Positions 1 through 64,000 of a stretch of 64,000 nucleotides of DNA are shown in pieces. A model generated the notes under the pieces. The model was not told the origin of the DNA. It saw nothing but the letters and a program-made list of their open reading frames with translations, and searched no databases. Both the position numbers and the translations under genes were made by a program. This DNA comes from a virus (Duplodnaviria; Caudoviricetes), in the IMG/VR virus record IMGVR_UViG_3300043676_000014, positions 30,147 through 94,146 of that record; one strand, given 5' to 3'. How positions within the stretch are numbered: position 1 is the stretch's first letter; each line of letters starts with the position of its first letter.

Positions 1-508
1 GCGCGCAGGCATCCAGCGCAACGCGCCATGACGCCGTCCTCGCGGCATCTGGCTTGCCGACGCCGCGTTGATCCGGACTCCAGTGACCACCGTTCATATC
101 GAAGCCAACCAGAACGATCTTCTTCGCTCCAAATTGAATGGCTAGGTTGATCGCCTGAAACCCGGAGAAGCCGCCGCCGGTCCGCAGACCGCAACCCAGC
201 ACTCCAATCTCTCCCGTCAATATCTCAGCGCGTGGCTTGAGACTGACTTTCCTCAACTTGTAAACCCTGCACGCCGTAGGAGACGGAGAGACCTTCATTC
301 CCTTGAACTTCGGAGCGCCCTGGTTGGCGAGCCACCAGCCGACGTCGAGCGCGTATAGAACATCCGCGGTCGGCAACAGCCTCCATGAACTCTTGATAAC
401 TATCGAGCGAAACGATCCCGGTTCAATCTTTGCTGCGCTTGGGCCAGTGCCGACGATGACTGCCGTTTCACCAGACCAGTCAGGCCACTCAGCCGATCCG
501 TTCGTCAA
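1..508 (-). CDS. Partial glycan-modification/DUF115(Maf)-like protein, paralogue of 14116-14775; runs off the window start
   Basis: Manual translation from TTG 508: WPDWSGETAVIVGTGPS...SGFQAINLAIQFGAKKIVLVGFDM. Not in the ORF track. Confidence 0.75.
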   Translation of the reverse strand, partial: MTNGSAEWPDWSGETAVIVGTGPSAAKIEPGSFRSIVIKSSWRLLPTADVLYALDVGWWLANQGAPKFKGMKVSPSPTACRVYKLRKVSLKPRAEILTGEIGVLGCGLRTGGGFSGFQAINLAIQFGAKKIVLVGFDMNGGHWSPDQRGVGKPDAARTASWRVALDACA

Positions 509-719
509 TTTCAGTCTTTGTCAGAATCGAGAGATCGACGCCTCTATCGATAATCATTGTCTTCACACCCTGCGGCAGAATGCCTGTGAGATGCTTCCTG
601 GTTCTCTCGGTTGCGTCCTGCGACATTGGCCGATCTGTTTTGACAACTAGAACATCGCCGGGCGTCAACTGTAGTTTTGCTATCTCGAATGCACCGATAA
701 TCTTGATGGCGACTTCCAC
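489..719 (-). CDS. Hypothetical protein, paralogue of 48665-48976
   Basis: LxPGDxLVVK...DLSILT motif shared with 48665-48976. Confidence 0.7.
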   Translation of the reverse strand: MEVAIKIIGAFEIAKLQLTPGDVLVVKTDRPMSQDATERTRKHLTGILPQGVKTMIIDRGVDLSILTKTEIDERIG

Positions 720-723
720 GATT

Positions 724-1086
724 CTATCCTAGCGCTTTCATTTCTATGCGTACCAGCACAGCCCCAATAAAGATCGGCAGCACCCCCTGGACGGTACGCT
801 TACGTCCCGCCACCAATAGAGCGTCACCCTTGATAGGAATTCTGGGGTCGACTGCAGGAGGCGGACTATTTGGAGCCGACGGCCACACTGCCGCATCTAT
901 CTGAGTAGGAGATATGATGATCTTGAACTCTTGCTGGGAAATGGTGTCGACCAGCGGGTTAGGATTGAGATCGCGCACGAAGGCGGCACAATCCACGGAA
1001 GCTGCGCCTCGAGTCAGCGTGATGGTCTGACCGTCATTGGCTAGCGAGAAATCGAGATCGGCAATCTCCCTTTCTGCTTGCGTCAT
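724..1086 (-). CDS. Putative head-closure/head-tail joining protein
   Basis: Size, beta-rich PxKGD motif, position right after the adaptor. Confidence 0.6.
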   Translation of the reverse strand: MTQAEREIADLDFSLANDGQTITLTRGAASVDCAAFVRDLNPNPLVDTISQQEFKIIISPTQIDAAVWPSAPNSPPPAVDPRIPIKGDALLVAGRKRTVQGVLPIFIGAVLVRIEMKALG

Positions 1087-1748
1087 GCGAACGAAAGGCC
1101 ATTCACATAACCGCCGCGAGTGAGGATATCCATCACTTCGCCGGGCACAGCCGACGTATTAAGCTGTTTGTCAGAAACCCACCATTCTCGCCGACTCACA
1201 CCGGTTATCTCGAGCATCTTCAAATTCGGATCACGCGATCCTTGAGCGATCTCCGCCTGAACGAATTTGATAGCTGCATATTTCAGGTCAGCCGGAACAT
1301 CTTCATATCCTGCGCTGTATTCGATCACAGTATTGCCGCAAGGCCACCAGCCCCACGGTCCGTTTGGCATCGTGTAATGATATCCAGCGATGTTCGCACG
1401 ATAGAGAATTCCTGCAGCCGCATCGAGAGAGTATTCGGTCTCCGACAAAAGACTGCTCGTCTGCGTCACCGATACCAACTCGACTACAGGACGACGTGCC
1501 AGCACCAAAGACTTCTGCAAGCTCTTGAACAGAAATGTCTCGGTCACCGTCTCGAGCCGCATCGTTGGCTCTAGCGCACCCGCAGAAGGCACCTTGCACG
1601 CCTTGGTGATGACGGCGCTGACGTAGGCGCCGAGCGGTACGAGGGTTGCGTCCTGGCTGGAGTCGCCCGAACTTAAACCAGCTGCGGCTCGCAGTTCTGC
1701 CGTTGTGAGAAGTGACCTGTCATCATTTGGATCGGCGATGCTGAGCAC
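1083..1748 (-). CDS. Head-tail adaptor (connector) protein
   Basis: L+T+AEL N-terminus, PVxxxxSV and YxAGY-xxVPADLKxA motifs. Confidence 0.75.
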   Translation of the reverse strand: MLSIADPNDDRSLLTTAELRAAAGLSSGDSSQDATLVPLGAYVSAVITKACKVPSAGALEPTMRLETVTETFLFKSLQKSLVLARRPVVELVSVTQTSSLLSETEYSLDAAAGILYRANIAGYHYTMPNGPWGWWPCGNTVIEYSAGYEDVPADLKYAAIKFVQAEIAQGSRDPNLKMLEITGVSRREWWVSDKQLNTSAVPGEVMDILTRGGYVNGLSFA

Positions 1749-1749
1749 G

Positions 1750-2025
1750 TCAGAGATTCTTCATCTTGAGTTTACAGGTTCTGTCATAGGTTCGACCGCC
1801 GGCCGTCACGACGCGGTTTTGCAGCAAATAGGAATCTCCGGCCGTTCCGCCCGATACCCATACCGTTGTCGTTGTGTCCGTGTTGCTGTCGCTGTTCTTG
1901 GTGATTCCAGCAGGCACCGTCCATGTCGACGTGCTGATGGTGTCCGTATCCAACAGTAAAGCCCAATCGACACCGTAGTCCTTGACCTCGTCAGGGTCTT
2001 TCGGCGGCGTCCAACTCAGGGCCAT
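1750..2025 (-). CDS. Small virion adaptor protein (KDPDE family)
   Basis: KDPDEVKDYxxDW...WxSGG...Y...N.V.T..GR motifs. Confidence 0.65.
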   Translation of the reverse strand: MALSWTPPKDPDEVKDYGVDWALLLDTDTISTSTWTVPAGITKNSDSNTDTTTTVWVSGGTAGDSYLLQNRVVTAGGRTYDRTCKLKMKNL

Positions 2026-2037
2026 GCGATGGACTTT

Positions 2038-4113
2038 CTATGCCGGAATTTGTCGGCTCTCGGAAGCAAGCGAGATAAGCCTGTATTCAGCGCCTACTGA
2101 GATCATTCGATCTTCGGAGACGATCGCTATGGACCTGTCTTCCGCAGCAATCGAAATCACACAATCCGGATTGATCGGAGTATAGAGTCCGATCGTAAAG
2201 CCAGCGTCAGCGCCTGTGAGTGCGTAACTCCCCGCCGATGCGGGAAGCCATGATCTACTGATAAGAGCCGCGTTGTTGCCGGTCAGGCTGTAGCTGCCAG
2301 TGATCGCATTCAACTTGCGGCTGATCGCAAGATTGACTGCGATGCCGGTCAGAGAATAGGCGCCAGCAACCGCCGCGAGTTTGCGCCGGACCGTGACATT
2401 GGCTGCCGCGCCAGTGAGAGCATAATTACCAGCGCCAGCAACCAGCGTGTAGGCCGATAAGCCGCCGCTCTTGGTCAGCGCGGCGTCGCTGCCGGTTAAC
2501 GCATAACTTCCGGCAACGGCCGCAACACGACGACCGATCTTAAGTGCCGCCGCTGCTCCGGCTACAGCATAGGATCCGGCAACTGCCGACAGAACGTGCG
2601 CGGCCTTGAGCGCTGCCACGGCGCCGTTGACAGAGTACGAGCCGGAGACGGCGGATAGTTTTGATGCCTTGTCAAGAGTGGCGGCAGTTCCGGTGACGGC
2701 ATACGAACCAGCCGCCGCGGCCAGAGCGCGCGTTGCCCGCAATGTCGCTGCAGTCCCGGAGACAGCATATGACCCGACACCAGCAACGACGACGCGTCCG
2801 TATTTTACAGTGGCAGCAGTTCCGTTGAGCGCGTAACTTCCGGCACCAGCAGAGACATTGAGTCCGCGCTTGATAGATGCTGCCGTGCCGGTGACCGAAT
2901 AGGATCCCGCAGCAGCGGCAAGAATATAGGTTCGGCGGAGTGTTACTGCCTGACCAGAGACCGCGTATGAACCGGCGCCAGCGCCTAGAGAGTACCCCTT
3001 CCTGAGAGTGGCCGCCGTGCCCGTGACCGCATAAGAACCCGAACCGGCGGCTAAAACCCAACCATGTTTGATAGACGCCGCGGTGCCCGTAAGCGAATAA
3101 GAACCAGCGCCTGCGGACGATCGCCATGCATGGAGCAAGGTAGCCGCAGTGCCGGACGCTGCATACGAACCAGCAGCAGCCGTGGTGCGCCTTCCGGCCT
3201 TGATCGTCGCCGCCGTACCGGTTAGGGCGTAAGAACCTCCTGCCGCACTAAGGATGGTATTGGCAGTATAGGTGATAACGATGAGGCCCTGCTGCCCCGT
3301 GCCACCGGTTCCCAAACCAGCACCACCGCCGCCTCCACCGTAATTTGTGCCGTTGCCGCCGTTGCCTGCGGCAGATCCGCCGCCGCCTCCACCACCGCCA
3401 GTCGCCGCGCCGACCACCGAAGGCGTAGTCGTGTCGGGTAAGTGGGTCGACGTCCACATGCCGGTCGCGGCAGTTGGGGTAACTCCCGCACCAGACCCGC
3501 CCGCGCCGCCCGGTCCGCCACCGTTGGCGTTGGTGCCAGCCGTGCCAGCACTGGTCGTACCAGCACCGCCATTACCACCCGCGCCGCTTGTTCCTCCGCC
3601 AGAACCGCCGCCGCCGCCGAAGTCCGCACCGGCCGTCGTGTTGTCGCCCGCACCACCAGTGCCACCGACACCACCGGTGCCAGCCGCGCCGCCGCCGCCG
3701 CCGCCCGTGAGCGCCGTCGCACCGCCGAGGCCGCCAGGGCCGCCGTTGAATGTTGTGGCACCGCCGATGCCACCGGTGCCTCCAAGGCCACCGGTCGCAG
3801 ATGTAGCGCCCTTGCCGCCTCCTGCCGAGACCGTAGCCGCGGCGAGCGACGATCCATTGAACCAGGTGTCGCCGCCGTTAACGCCCGCTGCACCTGTCGC
3901 GCCGACCGAGAGATTGAGCGCTCCGGAAAGACCGGCGACATTTGTTATCTTCCTGTATTGACCGCCGCCGCCGCCACCGGCTCCAGCACCCGCCGCAGTC
4001 CTACCGCCGCCGCCGCCGCCGATGACCTCGATGCTGTTTGTTGCCGTCCAGTCGGCAGGGATTGTGAAAGTGCCGGCACCAACCGCCGTGATGAATATGA
4101 CTTTGACGGTCAT
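2038..4113 (-). CDS. Fibre-like virion protein: Gly-rich domain plus 16 x ~22-aa AxxGSYxxxG repeats
   Basis: Repeats counted in the translation. Lies within the structural module. Confidence 0.7.
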   Translation of the reverse strand: MTVKVIFITAVGAGTFTIPADWTATNSIEVIGGGGGGRTAAGAGAGGGGGGQYRKITNVAGLSGALNLSVGATGAAGVNGGDTWFNGSSLAAATVSAGGGKGATSATGGLGGTGGIGGATTFNGGPGGLGGATALTGGGGGGAAGTGGVGGTGGAGDNTTAGADFGGGGGSGGGTSGAGGNGGAGTTSAGTAGTNANGGGPGGAGGSGAGVTPTAATGMWTSTHLPDTTTPSVVGAATGGGGGGGGSAAGNGGNGTNYGGGGGGAGLGTGGTGQQGLIVITYTANTILSAAGGSYALTGTAATIKAGRRTTAAAGSYAASGTAATLLHAWRSSAGAGSYSLTGTAASIKHGWVLAAGSGSYAVTGTAATLRKGYSLGAGAGSYAVSGQAVTLRRTYILAAAAGSYSVTGTAASIKRGLNVSAGAGSYALNGTAATVKYGRVVVAGVGSYAVSGTAATLRATRALAAAAGSYAVTGTAATLDKASKLSAVSGSYSVNGAVAALKAAHVLSAVAGSYAVAGAAAALKIGRRVAAVAGSYALTGSDAALTKSGGLSAYTLVAGAGNYALTGAAANVTVRRKLAAVAGAYSLTGIAVNLAISRKLNAITGSYSLTGNNAALISRSWLPASAGSYALTGADAGFTIGLYTPINPDCVISIAAEDRSIAIVSEDRMISVGAEYRLISLASESRQIPA

Positions 4114-4156
4114 CGGCTATCCGCCGTTGAATTGCATCATCACCTGCGGGATCGCA

Positions 4157-4531
4157 TTATGAAGCATCCCAAACGGGGCGTTCATCAAACTGGCCGACGC
4201 AAAAGAACCTGTGCTTTTTCCCGCAATGGCAATGGAAAATGTAAATGTCCGGTGCCTGTTCGTCGGGGTGACTTTTCCGCGCCTCAACTTCGTGGTTTTC
4301 AGGGTGTCGACAACAGGAAGCGATCTGCTGATTTTGTTCCAGATGATCGATATGCTTCTGCTTTAAGTGACCTTCCGGAAGATCGGCCACCTTCACGCGC
4401 GGACATGCTGGGACTTGCGTCTCAGGCAATACTTCGCCCTTAAATGTCGCGTGGCGACGCGCCATCGCCTTCTGTGCCGGGGTGATAAACGGTGGACCAA
4501 GCGTAATAGTGCTAAGGGAATGCGGTTTCAT
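4157..4531 (-). CDS. Hypothetical Cys/His-rich protein
   Basis: CCRH...HCHC..H..FC cluster. Co-oriented with the operon. Confidence 0.6.
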   Translation of the reverse strand: MKPHSLSTITLGPPFITPAQKAMARRHATFKGEVLPETQVPACPRVKVADLPEGHLKQKHIDHLEQNQQIASCCRHPENHEVEARKSHPDEQAPDIYIFHCHCGKKHRFFCVGQFDERPVWDAS

Positions 4532-4564
4532 GCTAAGATAATCCGGCTTTTAGAGGAACTGCAT

Positions 4565-4759
4565 ATGGCCGAAATTGAAATCATCCAGATTGGCAAGTGG
4601 TCGGTGGCGCTTGAGCGCCGAAGCGGCGGCACCATGCTCCGTTTTGACTTTGCAGACGCACAGCCGCTCGTGCTTTTGGTTCCTAAAACCGAGGCATCGC
4701 AAATCGCTGAAGCGATACTCAACCAGTACAAAACCCCACCACCTTCGCGATTGAGCTAG
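4565..4759 (+). CDS. Small counter-oriented (moron-like) protein
   Basis: GAGGAA RBS upstream of ATG 4565. Fills the gap between two minus-strand genes. Confidence 0.55.
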   Translation: MAEIEIIQIGKWSVALERRSGGTMLRFDFADAQPLVLLVPKTEASQIAEAILNQYKTPPPSRLS

Positions 4760-5184
4760 GCAATAGTGAAAAGGCTTGCCCCGAAGTCCAGGGTAAGCGT
4801 TTCTCCTGTAGCGATCGTGAACGTCGCACCGTAATCCCACGACGCCCACACATCGTTCGCAGCAGACGTATCATCATAGATCGTGATGTAGCGCCCGGTC
4901 GTGCTGCCACCGAGATTGCCACCCGATGCCGTCCACACAACGTCAGTTCCGGTTGCCGTCACCGTGCCGCCCGAGCGCGTCGAGTTGAACGTGATATCGG
5001 CGCCGTCCGTCGTGTAGCCGTTCGTGCCGCTGATCTGGGTCAGATCTGCAATAGTGCTATCGGTGGCTACCGTAGGCGCATCTGTGTGAATGATCGCCTT
5101 CCAGACGTCGGTTGTGCCGAAGGCATCGATAAGCTTGTTGCAAAGCTTCTCGATAGCGGTTTCGTATTTTACATATGTCGCCAC
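4756..5184 (-). CDS. Putative virion structural protein (Thr/Gly-rich beta protein)
   Basis: GGAGGAG RBS, NGYT...WTASGG...WDYG motifs, upstream of the fibre gene. Confidence 0.6.
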   Translation of the reverse strand: MATYVKYETAIEKLCNKLIDAFGTTDVWKAIIHTDAPTVATDSTIADLTQISGTNGYTTDGADITFNSTRSGGTVTATGTDVVWTASGGNLGGSTTGRYITIYDDTSAANDVWASWDYGATFTIATGETLTLDFGASLFTIA

Positions 5185-5227
5185 GGCGCTCTCCTCCTAA
5201 GATCGCCATTTGCGGCGTTGGTGACTG

Positions 5228-5854
5228 CTAATTCTCTATAATCTCGCTTCGATGCCATAGTCCAAGAATGCGACCGTGGTCAGTAATCGATTGTTGCGGC
5301 GCTGGTAGATTGAACGGCGCGACAGTCAAATTGAGCGGACGAAACATGCCGCACTTCGGAATATCTGCGTTCTCTTCGTTACCGTGAGACGTCGCCAGCA
5401 GCCATGAGATGCCGCTGGTACGGAAGTTCTTGAGCGCTACCGACACCATCTCGTTAGGCAGATGTTGCAGAAAATCCCTGCACAGCATCAGGTCTGCGGG
5501 CGGCAGCAAGTCCCGGCAGATATCCAGTGTCATTACCTTTTTGGAACGCGGCCTGAACTGAAACGGTTGCGACTCCCGCGACCTTGCCGAGATGCAATGC
5601 TCCTCGTCGTAGTCGCATCCGATGTAGTCGACACTGGATAAATCGGTTCGCGCCATCCAGTTGAAGTCACCGCACGGCGCATCCAGCAGAGTCCTGATTT
5701 CAAATTCTGCCAACAGTTGCGGCAACCACGCTCTGATGCCAGACGTACTCGCCACCATCGATCCGGCACCGCATCCGGTCTCCGGCAGACCGGCGGTGAA
5801 TGGCATCCTCAATGCTAACGCTCCATTACTGGCGCGTTCCGAAAGGCGCGACAT
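5228..5854 (-). CDS. Class I SAM-dependent methyltransferase
   Basis: LLDAPCGDFNW, YIGCD, ADLMLCRDFLQHL. Start uncertain. Confidence 0.8.
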   Translation of the reverse strand: MSRLSERASNGALALRMPFTAGLPETGCGAGSMVASTSGIRAWLPQLLAEFEIRTLLDAPCGDFNWMARTDLSSVDYIGCDYDEEHCISARSRESQPFQFRPRSKKVMTLDICRDLLPPADLMLCRDFLQHLPNEMVSVALKNFRTSGISWLLATSHGNEENADIPKCGMFRPLNLTVAPFNLPAPQQSITDHGRILGLWHRSEIIEN

Positions 5855-6002
5855 TAGCGAGCGATAGCTGCTGCTGTGGCGCCATGTCGGCAGGCGTCAG
5901 ATATTCGACACGCTTCAACTTGCCGTCTGGGTAATACTCGATGGCTTTGACCAGGACACACTTAAACTTGTGCTCGAGACCGCAGATTTGACATTTCGCC
6001 AT
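5826..6002 (-). CDS. Small hypothetical protein (58 aa, CxxC)
   Basis: Manual translation MAKCQICGLEH...IEYYPDGKLKRVEY. Confidence 0.55.
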   Translation of the reverse strand: MAKCQICGLEHKFKCVLVKAIEYYPDGKLKRVEYLTPADMAPQQQLSLANVAPFGTRQ

Positions 6003-6006
6003 TGCG

Positions 6007-6624
6007 TCACGACCAGTTGTTGCGAACCCAATCCAGATGCATCAGATCTGGCTGCTTCGGTTTTCCGTGCATGTAAACGACGCGCGCTTCACCGATGCCG
6101 ATATCTCGCACGCGATGCGCCTTTAACGAAAGCACCTGTCCCGGCCACAGATCATCTATCGCCTGCCACGGAAACGTCCGCAGCCATTCCATGTCGTTCT
6201 CGCCGCGCCAGTCGTCGAACACCTTGCGATGTCCAGCCGGCACCAGCGCTACGCCGTTGATCGATTGCTCAGGCTTGTACGGATTGCGCGGCAGAGCGAT
6301 CTTGTCGCCCGTCAAACAATATTCCGCCATGTGATCGATGTTGCGAACGATGATCGTATCCAGCCCCACCAGGATCATCGGCTCGTTAAGTTTGTATGGC
6401 TCCGTGAAGCATCCGTAGTCCAGTTTCTTGCTGACCAATGGTTGCTGAAAGATCGGTTCCGAGAACTTCCTTGGCCTGTCGGAGAACAGCACGAACCGGA
6501 ACGGGACCGTCAGGTTTCGTGCGAAGCCGCGATAGAGTTTGTCGACCCAGCCTTCGTTGTAGCATCGAGAGAAGTCTTTGGAGTGTTTGTTAGCACTCCA
6601 AAGACATGACGCCACCGTGAGCAT
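6007..6624 (-). CDS. Putative GT-A glycosyltransferase
   Basis: V..L...ARNL.VPFRF, GLD at the DxD position, HGKPK. Paralogous to 9772-10428. Start trimmed to MLTVAS. Confidence 0.65.
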   Translation of the reverse strand: MLTVASCLWSANKHSKDFSRCYNEGWVDKLYRGFARNLTVPFRFVLFSDRPRKFSEPIFQQPLVSKKLDYGCFTEPYKLNEPMILVGLDTIIVRNIDHMAEYCLTGDKIALPRNPYKPEQSINGVALVPAGHRKVFDDWRGENDMEWLRTFPWQAIDDLWPGQVLSLKAHRVRDIGIGEARVVYMHGKPKQPDLMHLDWVRNNWS

Positions 6625-6650
6625 CTTATTTTTGTGCAGCGCAGACCTTT

Positions 6651-6986
6651 TTAGTTTGCGAGTCCCGATGCCTCGGCGCGACCAAGGTCGCCCATCGCCT
6701 GTGCTGAGTTGAAGGTGACCGGAATTGCCGGTGTCGCGTTGCTCACCATGCTTTGACCAGCGGTGAGTCCGCCGACGCCTAAACCGCTCAAGTAGTGACG
6801 GTACGGGTAGTACGGATAGACCGGAAGGCCGGGCAAGTACCGATCGACATAAACGCGCTCGGTCACAGGCTTGCCGTCGATTTCTGCCACGCGCGCCTTG
6901 ATGCGCGACCATTGGGCCTTCGTCGGGCAACCCGTGAAGGCTTCTGTGAAGCCATCGAACCAAGCCTTGAATTCAGAAGGTGTCAT
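6651..6986 (-). CDS. Hypothetical phage protein
   Basis: AGGAG RBS, MTPSEFKAWFDGF N-terminus. Confidence 0.7.
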   Translation of the reverse strand: MTPSEFKAWFDGFTEAFTGCPTKAQWSRIKARVAEIDGKPVTERVYVDRYLPGLPVYPYYPYRHYLSGLGVGGLTAGQSMVSNATPAIPVTFNSAQAMGDLGRAEASGLAN

Positions 6987-7007
6987 GTGATTCTCCTTTG
7001 GTTATAT

Positions 7008-7520
7008 TTACGTGAAGCATCCAGCCAACGGCATCCGCTCCGGCGCCCGCGGACTTAGCGGCACACATTCCCCTGACCTCTTGTGCAGGTAGTGCGCCTT
7101 GACATTCTTGCAGACGGTCGACCCTGCCGCGATCACCGCATGAGTACCGATACTGACGCCTGGAAGGATCTGACACCCGGCGCCGATGCTTGCTCCATCC
7201 TCGATATCCACCGTCGCCACGCTCTTGAGGAGCAGCGCCGAGACGTCAAACCCGTCCTTGCTCACCCGAGGCCACCGATCGTTACAGATCGTCGACAGTG
7301 GCCCTATGAAGACCTGATCGCCTATTCTCGTTCCGGGATTGATCGAACATCCGTGCCCGACAAGACATCCGTCACCCAGCCTCGCGCCGTCTATGATCGC
7401 ATTGCTTGCAATGTTGCAGTCATCACCTACTTCCGCGCCCCGGATCACACTGGCGAACTGCCAAACCTTCGTCCCAATGCCGACCCTCGAGTTCTCTACG
7501 AGGGCGAGGCGGTGGATCAT
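7008..7520 (-). CDS. Hexapeptide-repeat (left-handed beta-helix) N-acetyltransferase
   Basis: IG/VG hexapeptides, FIGP..T.CND..PR, GASIGA...ILPG. Confidence 0.85.
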   Translation of the reverse strand: MIHRLALVENSRVGIGTKVWQFASVIRGAEVGDDCNIASNAIIDGARLGDGCLVGHGCSINPGTRIGDQVFIGPLSTICNDRWPRVSKDGFDVSALLLKSVATVDIEDGASIGAGCQILPGVSIGTHAVIAAGSTVCKNVKAHYLHKRSGECVPLSPRAPERMPLAGCFT

Positions 7521-7807
7521 TATGAAGCGCCCTTCAGAACGATCTCGACTGCACCTCGAACTATTTCGGTAACTATCTCGTCGCCATCGACGCAGATATT
7601 ACCGTCCGCATCCACCTTGCAGCGCCTGAAGCAGCCTTCAAGGCTGTCGACCATGTCGACCATCTCCTGTTCCACTCCATCAAGGTAGGTGTGAACGGTC
7701 AAACCACGAATTTGCGCCTCTTGCCAATTGGCAAAGCCAGGATCCTTTTCATCGGAAGAGCAGAATCTGGTAGGCAACCATTCTTGTAGTGGAGTGTCTT
7801 TCTTCAT
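7520..7807 (-). CDS. Hypothetical protein
   Basis: ATGA overlap with the upstream gene. Start trimmed to MKKDTP. Confidence 0.55.
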   Translation of the reverse strand: MKKDTPLQEWLPTRFCSSDEKDPGFANWQEAQIRGLTVHTYLDGVEQEMVDMVDSLEGCFRRCKVDADGNICVDGDEIVTEIVRGAVEIVLKGAS

Positions 7808-8637
7808 GATCCCAGCATTCGCCATAAGGTGCCATCCGTGAGCTCGGCCTCGCACCACTGATTCGCGGCGAGGTTGTTCAACCACATCTGCCGATCCGGA
7901 TAGACCGGTGTTTCTATTTTCGAGAGATCGGTTTGTCCGACCAGAGACGCCGCGGAGTCCGCGCAAACAAAAACCGGAGCACCACAAATAACACTCTCAA
8001 CCGCAGCAATTGAACCGTGAGCCACCAGCGCATGGGCGCCCTTCAAGTCTTCCTGGAGGGGACGCTTGTCTTCCTTATCGCGCGTGATGATCTTGCGGTC
8101 GGTATACTTCTTGAGTTCGGCGATCGTCGTCTCGGTCCAGTTATCCAAACCGTGAAACCTAGAATAGGTTGGCGTCGGCATCGCCACAACGATGTGCGCG
8201 CCGCTCGTCTGCCAAGGCATCCCATCTGGTTTCATTTCGGACCAGCGCCACTCCCGAGACTTCCTGATCTGGTTGTAGGCGGCCTTCCAGCGATCTCCTG
8301 GGACGTCTCTGAGCGACTGAAGTTGATACGAATTCATATGCCAGCGGAACATCCCGCCATTTTCACCGCGCGGCGTATGCGTTGCGTACACGCGCAAAAA
8401 ATATCCGCGATCCCAATAGCAATGCCGACGATTTGTTGATCGCCATTTTGCTATTAGTGGCGTCAGTTCCGGAGAACAACCAACAATCGGCGTCACGTCA
8501 TCCGGTAGCGACGCCAGTTCAGCGACGTTGCCGCGGACTACCTTGCCGAGCTTTGATCCTATCCTGTCGAACAAATTGGCCTTCGGCCGCGAAAGCCCAT
8601 GCGGGACGTATAAGCAAGCCATTTTTGGCTCAATCAC
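7804..8637 (-). CDS. Putative GT-B glycosyltransferase (capsule-polysaccharide-modification-like)
   Basis: YWDRGY and L..A.ALV.H.S.AAVE.+..G.PVF C-terminal motifs. Confidence 0.6.
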   Translation of the reverse strand: MIEPKMACLYVPHGLSRPKANLFDRIGSKLGKVVRGNVAELASLPDDVTPIVGCSPELTPLIAKWRSTNRRHCYWDRGYFLRVYATHTPRGENGGMFRWHMNSYQLQSLRDVPGDRWKAAYNQIRKSREWRWSEMKPDGMPWQTSGAHIVVAMPTPTYSRFHGLDNWTETTIAELKKYTDRKIITRDKEDKRPLQEDLKGAHALVAHGSIAAVESVICGAPVFVCADSAASLVGQTDLSKIETPVYPDRQMWLNNLAANQWCEAELTDGTLWRMLGS

Positions 8638-9680
8638 TTTGCTGCCGACTTACTGCGTCTTATGGCAGCCACGGTCCTCTCTCGAAACTCTGGATCTGCC
8701 CACCTTGCCTTAGCAAGAGCGCTTCTCTTTTCGCTGAATTTCGTCTCTACCCGCTTTTTGCCATTGGCCCGTGCAATTTTTTGCTTTTCTCTGTAAGCCG
8801 GGTCGGCCCATTTGGCCCTAACCATAGCGCTTTGTTTTTCCCTAGAACCATCCTCAGAAAATCTAGCCTTACGTCGGTCTGGGTTTGATGACCATAAAGA
8901 TTTTGCCATCTCACTTTGCCGTGCCCGCCTTTCTTGATCGGACCACGCCGTCAGTAACTTGTCCCTGAAGTCAGTCAATTCCCATATCTTTGACTGATGC
9001 TTACTGGCCTTAGCGCGCCTTTCCGGAGTGTCTTTAGCCTTGAGTGCCGCCAGCATTTTACTGCGGATACTATCGTCTTGCCAATTTTCTTTTGATCTTT
9101 TGCTTATTCTGCTTCGATATTCTGGAGTATCGCGATCCTTCAAATACTTCTTTCGGTAAATTGGATCAGCCCACCTAACCAGCATAGTCTCTCTTTGACG
9201 CTTAATCTGCTCAGGATCAGACCAAAACATCTTCATAATTTTACGATGCTCATCGCTCGCCCACATATCCCTAGACATTTTTGTTCGGCGGGCTCGATAC
9301 TCTGGGTCTTTCCACATAATTCTGAGCGTCTCAGAATCCATACCTACACCACCGGGCCTCACGTTCCACAATTGTCCAGACGGAATGGAGGAAATTGATT
9401 CTATCTCCAGCGAGTACGCCTGATCCGATGTAGGGCCATCAGCGACAATCTTATGATCTACTGAGCGACCAGTCCTTAGTGCCTTGGCGAGTCGATTATA
9501 CAATATTGTTGACTTAACTTTTTCACCAGCGGCGCGCCGTCTATTTAAGGTGGCGGCAATTGAGAAATGATTATGAACCCTGCGACCGGTTCCCTTGCCG
9601 ATATAGCGAACGACATCATCAACAATGAGTTGATAGACGTATGAACCGGACGGGATTTGTTGTATTCGAGTCTTAGCCAT
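8634..9680 (-). CDS. GIY-YIG-type free-standing endonuclease with W-x-D-P-E helical repeats
   Basis: YVY...RYIGKG.G.R...E...L.N, followed by a very basic repeated C-terminal domain. Confidence 0.75.
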   Translation of the reverse strand: MAKTRIQQIPSGSYVYQLIVDDVVRYIGKGTGRRVHNHFSIAATLNRRRAAGEKVKSTILYNRLAKALRTGRSVDHKIVADGPTSDQAYSLEIESISSIPSGQLWNVRPGGVGMDSETLRIMWKDPEYRARRTKMSRDMWASDEHRKIMKMFWSDPEQIKRQRETMLVRWADPIYRKKYLKDRDTPEYRSRISKRSKENWQDDSIRSKMLAALKAKDTPERRAKASKHQSKIWELTDFRDKLLTAWSDQERRARQSEMAKSLWSSNPDRRKARFSEDGSREKQSAMVRAKWADPAYREKQKIARANGKKRVETKFSEKRSALAKARWADPEFRERTVAAIRRSKSAAK

Positions 9681-9771
9681 CTGCTGAACCTCGCACGTTC
9701 CGCTCTTGGTTAGAGCCGTCAGGGCGTTTCAGCACCTTGGCGGCTCGCTTATTTATGACTGCTTCGGCGAC

Positions 9772-10428
9772 CTATCGCCAGTGTTGTTTGACCCAGTCCA
9801 GACTTGTAAACCGCGAAGGATCGCGCCAACCTGGAAAGGCGACTATGCGCGCGTCGTTTGGTAGATCGTTGCCCTTGGGCCACGTTGTTTTTTGAAACGA
9901 ATAGACGCCACTCTCTGGCCCCGCCTTCCACTCAGCATAATTCGGGATTCGATCCCAAATAAACGCTTGGTCGTCTGGAAACGAATCGTACCTTACCATC
10001 GACGCGTTCTTGAGACTAAAATCCTTCCACACATTCTGATGCTCGCCAGCACGGAGCATCTGTAAAGATCCATTCACCGGACATGGGTTGCTGGAATTTG
10101 CTCCTGTTAAGATAACAAAGGACTCATCCCTATCGAACAACACATCTAGAGAACCGGTTACTACCACATCAAGATCGATGCAGACGATACGATCACCGGG
10201 CTTGATGCCTTGTCTCTCCTGCCATTCCGTTGAGAAATATCTAAGACGACAGAAGCACCCTGGAATCTTGGTGAGATACTCGTCCTCTTCATCTGGAGCA
10301 AATACCGCAAAACGATGCTCTTGTTCCAAGTTACGAGAGACAGAAGACTTCAGCCTTTCAACATAGTGTCCGGGATACTTGTCTGACCATCTCCACGTCG
10401 TAATCCAGAGTGCGCCTAGACCTTCCAC
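9772..10428 (-). CDS. Putative GT-A glycosyltransferase
   Basis: KY...YV.RL...V.RNL, IDLD, NGS, DQ, F.G..DP. Confidence 0.75.
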   Translation of the reverse strand: MEGLGALWITTWRWSDKYPGHYVERLKSSVSRNLEQEHRFAVFAPDEEDEYLTKIPGCFCRLRYFSTEWQERQGIKPGDRIVCIDLDVVVTGSLDVLFDRDESFVILTGANSSNPCPVNGSLQMLRAGEHQNVWKDFSLKNASMVRYDSFPDDQAFIWDRIPNYAEWKAGPESGVYSFQKTTWPKGNDLPNDARIVAFPGWRDPSRFTSLDWVKQHWR

Positions 10429-10994
10429 AGCACACCGATGCCATTGTCTTTCTCTTCCATCTTTATCTCTTCGTGCCGGTAACCGGACTTCAACTCATTC
10501 CAGAATTCCGGAACGTCGATGCGGTAGCTTGCGAAATCCGCCGGCCGCTTCCATGAGATATCGTGGAGCGCAACGATCTTGTTGCTCATCGCGCCGTAGT
10601 TATTCCAATCCTTTGCGATATACGGAGCCGTGTGATTTCCGTCTATGAAAACGCAGTCGTATGGCCCCAGCGCGCGTACCTGTTCAACGACATCCCGCGC
10701 CGTGCTGTCGCCCCAGATCACGCGAGCGTCGTGGCCCATATCCTTCAGGTCTGCGATGCAGGCGAGCAGCGATACCCGCGTCTGCGCCCAGTCTTTTGTC
10801 CCGCCCGGAAGATCGACCGCTACCATCCGCGATCCCTTCGGCAGAGCATCGCCGACGCGACGGAACGATCCGCCGAACTTGGACCCGATCTCGAGATAAC
10901 TTGTGACGCCTTCCGTCTTCAGTATTTCAGCAAACCGCGCGTGTTCGGCTTCATTCTGCAGGGCCTTGTACGACGCCATCAGTCCCTCGCCCAT
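10416..10994 (-). CDS. SAM methyltransferase (Methyltransf_24-like)
   Basis: LEIGS..GGS, GDS, FIDGNH, HD. Confidence 0.85.
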   Translation of the reverse strand: MGEGLMASYKALQNEAEHARFAEILKTEGVTSYLEIGSKFGGSFRRVGDALPKGSRMVAVDLPGGTKDWAQTRVSLLACIADLKDMGHDARVIWGDSTARDVVEQVRALGPYDCVFIDGNHTAPYIAKDWNNYGAMSNKIVALHDISWKRPADFASYRIDVPEFWNELKSGYRHEEIKMEEKDNGIGVLWKV

Positions 10995-11042
10995 ATCGCG
11001 TCGCTAAGGTATCTCATGATTGCCGACCGAAATTCTGCATTC

Positions 11043-11702
11043 CTATCTCCAACTCAAACAATAATCACCGTTCATTTCAAATTTCTGTTTTGCACCCCAA
11101 GATTTCAGTAGATCAAGCGATGCATACTGGTCTTTTTCATAAGTAAGCTTTCCGTTCTTTCCGTTACCCTTTTGCTCAAGGATAATAACGGGCTGATGAG
11201 CGCGAATGGTTTTCTCGCCGCCCTCAAGGACGAAAAACTCATAATTTTCTACGTCAATCTTCATGAAATCGATTGCGTCGCTAAATGTGAATTCGTCCAA
11301 ACGGCGCATCGTTGTGCCGCCAGCCTCCTCCAAGATCTGCGTGCTACCGGTACTGCCGTCGAAATACTTCAGTCCTACCGTTCCGCTCTTGTTGCCAAGA
11401 GCGCAGTTGTGAACTTCCCAGTTCTTAGAGCCATGCATATTCAATAACAGGCATTCAATGTGTTCTGCAACCGGTTCAAACCCGACAACGGTCCTAAACT
11501 GCTTCGCCAAATGCATCGACCAAAGCCCAACATGCATTCCGACGTCTAAAGCAAAACCCTTTCGCTTAACGTATTGTAGAGCAGACGCGAGTTTTTGGTA
11601 CTGATAAGTACCCTTCCCACCCACCTTCGGAGACGACAACACCATCTTGCAAAGGTGCCGCTCATTTTCCGGAAACCAAATCCCCTCTACTTGCTTCATC
11701 AT
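11043..11702 (-). CDS. FkbM-family methyltransferase
   Basis: DVG.HVG.WS, FEP, ALG, KIDVE..E..VL.G. Confidence 0.9.
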   Translation of the reverse strand: MMKQVEGIWFPENERHLCKMVLSSPKVGGKGTYQYQKLASALQYVKRKGFALDVGMHVGLWSMHLAKQFRTVVGFEPVAEHIECLLLNMHGSKNWEVHNCALGNKSGTVGLKYFDGSTGSTQILEEAGGTTMRRLDEFTFSDAIDFMKIDVENYEFFVLEGGEKTIRAHQPVIILEQKGNGKNGKLTYEKDQYASLDLLKSWGAKQKFEMNGDYCLSWR

Positions 11703-12286
11703 TAGCGACCCCAGATCGCAGCGACGCCGAGATCATTTGAAATGTAAGACGTATGAATCCGCTTCAACCCAGCCTGCTTGAGATCGCGATCGAGCCGCCT
11801 GATCTCCTGCTCGTTTTCGTCAGGCGACAACGCCGTGCCACGCCACCCGAAATATTTCTTCGTCCAATGCCCGAAGAAGATCATTAATTCGGTCAACTTG
11901 TCTTCCGGCATGACGCGCTTCAGCTTGTGATACACCGCCAAGCACAGCACGATATCGTACCCGCTCATTTCGAATATCTTAAGCGCCTTTGGACCCTTGG
12001 TCAGATCGACGACCTCGAACCGGCCTTCCGTCGATCTAAGGTCAGCGAAGACCTCGCGCGCCACCATGATTCCATCTTCATAGATGTCGCAGCCATGAAC
12101 GATGGACGCATATTGTTCTGCGAACTGATAGCCAACCATGCCGCGGTTGCAGCCGATGTCGAAAACCGTTTTTCCCTTCGCCCTCAAAACCAGATCGGTG
12201 ATTCCATCGAGGCGGACATTGTTCAATCCGCCAACACGCCTTTGAACCTTGTAGGAGGTGCCGACAGGTTGCATCCAATCAACCAC
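11702..12286 (-). CDS. Class I SAM methyltransferase
   Basis: VFDIGCNRG, GCD, YDIVLCLAVYH. Confidence 0.8.
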   Translation of the reverse strand: MVDWMQPVGTSYKVQRRVGGLNNVRLDGITDLVLRAKGKTVFDIGCNRGMVGYQFAEQYASIVHGCDIYEDGIMVAREVFADLRSTEGRFEVVDLTKGPKALKIFEMSGYDIVLCLAVYHKLKRVMPEDKLTELMIFFGHWTKKYFGWRGTALSPDENEQEIRRLDRDLKQAGLKRIHTSYISNDLGVAAIWGR

Positions 12287-12297
12287 GAAACCGCTCC

Positions 12298-12564
12298 CTA
12301 GTTTCGTGACCAGCCGCCATGCATACTAGTCCCGAGTTCATCAGCAGGAGGCGGCGGCTCCTTTGGCTTTTTGGGAGTGACGTTCGTCAGTTCTTTTATC
12401 TCAACTTCCCCATCGACCTCTGCCATGATCTTCAGGGTAATTTCGGCGATGCCCGCACCGCCGCCAGCATGATAAATGATCTCGGTAGCGGCAATGTCGC
12501 GCCCGTCCAATTGGACTTTCCCGTGACCAGTCTCGTCAAGAGCAAACGTCAGCTTGTGCGTCAT
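12298..12564 (-). CDS. Hypothetical protein
   Basis: Co-oriented ORF filling the gap. Confidence 0.55.
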   Translation of the reverse strand: MTHKLTFALDETGHGKVQLDGRDIAATEIIYHAGGGAGIAEITLKIMAEVDGEVEIKELTNVTPKKPKEPPPPADELGTSMHGGWSRN

Positions 12565-13336
12565 GTTTCAGGTATCCATTTGCAGATTCTAGAACCTCAT
12601 CTACAGATATCGCATCCATCGCTGCCTTGCAGTGCTTGCACAATGACAACGATCCACAAGCTTCAGCGCCACCGGTTAAATTGGTGTGGCTAGAATAGCC
12701 AGTAACAGCGGGAGGAATAAAACCACCAAACATAACCACCCCAGGAGCCCCCACAGCAGCCGCGGCATGGTGCAGACCTCCCTCGGGTCCGATGTAGAGC
12801 GCAGCGCGAGCGAGAATTGCGACCGCATGCCGGAACGTCGGCGAGATGATCTGACGTGCTGCGGATATCCTGAACCCCTTGCCGTAGCTGAATTGAACAA
12901 CGTCGTAGCCGTCACACTTCAGTTTTTCTGCAACCTCCGAGTAACGCGCGACCGGCCACTGCTTGTTTGGAGCGACAGACTTTTGTTCCGGTACGTTAGG
13001 CTCGATAACGACAAATCCTCTGCCGGCCGTCTCGGCGTAGGCACGCTCCTGTTTTGTCAGGAAGACCTCGCCAGGAATTGCTTTGAATTCATAATTCCAA
13101 CACCACCGATTGCCTTCACGCCGATTGTAAAGTCTGTTGCCCTTATAGAATCCGAACCATTCTATATTGCCAGACTTCTCCGTACCGGGCGGGGCGACGT
13201 TAGGGTTGCCGCGAAAGATTTGCTCTGAATGCAGATCCCAGATTATTCGCGTCCCGTCTCCGAACGCTATTCGCTTGCCTCTTACTGACGCGCCCTTGGC
13301 AAAGCCCGAGGCCAAAATTTGATCACCTATCCCGAC
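12536..13336 (-). CDS. GT9 (heptosyltransferase-like) glycosyltransferase, apparently starting at GTC
   Basis: GIGD N-motif, KQWP..Y, IG.EGG.HH.AAAVG.P.V.FG. Confidence 0.8.
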   Translation of the reverse strand, partial: VGIGDQILASGFAKGASVRGKRIAFGDGTRIIWDLHSEQIFRGNPNVAPPGTEKSGNIEWFGFYKGNRLYNRREGNRWCWNYEFKAIPGEVFLTKQERAYAETAGRGFVVIEPNVPEQKSVAPNKQWPVARYSEVAEKLKCDGYDVVQFSYGKGFRISAARQIISPTFRHAVAILARAALYIGPEGGLHHAAAAVGAPGVVMFGGFIPPAVTGYSSHTNLTGGAEACGSLSLCKHCKAAMDAISVDEVLESANGYLKHDAQADVCS

Positions 13337-13362
13337 GTTAGCCTCCCACCATCACTAGCGCT

Positions 13363-14115
13363 TTAGGCACCGAGACTCAGTGGACCACGCGCCCAGTCGC
13401 TCAAACTATCTCGCCACTCGTCAGCCAACTCGCAATCGCCATAGCCTGGCATGTCAGGAAGCCCGAGCGTGAAGTGACCGATGTTTATGTTGTCGATCGG
13501 CTCAGTTTCTCCGATCAAATAATTCCACGACTGATCCAGCTCTCCGATATCGCATTCAGCAAGCCAGAAGAATTTATGCAGAAATCGCCCAGGCGTATTA
13601 TTTAGAACGTCGAGCGTGAGGGCCTTGTTCGCAGGATGATCGCAATTGAAAAGCATGATCGAGGATGCGTTTTTCCTCGGATATGATTGTTGTATCTGAC
13701 CATCCATTTTGATGCCGGATTCCTGTATGCGCTTATGATTCACGCAGTACAGAGCTTTGGAATGATCCAGTCCCTCGAACAACCTTGCAACATTCGATCG
13801 AAAGATAACGTCGCCGTCACAGAATAGCGCCCAACCGGTCTTTGCGATGTAGGGAATAAAAAACCTGCTGTTGGCATGCTCTGTACTTTGCGGAGCATCG
13901 CTCACGACGTCCCACATAATCGGCTTGTCGACCACGCACTTACGATACTCGATTGGCCTCTTATAGATGCCGGCCTTTTGCAGATCGGCCAAGATAAGTC
14001 CGTATATCGGTATCGGTCGCGTCAGATGACGACGACAGGATGACCTTGCAACAGCAAACCCTGACGCCTCACGAGGATCCCATCCCAACCAGATACTGTC
14101 GTTGAGCGCCATCAT
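13363..14115 (-). CDS. GT8-like glycosyltransferase
   Basis: GWDPRE, STE...SRF..P, FCDGD, KMDGQ.Q..YPRKN.SS, HFT.G.P. Confidence 0.85.
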   Translation of the reverse strand: MMALNDSIWLGWDPREASGFAVARSSCRRHLTRPIPIYGLILADLQKAGIYKRPIEYRKCVVDKPIMWDVVSDAPQSTEHANSRFFIPYIAKTGWALFCDGDVIFRSNVARLFEGLDHSKALYCVNHKRIQESGIKMDGQIQQSYPRKNASSIMLFNCDHPANKALTLDVLNNTPGRFLHKFFWLAECDIGELDQSWNYLIGETEPIDNINIGHFTLGLPDMPGYGDCELADEWRDSLSDWARGPLSLGA

Positions 14116-14775
14116 TTAAGCATTCACAGAATCCAAATCAGCCACAAAATCTTCAGCCTTGCGCCGCTCAAAGCACCTCAGAACACTGATATCCGAAGCA
14201 TTGAACACCTCGACACCACGCTCTTTCAGTTTCGGCGCCGCCAGTTCAAAGGCGCGGCGCCACCGACGAAAGTTGTCTTCCGTTGGATTATTCCCCTGCG
14301 GCCAGTTATTGCGTCCATACCAGTGAGCGCCGCTGCGATCGTGCATGTCGAAGCCGATCAGCAGGACTCGTTTAGCGCCGAACTGCACCGCGAGATTGAG
14401 CGCCTGGAAACCCGAATTTCCGCCTGAACCAAGTTTACCTGACGGCTCGAATATCAGATCGTCCGACTTGATCGTAATTTCGACGTGGCGGATATCCAGA
14501 TATGGCGCCGGCCGGTGGTCATTGCTACCGGCCCATGTAACCTTCAGTCCCTTGAACTCCTGAAGACCAAGCCTCTTCTTCCACCACGCCGCGTCACACC
14601 CGTAGACCACGTCAGCCCATGGTGCGAGTTCGACGTTCTCCTTGATCGCAATGACAGGCATCTTGCCGCGAAGCGCCGGGATATTGGCCTTCTTTGCCGA
14701 CGGTCCGGAGGCTATTATCGCGACCGGTCCAGACCAGTCCAAATACCAATCCGGTCTCAATCTGCCAGTCCTCAA
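14116..14775 (-). CDS. Glycan-modification/DUF115(Maf)-like protein
   Basis: IIASGPS, NSGFQALNLA...GAKR+LLIGFD. Confidence 0.7.
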   Translation of the reverse strand: MRTGRLRPDWYLDWSGPVAIIASGPSAKKANIPALRGKMPVIAIKENVELAPWADVVYGCDAAWWKKRLGLQEFKGLKVTWAGSNDHRPAPYLDIRHVEITIKSDDLIFEPSGKLGSGGNSGFQALNLAVQFGAKRVLLIGFDMHDRSGAHWYGRNNWPQGNNPTEDNFRRWRRAFELAAPKLKERGVEVFNASDISVLRCFERRKAEDFVADLDSVNA

Positions 14776-14841
14776 TCACTCGGGCTTGTGGTGGCGGTGG
14801 TGTCTCGGTAGACGTAAGGTTGCACCAGCGAAGGACGCCAC

Positions 14842-15612
14842 ATGAAAACGCCGAACATCCTGATCGCCACGCCAGCCCATGGCGGCTGGGTAAAAATTCA
14901 GACAATGGACAGTATATTCATGATACAAAACGCGCTCGCCGCCCGCGCCAGTTTTAAGTTTCGGCATATCTCGCTATCGGACATTGCGTTAGCGCGGAAC
15001 TTGCTGGCATCGGCGTTCTTGGGCGATACCACTTACACGCATCTGCTTTTTGTCGACGCCGACATGACGTTCACACCAGATGTTGTCGCCGCACTATTGG
15101 ATGCCGACAAGCCGGTGATCGGCGCCATTTACCCCATGCGCAGGTTGAATCTCGCCAAATTTTTCGAGTCCGCCAAAACCATGACGATGGAGAGAGCCAT
15201 TGCCGCCGCGTCTGAGTTCGCTGCTACGCTCAATCCGGGAGCCACAACCATCAACCACGGGCTACTCCCGGTCAGGGGTATTGGCATGGGACTGTGCCTC
15301 ATTCGACGCGATGCCCTTGAGATTATGTCGGTGTCCGGCATCCCCCAGAGCAAGCCGGGCCACACCGCCGGAAATTCGGATCGACTTGACCACATCCTTT
15401 TCGGGTTTTTCGATCACCTAACTGCGCCGGGCGGTGGGCAGCTATCTGAGGATTATTCTTTCTGTGAGCGATGGCGACTTTGCGGCGGCGAGATTTGGGG
15501 CCTCGCCACAGATCATGTCGGGCACATCGGAGAGATGGAATTTCGCGCCAACTTCATCGATCGGCTACATGCTACAGGACAAACGACAGCCGGATATAGT
15601 GGTCTTAGGTGA
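14842..15612 (+). CDS. GT-A glycosyltransferase, counter-oriented
   Basis: IATP, ARN.L...FL, THLLFVDAD, SEDY.FC.RW...GG, H.G. Confidence 0.85.
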   Translation: MKTPNILIATPAHGGWVKIQTMDSIFMIQNALAARASFKFRHISLSDIALARNLLASAFLGDTTYTHLLFVDADMTFTPDVVAALLDADKPVIGAIYPMRRLNLAKFFESAKTMTMERAIAAASEFAATLNPGATTINHGLLPVRGIGMGLCLIRRDALEIMSVSGIPQSKPGHTAGNSDRLDHILFGFFDHLTAPGGGQLSEDYSFCERWRLCGGEIWGLATDHVGHIGEMEFRANFIDRLHATGQTTAGYSGLR

Positions 15613-16234
15613 CGCGAACCTTTACGACGCTTGCCGTCCGATAGAGACCGTCAACAGGAACGCCGCCAGTCGCTGCCGCCGCATCGTCGGCAAAGTTTTC
15701 GAGACCAGATGCAAGAATGTGCCCGACAACACCCGCGCCATGTTTAGCGCCGGGGGTAAGAACGACGTTTCCGCCGTCACTATCGCCAGCAGAGGCGGAC
15801 CCGCCATTGAGACTGAGTGCGCCGCCGGCCCCGGATTGTGCCCCCCCGGATCCACCATTAAGACTGACAGGACCGCCGCTTCCAAACCCGACTTCGCTTC
15901 CAGCGCCGGCATAAGCATAAACGCCGCCACCTGCGAAAGTGTTGCCGCCACCGGCTGCAGCGATCAGCGCTACACCACCTCCGTTGCCATCAGCAGTAGT
16001 GCCACCGTTAAGAGCTACGCCGCCGCCATCCCCTGCAAGAGTGTCGCCCCCGCTCAAGGACGCTGCGCCGCCGATACCGTTATTGGCATTGCCAGCAGTC
16101 AAAACGATGGCGCCTCCTGCCCCCTGATTGGTGCCGCCTTCTCCTGCGGAGATGTTCAAACCCCCGCCAGGATCATCAGGGCCTACCGCATCAGGAAGAA
16201 CGAGAGCAGCCAGGATATCAGTTAGTTCGGCCAT
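15605..16234 (-). CDS. Gly-rich repeat virion protein
   Basis: Repeated GG.+.L.(G/A)G units. Confidence 0.65.
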   Translation of the reverse strand: MAELTDILAALVLPDAVGPDDPGGGLNISAGEGGTNQGAGGAIVLTAGNANNGIGGAASLSGGDTLAGDGGGVALNGGTTADGNGGGVALIAAAGGGNTFAGGGVYAYAGAGSEVGFGSGGPVSLNGGSGGAQSGAGGALSLNGGSASAGDSDGGNVVLTPGAKHGAGVVGHILASGLENFADDAAAATGGVPVDGLYRTASVVKVRVT

Positions 16235-16248
16235 TTTTTAATTTCCTC

Positions 16249-16665
16249 TTAGTCGTGGGTGACGACATCACCGCTATTCGTGACGGTGGCTCCATTATGG
16301 GTGACGACATCCCCGCCTCCATTTGTATCGGCAGCATTAACCGCTGCGGCGACCAGTTCCGCAGTTGAACTGGAATAAGGAAGCAGAGCCGATCCGCCAA
16401 GAGCCACAACTAACGCCACAAGAAGTTCATGCTGGCCATGCCGCGGAGAGGCGCTACCACCCGCGGCAGTGACGATTCTTGCGAGGATATTTTCTCGACC
16501 TCCGATTGTGCGCTTGGAATACGACTCTCCAAACGTATTGAGGATTTCGATAAGAACCTGTCGCTCCGAAAGGTCTCGCGTAAGAAACGCTTCCGAACCG
16601 CCCAACGCCACTAACAAGTCAGACCACAATTGCCTCAATGACCGGTTAGAGGCCGATACGGTCAT
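16249..16665 (-). CDS. Hypothetical structural-region protein
   Basis: Short helical repeats ending in GGS. ATGA overlap with the upstream gene. Confidence 0.6.
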   Translation of the reverse strand: MTVSASNRSLRQLWSDLLVALGGSEAFLTRDLSERQVLIEILNTFGESYSKRTIGGRENILARIVTAAGGSASPRHGQHELLVALVVALGGSALLPYSSSTAELVAAAVNAADTNGGGDVVTHNGATVTNSGDVVTHD

Positions 16666-18581
16666 TTTGGATCAGACTTGACCGGGCCTTGCGGAGGAAT
16701 GGTCTTTACAACGCCATCCGACCCATTACGACCCCGCTTCACGCTGAGCCTCCAGGAATTGCTTCCGTCCTGCGGCTTGCCCTCCGGACTATCCTTCTGT
16801 GCTATCCAGAAACTTCCGCCGAAGGTGACTCCATCACCTTTCTCGTAAGGTACCTCACGGCCATCCTTATAGACGCCGCGGTCGATCACCACCGGCATCT
16901 TGAACGAGAATTCCTTGACCTGATCTGCACGAGTGAATTTCAGGCTAATGGTGCGCTCGCCATCGAATGTGGCGTCCAGATCCTCGAACCCAAACCCGTC
17001 ACGACCGTCCTTCGGACGTGGAATCTCCGCCATCTTCTCATTGATGAATTGAAGAATCTCTGCCTGATCTGCGTCCTTACCGACAACAACTCCAAGAGCC
17101 TTCGTCGAGCCATCAGAAAGCGTCAGCACGAGCTCGCCGGAGCGGTCGATCACAGCGCCAGCGGTGCCGACACCGTCCTTCGGACGCGGAATGGCAGCGA
17201 CTCGTTTCTCGACCATCTCCTCCAGGAGCGGAAGCATCTCTTCAACCGTAATGCTCACGCCGTCAGCCGGTGGCGGAATCAACTTCGCAACATCCTCGAC
17301 GATCAGCGCCGCCACAACAGAAGGATCGACCGGATCAGCATCCTTGCCATCGACCGCCTTCGGAATCGACGCAACCAATTCCTCGACTACCGGACGAATA
17401 TCTTCGATCGAAACACTCTTCCCGTCTGCCGGCTTTGGCATCAAGTCGACAAGAAGATTTGCGACTTCGACCGGATCAACCACGGCATCCTTGCCATCCC
17501 GTGGAACCGGAATTGTAGCAACGCGCTTCTCGACCATCTCCTCGAGCATCGGAAGAACGTCATCAACCGTAACACTCTTACCGTCCTCGCCCTTTGGCGG
17601 AATGATACCAGCAACGGCATTTCCGACTTCAGCCTCGATGACCAGGATCAGATCCTCGATCTCGACGCTCTTGCCGTCTTGACCATCCTTTGGACGCTCG
17701 ATCTTCGCCACTTCCTCGACAACAAGCGACCTGATCACTTCCGGATCGGCGTCCTTGCCGTTTTCAGGCTTCGGAAGTTCGGCAACCATCCCCTGGAGCA
17801 ACGGCAGCACATCTTCCACGGTGACGCTCTTGCCGTCAGCGGGACGCTCAATCGCATCAACCGCTTTGGACACTTCCGCAGAAACCAACGCAGCCACTTC
17901 TGCAGGATCAACGTCTTTGCCATCCCTACCCGGCTCGGCCGGAGCAATCTTAGCTACGTGGACCGCAACGACTTCCTCAACAATTGGCCGAACGGTTTCA
18001 TCATAAACCGCTTCTCTTAATGCAAACTTCTGATCGGTAATTCCCAGGACCAAACGCTCGAGTTCTTCCCGGTCAACGTCCTTGCCGTCCTTCGGCTTCT
18101 CGATCTTATCGACCGCACTCGACACCTCTCCCGGCAATACTTGAGCAACGACATCAAGGACCGCGGCCTTGATCGCTTCTGGAGATGCGTCCTTGCCATT
18201 TTCGGGGACCGGTAAAAGCTTTGCGGCGCGGGACGCCACTTCATCAAGATCGACCGGGTCTGCGTCCTTGCCATTCTCCGGAACAGGCAACGCCGAAACT
18301 GCTTTCTCGACCTTCTCCGTAACGACGCGCTCGATTTCTACAAGATCAATCTCCTTGACCGGCAACTCGACCTTGGCGATTTCCTCCTTCACCAGAGTCA
18401 AAAAGAAAACGCGATCATTCTCGCGCTCTGTAGAGAAATCAGCAAAGCGCTGCTCGACCGCAGCTAGACTCGTCGACAGTCGCACATTTTCAGCGCGCAA
18501 TGGTGCCATCGCCTTGCTGACAAAATCTCCGATCGTCGGTGCAACGCTTTCCATGAGGCGCGCAATTTCGTCATGCTTCAT
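16662..18581 (-). CDS. Portal-adjacent protein with ~14 P-x-(D/N)-GK(D/S) repeats
   Basis: Repeats in the translation, C-terminal RGVY...Y..GD.VT.GGS.W...W.L.VKRGR.G. Confidence 0.8.
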   Translation of the reverse strand: MKHDEIARLMESVAPTIGDFVSKAMAPLRAENVRLSTSLAAVEQRFADFSTERENDRVFFLTLVKEEIAKVELPVKEIDLVEIERVVTEKVEKAVSALPVPENGKDADPVDLDEVASRAAKLLPVPENGKDASPEAIKAAVLDVVAQVLPGEVSSAVDKIEKPKDGKDVDREELERLVLGITDQKFALREAVYDETVRPIVEEVVAVHVAKIAPAEPGRDGKDVDPAEVAALVSAEVSKAVDAIERPADGKSVTVEDVLPLLQGMVAELPKPENGKDADPEVIRSLVVEEVAKIERPKDGQDGKSVEIEDLILVIEAEVGNAVAGIIPPKGEDGKSVTVDDVLPMLEEMVEKRVATIPVPRDGKDAVVDPVEVANLLVDLMPKPADGKSVSIEDIRPVVEELVASIPKAVDGKDADPVDPSVVAALIVEDVAKLIPPPADGVSITVEEMLPLLEEMVEKRVAAIPRPKDGVGTAGAVIDRSGELVLTLSDGSTKALGVVVGKDADQAEILQFINEKMAEIPRPKDGRDGFGFEDLDATFDGERTISLKFTRADQVKEFSFKMPVVIDRGVYKDGREVPYEKGDGVTFGGSFWIAQKDSPEGKPQDGSNSWRLSVKRGRNGSDGVVKTIPPQGPVKSDPK

Positions 18582-18599
18582 GGAATACCTGCAAGCCGA

Positions 18600-20075
18600 T
18601 CAGGCGGCCATCTTGCGCAACTGCAATTCAAGCGCGTCTTTCAAGGCCCAGTTCGCAATCTGGTGTTGCGCAGCGGTGCCGATCTCATCGTCGAACGATT
18701 TTGCAGGAGGCGGTGACGCTGTGGCATCGACGGCTGCGGCCGCAGCATCCTGCTGTGCAGATGTCGGCGTGTTCTGATCACGTTTCGGCGCCAGAGCGAA
18801 CGGATCATCGGACTGATCGCGTCGATCAAGCGCAGCCAGGCTGAAATTCTGCTGCTGAAGATATGGAGTATCACCGCCCTTGACGGGCTTCTGGCCGATC
18901 TTCTTGCGGCCCTCGTTCGGAGCCAGCAGGCCGGCACCGATGCCATCTCCGATGGTCTTGTACTGCGTGGCCGTATCCATCCGAAGAAGATCGTCGAGAT
19001 CGAACTCGGTCCCGTAAGTATGCGCTTGATGCGCCGTTAGACCCAGCCCCTCATCAAGACAGAGTTCGATGGATTCGATATGCGTCTGCAAACACTGGGT
19101 ATAATACTGCTGGTTCAGCGCCTCAATGTTGTTGTAGGCAGGCGCCGGACCAACACCGATCATGTACGGCGGGACATGAAATGCCGTGCAGACGTTCGTC
19201 TCGTCCCACTTCAACAGATCGATCATCTGCGCTTCGGTCGCAGTCATCGACATCTTCTCGTACTTCATGCCGTCGCCCATGACGGCAACACGGGCGCGGT
19301 TCTCGCCCGTCATGTTGGATTCCCAATGCTCCTTGATGCGCTCCGCCGTATCCTTGTCGATCGCGCCGGGCGCAGTAAGGATGCCGCCGGGCGTTGAATC
19401 GTTGCGGAAGAAGCGCTGAGAATTTTCCTGGATGGTCAGGCCGTGAGTTGCCGCTAATCCGCAAGCCGAGAGCGGAGAGACACCGCACAGCGGATGATAC
19501 AGCGCCACCATCGTATCGTGGATGATCTCGGAGGCAGGGATCGTGATCGTGTCGGACTCTACGCCAGACAGATTGTCCTTGCGGATTTCGTAGTAGACGT
19601 CGCCGTTCGGCGCCACCAGTGCCTTGACCTTGCTCGGATCCAGCACATAAAGCCCGACCACAACGCCGCGCTGATCGCGCTCCTTGAGTATGTAGGCGTT
19701 GCCGGCCAGAAGCTTCGAGATCACCCACTGCTCGAAGAACTTGATGCGGTTCTGCCAGTTATTCGGTTTCGCAAGCACAGGCGAAAATGCGGGAACGTCG
19801 ACCTCAGACCAGATTCCGTTCTTGTCCTGCTCGACCAGCCTAATCCTGATCTTCGCGATGTCGGAGGCTATCAACGTGACGCAGGCATAAACCGCGCCGA
19901 ATGCGAGGACGCTTTCGCGGGTCTGCGTAATATTCCGCTGCCATGCGCCTGCGAACGGCTCACGCACGAGACTCTGCCACCACCGACCGCGATCGAGCGG
20001 ACGCTGGAGTCCATCCGGAACTGCGCGCGTAACGAGTGCATTCTGAATCGCTGCGAAGACCGTGATGTTAGCCAT
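18600..20075 (-). CDS. HK97-family portal protein
   Basis: VYACV..IA.DIA, L.KPN, GNAY, G.SP, P.GIL, F.VPP, PNE.R. Confidence 0.95.
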   Translation of the reverse strand: MANITVFAAIQNALVTRAVPDGLQRPLDRGRWWQSLVREPFAGAWQRNITQTRESVLAFGAVYACVTLIASDIAKIRIRLVEQDKNGIWSEVDVPAFSPVLAKPNNWQNRIKFFEQWVISKLLAGNAYILKERDQRGVVVGLYVLDPSKVKALVAPNGDVYYEIRKDNLSGVESDTITIPASEIIHDTMVALYHPLCGVSPLSACGLAATHGLTIQENSQRFFRNDSTPGGILTAPGAIDKDTAERIKEHWESNMTGENRARVAVMGDGMKYEKMSMTATEAQMIDLLKWDETNVCTAFHVPPYMIGVGPAPAYNNIEALNQQYYTQCLQTHIESIELCLDEGLGLTAHQAHTYGTEFDLDDLLRMDTATQYKTIGDGIGAGLLAPNEGRKKIGQKPVKGGDTPYLQQQNFSLAALDRRDQSDDPFALAPKRDQNTPTSAQQDAAAAAVDATASPPPAKSFDDEIGTAAQHQIANWALKDALELQLRKMAA

Positions 20076-20232
20076 TAGGCATCAATCCCGATCTCATAAT
20101 TACTGCGGCGAAAATAAACAGCGCGCCGCCGACGAGCATCGCAATACCGTGACCAGCCAGGACATAAGCGCCGGCGATTAGCAGCGCGCTACCGGCCGAC
20201 GCAAGCAGCACGATGGCTGCAACTGCGGACAA
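20068..20232 (-). CDS. Small membrane protein preceding the portal gene
   Basis: Manual translation from TTG gives two hydrophobic segments. Confidence 0.5.
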   Translation of the reverse strand: MSAVAAIVLLASAGSALLIAGAYVLAGHGIAMLVGGALFIFAAVIMRSGLMPNG

Positions 20233-20234
20233 GT

Positions 20235-20567
20235 TTAGTCCTCAGAGCGAAGGTCTGAGCGACGATAACGGTTGCTTCTGCTGGGAGCCTCGCCCAGGAA
20301 GTCTTGGCCCTGCGACGGCTCCGCTGTAGGGGCCGCCGTCTCTGTGGCTGGCGCCGCTTGCGTCTCCGCCGCCATGACCCGCGTCTTAAGCGCAGGCTTC
20401 ACTGTCTTCTCAGGAGCGGCTTTGGTTTCATCCAAACTTGCGCGCTTATAGCGCAAGAGACGATCCCTTTCCTTTTCGGTCTGGACCGTAAATGACTCGC
20501 CCTTCGTGTATTCTTTTCGCTCTTCTGGACGATAAACGTGGCGATTGGCGATCATCTTGAACGGCAT
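20235..20567 (-). CDS. Small protein following the capsid gene
   Basis: GAGG RBS, Y.R.D+R.E C-terminus. Confidence 0.65.
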   Translation of the reverse strand: MPFKMIANRHVYRPEERKEYTKGESFTVQTEKERDRLLRYKRASLDETKAAPEKTVKPALKTRVMAAETQAAPATETAAPTAEPSQGQDFLGEAPSRSNRYRRSDLRSED

Positions 20568-20723
20568 GTTATTTTCCTCTCCACAACCTGTCGGCAATCG
20601 CTACATGCCGTAGAAAAGCATTCAGATCCGCTTCAACGTTTGAGCGCAGGTATTGCATGTAGGATTTGGCGGCTTGCTCACCGTGCCAGTCTGCGACTCT
20701 CTTCAACATGAAAATTACCTAAC

Positions 20724-20752
20724 AAAAAAACCCAGGGCCGTCGCCCTGGGTT
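20724..20752 (-). terminator. Intrinsic terminator after the capsid gene
   Basis: AACCCAGGGC-GACG-GCCCTGGG followed by TTTTTTT on the minus strand. Confidence 0.85.
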
Positions 20753-20766
20753 GATGTTCACAAAAC

Positions 20767-22740
20767 TTACGAAGCAACGCTGTAGTTGCCGCCGGTGATA
20801 TAGACCACCGAGTCGGAACGTGCCTTCGTCCAATTTACGAAGCGAGAGCACTTGATGCCGACGAGTCCGTTTTGCCAAAGTGAAACAAGAACGGTCGAAG
20901 CAGTCGCCGGAGAGTCCGGCGCGCTGTCAGTCTGGATCGACGCCTCGGTCGAGATGTCGACTTCGACACCACCATCATCTGCCAACAGAATGTCGCTGGC
21001 ATTGATGAAGGCGATCAGAGCACCATCGGCCGGCGAACCACCGTTCGCTACGATGTTTTCCGATGTCACGACCGGGACGCCCTCGATGCTGCCACCGTCC
21101 TTGGTGACATCAGGGAAGATCCGTGCGTTGAAGTCGGTACGCATCAGGCTAAGGCGCATTGCCTGAGTCTGCGTCATGGCGATTACAAGCGAGTCGAGCG
21201 TGTAGTTCGCTTGCGTGTACAGGGACAACAGGCTGCCGAAGTCGGCGCGGAACGCATCCGACGTATTGCCGCTTGCCGTAATGTTACTCGAACCATTCGT
21301 GATAGACGCCGGAGAGACGCCGGTCACAAGAGCCTTCGCCGGATCGAGGAAGTCACGATCCATAAGGTACTGAATGGCCTTGGTCAACGAATTGACCATG
21401 ATGGTTTCAGAGTTCGGACGCGAGAAGCGCAACAGTTCCTGCGTCTGGTACGTGATACCCGCGATCTTCGCGAAGTCGAGGGTAACAGTGTCCAGCGCGC
21501 CCTTGCTGAGCGGCGCGGGCGAACCCTGGCCGACCCAGTAACCCGTCGTCGCCGACGTTTCGCGCGGCACTTTGATATTGAAGGGCACGCGACGCAGGCC
21601 AGGAATACGAGAGATCAGCGCGTTCGGGCGCAGGAGTTCGATGAACTCTTCCTGGAGGTTCTGGTAGACAACAAGAGGACCGGCCCAAGTCGAGTCAGTC
21701 GTGCTGCCCGCTGCAATCGCAGACTTCAGAACGTGATTCGGCATCTTCAGGACGCTGACGAGATCGTCGCCCCACCCCTTCGATTCCGCGATCTGATAGG
21801 CAGGGATGTTCTCTTCCTTCGCCATAAAGCGGGCGCCGAGCAGGCGGACGAATCCGTAGCCTTTGGGAAGAGCCTTCTGAGTGCTGACGGTCATGACGCG
21901 ACCTTCACGCGACTCGCTGGCGGCCTTGGTGGTGGTGCCGGCGACGGCAACAGCCACCTTCTTGTTACGCTGTTCGGCGTCGTTCAGGAGTTCGAGATGG
22001 TCGTCGATTTCCTTGAGTTCAGCCTTGAGCGTTGCGACCGTTTCCTTCTGTTCAGCGTCGAGGGTTTCGCCCTTCTCCGACGCAGCGTCCAGAATGCTTT
22101 CGATCGCCGCGTTCTTAGTGTCGCGGGTAGTCGTGAATGCGGAGATCTGCTCCGCGTAGCTCTTCTTCATAGCTCTGCCCTCCTGGGCTTTGACTGGGGT
22201 TGATTTCTTTTTCCCAGGCGCGGGAGGGGTGGTGACGTCGTCACTCTCTTGCGTATGGCCTGTCGCGGCCCGCTGAGCTGTGTCGAGAGACTTGATCATC
22301 GAAATTGTGCAGTCCGCATTTGCGGGCACAGTCACAAGCGACAATTCCATTACTTCGGATTCAACGTAGCGAATGCCGCCATCGTCCATCCGATTTGTTT
22401 CGATGGGGCGAAATCCAATACTTACCGCGGTTACTAAACCTGCGCGGACCTCAGCCCACGCGAGGTCGACTCGATCCTTGAGCAATCCAGGCTCATCGAT
22501 CTTCGGGATGCGAGCCTCGAACGTAATTCCGGTCTTCGTTGGCTTATCGAACTTGACCGTTCCGACTGGAGCACTTGTGTCATGTTGGTGCAAAAGTGGC
22601 AGTGGATTTTTGAACTTCACTCCGAGAGGTTCGACCACGTCAAAAACGCGATCGGGGGTTGGAGTCGTGGCCGTGCCACGGATAATGCGCTGATCTTCCT
22701 GAACCGCTTTCACGGTCAAGATTGAATAGGCACGGTTCAT
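20767..22740 (-). CDS. Fused prohead protease - HK97-fold major capsid protein
   Basis: N-terminal DR..D, PLL.QH, SIGF, ELSLV.VPAN protease motifs, then a coiled coil and capsid domain. Confidence 0.93.
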   Translation of the reverse strand: MNRAYSILTVKAVQEDQRIIRGTATTPTPDRVFDVVEPLGVKFKNPLPLLHQHDTSAPVGTVKFDKPTKTGITFEARIPKIDEPGLLKDRVDLAWAEVRAGLVTAVSIGFRPIETNRMDDGGIRYVESEVMELSLVTVPANADCTISMIKSLDTAQRAATGHTQESDDVTTPPAPGKKKSTPVKAQEGRAMKKSYAEQISAFTTTRDTKNAAIESILDAASEKGETLDAEQKETVATLKAELKEIDDHLELLNDAEQRNKKVAVAVAGTTTKAASESREGRVMTVSTQKALPKGYGFVRLLGARFMAKEENIPAYQIAESKGWGDDLVSVLKMPNHVLKSAIAAGSTTDSTWAGPLVVYQNLQEEFIELLRPNALISRIPGLRRVPFNIKVPRETSATTGYWVGQGSPAPLSKGALDTVTLDFAKIAGITYQTQELLRFSRPNSETIMVNSLTKAIQYLMDRDFLDPAKALVTGVSPASITNGSSNITASGNTSDAFRADFGSLLSLYTQANYTLDSLVIAMTQTQAMRLSLMRTDFNARIFPDVTKDGGSIEGVPVVTSENIVANGGSPADGALIAFINASDILLADDGGVEVDISTEASIQTDSAPDSPATASTVLVSLWQNGLVGIKCSRFVNWTKARSDSVVYITGGNYSVAS

Positions 22741-22758
22741 GATATGGATTCCGGTCAA

Positions 22759-22783
22759 TAAAAAACCCGCCGGTTAGGGCGGG
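22759..22783 (-). terminator. Intrinsic terminator-like hairpin between terL and the capsid gene
   Basis: CCCGCC-CTAACC-GGCGGG-TTTTTT on the minus strand. Confidence 0.7.
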
Positions 22784-22919
22784 TCGATCAAACGAGAAAA
22801 GGTTGCGGACGCGATCAGCCTTGGACGGCACATTGAAGCCGCAAACCGAGACAGGACCGCAGGCTGACTTTCTGGAAAACCGACCCGTCCGCTGGCCGAT
22901 CGGATTTTGCCTGCCTCAG

Positions 22920-24596
22920 TTAAGCGAAAAGAATTTCATATGTTGGCTTGCGCTTTGGCTCAGGATTCAACGCCATGATGGACGCGGCGTCGAAGAGGGC
23001 CATGACTGGATCGATCTTGCCGTAGCCGGATTCGTCTCGAGCAATGCGCTGGCCCGTGCCGGTCTGTTTGGTGATGCAGTTGGCGGCGCACCATGCCATC
23101 ATGGGACGACCGCCGTGCTTGAACGTGCCGTCAGATAATTTTCTCTCGATGGTCTTGAATGCACCCATCAGGGAAACGCCTTGATAGACGCCGCCCAACA
23201 AATTATTTTCCTGCGTCACGCCGATCTCGGCAAGAGCGTCAACGATCGCTCCTATGCCGGCAGGGTCCGCACCAACTTGGGCCAACTTCCCAGAATCCAA
23301 ACACTGCTTGATTATATCCACTACTGCGCTGACGTCGTCAGGAAGCTGCTCAACCAAGGTAAGGTCTCCGTCCCTGATAAAGTCCTGATAGGCGGGCCAA
23401 TTCGCCTTACGGCGCTCCCAACCCATTGGAGAGATGAAGGCATGAGCCCAACCAAGCCAGCGCTGCGTTCCCTTCTCTCGACCTATGACCGCGACGCCAA
23501 GGAGATCCTCGGCCCCTCCCCCGTCGGTCCCGGCGGTAAGAACTTCGGATCGGTTGATGATCTCTTTGAGCGTTAGCCCCTTCTCAATTCCTTTCGGCCA
23601 AAGACGGGCGCCGGCCCAACCGTCGCCGCGCTCGCCCTGGCCTATCTCGACGTTGAAATGCTGACTCGCAAGTAGTGCGAGTGCGACCGGTCCGCTGGCT
23701 TCAGCCTTGATGAGTTGGTCAACTAGGAAGGAACGATCGACCGATTTATCCAAGTTTGGATTAACCAAAGGCCAGGTCGCCTGATCTTTCCAGCCGCCGT
23801 CCTTTACTAGTTCTCGTGGCAACTCGTAGATTATTGGCAGCAACGGAAGCTTCATCTCTCCGTCGCGCACTGCCCTAGCGTTTTTCAGTTCTTCCTTGAA
23901 CAGTCCGAGAGGCGGTTCCTTTGACTGGGTCGATATCTGTAGCATGAAGCCGTCAATACGAGCGGCTAGCGAGCCCCTGATTTCAACGAACACCTGTTCA
24001 GCGCGCGACATCTGGGCAAAGACGTGCGTTTCATCAACGAGGATGAAGGTCGCCTTGGATCCGGTGATGACGTCCTTGTCGGCCGCCTTGATGATGATCA
24101 CCGCGAGAGTCTGGCGGTGGGTGATCGTCCTCTGGTGCGACTGAGGATGGAACAGAGCGGTCAATTTCGGGTCGAGTCGAATGATGCCCTCGGCCTGGGT
24201 GAACGCGATGTCGGCGATCTTCTTGGTCGGCGCGATCAGCAGGCACTCCGCCGCAGGACGCCGGTTCATGATAATCGCCGTGACCATGATGGCCGCGGCG
24301 ATCGAGCTCTTGCCATTCTTCTTCGGGATGAGGACAAAGAACTCCCGGATCATCCGGCGCTTGATCGAGACGTCGTAGGATCCGAAGATCACCTTGACGA
24401 TGTCGAAGACCCAGTCGTCGCAAATTTCCCCGTAAGTCGGGAAGCCCTCCATGTCGGGGCACTTGAGCCGCTTAAAGATGCGGAGCGCCCGATTGGCCTC
24501 GTCCTCGAAGACCTCGATATTGTCCGGGATCAGCGACAACCGGTTGACAATACGATTCTCCCAGTCGGGGCACGCCGTCGACCAGTCTCGAGCCAT
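22920..24596 (-). CDS. terL: Terminase large subunit
   Basis: Walker A PKKNGKS, Walker B LVDE, nuclease GTDGG..DL and KIDP..A. Confidence 0.95.
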   Translation of the reverse strand: MARDWSTACPDWENRIVNRLSLIPDNIEVFEDEANRALRIFKRLKCPDMEGFPTYGEICDDWVFDIVKVIFGSYDVSIKRRMIREFFVLIPKKNGKSSIAAAIMVTAIIMNRRPAAECLLIAPTKKIADIAFTQAEGIIRLDPKLTALFHPQSHQRTITHRQTLAVIIIKAADKDVITGSKATFILVDETHVFAQMSRAEQVFVEIRGSLAARIDGFMLQISTQSKEPPLGLFKEELKNARAVRDGEMKLPLLPIIYELPRELVKDGGWKDQATWPLVNPNLDKSVDRSFLVDQLIKAEASGPVALALLASQHFNVEIGQGERGDGWAGARLWPKGIEKGLTLKEIINRSEVLTAGTDGGGAEDLLGVAVIGREKGTQRWLGWAHAFISPMGWERRKANWPAYQDFIRDGDLTLVEQLPDDVSAVVDIIKQCLDSGKLAQVGADPAGIGAIVDALAEIGVTQENNLLGGVYQGVSLMGAFKTIERKLSDGTFKHGGRPMMAWCAANCITKQTGTGQRIARDESGYGKIDPVMALFDAASIMALNPEPKRKPTYEILFA

Positions 24597-25180
24597 CAGT
24601 TAAACTTGCCTGCCGGCGCCGCTAGGTCGTCTCCCCAGTCATCGTCTCCGCCCGCGGCGATGCGCTGGGCCTCAGTTTTCTGTTCTTCCTTTTTCCCAGG
24701 CGAGGCATCCTGGAGTTTCTGGAGCGCCGACGCCAATTGCGTGGAACTCTTGGTGCGGGTTTCGTGATCAAGGGCCTTCTGCAGCTTGAACCGGATCCGG
24801 TCGTCTTTCTCGCCGTTGAAATGTTCCTCGACCAGCGCCGACAGATCCTCGGCATGCCGGTTCAGGAATTCCAACTCCTCCATCAGTGCCAAAATGATAT
24901 TTCGACCGCGGGCGGTTAGTTCGGAGACAGACGCCGATACAAGGGCCTTCGTGGCACCTTCGATACGGGTTGAGCGAGGGTTGCGTTCTGGTTTGCACTC
25001 AGGTTCGATAGTGGGGGAACAGTCCACCAACTTAACCCATCCACCCTTCTTGGCGCGCTTTCGGAGGGCGGTGTCAGACACACCAACATTCTTGGCTAAA
25101 GTCCTGTCCGATATAGATTTTGTCTCGTAATCCTGTCGAACCAAATCCCAGTCGATAGAATTTCTTTCTCTAGTTTGCAC
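24596..25180 (-). CDS. terS: Terminase small subunit (start uncertain)
   Basis: DW..+...Y......R.LA...GVS..A+RKRAKK.GW HTH, GKKE tail, directly upstream of terL. Confidence 0.8.
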   Translation of the reverse strand: MQTRERNSIDWDLVRQDYETKSISDRTLAKNVGVSDTALRKRAKKGGWVKLVDCSPTIEPECKPERNPRSTRIEGATKALVSASVSELTARGRNIILALMEELEFLNRHAEDLSALVEEHFNGEKDDRIRFKLQKALDHETRTKSSTQLASALQKLQDASPGKKEEQKTEAQRIAAGGDDDWGDDLAAPAGKFN

Positions 25181-25199
25181 CGGTTTGCACCTAACTAAA

Positions 25200-25310
25200 A
25201 TCCTGTGGGCTGGAAAAAACCTCCGCATGAACCCCCATGCGGTAGAAGTCCCCCAATCGCTTCAAAGACTTACACCACCCCCCGGTCTACGAGGCGCGGC
25301 AATCGCGCCA
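25200..25310. other. Candidate cos/packaging-initiation region
   Basis: Non-coding stretch upstream of terS with a G-run (GGGGGGTGGTG on minus) and hairpin GGCGCG-GCAAT-CGCGCC. Inferred from position. Confidence 0.4.
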
Positions 25311-25681
25311 GCAAACCAGCAGGTGCGGAATTCCCAAGGCTTTGAGGGTTGATAGCTTCTCTAATCGCAACGCTATTCAGCGGGCACGCCAGCCCGATTG
25401 TGCGCTTCTCGCTTTGCAACATCACATTGCGCTGATTTGTTACCCGTTGCTCGAAGCTTGAGCCTGGTAGGCGACCATGTGGCGCAATGCGCCCGATAGG
25501 CGAGTTCCGCCCAATGAAAAGCCCGACTGCAGCATGAGAGGCTGGCCGGGCTTCGGTCGCAATTATGAGGCTGCACTATCCATCGCCTTAACCGTTGGGG
25601 TTAGCAAGAGGCATGGGTACTAGGGCTAGGGGTTATTCACAGGGACGCGCAAACCGGGCGCGCAAACCACAGCCTTGGCGC

Positions 25682-25945
25682 CTAGCCCTTGCGCTGCAGC
25701 TTAGGTGCCAGAACGCCTATGCTCTTACCATCGTCTGTGAAGGCAATGCCACGCTTGCGCAAAGCCTCTTCCACGCCAGCAATGGACGAGCGCCTAGGGT
25801 CTCCCGTGTCATTCTCAAGGTCTATCAGCGTTGCGCGGGATATGCCGGCGAACTCGCATAGCTCTGCCTGGGACAGTCCAAGGATAGCCCTTGCGGCCTT
25901 GATTTGCCTACCTTCCATAAAGAGGCTGTACCCTGTATTAGACAT
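25682..25945 (-). CDS. XRE-family HTH regulator divergent from the small-gene array
   Basis: QIKAARA.LG.SQ.EL...AGIS..TL...E. Confidence 0.9.
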   Translation of the reverse strand: MSNTGYSLFMEGRQIKAARAILGLSQAELCEFAGISRATLIDLENDTGDPRRSSIAGVEEALRKRGIAFTDDGKSIGVLAPKLQRKG

Positions 25946-25968
25946 TATGTAAACTCTTTGTGACTTTA

Positions 25969-26022
25969 TGCATCTTTCTTGTTGACACGCCGTTTATCTC
26001 CTATAAGATGCAAATTGTCAAC
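25969..26022 (+). promoter_or_regulatory. Sigma70-like promoter of the array within inverted elements
   Basis: TTGACA(25982)-16-TAAGAT(26004). Inverted pairs TGCATCTT/AAGATGCA and GTTGACA/TGTCAAC. Confidence 0.65.
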
Positions 26023-26046
26023 TAAGAGATACAAAGGAAAACGACC

Positions 26047-26199
26047 ATGATTGAATTAGCCCTTACCACTGGAATCATCGGAACTGGCATAGGCTTTTGG
26101 ATTGCCGATATGTTGGCGACTCGCAAATGGCGGAATGAGACTATGCTGCGTCGTTGCAACGAAACGGTTTCGCGCCGTTTCAACGCTTCGCGTCATTAA
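26047..26199 (+). CDS. Array ORF, small protein with hydrophobic N-terminus
   Basis: AAGGA RBS, manual translation of 50 aa. Confidence 0.55.
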   Translation: MIELALTTGIIGTGIGFWIADMLATRKWRNETMLRRCNETVSRRFNASRH

Positions 26200-26211
26200 G
26201 GGAATCGAGCA

Positions 26212-26373
26212 ATGGAAAAGAATCCAATCCCTAAAACCGTTGCCGAATTGCGCGCGATACTTGACGCTCGCAAGCCATATACGCAAGCCATATACGACGC
26301 TATTCAGCGCGGTAACATGGATGCATTCGACGCAGCGCAAAAGAGAATGCGCAAAGCTTTCCCTAACGGTTGA
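26212..26373 (+). CDS. Array ORF, hypothetical (53 aa)
   Basis: AAGGGA RBS, manual translation. Confidence 0.55.
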   Translation: MEKNPIPKTVAELRAILDARKPYTQAIYDAIQRGNMDAFDAAQKRMRKAFPNG

Positions 26374-26385
26374 AAGGCGCGGACC

Positions 26386-26607
26386 ATGACACGCAAAGTT
26401 AAAGCATCTGATTACACTCATTCGGTTTGGACTGGCAAAAAGTATAATCGCCAGCAAACGGATTCCGATTTGGCCAACGAAAGCCGAAAGGTTCTTAATA
26501 GACACCCTACAATTGGCCGTTTGTTAGCTCGCCCTAATGACGGCCAACGAATTGCGAGCCATTGTTTTGAACGCTTCACGTTAACCAGCGCGATTGTGCG
26601 CAATTGA
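26386..26607 (+). CDS. Array ORF, hypothetical
   Basis: AAGG RBS, co-oriented. Confidence 0.5.
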   Translation: MTRKVKASDYTHSVWTGKKYNRQQTDSDLANESRKVLNRHPTIGRLLARPNDGQRIASHCFERFTLTSAIVRN

Positions 26608-26624
26608 AAACAGGAATCGCCACT

Positions 26625-27071
26625 ATGGCAAAAAGCTATCCCGAAACTATCCCCTCGCAATTCGCCGCAGAACATTTGACAGACGCTTATAAACGCGGCT
26701 GGAATCAAGGTCACGGCATTGCCTGCCATAACGTGCCGACACTAGGCGAAAAGGTTTGGAGCGATTCGCTTGGCAAGGTCACGATTGACGCTGAAAACAT
26801 CCGCGAGGTTCACGCCGATAACTGCTACCGCGCCGAAGAGAATTCCCGCTCTTATTCGCCTTTCGAGTTTACCGCCAGCGAATTTAACAAGGCCGATACG
26901 ACCGATGGGGAATTCGATCCTGACAAGGAAGGATCGGCCGAAGAGTTATGGGAAGCCTTTGACGCTGGCATTCATGATGCAATCAGCGCCGATTTGTCGG
27001 AATATACCGATGAGGATTATGGGATCGAGGAAGAGGTAGACGAGTCCGATCCAGACGAGTCCACGGTTTAG
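26625..27071 (+). CDS. Array ORF, highly acidic protein
   Basis: AGGA RBS, D/E-rich C-terminal half. Confidence 0.8.
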   Translation: MAKSYPETIPSQFAAEHLTDAYKRGWNQGHGIACHNVPTLGEKVWSDSLGKVTIDAENIREVHADNCYRAEENSRSYSPFEFTASEFNKADTTDGEFDPDKEGSAEELWEAFDAGIHDAISADLSEYTDEDYGIEEEVDESDPDESTV

Positions 27072-27163
27072 ACGTTTCCGCCTTGCGCCGTTCATTCGGC
27101 GCAATGGGAAGCCTCTAGTTTCAATCGGCAATCGTGCCAAACATAACCAAGGGAACTAACGCC

Positions 27164-27256
27164 ATGAAATATCGCAAACATAAATTTGAACGTAAGACCA
27201 TACGTCGCGCGCAATCGCGCTATGGCAAGTATGCTTTCCTGAATTCTGCGCAGTAA
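27164..27256 (+). CDS. Array ORF, basic 30-aa peptide
   Basis: AAGGGA RBS after a hairpin, manual translation. Confidence 0.45.
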   Translation: MKYRKHKFERKTIRRAQSRYGKYAFLNSAQ

Positions 27257-27268
27257 GGAATCGCCACA

Positions 27269-27502
27269 GTGACCGAACGCTGTTTCGCTTGCGACCGAGT
27301 CATTAAGGATACCGGCGATTCCGCGAGGTCGCACCTTGTCGAATGTATCGACGAGCAAACCGCCTTTATCGGTCCCGAATGTTTCCGCAAGGTTAAGCGC
27401 GCGGGAGTCGATGGCTGGCAACCGCCAAAAGGCGGGCCACGTCTTTTCTGCTTAGGTCTTAAACCCGCGCAATTGTGCGCAAATCAGGAGTCAAGGCAAT
27501 GA
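27269..27502 (+). CDS. Array ORF, small Cys-containing protein
   Basis: CxxC...GPEC, AAGGA RBS. Confidence 0.65.
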   Translation: MTERCFACDRVIKDTGDSARSHLVECIDEQTAFIGPECFRKVKRAGVDGWQPPKGGPRLFCLGLKPAQLCANQESRQ

Positions 27503-27597
27503 ACGGTTATTCCGCAAGGCTTAGAGTCTCTCGGATTAAGACGCGCCGCGTTCTGCGAAGATTGAACCGAGTCGCGATTATGGAGTCGCTCCGATGA
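27499..27597 (+). CDS. Array ORF, Arg-rich 32-aa peptide
   Basis: AGGAG RBS, ATGA overlaps on both sides. Confidence 0.45.
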   Translation: MNGYSARLRVSRIKTRRVLRRLNRVAIMESLR

Positions 27598-27818
27598 AAC
27601 GAGTCTGCGATTGCCTGCCAAATGAGGCTTTGCAGGATTGGGATTGTGTAAGATCCTATTGGGAAAACGAGGTTACTGTAGAGCACAAAGACAAATGGCC
27701 GGGACCGCAAAAATACGTTTCATACTGGATTGAGATAGGGAATGGACTCGCTATTGGATGGAATGAGAATCCGTCAAGAGGCTGGTCTTTCCCGGTTATC
27801 AGAATGAAGGCAAGTTAA
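27594..27818 (+). CDS. Array ORF, hypothetical
   Basis: GGAG RBS, GWNENP.RGWSFP motif. Confidence 0.7.
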   Translation: MKRVCDCLPNEALQDWDCVRSYWENEVTVEHKDKWPGPQKYVSYWIEIGNGLAIGWNENPSRGWSFPVIRMKAS

Positions 27819-27855
27819 CCCGCGCCATAGTGCGCAACGCAATGGAGTCGAGACA

Positions 27856-28170
27856 ATGACGATATCCGAATCAACCGAAATGGAGCGCGCGGAATTATTG
27901 CGCGCTGGCGCGGTGGAAATATCCCGCGCCGAATGGCTGGCGCGCGTTGAGTCCTATGGATACCGCGTTAACCAGTCCGATTGCTTTTCCTATCTGAATT
28001 CGCACAACGCGCGGCCATACCATGCCCGCTGCGTCTCGAATTATGAAGATAGGGAAAGCGGACTCTCGTTTGCTCATTACCAGGGACGGCGCGATTCCCG
28101 TTTCAAGGAACTGCAGAAAATGCGTTTTGATTGTTTCGTGTTTTCGCGCGGCCGTATATTTGAGCTCTGA
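27856..28170 (+). CDS. Array ORF, hypothetical
   Basis: GGAG RBS after a hairpin. Confidence 0.7.
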   Translation: MTISESTEMERAELLRAGAVEISRAEWLARVESYGYRVNQSDCFSYLNSHNARPYHARCVSNYEDRESGLSFAHYQGRRDSRFKELQKMRFDCFVFSRGRIFEL

Positions 28171-28183
28171 AAGGGATCAAGCC

Positions 28184-28384
28184 ATGACCACAATAGCCAA
28201 AATAACTAAGGCGTATGTCCGCACCTATTCCGACAATCAAACGACTCGCTCTTATGTCGAATGGATCGATACCAAGGGAGTCGAGGGACGAACGGAAGGC
28301 GCGGTCCCCTTGGGAACGCATATGCTTGCCCTGTTTGAACGGGCAAAGCGTGAAGGCGTCACTCCTATTTATGAACAATGGTAG
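28184..28384 (+). CDS. Array ORF, hypothetical
   Basis: AAGGGA RBS, start trimmed to MTTIAK. Confidence 0.7.
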   Translation: MTTIAKITKAYVRTYSDNQTTRSYVEWIDTKGVEGRTEGAVPLGTHMLALFERAKREGVTPIYEQW

Positions 28385-28395
28385 GAGTCCGCGTC

Positions 28396-28608
28396 ATGAA
28401 AATGCAAGCTGATATCTCAAAGGTGGAACGCGGCGATATCGTCCGGTTCAAATCGTATGCCTTGCGAGTCGAGCAGGAACCAAAACGCGGCAACGGTTCC
28501 ATTACCCTGACCGGGCGAATCAGCGTCGACGGTTCCCCGATTGTCACGAAGCATTTTATGAATGGTCGCATGGTCCTAATCGAGAGGGAATCCGCGCCAA
28601 AAGCCTAA
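28396..28608 (+). CDS. Array ORF, hypothetical
   Basis: AGGAG RBS. Confidence 0.65.
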   Translation: MKMQADISKVERGDIVRFKSYALRVEQEPKRGNGSITLTGRISVDGSPIVTKHFMNGRMVLIERESAPKA

Positions 28609-28710
28609 CCCCTGGGATACGGCTGATTCCAAGAGTCCCCGATACGGCTGATTCCAAAATGCTAAACCCTATTCCGCGCCATTGTGCGCAATTGAGAAGG
28701 AGTCGAAACG

Positions 28711-29163
28711 ATGCCTGAATTCATTCTTGACCACGGAACGGTCGAAACCGCGAAACAATTCCGCGCCTTGGATTCCTTTACGCAAGGTTACATTGAGGCG
28801 ATGTTTTTCACGTCTGAGGGCGTCGACAATGATTACGAACCTGGCCACGAAAACGACCTAGCTAATATCAGCGTTGCGGACCTTGCGCCTAGCGCGCTGC
28901 AGATCATCATTGAAAACTGCGAAGCATTCCAGCGCGACAATGCGGCATTGCTAGAGCAAGCCTACGGCGTGACCGGGAAATATGAAAAGTTCCCCTATGA
29001 CGAGTCGCGCGCTGGCAATGACTACTGGTACACGCGAAACGGGCATGGGACGGGCTTTTGGGATCGTGGCTTAGGCGATATCGGAGAAGCCTTGGCAAAG
29101 GCCGCGCGCTATTCGGAGCGTTCCCTATACCGCGGCGATGATGGAAAGCTGTACCTAGCTTAA
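28711..29163 (+). CDS. Array ORF, phage hypothetical with G.D.W.TRNGHG.GFWD motif
   Basis: AAGGAG RBS, distinctive motif. Confidence 0.85.
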   Translation: MPEFILDHGTVETAKQFRALDSFTQGYIEAMFFTSEGVDNDYEPGHENDLANISVADLAPSALQIIIENCEAFQRDNAALLEQAYGVTGKYEKFPYDESRAGNDYWYTRNGHGTGFWDRGLGDIGEALAKAARYSERSLYRGDDGKLYLA

Positions 29164-29204
29164 CCCCTTCCCTACGGCTGATTCCAGAATGAAAGGAAAA
29201 CAAA

Positions 29205-29360
29205 ATGCAAACGCAAGACCTAGTGAATCTTTTGAACAGCGCGGCCGCCGTCTTGGAATGCGGCAACGGAACCGTTAGCGCGGACGAATTGAGCCAACTT
29301 ATCGAAGATCTGCTAATGGCGGCCGTCGAACTAGAGGGACCGCCGCCGAAAATGAACTAA
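29205..29360 (+). CDS. Array ORF, small acidic helical protein
   Basis: AAGGA RBS, bounded by repeats, manual translation. Confidence 0.6.
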   Translation: MQTQDLVNLLNSAAAVLECGNGTVSADELSQLIEDLLMAAVELEGPPPKMN

Positions 29361-29451
29361 CCCCTAGTCCCGGCTGATTCCAAAGGGAGTCCCGGTTACG
29401 GCTGATTTTGAGTTAGTGGCAATTGTGCCGAACAAGTTGAAAGGAATGAAC

Positions 29452-29889
29452 ATGCTGAAGAAACACGATTCAATCGAGACGCTGCAGCAAATTGGAATCT
29501 CTTACGCCGACGCGACCGAGTTGCGGCGCATATCAATGACCTTGCATCGCTGGCATGAGCTCGAATGCGGCGGTGGGAACGACCACGCCTCTTGGACCAT
29601 TGCGCGCGGTCGCAAGGTGAACGGCGTTTTTGAGTACGACGATAACGGAACGCCTTTCGAAGAACGCCACGTTCACTCCGAAAACAAGGCGCGCTATACC
29701 GCTATTCCCGATCGGGAGCGCGGCGCGTTGAAACGCCTTGCGGATATCATGGTGCGGTATCCGACTCTCTCTTCCTATGTTCAAGGAGATCCGCGCGGCG
29801 CGTCCCTGTATATCTTGCGACCTGGGGACGTGCCGGAAGGTTCAAGCGTCGACTCCTGCTATTCGCGCGGGATTGCCGTTTATAAGTAA
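29452..29889 (+). CDS. Array ORF, hypothetical with QGDPRG motif
   Basis: AAGGA RBS, bounded by repeats. Confidence 0.8.
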   Translation: MLKKHDSIETLQQIGISYADATELRRISMTLHRWHELECGGGNDHASWTIARGRKVNGVFEYDDNGTPFEERHVHSENKARYTAIPDRERGALKRLADIMVRYPTLSSYVQGDPRGASLYILRPGDVPEGSSVDSCYSRGIAVYK

Positions 29890-29961
29890 CCCCTCTTTAC
29901 GGCTGATTTTGCTACCCCTGATTACGGCTGATTTTGGCCAAACGAAAAAGGAGTCTAGACC

Positions 29962-30183
29962 ATGAAAACAGCGCGCGAAATTCAAATGAAATTTGGCGAA
30001 GGCCGCCCGGCAATGGGCGGTTCAGTTCATGACATTACTATCCCAGCCGGAACGCGAGTCGTTCCTACCGACGACGCGCAATTCTTTGTTGATGATCTGA
30101 GATTTTTGGATCGGAACAGCATGGCTTACCATGACGCCTATCATTACGGCATTCGCCTGAATTGGGAGGACGTAACCGACTAA
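29962..30183 (+). CDS. Array ORF, hypothetical
   Basis: AAGGAG RBS, bounded by repeats. Confidence 0.75.
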   Translation: MKTAREIQMKFGEGRPAMGGSVHDITIPAGTRVVPTDDAQFFVDDLRFLDRNSMAYHDAYHYGIRLNWEDVTD

Positions 30184-30243
30184 CCCCTGGTTACGCCTTA
30201 CCCTGACTTACGGCTGATTTTGAAATACGAAAGGAGTCGCAAA

Positions 30244-30573
30244 ATGATAAGTGATAAATCAATGCGCAATGTGCTTCACGCCGCTGGTGTGGTGCGTACC
30301 GCCAAGGCGCGCGGGAAGAAGCCGAAGAACGCCGACCGCAGATTGCCGCCCGATCCCGAGGAAATGAACGACGACCGCGCGGCATGGGCGGGCGAGTGCA
30401 TCAGCCTCATGTCAGAGATTACCGGCTGTGAAGATGGGCAAGAGGCGGCGGGCGATTTGCTGGCAAACTATTTCCATTGGTGCGACCGCAACGGCTTGGA
30501 CATGGAAATGATGATAGAGCGCGCCCGCGCGTGTTACCGCGACGAAACTATGGCGTTTCCAGACGCGGGCTAA
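30244..30573 (+). CDS. Array ORF, hypothetical (DLL...HWCD motif)
   Basis: AAGGAG RBS, bounded by repeats. Confidence 0.75.
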   Translation: MISDKSMRNVLHAAGVVRTAKARGKKPKNADRRLPPDPEEMNDDRAAWAGECISLMSEITGCEDGQEAAGDLLANYFHWCDRNGLDMEMMIERARACYRDETMAFPDAG

Positions 30574-30616
30574 CCCCAGGATACGACTGATTCTAAAACA
30601 ACGAAAGGAGTCTGAA

Positions 30617-30901
30617 ATGTCGAATAAATACTATTACTTTCAACTCTGCACAAACGATATAGCGGCAATTGAAGCCGCAGGCTTGGGTGAGCTCGCCGCG
30701 AAGATGCGCGCCGACGCCGCCGAAATTGATAGCGAGGAAGCGAGCGACTGCCGCGAGAACGCGAGCGACAATGAGGGATTCACGCCGGAATGGTCCGGCC
30801 CGGTCGCGTTCTGCGATGACGGCAAAGCCTGGGTTATGACTTGGGAATTAGTCGATGATCCAAATGCGGAAGTCGAGGAAGAGGAGGAGGCTACAGCCTA
30901 A
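30617..30901 (+). CDS. Array ORF, very acidic protein
   Basis: About 24 D/E vs 5 K/R in 94 aa, AAGGAG RBS. Confidence 0.8.
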   Translation: MSNKYYYFQLCTNDIAAIEAAGLGELAAKMRADAAEIDSEEASDCRENASDNEGFTPEWSGPVAFCDDGKAWVMTWELVDDPNAEVEEEEEATA

Positions 30902-30945
30902 CCCCTGCTTACGTCTGATTTGAAACAAGGAAAGGAGTCGAGATC

Positions 30946-31158
30946 ATGGAAACGATCTTTAAGTATTGGGGAATGTGCGAGTCGCGCGGCGAAAAGCCTA
31001 AGCCGGTTTTTGCCGTCATTGAACGCTGGTTTGATACGGCCAACACAAAGGACAAGATTAAGCATTGGTCCCTTTCGCGGCGTGAGATGGCGAAGTGGGT
31101 TGGCTCGCTTGTCTCTCCGAATCTGTACGTCATCGTTAAAATCGAGCGCGTTACCTAA
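30946..31158 (+). CDS. Array ORF, hypothetical
   Basis: AAGGAG RBS, bounded by repeats. Confidence 0.7.
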   Translation: METIFKYWGMCESRGEKPKPVFAVIERWFDTANTKDKIKHWSLSRREMAKWVGSLVSPNLYVIVKIERVT

Positions 31159-31218
31159 CCCCTGCCACCGTCTAATTTTCATCCCTCGCAATTGTGCGGA
31201 AATAGAAGGAGTCCGAAT

Positions 31219-31497
31219 ATGGCTAAGTTGATTTTGACGGCATACCCTGCCCAGGTTTCCGAAAACGGAGGCTTTGGAGTCGTGTTCGATCTAACCGGAG
31301 CTCCGCCGCCGCTTCCGGCTAAGGTTGTCGAAATCAAGCGCGCGGCCGAGGCTACCGTGGCGCTTGAAGCCTACAAGGCGGAGGCCGCGCAAACCGGCAA
31401 GCCTATCGCTATTTCAATGCGGATTGCCGATGGCGACCGTTCGCCAAATGGCTTCAAGGCGCTGCAACGTCCCTATTATCATAAGGTGAACGCCTAG
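31219..31497 (+). CDS. Array ORF, hypothetical
   Basis: AAGGAG RBS, start trimmed to MAKLIL. Confidence 0.75.
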   Translation: MAKLILTAYPAQVSENGGFGVVFDLTGAPPPLPAKVVEIKRAAEATVALEAYKAEAAQTGKPIAISMRIADGDRSPNGFKALQRPYYHKVNA

Positions 31498-31592
31498 CAC
31501 CTACTCCCCGGTTGCGCCTTCATGTGCGCTACCCTGACCTACGACTGATTCCAAAAGGCGCAATGGTGCGCAAACTATAGAGGAGTCCAATT

Positions 31593-31925
31593 ATGACCTT
31601 TACACCTGATACCGAAGAAACGCCGGTTGTGTTTCGCGCCGAACGCTCTGGCAAGTTCAAGGGCGATGTTACCGCCGTGTTTCCCTGCGATCCTGCAGAC
31701 AGCAACGGCTATGAAATGACTTGTTACGCGCATATAGGCCAGCATTCCGGCTGCAGCCTAGGCTGGTATCACACCACGCGCGCCGCCAAGCCGGAAGAGT
31801 ATGCGGACCTGAAAAAGGAACTGGAATCCGCGCCTTACGGCTACCGGCTCAAAGTCTATTCGCGGATCCAACCCTGGATGCGAGAGGCGCGGAGCAAGAC
31901 CGCGAGGAAACTGGAAAAGGCTTAA
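31593..31925 (+). CDS. Array ORF, phage hypothetical (CY.H.GQH motif)
   Basis: GAGGAG RBS, bounded by repeats. Confidence 0.8.
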   Translation: MTFTPDTEETPVVFRAERSGKFKGDVTAVFPCDPADSNGYEMTCYAHIGQHSGCSLGWYHTTRAAKPEEYADLKKELESAPYGYRLKVYSRIQPWMREARSKTARKLEKA

Positions 31926-32032
31926 TCCCCCGGTTGCGCCTTCACGCCTAATTCTGGCGATGGCGTTACCCCTGGGTTACGACTGATTTTGTTTTAACGG
32001 CGCAATGGTGCGCAAACACAAGGAGTCTGAAC

Positions 32033-32203
32033 ATGAAAACATCAAAGGAACGGTGGCCGGAACTGTACGATGTCGCACTTCGTATTGCCAACGAGACCTG
32101 TTATCAAATTAACATGCAGGGCGCACAAGTCAAAAGCGAGATGCCGTACAAATCTCAATGCATCTTGGAGAGTGTCATAAAGATTCTGGAGCAGCGCGTT
32201 TAA
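32033..32203 (+). CDS. Array ORF, hypothetical (56 aa)
   Basis: AAGGAG RBS, manual translation. Confidence 0.65.
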   Translation: MKTSKERWPELYDVALRIANETCYQINMQGAQVKSEMPYKSQCILESVIKILEQRV

Positions 32204-32252
32204 CATTCAACTGGCGCAATGGTGCGCAACTTAACTAGAGGAGATTCAACTT

Positions 32253-32669
32253 ATGGGCTGTGACATTCACATGGTTTTGGAAAAGCGCATCAACGGGAAA
32301 TGGGTAACGACTCAGACCTTTGACGCAATCGAAAGCTGGAACGGATTTGCCTCGCCTATCGCGCGCAACCGTAACTATGAGCGCTTCGCTAGGCTCGCTG
32401 GCGTTCGAGGTGACGGCCCCGAGCCGCGCGGCATACCGGATGATCTTAGCGAAACCGGACGCTATCATGTGGACGTATGGAGCGGTGACGGCCATAGCCA
32501 CTCATGGTTGCCGCTAAAGGATGCCGTCAAGGTCTTTGCCGAAACCGAGCATAAGAAGCATGAGCCGAACAGCACGGCCACAGAGTATCCGACAGACTAC
32601 TATTTTGGCGTTTCTGACGACGACTCGGAAATGGACGATTATCGAGTCGTCTTTTGGTTCGATAACTGA
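32253..32669 (+). CDS. Array ORF, MGCDIH-family phage protein
   Basis: MGCDIH...RNY..FA.LAGVR...PRG.P.D...HSHSW...R.VFWFDN. Confidence 0.85.
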   Translation: MGCDIHMVLEKRINGKWVTTQTFDAIESWNGFASPIARNRNYERFARLAGVRGDGPEPRGIPDDLSETGRYHVDVWSGDGHSHSWLPLKDAVKVFAETEHKKHEPNSTATEYPTDYYFGVSDDDSEMDDYRVVFWFDN

Positions 32670-32739
32670 TCCTCACCCGAGGGGCGGCGCGTTGTCGCCC
32701 CTCTCTTACGGCTGATTTTAAATTAGAAGGAGTCCGGCA

Positions 32740-32937
32740 ATGTCATATGAAAGCACTTTGACGCGAGACGCTAACGGCTACTGCAAGCTATTCGGCCTTG
32801 AGTATCGGATATGGCCCGGCCGCAAATGGCGGCGCTGTTCCCTTACCATGCACGATCGATACGCGATCGAACAGCAAGCGGAGCTTCTAGCCGCACAGGA
32901 CAAGTGGAGCGGTTGGCGCGTTATCGAAGTAGCCTAA
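32740..32937 (+). CDS. Array ORF, hypothetical
   Basis: AAGGAG RBS, bounded by repeats. Confidence 0.7.
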   Translation: MSYESTLTRDANGYCKLFGLEYRIWPGRKWRRCSLTMHDRYAIEQQAELLAAQDKWSGWRVIEVA

Positions 32938-32987
32938 CCCTCACCTACGGCTGATTCCAAATTCACACGAACATAGGAGATTCACAA

Positions 32988-33278
32988 ATGGCTAACTACA
33001 AAACAGGCGCGGAACGGCGCAACGATAGAATGCACAAAATCTTCGAGACGGCATACGAGCTCGCCGCGCACAACGCGGGATGGTCGCCAACCGGAACGCA
33101 CGGGAAGTGGGTTTGCGCTGGCGATAAGCATTTCGCCAAAGGCAGCTACATGCCTACGGATCGCGCCTGCCGGTACATCTGCGAAGATCACAATTTGCTC
33201 GGTTTGCGTTCGCATGACAGTTCCGATGCCGCTCCAAGCGACCCGGCCCCTCATATGCCGATTGGATTGATCGACTAA
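32988..33278 (+). CDS. Array ORF, hypothetical
   Basis: AGGAG RBS, bounded by repeats. Confidence 0.7.
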   Translation: MANYKTGAERRNDRMHKIFETAYELAAHNAGWSPTGTHGKWVCAGDKHFAKGSYMPTDRACRYICEDHNLLGLRSHDSSDAAPSDPAPHMPIGLID

Positions 33279-33324
33279 CCCTCACTCCCGGCTGATTTCA
33301 AACACTCATAGAGGAGATAGAAAA

Positions 33325-33666
33325 ATGACGAATCTACTTGCGACGGCGCGGATGATCTTCAACACGAAAGCAACGGAATGGGCTCACGGTTGGGAAACAG
33401 CCCGCGTGCGGGCTACCCGATACCAAAATCCACATCTAGGATTTAACGTCGGATTCTCCTTTCCGAAGAATCCGCATGATTGCGACCGGGCCGACATGAT
33501 GGACTGGCTCCGGGAGAATGGCGTTCACGTCTATAGTTGCGGTGGCTACCCTGGTGCGGAAGTTATGGCTTTGGTTGACGGCGTTAAAAGCAAAGAAGCC
33601 GCGAACGAGTGGTTGCCAACCTTCCTCCCAAGGCTCGATGCTTGGGTAAAGGATAATTTGCACTGA
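33325..33666 (+). CDS. Array ORF, hypothetical
   Basis: GAGGAG RBS, bounded by repeats. Confidence 0.75.
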   Translation: MTNLLATARMIFNTKATEWAHGWETARVRATRYQNPHLGFNVGFSFPKNPHDCDRADMMDWLRENGVHVYSCGGYPGAEVMALVDGVKSKEAANEWLPTFLPRLDAWVKDNLH

Positions 33667-33734
33667 GGCAAACCCCCGCTTACGACTGATTTCAACCGCG
33701 CCAATGTGCGCAACGAAACAAAGGAGATAGAATT

Positions 33735-34025
33735 ATGATCGCATGGACAAATGAACAGCAGAATCTCGCCTTGGCCGATGGCTGGGGAGTTTTCGACAAC
33801 TCGGACCACGGCTTGCGCATCGAACGCCACGACGCGGCGCAACGCTTTGACTGCGATGCGGCGGCGCAAGCCTATGTTTCAGTCCGAGCCATGAACGGCG
33901 ACCGCCTAGCTAAATCAGCATGGCGGGAGATCGCATGGCATCATGCCGTGCTCGATGCGGCCGACGACGAGGACGCATCTGGAATGCGCGAGGAAATGGC
34001 CGACAAGATCCAGCGGCGATCCTGA
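33735..34025 (+). CDS. Array ORF, hypothetical
   Basis: AAGGAG RBS, bounded by repeats. Confidence 0.75.
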   Translation: MIAWTNEQQNLALADGWGVFDNSDHGLRIERHDAAQRFDCDAAAQAYVSVRAMNGDRLAKSAWREIAWHHAVLDAADDEDASGMREEMADKIQRRS

Positions 34026-34064
34026 CCCTACGCTACGGCTGATTCCAATTGAGAGGAGGAACCA

Positions 34065-34295
34065 TTGGCGCGCAAGCATCCATTTCACTATGACACTTAC
34101 CATAAACTGCACGATCAATTTGACCCAATCGTGAAGTCAAATGACGCGCGGCTTTTTCCAGAGGTCCGAAAGAAACTCGAAGAGGCGCAACACGCAGTTT
34201 GGTCCGGCGTGGAATACTCAAATGGATATGGAGCGCGCGTTCGGGCTGCGCGACGACTAGCCCCAGCTACGGCTGATTCCAACGAAAGGAGCTAA
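34065..34295 (+). CDS. Array ORF, hypothetical; reads through a repeat copy
   Basis: GAGGAGG RBS, TTG start. Confidence 0.6.
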   Translation: MARKHPFHYDTYHKLHDQFDPIVKSNDARLFPEVRKKLEEAQHAVWSGVEYSNGYGARVRAARRLAPATADSNERS

Positions 34296-34305
34296 TGAAA
34301 ACACG

Positions 34306-34548
34306 ATGCCCAAACAAAATATGTCAGAGCCGATCCAGTTTCGATCCAAGGCGAATGGCGATCTCATGAGCGGCCAAGCCGTTTGGGACCGTAGGATGGA
34401 TACGTTAATAACCGGAGAGGATACCAAGCTATCGGATGGCGACATGGTTACACTCAGAGACGGGTTTAGCCTTATCGTCCACCATCCCGAACAGCGGGTT
34501 GGCGGCGTTACGGTATGGCAGGCGCGTATGCTGCCGATGAAGCTGTGA
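34306..34548 (+). CDS. Array ORF, hypothetical
   Basis: Co-oriented, between repeats. Start uncertain. Confidence 0.55.
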   Translation: MPKQNMSEPIQFRSKANGDLMSGQAVWDRRMDTLITGEDTKLSDGDMVTLRDGFSLIVHHPEQRVGGVTVWQARMLPMKL

Positions 34549-34644
34549 TCATATCCACCCCCCAACTACGGCTGATTCCAACACCCCTACTTGCGGCTGA
34601 TTCCGTGAGCGTAGAGAGAGATAAACACTTGAGGAGGGAAGAAT

Positions 34645-34830
34645 ATGAAATGGATATTGAAGGGTTACATGGCCTTTGTGGCTGCAACCTTATGCTTCAT
34701 GGCCTACGCCTTCACTGGACGCGAAATCACATTGGGGAAGATAAAAGAGACGTGCCACATCGCACTCGCTTTCAAAGACCCCACGCCCACGGCGCAAGCT
34801 ATCTGTTTTAGAAACGGGTTTTATAAATAG
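34645..34830 (+). CDS. Array ORF, small membrane/secreted protein
   Basis: GAGGAGG RBS, hydrophobic N-terminus. Confidence 0.65.
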   Translation: MKWILKGYMAFVAATLCFMAYAFTGREITLGKIKETCHIALAFKDPTPTAQAICFRNGFYK

Positions 34831-34857
34831 CCCTTTAGCAGAGAGGAGATTCGTTCA

Positions 34858-35132
34858 ATGACAGATCGGGAAAGGGCGGCGGCTATCCGCGCGCATGGTG
34901 CTGCGCATGAGGCAAAGATTGTCAAACGGCGCAAGGCCAGGACGGCGGCCGATGAGCGTAAAAAGAAACGCGGCCTGGCTGCAGCGGTCGCGCGACTCAA
35001 ATAGGAGGACTGACAATGTTTGTGCTTGGCTTCGCTTGCGGTTTGGTTTTTGCCCTGTCCTCGCTGTTCGGGATATGGGTCTACGCCACTAGGCCCGATC
35101 CTGGCGGCCCCTTCAATTGGCCGCTGGATTGA
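34858..35132 (+). CDS. Two tiny array ORFs (34858-35004 basic 48 aa; 35016-35132 hydrophobic 38 aa)
   Basis: GAGGAG and AGGAGG RBSs, manual translation. Confidence 0.5.
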
Positions 35133-35195
35133 CCCTCACCTACGACTGATTTTTCCTTACCCCTGGTTGCGGCTGATTTGGAGGAGGACTTTGAA

Positions 35196-35450
35196 ATGGC
35201 GAATTGGATACTCGATTCTGTGGTTGAGGTTGACGAAACTGGAAAGGAAACTGAATACCCGATCCATGTCGACTCCAAACCAAACCCCTGCCACATCTTC
35301 GTTGAAAACGTAATAACTGACATTTCACGCCTGCCAGAACGAGACAACGATTCCAAATATGTCATGCAGGTTTCTATAGACGAATTACGGGCTATTTTGG
35401 CTAGACGTCTTTGGGATCTGATACACCCGGCTACGACGGATTCCGTTTGA
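35196..35450 (+). CDS. Array ORF, acidic hypothetical
   Basis: GGAGG RBS, ends through a degenerate repeat. Confidence 0.7.
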   Translation: MANWILDSVVEVDETGKETEYPIHVDSKPNPCHIFVENVITDISRLPERDNDSKYVMQVSIDELRAILARRLWDLIHPATTDSV

Positions 35451-35489
35451 CCCCTAGTTGCGCCTTAATAATTGAGAGGAGGATTGACG

Positions 35490-35708
35490 ATGAATAGCGA
35501 ACCGAAAACAGCGGCGGAGTTCGACGCCTTGCCGATTGGCGGAGAGTTCGGCAGTCGAACCGAAAACGGAATTACGATTCCGGTCGCGCCGGACGTTGTG
35601 GCGTATCACGCAAGCGATGACACAATCGTATCGCGCATAGACGAGTTCGGCGGCAGATGGATACTTGGCCGCTACGCCTCCGGGCACTGGTTCAAACGGA
35701 GAATGTAG
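35490..35708 (+). CDS. Array ORF, hypothetical
   Basis: GGAGG RBS. Confidence 0.65.
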   Translation: MNSEPKTAAEFDALPIGGEFGSRTENGITIPVAPDVVAYHASDDTIVSRIDEFGGRWILGRYASGHWFKRRM

Positions 35709-35711
35709 CCC

Positions 35712-35995
35712 ATGATCGGAAACATAATATGGGCCATAGCCTTCATCCTGGTTCTGGCTGCGCTTTCGCAAATGGGAAAGGAAAAGGAATGACGAAACCT
35801 GCAACCGATGCATTTGCCTTAGACGCCTTACTTTCCGGACAGCAGCCTGAACCGGTCGCCTCGACCATCGAAGATGACGAACTAAGGGCGGAGATTCGGC
35901 GCATCGGAAACGCCGTTAAGCGGATTTATGAAGAGGAGTCCGCCGCTGCATACCAACGCTATCTGGATACGAGGACCACCCCCACTGACGGCTAA
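35712..35995 (+). CDS. Two small array ORFs (35712-35792 hydrophobic; 35789-35995)
   Basis: ATGA coupling, manual translation. Confidence 0.5.
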
Positions 35996-36047
35996 TTCCA
36001 GTTCCACGCTACCCGTGGCTACGGCTGATTTTGAGAGGAGATGAAGT

Positions 36048-36314
36048 ATGAATTCTACGATTTGGAAATCCGTCTTGAAACTAGAGGACGTGCAGAAGAT
36101 CATGGTGCCGGATGGATCGGAGTTGCTATGCGCCCGCGAGCAATTCGAGCAGATATGCGTGTGGTATCGCTGCGATCCGAAGGCCGAGAAGTCGCCGCGC
36201 TCCATTGCCATTGTCGGCACTGGCAATCCTGCACCTGGCGCTGATGGTCGCTATCTTGGAACGGCCTCGCTTAGTGGTGGATCGCTCATGTTTCATGTAT
36301 TCGAGCGACAGTAA
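36048..36314 (+). CDS. Array ORF, conserved phage hypothetical
   Basis: IWK..L...Q.+..P.G...L......+W...P...GTG...YLGT....+.HVFE. Confidence 0.8.
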   Translation: MNSTIWKSVLKLEDVQKIMVPDGSELLCAREQFEQICVWYRCDPKAEKSPRSIAIVGTGNPAPGADGRYLGTASLSGGSLMFHVFERQ

Positions 36315-36315
36315 G

Positions 36316-36852
36316 ATGACCAATAAGCCTTGGGAAACCGAACCTGACAATCTCGACTTCGAGGCCGATGGCTTGCGCTGCGTCATGCGCCGAAATTCGT
36401 TTGGCATATGGTGTGGGTACGTCGGCGTCGGCGAGGATCACCCTTGGTTTGGCTTGCCGAGCAATACATTGATCAAGCCGACGCCGGACATGCTTGAAAA
36501 CCGCAGCCTCGACGATATGGGCGTATTCAACTTGTTCATAGCGTCGTTTTCCAACAAAGACCCTAGCGATGAGTTAGAGATTGCGTCGGCGCTGCGTGTT
36601 CACGGCGGCATCAGCTTTAGCGACTTCATGGATGATGGATTATTCTATTACGGCTTTGATTGCGGCCATGCTGGCGACTTCGCGCCAGAGATGCAGAAGC
36701 ATTACGAAACCCTGCCGGAGCATCTTCGCCGCTCCATGCCGCGCGGCGTCTATCGAGATCAGCAATTTGTCGTCAGCGAGTGTCAGCAATTGGCCGCGCA
36801 ATTAGTAAGAATAGCGCAGGCGTTCAAGGCTACCGCAGAAGCATCGAAATAA
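36316..36852 (+). CDS. Array ORF, conserved phage hypothetical
   Basis: W.GYV...HP...VHGG+.F...GFDC.H.GD, start trimmed to MTNKPW. Confidence 0.8.
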   Translation: MTNKPWETEPDNLDFEADGLRCVMRRNSFGIWCGYVGVGEDHPWFGLPSNTLIKPTPDMLENRSLDDMGVFNLFIASFSNKDPSDELEIASALRVHGGISFSDFMDDGLFYYGFDCGHAGDFAPEMQKHYETLPEHLRRSMPRGVYRDQQFVVSECQQLAAQLVRIAQAFKATAEASK

Positions 36853-36885
36853 CCGGCAATCGTGCCCAACAGAAAGGACACCCCC

Positions 36886-37047
36886 ATGTCACCCCCACGC
36901 TTCACCCACAAGCGCATCACTTCATCCGACTTCAAGGCCGAGCTCGACCGTCAGAATCTCAGCCTGCCGGCGTTCACCCGGATCTGGTGCCAGAATCTAT
37001 CCAAGACTAAACGCTGGGCCAACGGCCAGGAGGACATCCCTACATGA
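36886..37047 (+). CDS. Small HTH-like protein, possibly truncated
   Basis: F...L...L....F..+....... RW..G...IP pattern. Confidence 0.55.
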   Translation: MSPPRFTHKRITSSDFKAELDRQNLSLPAFTRIWCQNLSKTKRWANGQEDIPT

Positions 37048-37259
37048 GCGCCGAATCGCAAATGCGCGATGAGATGCTTGTCTTGGCCCAGTTTTTGATG
37101 CGCGGGTCCACGTATACGTGCCGCAACGGCATCGAATATGTCTCTGATATTTACCTGAGCGTACACGACCGAGACTTGATCGTTGAGGCCCTGAAGGAAT
37201 GCGCGAGAAACGCATTTGAGTTACCAAACGGCCCTAGTGCCAAACCGAAAGGAACATAA
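37044..37259 (+). CDS. Array ORF, hypothetical
   Basis: ATGA overlap, GGAGG RBS. Confidence 0.6.
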   Translation: MSAESQMRDEMLVLAQFLMRGSTYTCRNGIEYVSDIYLSVHDRDLIVEALKECARNAFELPNGPSAKPKGT

Positions 37260-37262
37260 ACC

Positions 37263-37889
37263 ATGGAACAACAGAGACGCAGAGGCGCCCCAGGCATTGC
37301 ATTTCAGGTAACATCATATGCGAACGAGCATGGGTCTGGATTTGTAGCTGCATTCAGGGTGCCTGGGCTACCGAAGCGGTACGTGCAGGCAAATCAAGGC
37401 GAGCGGGCTATTTTCAACACTAAGACAGAGGCTCTTGCCGCAGCAGGCATGGCCCTTGCCCAACGATTGAACGAACGCGTCATGAGTAAGACAATCAAAA
37501 ATGACTATGAGCGTCTTAGCCCCGCAGTCTTTGCGAGGATACTTGGAGAGATCAACATCAATCCAACGGACTTTTGCTGGATGCATGGAATGCGCTATGA
37601 TCGCTTGATGAGGTGGATTGAAGGTATGGAGGATATTCCGGCTTGGCTTCGGCCCGTGATGGCCGCCTATCTTGTTCCGGAAGCGCTAGACCGAGCATGG
37701 GAAGAAGCAGAATTGGCGACAACGCCGCGGCCTCGCAAGCCACGGCCCGTTGAAGAAAAGCGAGAACATACGCCGCCGCTAGATGAGGTTGAAATTGACG
37801 CAGACAATCCGAATGGAGACGGGGAAAATATCGAATGGCTCACGCCAGAGCAGCATCGCGCGAAACACGACAGGGGCGGCTACGGCTGA
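37263..37889 (+). CDS. Two-domain protein with C-terminal HTH-like segment; last array gene
   Basis: RW..G.EDIP segment similar to 36886-37047. Stop codon lies inside a repeat. Confidence 0.7.
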   Translation: MEQQRRRGAPGIAFQVTSYANEHGSGFVAAFRVPGLPKRYVQANQGERAIFNTKTEALAAAGMALAQRLNERVMSKTIKNDYERLSPAVFARILGEININPTDFCWMHGMRYDRLMRWIEGMEDIPAWLRPVMAAYLVPEALDRAWEEAELATTPRPRKPRPVEEKREHTPPLDEVEIDADNPNGDGENIEWLTPEQHRAKHDRGGYG

Positions 37890-37923
37890 TTCCAATAGCC
37901 CTGGCTACGACTGATTTTTCCAA

Positions 37924-38115
37924 CTAAGGATTATATTTTCGAGGCCACTCCGGATCAAAGCCTCGAGCACAAACCCAGAGCGTATTTGTATTATAGAAAG
38001 CAAATGCGGCAACGTGATCCGGGCCGCAAATTGGATATCTAATCCAAGCCATCCAAGCCGTTCCGATCCAGAATACAAATGAAAGGGCGCCTAAAAACGC
38101 AAGGAACTTCATCAC
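37924..38115 (-). CDS. Small membrane protein between two repeat doublets
   Basis: Hydrophobic N-terminus, GGAGAGGG RBS. Confidence 0.6.
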   Translation of the reverse strand: MMKFLAFLGALSFVFWIGTAWMAWIRYPICGPDHVAAFAFYNTNTLWVCARGFDPEWPRKYNP

Positions 38116-38121
38116 CCTCTC

Positions 38122-45479: not shown

Positions 45480-46168
45480 TATGCTCTTTCCTTTCGGTTG
45501 GTAGTGTTGTTATTGCCTCGATACACTTTATCGCGAGTCGCATGCGCCACCCGTGACGCTCCACGCTCCGGAGGTGGTGCGTTTGTAACTGCTGCCTTCT
45601 CAGTCCTGATGTTGCGCATGGCGCGGATTTCTTCGCCTGTCTTGGGATCTCTTTGAGTTCTTGAATCCGGCCACCACTTCTCTGCCATGTCGTCAAGTCC
45701 GGTATGGAATCGAAACGTCGCCTCCTTGAGATAAGTTTTCCACCGCCTGTCCCACTTGGGATCGTGAAGTTGCCGAGCCGCTTGTTCGATCGTTAGGCCA
45801 ACGACGCACACGCGATGAATCATCGCATATGTTTTTGGATTGTTTAGCTTCAGCTTGACCTGGTGAACGTCGTCAGCAGCCGAAAGATACGTATCTGCAA
45901 ATCCCATTGATGGACCTGACCTGCCACGGACTCTGTCGAAGTCCATTGATCCACCAGAAGACGCAGAGGTCATTTCCCACGACATCCTGTAACGATCTCC
46001 GGCAGCGAATTGTAGCTGCGTCAATTGCTTACGATTGAACATGCTCGTGAGCGTGTCAGTGACGCGCTCGACGCGATCCATTTTTTCAAGCCTGTACGGC
46101 GATTCCACTTCCGCAGTTTCAGTTCTAGGTCTCGCGTTCGTTTCGCGCTTACGCTTTGAATTCGCCAC
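45479..46168 (-). CDS. Putative late transcription regulator (Q-position protein)
   Basis: L...Q..AG.RY and VCV.G..+ motifs, upstream of the late genes. Confidence 0.55.
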   Translation of the reverse strand: MANSKRKRETNARPRTETAEVESPYRLEKMDRVERVTDTLTSMFNRKQLTQLQFAAGDRYRMSWEMTSASSGGSMDFDRVRGRSGPSMGFADTYLSAADDVHQVKLKLNNPKTYAMIHRVCVVGLTIEQAARQLHDPKWDRRWKTYLKEATFRFHTGLDDMAEKWWPDSRTQRDPKTGEEIRAMRNIRTEKAAVTNAPPPERGASRVAHATRDKVYRGNNNTTNRKERA

Positions 46169-46234
46169 TGCGTATCCTGACTTCCAAGAGTTTTGTGATG
46201 CTGAAGCCCATGATACGCTAGGGCAAAATTAAAC

Positions 46235-47137
46235 TTAACGATTGTAGATCGCGATTTTCGTCCTATCGACCGCTGGCATTTTTAACTTGTACCGCGACTG
46301 CCTGATGCCCAATGATGCATCGCCGCGCCAATGAGATCGAACTATCTCCAGCCTCCCCAACCTCAATCTTAGATGAGAGCGGCAAAAATGAAGCGCCCTT
46401 TGCCCAGTGAGATGAGATTCCTCCGGATCTTCACCAGAGGCATCCACTGTCGGCGTTATCTCTAGTTTTATTTCAGTCCAATCGCGCAATGAGAAGCCGC
46501 CCTGACCTCGAAATTGAGTCGCTAGGCGGCGCTGGAGTCCCCTATGCGGTGAGTGATGTGCTCGGCCAATTATTTTTGGTGTGTTTATGATTGCCAAGCA
46601 GAGCGTGGCCCACGTTAGCATAAAGTGAGTGATATGCCGCCACCCTTCATTTATTTCCCCAGCCGTCATTCCATGACGTGGAGCAGATTCAAAAAAACCA
46701 GTGGACACAAGAAAATCGGTAGGCTCGAGACCGAGTCCGAATTGCCCTAACCGAAGTCCGCCAAGGGGCACTGACAATGGGGAGGGTTGATGGCCTGAAG
46801 CTGGATCAACGGTGCTGTAAACCATCGTGGCCCTAGCCCATTTTTCTCCATCAGAAATAGCTTCTTCTAGGTGGATACCAACTCGGTTAAAACCATCTAC
46901 GTTGCCCTCGATCCAAGTTCGTGGAGCGGGTAGAAACGATGTTCGGTCAAAAACAGTATGATGATCATCTGCTCTTGTCGCGATCTGCCTGATCTCATCA
47001 ATCATCTCGCCAACAGCAGAGACATCGAAGCAATGTACATCGGATAGCCGACTTAGTAAGTCGGCCTGATCATTGAGCCACCGTTGTTTTACTGGCGTAG
47101 CCAAGTCTTTGAGTACGCGATATGCGAGCGGCGTCAT
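46235..47137 (-). CDS. Hypothetical protein with C-terminal H..R.H.R...HWRG motif
   Basis: 300-aa co-oriented ORF. Confidence 0.7.
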   Translation of the reverse strand: MTPLAYRVLKDLATPVKQRWLNDQADLLSRLSDVHCFDVSAVGEMIDEIRQIATRADDHHTVFDRTSFLPAPRTWIEGNVDGFNRVGIHLEEAISDGEKWARATMVYSTVDPASGHQPSPLSVPLGGLRLGQFGLGLEPTDFLVSTGFFESAPRHGMTAGEINEGWRHITHFMLTWATLCLAIINTPKIIGRAHHSPHRGLQRRLATQFRGQGGFSLRDWTEIKLEITPTVDASGEDPEESHLTGQRALHFCRSHLRLRLGRLEIVRSHWRGDASLGIRQSRYKLKMPAVDRTKIAIYNR

Positions 47138-47138
47138 T

Positions 47139-48668
47139 TTACTTCTCGACTATCTTGAGACCAACCGCTTCAAGTCGGTTCATAAAACCATTCAACCCGT
47201 CTGACGACTCGCGAAATTCTCCGAGAACTCTGGCAACCACCCGATCCTTACTCTTTGGCTCATCGCCCTTGAGCGTCTTGCGGGCGACATCCTCCAGCGC
47301 TATCGCGATCACATCACGCATAATAAATGCCGACTCCGACTTCAGGAAATTGTCCCAGAAGAGACTCATGATGGTGTCGGCGCGCTGGCGCGCTTCGTCT
47401 TGCGTCATGTTGCGTTCCTAAGACTTGCCTCTTACGTCTCTTCCGGTCTGTAGAGAAAACATCGCCATGGGCTCAACCTTCGCCAACGATGGCGCATCCT
47501 GCCAGAACCAACGGCGTCGACGGATCAGCACAAGCAAGGTCTGATGGCCCGTAGCGGAGCAATTTACAACTGCCCAACCGTCAGACGCAGCCTTGGATAA
47601 TTCACCGCGATTATACCATCCTTGGGACGCGGAGGCGCTAAGCTCAATCACATTGAACTCGGTTCTAAACAGCCATCTCACTTTCAGTTCCTTTCATTTC
47701 GTTTCATCCAGAACATCAAGGAAGTTTTCGACTGCGTATCCTTCAATAGTCCGACTTGTGATGCTGAGCGCCGGATACGCTGGCGCGTTGTTACTTTACG
47801 TTGCCGAAAACTCGACGCCCGCAGTAGTTAACTCAACTTCAATTTGCTTGATGCGCGCACGAGCGGTCGGGAGCGCGAGTGCCATAATCCCATCAATTGT
47901 TGATTTATCGTTGAGCAAGACGTTGTGATAACTCTCGCCGAGACGGCCCATCGACCTCTCGAAGTCAGTCGGAATATAAATTCCGATATAGCGCGCTGAA
48001 AATTCTTCACAGGTAAAGCGGAGCAGATCGCCGCGCTCACGCAAGATCCTCTGGTATTTTTCTAAATCGCTCGCATTCATCTCTATGCCTTTCGGGTTAC
48101 GTCAACTTACACTTCGGACTTCCACACGAATGCAGCCACTCATCCGCAATCTTCTTTGATCTCCATCCTTCAGCTTTTGCCATAAGCCATGCTTCACTGA
48201 AGTCAGTAGTGTCGGCTTCGAATGTTTCGGGGCAGCAGTCGCATTCGAAGATGATCTTTCCGCCCTGCCTGTCGATCATGCTTCCCTCGACCACTTTCGC
48301 CATGTAAATCGAAGTCCAAAAACAACAAACGTCGGCACACATCCGTTACGCTCTGAAAACAAGCTGTTGCGCGCTAGCTTCACGTTAACCTGACCCCAAG
48401 GCCAGACAGGAACCACAAGGAAGCTTAAATGTTGTATCGCCTTCATGTTTCCCTCGGATGATTACGACTTACAAAGTTCTAGAGCTTGCTGTTCGGTGAA
48501 CCCCTCGCCGACATACGCCAAATAGGACGCGCGCCGTAGCTTGGCTTGTAGCTGCGCGTATTCGATGTGGTTAGAAAGGTCGCGCCGCATCGCATCGATT
48601 GCGCCCCTGAATTTGTCGCGGTCGCCGACAAGCTCCACAATTTTCGGGCCGTCGCCAGAGTCATTCAT
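47139..48668 (-). CDS. Run of small hypothetical ORFs (47139-47408, 47418-47681, 47796-48080, 48097-48342 CxxC, 48462-48668)
   Basis: Co-oriented and closely packed, no recognised family. Confidence 0.55.
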
Positions 48669-48976
48669 GTTTCCCTCTGGTTGCTGGCGTGGGTACTCGG
48701 GCCTAACGTTGGCTTGACTAGCGGCATAGGAACGTCGACCGGCTCTGCCGGCAAAACTTCCCCCGCAGCACGCTTCTCAATCTCAGCCGCAGTGAGAATC
48801 GAGAGGTCTAATGATTTATCAACGACCATGATCTTATGGCCCGGAGCGACGCGTTCGAAATCAGATTGGATGCGAACTACCGTCTCATACGAGAGAGTGT
48901 GCTGCGACTTCACCACCAGAATATCTCCCGGTCGCAAATCCATGCGCGCGATTTTGTATTCGAGATCATTGTTCAT
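48665..48976 (-). CDS. Hypothetical protein, paralogue of 489-719
   Basis: L.PGD+LVVK...DLSILT. Confidence 0.7.
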   Translation of the reverse strand: MNNDLEYKIARMDLRPGDILVVKSQHTLSYETVVRIQSDFERVAPGHKIMVVDKSLDLSILTAAEIEKRAAGEVLPAEPVDVPMPLVKPTLGPSTHASNQRET

Positions 48977-49167
48977 GTCGCTGAATGATCCAAAACGCCG
49001 TTGTAGTAACCCACTATGAAGGCCGTGACTTTCATTCGACTGCGACCGACCTTGGCATGAGCCAAACGAACCATCTTCTGTGGCACGCGTAGTTTGGTCG
49101 CGAGGTATTTGATTTCATGCTTTTCGCTGGAGAGGAGTTTGCGGTCCATTTTGTGTGCGCGTTTCAT
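48973..49167 (-). CDS. DUF3606-like small protein
   Basis: DR......E.HE+.Y...K..V....+..A...VG.S pattern. Confidence 0.55.
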   Translation of the reverse strand: MKRAHKMDRKLLSSEKHEIKYLATKLRVPQKMVRLAHAKVGRSRMKVTAFIVGYYNGVLDHSAT

Positions 49168-49672
49168 GCTGCTGTTTCCTCACTTTGGTACGGTTTGATT
49201 ACCCGGCGCTTGCCCTTGTGATCGATCCAGATCTTCGCGTCGTATTCGTCTGGGGCAAGCCACATCGAATGAAGGCAGATCGCTCCGCGCGGGGCGCTGT
49301 GACTGTTGTATCCATTGCTTCTCACGGGAGGGTCGAGCACTGGCCCGTAGTGCAAACCATCAACGCACCACACGGCAGCATCGGGCGGGAATTTTTTCAG
49401 TGACTCGATTAGTTCTGCGACCGATAAAGTTTTGTCAGTCATACAATATCCTCCAATGCAATTATTCCACCTTCAACCAAAGCCCTCGCGGCTATCGTTG
49501 CTGCTGTCTCAGAATAGCCAGCAGATTCCCACGTCCAATACAGCGCGCAGACATAGCCACGCTGAAAATCATCGTTGACACCATCGCGGATACACAAACT
49601 CATTTGGCTCTCGATTAGGCGTTTTAGGCTGTAAGCACGGCGACGATCTCGCAGGCTAACAGCGTGCAACAC
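49164..49672 (-). CDS. Two small hypothetical ORFs (49164-49442, 49439-49672)
   Basis: ATGA-coupled run. Confidence 0.5.
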
Positions 49673-49701
49673 CTTCCGAAGATAGATCGCGGTCGCGCTG
49701 C

Positions 49702-50652
49702 TTATGCCGCGTGCTCCGATTCGCTTGGATCGATACGTTCACCGAAGTCGTTGAACTCTTTTGGAAACAACGTCTCACAACGAGCCGCTTTTTCGTAAAT
49801 CGTACCGTCGGCGGCGATCTGCTTACACAGGAACAGTGGGCTAAGCTTCTGCTCGCGCCGAATGATGTTCCAACAGGTATGCTCCTGCGTTCCCTCGACC
49901 ACGATCGGCCAGGAGCTGCGGTCGACCTCCGGCGCCGCGGCGCGCTCAGAGACCAAATAAGAAACCGCAGCGATGTCGCTCCAGCGCTTCTCGCTGAGCC
50001 ATTTCAGCGCGTGGGCGATGTACTGCGTGCGCTCATGGCCCTTCTCGCGAGCCTTGGCGGCGTACTGCCTTGCGCCAGCGATGATCAACAAAGGATCCAC
50101 GCCGGTTTTTACCAACTGATCAAACCGCATCTTCGCCGGCTGCTTCGGGTTGTCTCCATCCCTTTGTGGATATTCCTTCCAAAACTCCTCGAAATAATCA
50201 CGCACATCCGGCGGCGCGTCAGCGCCAGCCGCGGTATGTGGTCCTTGATCCAAGGTACAGGTAGAAGGTCCAAGGTCAGCATCGAAGTCTCGCGAATCCT
50301 CGCGAGATGGTTCCGATCTCTCGCGATATTCAGGCAATCGAGATGCTGATGGGCGGTCAATCTTTTGATGTTCCAACCACTTAACGATCTCTAGGTATTG
50401 CGACCCGTTAACCTCATAGCGTCTGATCTGCCGGTGGCGCTCGAGTTCGGTCATCCAGTGGTCGATGAGGCTGGGAGCGTCATCGTCGTAGGGGTATAGA
50501 AGGCTCGCGAGCAATCTCGAGGCTGCGCGAGCCCTCCCAGCATCATCAACAACCGTGAAAAGTTGGATGAAAAGCAGGCGCGCGTCGCGCGACAACCGTC
50601 CGATGGATTCGGACTGTGGCAACTCTGGCTTGATGGTCCGGATGCGTGGCAT
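49702..50652 (-). CDS. Phage replication initiator / replisome organiser
   Basis: MPRIRTIKPE...ARLLFI.L....DD.GR wHTH, and F+.FW..YP...K..A...WL...RW C-terminal domain. Confidence 0.85.
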   Translation of the reverse strand: MPRIRTIKPELPQSESIGRLSRDARLLFIQLFTVVDDAGRARAASRLLASLLYPYDDDAPSLIDHWMTELERHRQIRRYEVNGSQYLEIVKWLEHQKIDRPSASRLPEYRERSEPSREDSRDFDADLGPSTCTLDQGPHTAAGADAPPDVRDYFEEFWKEYPQRDGDNPKQPAKMRFDQLVKTGVDPLLIIAGARQYAAKAREKGHERTQYIAHALKWLSEKRWSDIAAVSYLVSERAAAPEVDRSSWPIVVEGTQEHTCWNIIRREQKLSPLFLCKQIAADGTIYEKAARCETLFPKEFNDFGERIDPSESEHAA

Positions 50653-50660
50653 ATACCCCT

Positions 50661-51104
50661 TTAGGCTATCGCCTGGACGTTGGAATTTTCGGCATAGTAA
50701 TGACGCCACGCCTTGAGGACGCGGCCTACACGCTCATATTCTGGGATCATTGTGGCCTGTACTATCTCATCAAACTTTGGTTGTGGTATTGGCCGCGGAG
50801 CCTGCGCCTCAAGGTGGAGTCTTAGTACGCGGCAAGATTCGGTCATGGCATAAAGCGGATCTAGGTCGAACCATTCGCCAGCCATGCGCTTTTCCGAAAA
50901 ATGCTTGTGCAGAACAGATTCCCATGTCCTTGCTATCCATCTTTCCGGAACTCGAAACTCAGCTAAGGTTATGACTCTCTTTGGAGACGTAGTTTGAATG
51001 GCCTTCTCTCGTTTCACTAGGTTTCCCGTAAAGCCGATCTTGACTGGGCCTAACGGCTCAGCATCACGTCCATAAAAACAAATGAGATAAACCTGCCAGA
51101 CCAT
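50661..51104 (-). CDS. GIY-YIG (T5orf172-like) protein
   Basis: VY+I...VKIGF+....R...+QT..P...E..LH..F...R..GEWF. Confidence 0.85.
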   Translation of the reverse strand: MVWQVYLICFYGRDAEPLGPVKIGFTGNLVKREKAIQTTSPKRVITLAEFRVPERWIARTWESVLHKHFSEKRMAGEWFDLDPLYAMTESCRVLRLHLEAQAPRPIPQPKFDEIVQATMIPEYERVGRVLKAWRHYYAENSNVQAIA

Positions 51105-51106
51105 CG

Positions 51107-52582
51107 CTATGTCCCTAGAGCTTCACTGTCGGCGCACACCGGCGTTTTCTCGCTCTCAACCCGTTCCAACTCTCGCCAGAACTCCGTCCGGTATGTTTCT
51201 CGCGTTCCCTCGATCTCATGCCATGTTACCTTAACGAGACGACACTTGATGCACTGACGTTCTGTCTTGCGCGGCAATGCGATCGCGTTTGGTACGCGCG
51301 AAGGCTCGCCCCACTTGTGGCGGGTGGAGGTCATGACAGTATCTCTGGCATTTTATTTTCGATCCACAGCGACGCGCAGTTGGTCCCACAGAAGTCGACA
51401 TTGGCTATTACGAGTGAATGTGCTGGCGCCGTCACTTGCATGCAGATCGGACCGTACATGCTGCCCATAGGCGTTTTGCTGACGCTCGCTCCGCAGTTAT
51501 CGCAAAAATACTCTGTTTCGATCTTACGCATCAGATCGCATCCCCATCACTGTTGATGGTTACACCGTGGAGACGGTTCGGTGTGTCATCTCCGAAGTCG
51601 TAATCATGATCGTTGTCCACGTAGACCCAACGCCACTCACGATTTCGATTGGGCCACGCGATCAGTTCGCTTGAGTATCGTTCGCTTGAAGAGATAAACG
51701 GCCCTTCAATAATCCGAGAGCCGATCATCGCGCCCTCTCCAACAAAAATTGGACTGAACCCCGCAACGCTTCTGACTGCGTTCGGAGTCATTGCGGCCTC
51801 AGCCATCTCCTTCGCCACCACAGGCGCAACGAACGGTGCTGCTGCAAGTAGTCCAATGAAGTCTCTGCGAGAGGTCATGGTAATTCTCAGTGTCGCGTTT
51901 CATTGGGAATGATTTGTAGCTCGGGCGGATGTTTTGCTTCCGGGTAGAACGGCGGCAGTGGATCAAGTTGCAGAACGTGTCGAACGGTCAGAGCTTCTGC
52001 TCCACCAAATGGCGAATAAAGTACGGCCAGCGCAGCGCAGTCGGTTAAGTGCCGGTCAAACGCGCTGGTGTGCGGAACGCGCCGAAGGATTTTAATAAGA
52101 GTTAGGGGCTCAAATTTCATGGCGGCCTTCCTTCACCGACCCAGCCGCCAAAGCCTCTCCGCGTTTAATCAACCGCCATGCAGCCGTTCTCCCGCATCGA
52201 TATATCGAGACCAGATACTCTGTAGCTTCCGCTTGAGATCCCAATTTCAGCGATAGCCCGTATGCGAATAGCGCTTCGTCATCGCGGGATTCTTTTCGGA
52301 CGATGTGCTGGCCGTAGCTCATGGGCGCGAACTCATCTGATTGGCCAAAGCCTCAGACGCCCTCTCCCGTGCCAAGCGCCGCCCCCGTGAGATCAGCATC
52401 CGTGCCTCGACCGGATCGACGCGTAACGTCCCTGCGACGGCCTCTACGCGTTCTCCTGGGTCACATAGGTCTGCAATTCCGGCGGCTATGACGGCCTTGA
52501 TGTCTCGGGAGTTAGAGTCGATGGGCTTGGTCATGCGCCACCTCTGGCAATTGCCGCATTGTATTCGGCGGACTGCTCGCAC
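51107..52582 (-). CDS. Run of small ORFs (51107-51334, 51331-51531, 51531-51878 Tat-like signal SRRDF, 51887-52120, 52110-52322, 52319-52582)
   Basis: Translationally coupled, co-oriented. Confidence 0.55.
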
Positions 52583-52788
52583 TCGCGCTCGGTCGCGGCG
52601 GTTAAAACCAAATAGTCGTCAATGATCCTGGCCGCTTCACCCGACAGCCCGCGATGGTTCATGTCAGCGCGCTTGCGCAAGGTCAGAAACGTTTCTTCTG
52701 GCAGCGTGACGCTGATACGACGCGAGTTGGGGCCGGCGCCAGCGCGCGTCCCGGTTCGTCTCGCCGCCATGTAGGTTTTGATAGTCAT
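52531..52788 (-). CDS. Ribbon-helix-helix (Arc-like) protein
   Basis: ISVTLP......L...A..N.R.LS.E...I+. Confidence 0.7.
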   Translation of the reverse strand: MTIKTYMAARRTGTRAGAGPNSRRISVTLPEETFLTLRKRADMNHRGLSGEAARIIDDYLVLTAATERECEQSAEYNAAIARGGA

Positions 52789-53249
52789 GCGTCACCTAAA
52801 AACGCGTCGTTTGTTCCGCGTGACTGGAACGCGTCGTTTGTCTCCTGCGGTTCCAGCGTCCGGTACTCCACCGGAACTCCGTTTATCTTCGCGCTGTTGA
52901 TCCCCTGTTCCATTCCTCGAGAAACGCCGCGGTCGATGTACACGACGACCGCCTGAGCTCCGTGCATCCATGCGTGACCGGCGTTGATGCCGTGGATCCG
53001 CTCTACCTCGACTTCGTCGTCAAGAATTCCGGGCTGGGTGTATAGGGCGTGGCTGGCGAACGGGGCCTCCCCGCGCAGCAGGCAGTCCCGCATGCAGGCG
53101 CGGACGTAGGATAGATTTGATTCCACATCCCCTGAAAACGGGCTCTCGACGACCACGCGGCGCATGGCGTGGGGTGGAATGGTGTGGCGATCTGCGATTT
53201 CTGTCACGCCGTCTCTCCTGGTGGGGTCGCGCATATGCTGGCCACCCAC
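52785..53249 (-). CDS. Conserved phage protein (ESPF.GD...GEAPFASH.LY family); true start probably later
   Basis: Motifs and YIDRG+S.GM. Confidence 0.75.
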   Translation of the reverse strand: MGGQHMRDPTRRDGVTEIADRHTIPPHAMRRVVVESPFSGDVESNLSYVRACMRDCLLRGEAPFASHALYTQPGILDDEVEVERIHGINAGHAWMHGAQAVVVYIDRGVSRGMEQGINSAKINGVPVEYRTLEPQETNDAFQSRGTNDAFLGDA

Positions 53250-53389
53250 CCTTTAGACTTGATGTAAGCGCGGGCCTGATCGTCGGTTTTACCGACCAAG
53301 TATTTGATGATCGGAGCCGCGCGGCGAACGATGCCGTCAGTCTCGAAACCGGCCACGAAATGCGGAGCGACAACGCGAACGAGAGTCAT
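53204..53389 (-). CDS. Small hypothetical protein
   Basis: APHF.AG...AAPI..Y..G. Confidence 0.6.
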   Translation of the reverse strand: MTLVRVVAPHFVAGFETDGIVRRAAPIIKYLVGKTDDQARAYIKSKGWVASICATPPGETA

Positions 53390-53694
53390 TCCGGCTCCCC
53401 CATTCGATCGATAAGGGCGCCTATGGGTCCCGATGGAGACCCATCTGCATTTCTCGTAATGGCGTGGCTGATTTCTGATAGTTCAACGCCGTGCTGAAGA
53501 GCGAGACTGAGAAGCACCGCGGAATCTCTCGCTAAAGTTTCTGCCTGAGTCCCGGACTTCGAGCAGTTAAGGAAAATTTCGGCTATAGGACCGCTTGGCC
53601 TGGCGCGTCCAAGTCCCACGACGTAGCGCTGACCCCAAAACTCGAATTGGATGGTCTCGTGGGTACGGCGGTTTGGGAGCGGAACGCGCGTCAT
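53386..53694 (-). CDS. TSCPD-like domain (stand-alone class II RNR C-terminal domain)
   Basis: R..LPNRR...EIF+...K.G......A...SLALQHG. Confidence 0.8.
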   Translation of the reverse strand: MTRVPLPNRRTHETIQFEFWGQRYVVGLGRARPSGPIAEIFLNCSKSGTQAETLARDSAVLLSLALQHGVELSEISHAITRNADGSPSGPIGALIDRMGEPE

Positions 53695-53902
53695 GTCATG
53701 CGCCCCATTAAGCGAAGCTGTTTCATGAAGTCGTCAAGCGCTTCCGTGGGGCTGTCGGAGGGCGACGGCTCCACTCCCCACCGACGAATCCAATCCTTGA
53801 TATATTTTAATTCCTGCTTTTCGGCCTCGCGGTAAGCCGCGTTCCGTTCATCGCGGATGAACTGCGCAAAGTCTCCGAGAATCGAAACAAGATCGCTGCT
53901 CA

Positions 53903-55174
53903 TTATGAGTCCCCACCTGCTGACGCAAACAGCGATCCTGCTTCGAACGGTGCCCTGTCCTTCCCGAGTTGCTTGCCCATGTGACGTGCGCCTTCTTCCT
54001 TACCCATGAAGGCTGCTTCAATACGAGCGCGAGCGAGAGTTGCGTATTCGGGATTGAGTTCGATCAGTGTCGCCTTACGGCCGAGCATGGCCGCAACGAG
54101 AGCACTTGTGCCTGCGCCACCGAAGATATCGAGAACTTCTCCGCCCTCCGGACACCCAGCCTTGATGCAGCGGGCCGCCAATTCAGGTGGAAAAGTTGCG
54201 AAGTGCGCCTCTGAAAACGGCGACGTTCCAATGTTCCACGCTTCCAGAAACGCAGGTTCATAATTTCGCAGATAGCGAGTGTCCGGCATAATCGCCAGAG
54301 ATTCATCCATGCTGACGTTGTTGCGAACGCCTGATCCAGCCTCAGCGACCTTGCGACCGAAGCATCTATCGTTGAAGCCATCATGACGGCGTGAATGACC
54401 GTCCTGCTTGCGGACAACAGCCTTCATATTACCGTTCGTTTTGCCGCCACCGTTGGCGCGAGTGCTACCAATTTGCTTTTCCACGGCTTGCGACACTCGA
54501 GCGTTCGTCGCCGCTGAAACGGGCAGCGCCACTGCCTCAGCGTCATAGAAACACTTCGCTGACTTCGCGAGCATGAATATCTTTTCGTGCGCGGTGCTCG
54601 GCCGATACTTCCCAGATGAGTTCGGCATGGGGTTCGGTTTACCCCAGATGATTTCTGAGCGAACCCACCACCCCGCTTCTTGGAGCGCGATGGCGAGCCG
54701 ATTGGGGACCATGCAAAGGTCTTTGGGCTTTAGCGTACCACCTGACACAATCCTGCCGGTGTGGGTTGCTTGCCCTTCCGAGCCTTTGTTTCCGCTTTGG
54801 CCGCGCCGATCGCCGTTTTCGTGATCGGCTGAGTAGATTGGCCCCGCCCTTTTCGTATCTGCTGCGCTGCGCCCGTTCGGAGAGGTGGCATAGCAGTCGC
54901 CGTAATTCAGCCAGAGCGTCCCAGTCGGCTTGAGGACGCGCTTAACCTCTTCGAATACTTCGACCATGACGGTAAGATGTTCGCCAAGCGTGGGCTCAAG
55001 GCCGATCTCGAAGTGCTTATCTTCGTGACCGTCAGGCAGATATGATCGAAGGCCCCAATAAGGAGGAGAAACTGGAACGCAGTCATAGTAGTTGTCCGGC
55101 AATGTCTTAAGCATTGCCCGCACGTCACCGACAAGCATCGTCACCCGACCATCTAGGAACGTCTCCACGCTCAT
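53903..55174 (-). CDS. N4/N6 DNA methyltransferase (beta class)
   Basis: SPPYWGLR, RVL...GT.WLN.GD, IIW.KPNPMP, HFATFP, D.FGG.GT. Confidence 0.93.
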   Translation of the reverse strand: MSVETFLDGRVTMLVGDVRAMLKTLPDNYYDCVPVSPPYWGLRSYLPDGHEDKHFEIGLEPTLGEHLTVMVEVFEEVKRVLKPTGTLWLNYGDCYATSPNGRSAADTKRAGPIYSADHENGDRRGQSGNKGSEGQATHTGRIVSGGTLKPKDLCMVPNRLAIALQEAGWWVRSEIIWGKPNPMPNSSGKYRPSTAHEKIFMLAKSAKCFYDAEAVALPVSAATNARVSQAVEKQIGSTRANGGGKTNGNMKAVVRKQDGHSRRHDGFNDRCFGRKVAEAGSGVRNNVSMDESLAIMPDTRYLRNYEPAFLEAWNIGTSPFSEAHFATFPPELAARCIKAGCPEGGEVLDIFGGAGTSALVAAMLGRKATLIELNPEYATLARARIEAAFMGKEEGARHMGKQLGKDRAPFEAGSLFASAGGDS

Positions 55175-56274
55175 GCCGCCTCAGCCCTTCGCGTTGTAGA
55201 TGCGCACGGCATCAACACGTTGATTGCAGTTGGCTCTGATGGATCGACGACCCGCATTGGCGCGGACTGGCCCGTGATATGCAGATGCAGTTTGTCACCG
55301 CGCATCACCTTTAGCGCCTCGAGCAATTGCGTGGAGCGAACGCAAACCAGTTTGGATTCGCTCGCCTCGCATTCGATGGTTTCAGCGCCGTCAGCCGCGC
55401 CGGTAATCGAGATCGAGATTTCGTCCGGGGAGACTGATATGTCGATCAGGTCTGACTCGATGAAGTCGCCAACTGAACGGAGACGCGATAGACTTTCCAT
55501 TAGCCCTTCACGGTAGATGATGACCGGCGCTGACAATTCCAGATCGGGGATAATTCGCCGATAGTCAGGAGGGAAAATTGCGTCGATCATCTTCGCTGCG
55601 TAAATGCGATGGCCGTTGGTAATCGAGATGATGCGGTCGGATATTTCAATTTCGCCGCCGCCGAATTTCAATAGTTCATCCGATGCGACGCGCGGGATGA
55701 TGGCGCCCTTGAAGTCGCCGTTATCGATGTCGGTCGAGAAGCGCATCAGCACAAAGCCAGAGGTTCCGACCGACGATAGTTTACCGGCGTCCCCATGCAG
55801 GAAAACGCCGTTGCACATCGGGCGCTGATCCTTGGGATTGAGAGCGTTGCGCGGTCGCACGAACAGTTGCTCGAGATCGTCTTCCGTCACGGCGAACTTG
55901 ACGACGCCAGTCGCGGTCAATGCTGGCGGCATATTCGCCACGTCCAGCGTCGGGAGCTTGTAGCGCGAGCGTCCGGACTTGATGATGCAAGTCATCGCAT
56001 CAAGATCGAATGCGACGGATGCGGACTTCGGCAATCCGTTCACGAGTCGCGACAACGGTTCGGCCGGCAACGCACATGCGCCAGGCGTAGTTATCTCGGC
56101 ATCGATCCTTGCCTCGCTCGACGAGTCCAGATCGTGGCCTAGCAGCGACACTTGCGCATCCCCGGCCTCGATCCGGATATGCTTCAGGATCGGAATGGTG
56201 TTGTGCGGCTTGGCGCGATCACAGGGACCGCGTAGCGCAGTCGAAAGCTCTCCGGCGTTGACGGTGAATTTCAT
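55171..56274 (-). CDS. dnaN: Phage-encoded DNA polymerase III beta sliding clamp
   Basis: 367 aa, IPIL..+, D.R....GV, F.PDY.R+IP, VLMP. Confidence 0.88.
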   Translation of the reverse strand: MKFTVNAGELSTALRGPCDRAKPHNTIPILKHIRIEAGDAQVSLLGHDLDSSSEARIDAEITTPGACALPAEPLSRLVNGLPKSASVAFDLDAMTCIIKSGRSRYKLPTLDVANMPPALTATGVVKFAVTEDDLEQLFVRPRNALNPKDQRPMCNGVFLHGDAGKLSSVGTSGFVLMRFSTDIDNGDFKGAIIPRVASDELLKFGGGEIEISDRIISITNGHRIYAAKMIDAIFPPDYRRIIPDLELSAPVIIYREGLMESLSRLRSVGDFIESDLIDISVSPDEISISITGAADGAETIECEASESKLVCVRSTQLLEALKVMRGDKLHLHITGQSAPMRVVDPSEPTAINVLMPCASTTRRAEAA

Positions 56275-57575
56275 GGCTGACGCCCCACGGCATCATGAAG
56301 CGCGACGATGGCGCGGTTTGCTCGGTCGGACTGCGGCACGTCGAAACGCAACGGGCCGACGCGTTCGCACTCATCCAAGAAGCGATTGATTACTATCGCA
56401 ACATCGACGTCCTGATAATTCTCCTCAAGATCTTCGATCTTGTCTACAAGTTCCGCGATCTCCGCGTCCTTGCGATCCACGACGGCATCATATTTGGACA
56501 GAAGTCCGGTCAGCCTGGAAATCTCGGCATGACAGACCGTGACGGTTTTCGGATAATCAACTTCAATATCTTCGAGTAGGTCGCTCATGCCGCCCTCCAA
56601 AAGTTCTTGTGCATCGATTGCCATTTCGGCGTCGGAGATTGATGACGTCTATTGCTGGTGCCGTAGCCGATCTTTTTGATAACCAGTTCGTGTGACGCCT
56701 TACGAAACGGTCGGCCCCAAGCGCGGTCGTCCGTTGGGGCCGGTAGTCCAGCATCCATCGCAGCGGCGGTGCATTCTTCGCTGATAAACGTCGAATGCTC
56801 AGCCGCGTATTTGCAGATCCAGTCGAACGCCATATCGGTCCATCGCGGACAGTTTTCATCGGCGTGAGTCGCGACGCTGTTCATGCCAGCATCGCGCTGA
56901 GCAAGGTCGTGCTCGATGAAATCGAACAAATCCATTACAGTCTGATCCCCGCTTTGATTTTGTCTTGCGCCTTGTTGCGCGACGTCAGGCTTGGCGCTTG
57001 GCCGTCCGGACGAACGGTAGTTACGGTGTTCATTGAAATTTCAAATCGCAGTCCTTCCGCGCGAACGCAGTTGGCGCCGAACGCAGCCGGAGACGCGCAG
57101 ATCGACGCGATATGTTCGCGCACGATGTCCACGTTTAGATTCATCGCGCGCTCGAGATAGCGGAGAACGGCGTGGTCCGAGATTCGAAGCGGTTCTTTGT
57201 TTGGGCTGAACATCAGTTCGACGCCTCCGCCATTTTCTTGCCGAGCGCGCTGCGGTGAAAACCGGGGTCACCAAAGAATGTCGCCGTTATCGATCGCTCC
57301 TCATTGCGACGACGTTCGGCTTCCTCGCGAACTTCATTCGGCACATAGAGGTTGCCGACCGTGTTTCCGAGGCCGAGCGACTTCCTGCCGAGACGCTTGC
57401 GCGTTGATTTGTACAGGTCCGGATCGTTGACGTAGCGAAGCCGTGCCTGCGCAGCCGCTCTTGTGCGTCCGACTTCACGAACGAAAGTTGCGTCATCGGC
57501 GCCATCCAGCATTAGCTTGGATGCCTTGATCGTGTCGGACTCTGTCCACGCATCGGCGCGTTTTCGGTAAGCCAT
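56271..57575 (-). CDS. Four small ORFs (56271-56624, 56585-56935, 56935-57213 SDHAVLRYLER family, 57213-57575)
   Basis: Coupled, co-oriented ORFs. Confidence 0.65.
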
Positions 57576-58159
57576 TATGCTGACGACTCCGTGTAGTAGC
57601 TCGTATCGCCAAGCTTGATGGCTTGCGTTGCGAAACGTTTTTTCTGATTGAGCGCGCGTCGCTCTCGCTCGATGTCGGATAATGAAAGACCTCGATAATA
57701 AAGTGCTCCTGCGTGGTGTACGCAGTAAGCAGTTCCGTTCGGCGTCGGATTCCCGCAAGCCAGATAGTCAGGCCCTGGCGGCTCTCCTGCGATATGCCGA
57801 CACTCGTTTGAGTGTGAGTTGCTGAATGGACGTAGGTCCGCAAACGGAATCTCCAGCGATCCCATGAACGGCGCTATCGCCACAATCGGAGTCGGCGGCT
57901 TGCTTGAGCCATGCTCCGCGCGACGCAACCGCTTTTTCTCGTTGATCTTGTTCATGCGATCCAACTTGCGCTGTTGTTTTTGTGCATCGTTCATTCGTGG
58001 AGCTCGCGGTTCGAGTCCTAGCCTCGCCACCTTCCCGCAAATCTTGTTGCGGCTGACGCCCCATTCCTTGCCGATCTGTCCCGATGAAAGACCGCGCGCC
58101 CAGCACTCCTTGAGTTGGGCAATTCGATCTTCGTTCCAATATTCTAGGTTGGGCGGCAT
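57575..58159 (-). CDS. gcrA: GcrA-family cell-cycle regulator
   Basis: W..+R+..LK..W..G.S..QI....GVSRN.+.GK..RL, and CR...G.P......CG.......YC..H. Confidence 0.9.
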   Translation of the reverse strand: MPPNLEYWNEDRIAQLKECWARGLSSGQIGKEWGVSRNKICGKVARLGLEPRAPRMNDAQKQQRKLDRMNKINEKKRLRRAEHGSSKPPTPIVAIAPFMGSLEIPFADLRPFSNSHSNECRHIAGEPPGPDYLACGNPTPNGTAYCVHHAGALYYRGLSLSDIERERRALNQKKRFATQAIKLGDTSYYTESSA

Positions 58160-58735
58160 CTACGCGATCCTGACTGCAATCGCAGCTTCGATATCTGCGA
58201 TCTCTGCGGCTAGGATCATGTCGCGAGCAATAAGTCGCTCCATTTTTCTGATCGCGTGGAGTCCAGTGGTATGATCGCGGTTTCCGAACCTCCGGCCGAT
58301 TTCAGGAAGCGATCTCAGCGTCAGCTTCTTCGCGAGATACATCGCCACCTGGCGCGGCTTGACGATTTCCTTTTTGCGGCATGGCGAAATGATATCGAGT
58401 CGGGTACATCCGTACTGCGATGCGCAGACGTACTGTATGTCTTCGATGCGCAACGGACGACTTGGCCTCATCAGCCGTTCAGCTTCCGCAGTAAGATCCT
58501 CGAACCACATTCGATAAACTGGGGGCCGCTCTCGTTTTACGACTGGCTGAAGCGGTTGAATCTTCGGCACGCCATACGGCGTATTAGGAATGCTGAAACC
58601 GACTGGCGCTCGCGGCACATCCGGGCGTCCGTTTGCAGCTATGCGAGCGCGGCGCGTTTGGTGCGCCAATGCGGCTAATTTTTCTGACGGTGTATATTTT
58701 GAATGCGGATCGTAGACGGCTGAAATTGCCTGCAT
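58160..58735 (-). CDS. DnaA C-terminal HTH-domain protein
   Basis: PRQVAMYL...[23 protein letters not shown], no AAA+ domain. Confidence 0.9.
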
Positions 58736-58823
58736 GGTCCACCTTTGATGTTTTGGATTTTCCCCACCGCGAATACTGTCTCGCGGGTAATTCCGAGGTA
58801 CGCTTACTTTTTACTTTTGGTTT

Positions 58824-59300
58824 TTAGTCTTGACTTGACGCGCGGATGCGCCGGCAATCACCCTGAAGTCTAACGATGTTGTCGCGCACGTCTTCTGCGG
58901 CTTCCTCGATGCGCAGCGCTTCGGCCGGGGTTACCTTTCCGTCCGCGACCGCCTCGCACATTTCAGAAATCAACTCGCCGCTTTCCTTGCCCACGGCGCC
59001 GATGTGACGCGCCATTCCTTCGACGGCTACGTTGTTGATTTCGTGCCGGTGCAGGTCGTAGCCGCGTAGTTCTGCCCATGCGCGCAGGATACGGTCGTCG
59101 CCCGCGAGCGCGTCCAGATCCATCGCAACGTCGATGGGCAAAAACTCATGCTCGTTTGGATTGCCGCACTTGCTCAACCGGCTGGCGTCGAGACGCGTCC
59201 GCTTCGCGACGTCGGCGAGCGTTCCAGCCTCCGCAGTTGCGCGGCGCGTTGCTGCTTTGAGCGCGAGATAATCGTAGCTGCGATAAGGACGGTCGTTCAC
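58824..59300 (-). CDS. CII-like phage regulatory protein
   Basis: LKAA.R...G...F.P+D, and KE.GE......A.ADG.+TP.E. Confidence 0.7.
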   Translation of the reverse strand: MNDRPYRSYDYLALKAATRRATAEAGTLADVAKRTRLDASRLSKCGNPNEHEFLPIDVAMDLDALAGDDRILRAWAELRGYDLHRHEINNVAVEGMARHIGAVGKESGELISEMCEAVADGKVTPAEALRIEEAAEDVRDNIVRLQGDCRRIRASSQD

Positions 59301-59364
59301 GCTATGAACCCCTTTGTGTTTTTATTGCGAGAAGACGGTGCAAGGCGCACCGTTTGACTATGAA

Positions 59365-61211
59365 CTACGCAGCACTCACGGAATCTGTCGTGACGACAGC
59401 AGCACCTTTTGGGGCTGGAAGCGGCGAAACCACTGCCGTCACGTCCCCTCGCAGGGACTCTGAAACTGAACGCCTTAAGGAGAAAACATGGACCGCATTT
59501 TGATTGCGATTATCGTTATTGGATCGATCGGCGCCGTGCTCGCTGCGCTCGGTATTATTGGCGAGGTTCAGGGCAACCGCACCTCTATGCGCATGGTAGA
59601 GCGCACGAATTTCGATGATGATCGCACCAGCAACCCATGAGGCGATCATGGCATATGCAGCGTTCAGCGGGGTCATGCGCGCACTCCCGCTACCTTGAGT
59701 AGGGATTCGATGATGGAGCGCGTAGGCGCTCGCTCGAAAGCGGGAGGCAGAGGTCCGCGCAGGAATCGAGGTAGCGGATCGTCAAGATCGCGCGGATGAC
59801 CGTGGAGGATTTCATATTCGAGCGCGTCTAGATTAACGCACTCATCGACGTTGCGCTCAACTACCGGGCGCGGAGGTGACACCTTGAGAAGACTGCGGCG
59901 CGTTGCGTATGCCGAGAATGGTTCCGGAATGTACTCACCGGAAAAAACGGCGGGCGAAGAAACGACACGGTCGCCTGTGTCGCCCGCCGAAGTTTCGACG
60001 CCTGGCGTAGGAATAGGCAGGAGCCAGTGCGTCGATTCTGGAATTGGTGCGCCATGCGAGGCTCCCCGTGGCGCCGGGTATATGACCGCCCTCACTGCTA
60101 GAACATCGGCATTGCAGTCCTTTCCGATGGTCTCGACCTTCTTAGGTGCGCTCTTACCCGAGCCCGCGTCCACGTCAGATGCTCGGCTGTTTTCGCTTCC
60201 GCTCTCGCAAAGTGGGTTGGAGATTGGACCTAGTGCTGCGGTCGTTATTGATGCTTGGTCTTTCTTGCCCCGAGTACCAAGCGAACGGGTGAACGATCCC
60301 GCCGCGCGCACAGGAAACGCGGGCGGCCCTGCAAGCTCCGAATTAACTCCGGTTGCGGACACATCGAGGGGCGTCGGCGATACCGCAACCGGTTCCGCAA
60401 GCGAGGGTTTGACGCCTGCGGAATTGAAAATGATTCCGGCTACCGCATCGAAAACGACGGGGGCTGAAGTCGTCGATGCGATAGCCGTGTCCGTGTCACC
60501 AGTGATCACGGAGTCTGAAACCCATGGATTAAATGTTGCGAGGAGAGCGTTCATATCAACTGCTCCCCAAGAGAGTTGATGGCTAGAGTGGATGCGACGA
60601 TGAAAAACACCTGCAGCATTGAAAGACTCGGGGCGATCATCAGTATGGCGAGACCAATCGCGCCGCCGATGACAAGGTTTTTGATGAGGCGCGCGTTCAT
60701 GCATCCACCCGTTCAGATGCGACGCGGAGGATTTCATGAGCGAAGCTGATGTCGGTCTTGCGCTCAATCAGTGGTCGGAAGCGATGAGCCCCAAACGTGC
60801 ATTCCGTGGGTTCGTCATGATCGCGATAATATCGCGGGGCATTTATTATTTCTCCCAAAAGAAGGCCGATTGGATTGATGTCGCCGGACGGCCTGTCGAT
60901 TTCAATTCCTCGGACGGTGTAGATGTCGCCGACGACTGGATCGATTTCATCTCCATAGCCGCCAACCGGCTGCGAAATACAAACCACGCGCTGCCCAACA
61001 CGAAACATCAAAGCGCTCTCCCCTTGAACGCCAATATCCCGGCGCGCTTCCGTTGTTCATGCCTGCGACCGAGCAAAACCAGAACCAGCCCCGCTATGAA
61101 TGAGAGCGCAAACCAACCGCAGAGGATTTGGATGGCGAGGATCATGCGGATCGCTCCTGTGTTGGAACGGCACACGATGCAGCGCGGAATCGAAAATTTC
61201 GTCCGGCGCAA
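59365..61211 (-). CDS. Early-operon hypotheticals (59365-59676, 59673-60554 Pro/Ala/Ser-rich, 60551-60700 membrane, 60697-61011, 61008-~61150)
   Basis: ATGA-coupled chain downstream of cro. Confidence 0.55.
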
Positions 61212-61282
61212 AATTCTTGTGTACGATATCGTACAGTTGTGCGACGATGGTTCTTCGCCTTCAACGACGAGGGAGAGATCAC

Positions 61283-61534
61283 ATGGGCGCTACGAAGATG
61301 ATCGATATTCCGGGCATACCGGAATTTTTTATGACCGAAGTGGGAAGGACCGAGGGCGTCGGCGGCGATTGTGTCAGGATTTACAACTGCGTGGAGCGCG
61401 GCGGATTCCTGATCCCTCAATGCACCGTGATTATTCCGGCGATGAGCCTGATCGTTGCCGCGCGCTGCGTAACGGAAGCGGCACAGGAAGCTTTCAGACG
61501 AAAGGAGACCGAGAACCGAATTCTCCATCATTGA
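61283..61534 (+). CDS. Small counter-oriented protein converging on cro
   Basis: GAGGGAG RBS before ATG 61283. Confidence 0.55.
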   Translation: MGATKMIDIPGIPEFFMTEVGRTEGVGGDCVRIYNCVERGGFLIPQCTVIIPAMSLIVAARCVTEAAQEAFRRKETENRILHH

Positions 61535-61770
61535 GCAGCCTCCCCGAAAATCTTTTCGTGGTGCTCAACGAGATCGGGTCGAAGGTCTTTCGCCGGAATG
61601 CCGGTTTCTTCGGCGATTCCAATGAGCAATTCGGGCTCAATTTTCCGGATGCCCTTTTCCCAGCGGGCGATGGTCGTCTTGGAAACGCCGAGCTTCCGCG
61701 CGAGCTCTGCTTTGGTGAGCGGCGGCGTCTGGCTTTGCCGGTAGGCGCGAAGGGGATGTACGGCGTTCAT
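61528..61770 (-). CDS. cro: Cro-like XRE HTH
   Basis: L..AELA..LGVS..TI.RWE.G...LRPDL, divergent from CI. Confidence 0.88.
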   Translation of the reverse strand: MNAVHPLRAYRQSQTPPLTKAELARKLGVSKTTIARWEKGIRKIEPELLIGIAEETGIPAKDLRPDLVEHHEKIFGEAAQ

Positions 61771-61780
61771 GGAGCGATTG

Positions 61781-61873
61781 GTAACCGCTCCGGTCACAGC
61801 CCGTCAAGAGCAAAGTGACCGTGTCGGCCACTTTATTTCACAGCAGATGGGATAAGGTAACCACCATGGTTAC
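61781..61873. promoter_or_regulatory. OR-like operators (three 17-bp palindromes)
   Basis: GTAACCGCTCCGGTCAC 61781, GTGACCGTGTCGGCCAC 61815, GTAACCACCATGGTTAC 61857; TTGACG on minus at 61807. Confidence 0.85.
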
Positions 61874-62189
61874 CCGATCCAAACCGCAGACCGTCTACCT
61901 CCGGGAATGGCGCAAATTCATGGGCGTCAAGGCGCCGCCATGCGCCGAGGCCCTTGGGATCGACGAAAAGTCCTATTATCGCCTTGAGCGCGAGACGTTC
62001 CGGATCAGCATTCCGGAGCTGGCGATCCTGGCCGACGTGATCGGAGTCAAGATAAGTCAGCTATTCTGGCCCACTCCCAAGCCAGGCGACGACGCGGTAG
62101 TGAGCCTGGACGCCATTGCGGAGGGCGCTACCCCCGAGAAGCGACAGGCCGCCGTTTGGGCCGTCCGAGGGATTATGGGCGGCAAGTAG
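61866..62189 (+). CDS. cI: CI-like XRE repressor without a peptidase domain
   Basis: YLREWR...G......AE.LG+....Y.RLE, flanked by operators on both sides. Confidence 0.8.
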   Translation: MVTRSKPQTVYLREWRKFMGVKAPPCAEALGIDEKSYYRLERETFRISIPELAILADVIGVKISQLFWPTPKPGDDAVVSLDAIAEGATPEKRQAAVWAVRGIMGGK

Positions 62190-62256
62190 TATTACTCCTG
62201 GGCACGAATCGCCGGACCAGCCAGAAAGGGCGGGTTTTTCTGCGCCTTAAAATAAA

Positions 62257-62310
62257 GTGACCGCATCGGCCACTTCGCTATTGACCTAAAGTGACCGCTG
62301 CGGTTACAGT
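62257..62310 (+). promoter_or_regulatory. OL-like operators and PL-like promoter
   Basis: GTGACCGCATCGGCCAC 62257, GTGACCGCTGCGGTTAC 62291, TTGACC-18-TACAGT. Confidence 0.85.
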
Positions 62311-62372
62311 CCTCCCATCAGATCGCCCCCTCCCCATTAGCTGGACGGGGCGCGCGAAATGGGAGATGGCCG

Positions 62373-62828
62373 ATGTGGGATTTGACTTACGAGCAGGCGC
62401 TGGACAAGTCGAAGCATCTGATCGCACTCGGGCAAACGACCGTTTATCTGCGGGACGAAAATGTTCCTTGGATGGTCGCGAGCGACGTTGAGGCCAGCGG
62501 CTCGTATCGCTTCAACGGTCCGACCGGTTGCTACATCATCGCCAACGTCCAGGGTCTGACGTTCAAGTGGAGCGTGGACTTTGAACTCCGTGACGCAAAT
62601 GGCCGTGGGGTATCGCTGTTCGATCGCGATCGGCTCCGAGAGGTAGCGAGAAAGCTTCCCGCTCCCGCCCGCGAACAATTCGGCAAGCTGCTGCGCGACG
62701 AAGTCCTTCCCGACATGCAGAAGCGGACGCGCGAAATCCGCGAAGGACTCAATCAACAAGTCGATAGCGAGGATTGCGTTCGTGGCCTGATTGCTTTCGC
62801 TTTCGCGAAAGAGGCTGAGGCTGCCTGA
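62373..62828 (+). CDS. First gene of the PL-like operon, hypothetical
   Basis: GGGAG RBS downstream of the promoter. Confidence 0.7.
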   Translation: MWDLTYEQALDKSKHLIALGQTTVYLRDENVPWMVASDVEASGSYRFNGPTGCYIIANVQGLTFKWSVDFELRDANGRGVSLFDRDRLREVARKLPAPAREQFGKLLRDEVLPDMQKRTREIREGLNQQVDSEDCVRGLIAFAFAKEAEAA

Positions 62829-62989
62829 TGCACATCATCACCTCACACGATCACCCGCCAATTGAAGACCGATCGAAAGACTGGTCTGCATGGTTCGATG
62901 AACTCGGCGAAGACGCATCGCCAATCGGGCGAGGCGCTACGCAGCTAGAGGCGATTGCTGATCTTGTTGCAAATTACGAGGTGGCGTGA
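62828..62989 (+). CDS. Small hypothetical protein (53 aa)
   Basis: TGATG coupling, PPI..R..DW.A...G.G.T..EAI. Confidence 0.65.
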   Translation: MHIITSHDHPPIEDRSKDWSAWFDELGEDASPIGRGATQLEAIADLVANYEVA

Positions 62990-64000
62990 TGGCTGACCGT
63001 GCCCCTCTCGAAATCCGAATTCACGACGCCGGCATCGGCATTTGGCAGGACGATGCCCGAGACGCTTCGTTCCGATCTGACGTGTACGCGGCGCTAATCC
63101 GCAACATGCGCGCTCGAGGATGGTCCGTGAAGCACGACCCGCGAGTACGCCGACACCATCGCTGCATAAGTCCAAGCCATCGCTTGGGTGCGCGCGGGAC
63201 GCTTCGTTGCGCAATCGAAATCGCTGGTCGCGTGGTGAAAATTGAATTCTGGTCGACCGCGGCGCCCCAGAGCAATCGCAACGGAAGGCGCTACGACTTC
63301 GACAAGATACTCCGCATGAGCCACATCGACCGGCTCCGCGTCGAGTTGGAGTTTAAGCGTATCGCCCGATGGCTTGAAACGCTGGCGCCGATCAAGGTGT
63401 CGCGATCGGCTGAACGCGACATGCCTGCGATGCAGCGCATCGAAAAGAATTATGCCGAAAGTTGGCACACGGACAAGGCTCTAGGCCGACCGCACTGGAA
63501 CTACGACTACAATCGGGGATCCAAGGACGGCACTCTCCTGGAGCACGGCCAGACCGTGTGGTTCGCCGACAATAAGGGCCGAATCATCCGCGGCGCTGCC
63601 TACTACAACATCAACAATATGTGGTGGGTTATCGCTGGCGGAAAGCTGCACAACGAAGGCAGCCATTCGCTCTATGCCAAGCGGCCCACCGATCTCCGCA
63701 CCAAACAGAATGAGCGCGCTCGCCGAAGTCGCATCGAAAAGGAATTGTCTGTCGCCGTCGCGCGCATGGACTTCCAGCGGGCTCAGGTACTCAAGCACAT
63801 TCTATTCGGCAGCGAGCAAACATTCCTGATCTGGGCTCGTGACCACCAGGCTTATTACCGCTCACAATATTCCGGCTATACGACCGACCGCATCACCGCC
63901 GGAAAGTATACCCGTGCGGAAGCCGAGGCGGAATGCCGGCGCGTCCCCCATGAGCTTGAGATGGTTTGTCCCGATGGCAGCCACGTCGCCTTTGATCGGA
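62989..64000 (+). CDS. Partial hypothetical protein, runs off the window end
   Basis: GAGG RBS, open frame MADRAPLEIRIHDAG... to the end. Confidence 0.7.
   Translation, partial: MADRAPLEIRIHDAGIGIWQDDARDASFRSDVYAALIRNMRARGWSVKHDPRVRRHHRCISPSHRLGARGTLRCAIEIAGRVVKIEFWSTAAPQSNRNGRRYDFDKILRMSHIDRLRVELEFKRIARWLETLAPIKVSRSAERDMPAMQRIEKNYAESWHTDKALGRPHWNYDYNRGSKDGTLLEHGQTVWFADNKGRIIRGAAYYNINNMWWVIAGGKLHNEGSHSLYAKRPTDLRTKQNERARRSRIEKELSVAVARMDFQRAQVLKHILFGSEQTFLIWARDHQAYYRSQYSGYTTDRITAGKYTRAEAEAECRRVPHELEMVCPDGSHVAFDR

Follow-up and report, generated by a model that had tools for sequence, protein, structure and literature searches.

What is the small hairpin that recurs along the early accessory-gene array of a temperate phage of ~94 kb from an alphaproteobacterium, and does it act as RNA or as DNA? 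We analysed a stretch of 64,000 nucleotides of this genome (the window) and found 12 copies of the consensus ccGCGC-R-ANNG-T-GCGC-AA, all on the + strand between positions 26588 and 36869 and each at the head of one of 12 gene units (Table 1). A sequence-only reading of the same DNA had listed 12 hairpins, and all were recovered exactly as listed. In 12/12 copies, the stem ended 17–25 nt before the start codon. The A-rich run and SD that the earlier reading had placed behind each hairpin were likewise present throughout, with AA directly after the stem and the SD 3–9 nt further on.

Table 1. Positions of the array promoter, the 12 hairpins and the two candidate reader genes in the window.
Feature	Sequence or product	Position	Strand	Remarks
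Promoter	sigma70-type, TTGACA-16-TAAGAT	25982..26009	+	Only strong one on + strand
Hairpin 1	GCGCG-ATTG-TGCGC+AA	26588..26603	+	Heads gene 26625-27071; overlaps last codons of gene 26386-26607
Hairpin 2	(C)GGCA-ATCG-TGCC(A)+AA	27126..27141	+	Stem variant; heads Arg-rich microprotein gene
Microprotein gene	30 aa, arginine/lysine-rich, MKYRK...	27164..27256	+	
Hairpin 3	GCGCA-ATTG-TGCGC+AA	27467..27482	+	Heads gene 27499-27597; within 3' end of gene 27269-27502
Hairpin 4	GCGCC-ATAG-TGCGC+AA	27822..27837	+	C.T closing position
Hairpin 5	GCGCC-ATTG-TGCGC+AA	28676..28691	+	Two cores upstream
Hairpin 6	TGGCA-ATTG-TGCCG+AA	29417..29432	+	U.G outer pair, G:C pair 2
Hairpin 7	TCGCA-ATTG-TGCGG+AA	31186..31201	+	U.G outer pair
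Hairpin 8	GCGCA-ATGG-TGCGC+AA	31558..31573	+	
Hairpin 9	GCGCA-ATGG-TGCGC+AA	32000..32015	+	
Hairpin 10	GCGCA-ATGG-TGCGC+AA	32214..32229	+	Without upstream core
Hairpin 11	GCGCC-AATG-TGCGC+AA	33698..33713	+	
Hairpin 12	(C)GGCA-ATCG-TGCC(C)+AA	36854..36869	+	Heads Cro-like HTH gene
gp36886	XRE/Cro-type HTH gene, 53 aa, MSPPRF...	36886..37047	+	

The loose pattern GCNANNGTGCNNAA matched the window 13 times, compared with 0.87 ± 1.08 matches expected from 100 shuffles, and none of the shuffles (0/100) reached 13. Twelve of these matches lay inside the array; the thirteenth, at 9728 on the minus strand, was a chance match. We detected no further in-context hairpin copies elsewhere in the whole 94,146-bp phage genome. 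No match to the element was found in the literature, and Rfam (cmscan, E<=1, positions 25600-40500) returned no family matching the hairpin, which appears to be an undescribed shared control element. The sole cmscan match in this interval was a YrlA-like RNA at 40157-40227.

At least 11 related proviruses or phages carried the same element at the head of 7–12 gene units; for one of them, a prophage, the host is named, Bradyrhizobium sp. C9. Ten genomes together held 99 in-context copies (7–12 each), on one strand only and preceding about 38 gene families, whereas a reversed-pattern control gave 0–1 in those genomes. The strict motif was kept at 111 of 131 orthologous gene starts. Positions flanking the hairpin were polymorphic in 12–14 of 17 families, compared with 0–3 of 17 for the free stem positions. 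Within the Bradyrhizobium sp. C9 chromosome, the prophage alone showed in-context copies, and five of the best matches outside it lacked an SD or start.

The compensatory changes claimed in the sequence-only reading were correct, but thin as seen in this genome alone (three copies with a GGCA/TGCC stem and two with a U.G outer pair); they became solid only with the related genomes. Across the collected copies, pair 2 was CG in 81 rows and GC in nine and was never unpaired, and pair 1 included GU and UG. The covariation score and the count of double-change cells were reached by 0 of 500 shuffles, a test that overstates significance because the genomes are related, and one in which the independent events were few and the search pattern left stem positions 3-4 and their partners no freedom to vary. 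The stem had switched at orthologous sites. Ahead of the microprotein gene it was GGCA/TGCC in this phage and the related genome G008 versus GCGCA/TGCGC in the soil contig L278 and the Bradyrhizobium clade; ahead of the HTH gene it had switched to GGGC/GCCC, and ahead of the MAKLIL gene to UCGCA/UGCGG. Orthologues of hairpin 7 in relatives had GCGCA/TGCGC, those of hairpin 12 read GGGCG-ANNG-TGCCC, and the hairpin 4 site in L278, a close relative, was GCGCA. Judged by sequence comparison, the switches are independent compensatory changes. Position 5 flipped between A and G in 8 of 17 gene families opposite an invariant T10, and the single copy with C10 had G5, a pattern that we read as a wobble signature.

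At orthologous sites the loop measured 3, 4, 5 or 7 nt while stem and AA were kept; in G008, the hairpin 5 orthologue was GCGC-ATACG-GCGC and that of hairpin 12 was GGGC-GCTTAAT-GCCC. The pairing-preserving stem changes indicate that the hairpin forms, most likely in mRNA, and the variation in loop length argues against a fixed-spacing dimer operator or a compact promoter, neither of which should tolerate it. A hairpin thus appears to fit the data better than a duplex operator or promoter. The earlier view that covariation favours an RNA or single-stranded DNA hairpin over a plain operator therefore held, on the orthologous compensatory changes, the loop-length variants and the R5/T10 asymmetry. 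The stem variants ruled out a direct-repeat reading of the motif.

The fold itself is weak (-4 to -6 kcal/mol), and the antisense strand is equally stable. Mean in-context pairing probability was 0.56, the copy at 31558 was predicted to be unfolded, and three copies in this genome, those with GCGCC, have an unpaired C.T closing position. The AA, A6 and G9 were required by the search pattern, and one variant from a relaxed search (G008, ATCA) deviated at G9. The stem sequence was conserved far beyond the needs of pairing, which fits a sequence-specific reader, of RNA or DNA alike.

A second motif, the TACGRCTGATT core, lay upstream of 6 of the 12 hairpins and was lacking at the other six. In the six units with a core, the hairpin began 17–33 nt after it, start to start, as previously noted. 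The cores behaved as 3' or end-of-unit elements, and four orphan cores followed the last gene. Some cores in relatives had a 5-bp stem, a UACG loop and a T run and could be weak terminators. Inside the array we found no excess of promoters, a single sigma70-like promoter being scored, at its head, and no excess of intrinsic terminators; no promoter-like sequence was present at the hairpins. The promoter at the array head is presumed to start a long early transcript bearing all the hairpins. The promoter region beside the XRE gene carries a different inverted repeat. In relatives, including G008, the first copy lay at about +10 past a sigma70-like promoter and hence within the 5' UTR, and the hairpin was often preceded by G+C hairpins.

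Our preferred explanation, proposed tentatively and at somewhat less than an even chance, is that the element is a hairpin of the mRNA leader which a phage factor reads and which would thereby co-regulate the translation or stability of early anti-defence-type cassettes, along the lines of Aca1/Aca2 and ESAS. The single promoter would most likely drive a long transcript of about 40 small + strand genes, made up of independently translated units of 1–3 tightly packed genes with an RNA hairpin at the head of each. This hairpin would consist of a 4-5-bp G+C stem and a loop, in most cases ANNG (4 nt), with an unpaired AA behind the stem, and its distance from the SD would place it at the 5' boundary of the region bound by the 30S subunit. 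We infer that RNA is the active form and that a phage-encoded protein, conserved with the hairpin, reads the stem and AA, in the direction of tuning or shutting off translation of all units jointly, possibly with an effect on mRNA stability too. As for the cargo, genes for an ArdC-N-like protein and a DUF3560-methyltransferase protein are found in the relatives' arrays and represent early anti-restriction-type cargo.

Two genes, both behind variant-stem copies, are candidates for such a reader. The gene for the Arg-rich microprotein (27164) and that for the Cro-like HTH protein (gp36886) were each present in 10 of 10 hairpin-bearing genomes compared, the latter always behind a variant-stem hairpin, although this co-occurrence may be mere shared ancestry. 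The HTH product is 53 aa here and 107-116 aa in relatives. Its orthologues were modelled as XRE-type HTH proteins (pLDDT 74-87 over the HTH), and their fold matches were weak, including Aca2 at rank 14 (E about 0.9); the predicted similarity is to the generic XRE fold only, not a specific kinship with Aca1/Aca2. The XRE protein at 25682, put forward earlier as a possible binder, is a poor candidate: it is not conserved with the motif, having no clear orthologue in the ~18-kb array loci of nine hairpin-bearing relatives and, as its best counterpart in G008, a 36%-identical match.

Rather unlikely, in our judgement, is a passive 5' stabiliser or processing boundary without a dedicated phage reader. 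Host RNases of the RNase E or RNase J type would cut the A/U-rich spacer or the cores, and a G+C hairpin at or near the new 5' end would protect the unit and insulate its SD from upstream sequence. The hairpin is indeed always the 5' element of a unit and never without a downstream gene, it travels with its gene in mosaic comparisons, and its loop is free in sequence and length in the clade closest to this phage; the end-of-unit cores and the single promoter without terminator excess agree as well. However, thermodynamics alone leaves the near-constant GCGC/GCGC stem unexplained, as it does the AA in every collected copy (AA being part of the search pattern) and the contrast between saturated flanks and barely changing free stem positions. 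The stem is also short and only marginally stable, and 5' stabilisers described so far need to sit no more than a few nt from the 5' end. We regard as improbable a duplex DNA operator, in which a dimeric HTH protein (gp36886 or the XRE protein at 25682) would bind a 14-bp dyad, GCGCR-N4-YGCGC, as a roadblock or repressor, comparable to the phiC31 CIRs or, loosely, to mycobacteriophage stoperators. In size and geometry the 5-4-5 dyad is like a 434-type operator, there are two XRE-type HTH genes flanking or ending the array, conservation of the stem sequence is strong, and the first copy in relatives lies just past the early promoter. Against this stand symmetric double changes at pair 2, never single-side ones, half-site spacing that varies over 3-7 nt at orthologous sites, the consistent asymmetry between variable position 5 and fixed T10, and the restriction of all copies to SD-linked sites on one strand, absent from the other ~80 kb. 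The operator reading also sits poorly with the XRE gene at 25682 not being conserved alongside the motif.

Homology blocks between this phage and L278 start 5 nt upstream of hairpin 3 and at a core, and they finish at gene stops; the genes behind the same hairpin module differ between genomes. Hairpin and gene likely move together as a cassette between related phages, as a secondary effect. It is very unlikely that this is nearly all there is to the element, that is, that a 16-27-nt module (hairpin, AA and SD) with little regulatory role persists as a recombination linker or selfish mini-repeat, mainly because it offers microhomology for the exchange of cassettes, as PeSLs do in T4-type phages. 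The element is kept at orthologous genes despite substitution-saturated flanks, and the changes that preserve pairing point to the fold itself as the target of selection. Nut-like antitermination, with the core as boxA, the hairpin as boxB and an N-like arginine-rich reader that would let RNA polymerase pass weak terminators between units, strikes us as highly improbable. The stem-loop equals boxB in size, its conservation is shared by an Arg-rich microprotein and the relatives' stem-forming cores could supply the terminators, but half of the hairpins have no core, the core is no match to boxA, and words resembling boxA were not enriched (58 versus 53 expected), with none adjoining a hairpin. 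Intrinsic terminators were not in excess, and a 30-aa peptide is too small for the NusA and RNAP contacts of lambda N. We give the slimmest chance to a compact phage-specific promoter before each unit, whether an N4-like DNA hairpin, T7-like or dependent on an alternative sigma. The conserved word of ~16-20 nt at a short, near-constant distance from SD and start would suit it, as would the G+C hairpins that often precede the relatives' copies. However, loop-length variants would alter its geometry, the relatives' first copy lies past an ordinary sigma70 promoter, and no RNA polymerase gene was found among the large ORFs (the two longest being outside the scan and sigma factors outside its scope). 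The longest ORF (1232 aa) is taken to be the tail tape measure and a G+C-rich 691-aa ORF the fibre.

The lambda and P22 nut sites share with the array hairpin a 14-15-nt G+C stem-loop in early transcripts and an Arg-rich small protein encoded nearby, and the sequence-only reading had likened the core-then-hairpin order to boxA-boxB. The likeness did not hold up: boxB has a GNRA-like loop of fixed length (GAAAA or GACAA), whereas the ANNG loop varies from 3 to 7 nt and is unrelated at orthologues, and boxA (YGCTCTTYA-like) lies a few nt upstream of its stem-loop, with none at the hairpins here. Lambda also has one or two sites per early operon that are not start-linked, in contrast to 12 copies tied to SDs and starts. 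There were no N-like matches among the proteins scanned, the 30-aa peptide being too short for profile search and much shorter than N.

In Cluster A mycobacteriophages, stoperators are asymmetric duplex sites of 13-14 bp to which a monomeric repressor binds across the whole genome (PMC9283540); like the hairpins, they are numerous, oriented and located in the short intergenic spaces of temperate phages. The present element differs from them, and from dimeric HTH operators, in being a dyad with compensatory changes and variable spacing that is confined to one array. PeSLs of T4-type phages join a sigma70 early promoter to a terminator stem-loop (PMC2839356, PMC4122927). They resemble the element in being regulatory cassettes that recur around small, variable early ORFs of a plastic region, at the points where relatives have swapped genes; here, in contrast, the single sigma70-like promoter is at the array head, none is at the hairpins, and the stem-loop is a 5' leader element. 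The SAS/ESAS repeats of Cluster K mycobacteriophages are start-associated and had no tested function as of 2025 (PMC3203893; PMC12699233). They are short repeats of 11-19 copies in one orientation, directly upstream of the start codons of a subset of non-structural genes and conserved with the gene family, with ESAS forming an inverted repeat immediately 5' of the RBS-linked element. The hairpin is also multi-copy, in one orientation, limited to non-structural genes, start-linked and conserved with the gene family. It differs in its 4-5-bp stem, compared with 17-bp ESAS arms and a 4-13-bp spacer, and in lying upstream of an ordinary SD rather than overlapping the RBS as SAS does; the hosts are Alphaproteobacteria instead of Actinobacteria, and the available text on ESAS gives no pairing-preserving evolution. 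In sequence the two are unrelated: the 13-bp SAS consensus GGGATAGGAGCCC, which lies at the RBS, had no match with up to two mismatches.

In anti-CRISPR operons, the HTH proteins Aca2 and Aca1 bind hairpins of the 5' UTR whose ends lie about 20 nt ahead of the start codon (PMC13551039). There as in this phage, small 5'-UTR hairpins with stem covariation stand about 20 nt before phage anti-defence gene starts, the operon also codes for an XRE-type HTH regulator (here gp36886 and nine orthologues), and, in relatives of this phage, the hairpin directly follows a promoter. Aca motifs number one or two and stand at the head of a single operon, compared with 7–12 copies along the array, and are accompanied by a related promoter DNA repeat, whereas this phage has no hairpin-like promoter repeat. 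By analogy, gp36886 may bind the RNA hairpins and repress translation in an Aca-like manner, and the control logic of the array would then match that of Aca1 and Aca2 at anti-defence operons.

All 12 hairpins of the sequence-only reading are present as described, with the consensus cc-GCGC-R-ANNG-T-GCGC-AA. A loose pattern that placed no constraint on the two outermost pairs or on the closing base produced 13 matches in the window, against 0.87 ± 1.08 expected, and 12 of these lay on the + strand of an array of small genes. We detected no further in-context copies outside the array in the whole phage genome. The proposed A-rich run and Shine-Dalgarno (SD) sequence also followed every hairpin, with AA in each copy, the SD 3-9 nt on and the start codon 17-25 nt past the stem. 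The hairpins at 26588 and 27467 fall within the 3' end of the preceding gene; what is kept is thus position relative to the downstream start. Promoter-proximal hairpins head units of one to three genes, genes being otherwise 11-13 nt apart, and each of the 12 has a gene behind it.

Pattern scans showed that the element is shared by IMG/VR proviruses (80-132 kb; one resides in Bradyrhizobium sp. C9), by a 104.6-kb metagenomic phage (G008) and by three short soil contigs. Each record carried 7-12 copies on a single strand, clustered in 7-10 kb, while a reversed-pattern control gave 0-1. We gathered 99 in-context copies from 10 genomes, ahead of about 38 gene families. The strict motif was kept at 111 of 131 orthologous gene starts, several of the remainder being variant hairpins. 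A 16-mer scan of genome contigs returned nearly all single chance matches, with multiple copies only in Bradyrhizobium sp. C9 (seven) and B. embrapense (two). A metagenome scan with a tandem-core pattern found mainly unrelated tandem repeats, the only true relatives being soil contigs L278, L288 and L346. Use of the module by the host was rejected, as five of the best-matching sites in the rest of the Bradyrhizobium sp. C9 chromosome had no SD or start context.

Covariation favoured a folded hairpin over a plain operator, as had been suggested, on the strength of switches at pair 2, switches between orthologues and loop variants. At pair 2, where both sides were free, C:G occurred in 81 distinct rows, G:C in nine and mismatches in none. 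Pair 1 was mainly G:C (two G.U, two U.G and four mismatches), and the closing pair was G.U in 54, A-U in 31, G-C in one and unpaired in four. None of 500 shuffles attained the double-change count or the covariation score of the real sequences, a result that is supportive rather than a probability, given that the sequences are related and the search pattern fixed pairs 3-4. Among orthologues, the stem before an Arg/Lys-rich microprotein gene is GGCA/TGCC here and in G008 versus GCGCA/TGCGC in L278 and the Bradyrhizobium clade; that before a Cro-like helix-turn-helix (HTH) gene is GGGCG/TGCCC in nine relatives versus GGCA/TGCC here; and that before the MAKLIL gene is UCGCA/UGCGG here versus GCGCA/UGCGC in relatives. 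At orthologous sites in the clade nearest this phage, the G+C stem and trailing AA are kept, and the loops are 3, 5 or 7 nt long and unrelated in sequence. Flank positions were polymorphic in 12-14 of 17 families and free stem positions in 0-3 of 17, indicating selection on the element itself, on sequence as well as pairing. Taking these results together, the element is a real, conserved leader hairpin associated with gene starts that most likely acts in mRNA, and we consider a functional RNA hairpin probable.

The 94,146-bp contig has overlapping ends and is a circularly assembled phage genome, of which the window comprises bases 30147-94146. The phage encodes an integrase and is therefore temperate; its genes also specify a portal, a protease-capsid fusion, a DNA methylase, a beta-clamp and a DnaA-C-like protein. 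Its nearest TerL proteins (54-59% identity) belong to Labrenzia and Agrobacterium phages. Most proteins of the array had no assigned function when scanned, and promoter-like and terminator-like sites within it were no commoner than in shuffles. In public phage records the array had no DNA relative, the sole matches being 93-117 bp at 74-77% identity to Caulobacter phage genes. Most array genes (26047-37889, +) end in TAA followed directly by CCC(C), and many of their SDs are GGAGTC or GGAGATTC, thus containing GANTC, the CcrM-type methylation word. Beyond the array, the Ro60/TROVE gene, YrlA-like RNA and RlaP-type gene (38344-41847) look, from sequence, like a module for RNA quality control or repair carried by a temperate phage.

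Features of the phage genome and of relative L241 (window positions unless marked L241)
Feature	Position	Strand	Remarks
Run of ORFs	5228-15612	minus	between head and tail genes
TerL	22920-24596	minus	
Sigma70-type promoter	25982-26009		sole good one facing into the array
Array of ~40 small genes	26047-37889	+	12 kb, between packaging genes and Ro60
Arg/Lys-rich microprotein	27164-27256		30-34 aa across genomes
Cro-like HTH	36886-37047		53 aa here vs 107-116 aa elsewhere
Ro60/TROVE gene	38344-39996	minus	
YrlA-like Y RNA match	40157-40227		35 bits, under gathering score
RlaP-type nucleotidyltransferase gene	40861-41847	minus	
N6/N4 DNA methylase gene	53903-55174		
ArdC-N-like protein	L241:8874-9287		behind hairpin
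DUF3560 + SAM-methyltransferase protein	L241:11954-14317		787 aa, behind hairpin

A second repeat, the TACGRCTGATT core, is present within 28618-38160 in about 27 copies, all of them on the + strand. Unlike the hairpin, it follows stop codons, usually with a run of C between, and four orphan copies (37881, 37906, 38123 and 38150) lie past the last + gene, facing the end of Ro60. A subset in Bradyrhizobium-type relatives reads TCGGC-TACG-GCCGA-TTTT, with a 5-bp stem, UACG loop and T run; a conserved core hairpin was rejected, being true only for that subset and not for this phage. The core behaves as an end-of-unit (3') element and is perhaps a weak terminator or a 3' stabiliser.

The XRE protein encoded at 25682, previously suggested as the hairpin's reader, is a poor candidate: it had no clear orthologue in nine Bradyrhizobium-type loci, and its G008 match is 36% identical and 9 kb away. 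It is a typical C-protein/434-like HTH, and the relatives have a different, co-oriented HTH gene ahead of the promoter. In the interval that separates the XRE gene from the array's first gene (25945-26047), a 7-bp inverted repeat (GTTGACA ... TGTCAAC, 28 bp apart) flanks the sigma70-type promoter and is more likely the XRE operator than the hairpin motif is. Two array genes, those for the Arg/Lys-rich microprotein and the Cro-like HTH, were found in 10 out of 10 genomes, and the hairpins they stand behind are the variant-stem copies. The HTH orthologues are predicted to adopt an XRE-type fold; a fold search returned generic XRE-family matches only (C proteins, HigA2, MqsA and Aca2; E 0.3-2), too unspecific to support a particular relationship to Aca. 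Because all the genomes are related, co-occurrence of the candidate readers with the hairpin is a lead, not evidence.

Within the HTH gene region (36886-37259, +), the C-terminal half conserved in nine relatives (WVPIALT...FPYQKLRQMP) is replaced here by an unrelated 71-aa ORF, and L288, 98% identical, lacks the approximately 0.7 kb that follows the HTH gene here (37053-37774). Hairpin 3 heads the gene for a second very basic microprotein (27499-27597, +; 32 aa, MNGYSARLRVSRIKTRR...), which is 84% identical in G008 and was not found in Bradyrhizobium-type relatives. The relatives' arrays include genes for an ArdC-N-like protein and a 787-aa DUF3560-methyltransferase protein, by their sequences putative early anti-restriction-type cargo. 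This set of genes, sited in a tailed prophage, recalls the anti-restriction genes of plasmid leading regions.

That a phage factor reads the hairpin, and in this way jointly controls the units' translation or stability, is a tentative but serious possibility. We hold rather unlikely a phage "translational regulon" in which the hairpin serves as RNA operator and is read by one small phage protein. In such a regulon, one polycistronic early transcript would offer as many as twelve identical leader hairpins as binding sites for either the 30-34-aa Arg-rich microprotein or the Cro-like HTH, the latter then working on RNA; swappable anti-defence cassettes would be switched on or off together, and a new gene recombining in behind a hairpin would be enrolled automatically.

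The leading rival is a passive stabiliser or insulator, which would suit a hairpin at the head of each unit. The low stability of the fold (-4 to -6 kcal/mol, equal on the antisense strand; mean in-context pairing probability 0.56) counts against an RNA hairpin; acting as RNA, the hairpin would probably need a partner. Folding energies this small settle nothing, and we dropped thermodynamics as an arbiter. A duplex operator ranks next and would share the inverted symmetry. Of 17 gene families, 8 have position 5 alternating between A and G while its partner T10 is invariant (the sole C10 copy has G5), which fits A-U/G.U drift in RNA, not two equivalent half-sites. Neither a dimer operator of fixed geometry nor a compact promoter should tolerate the loop variation.

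A recombination linker comes third: the homology blocks shared with L278 have hairpin 3 or a core at their start and gene stops at their end. A proposed breakpoint directly after hairpin 6 was rejected, as blastn homology runs on through. The likeness to lambda nut boxA-boxB drawn from the box-then-hairpin order does not hold up, as boxA, loop type, copy number and SD linkage all disagree, and a nut-like site ranks fourth. A promoter ranks last. A sigma54 promoter (consensus GG-N10-GC) was rejected, the spacing being 3 nt off and GG being absent from most copies. Other candidates were discarded. The variants GGCA...TGCC and GGGC...GCCC obey an inverted rule, not that of a direct repeat (GCGCRA, 10-bp spacing); a DnaA-box-like reading of TGTGCGCAA would leave the conserved 5' arm unexplained; and minus-strand matches to the hairpin complement (genome 4517 and 4740), considered as a possible antisense RNA, lie within coding sequence and are due to chance.

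The family is compact and tractable: its hairpin is 14 nt long and comes in natural variants, both compensatory and of loop length; each genome has 7-12 copies; the candidate readers are two tiny conserved proteins; and the hosts are related to Bradyrhizobium strains that can be cultured and whose prophages include relatives. Should a protein read the hairpins, they would show post-transcriptional co-regulation of a whole plug-in early/anti-defence array by a temperate phage and offer a portable multi-gene translational switch; if none does, they would still illustrate cleanly a 5' insulator or stabiliser linked to gene cassettes.

The hairpin had no match in Rfam, nor the motif in the literature searched. 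Repeated start-associated motifs (SAS/ESAS) have been catalogued in phages since 2011 (PMC3203893, PMC12699233); their positional logic is the same as here, the SAS consensus is absent, and SAS/ESAS function is untested to date. The hairpins resemble PeSLs in marking swap points, since hairpin 3 or a core starts the L278 homology blocks, but differ in having no accompanying promoter. As a precedent for mechanism, Aca2 and Aca1 come closest: these HTH proteins regulate anti-defence operons and bind hairpins in the 5' UTR whose end lies about 20 nt ahead of the start codon; their RNA binding was shown recently, for single operon leaders only (PMC13551039). In the relatives and G008, the first hairpin lies at about +10 from a sigma70-like promoter, the same geometry as in Aca2/Aca1.
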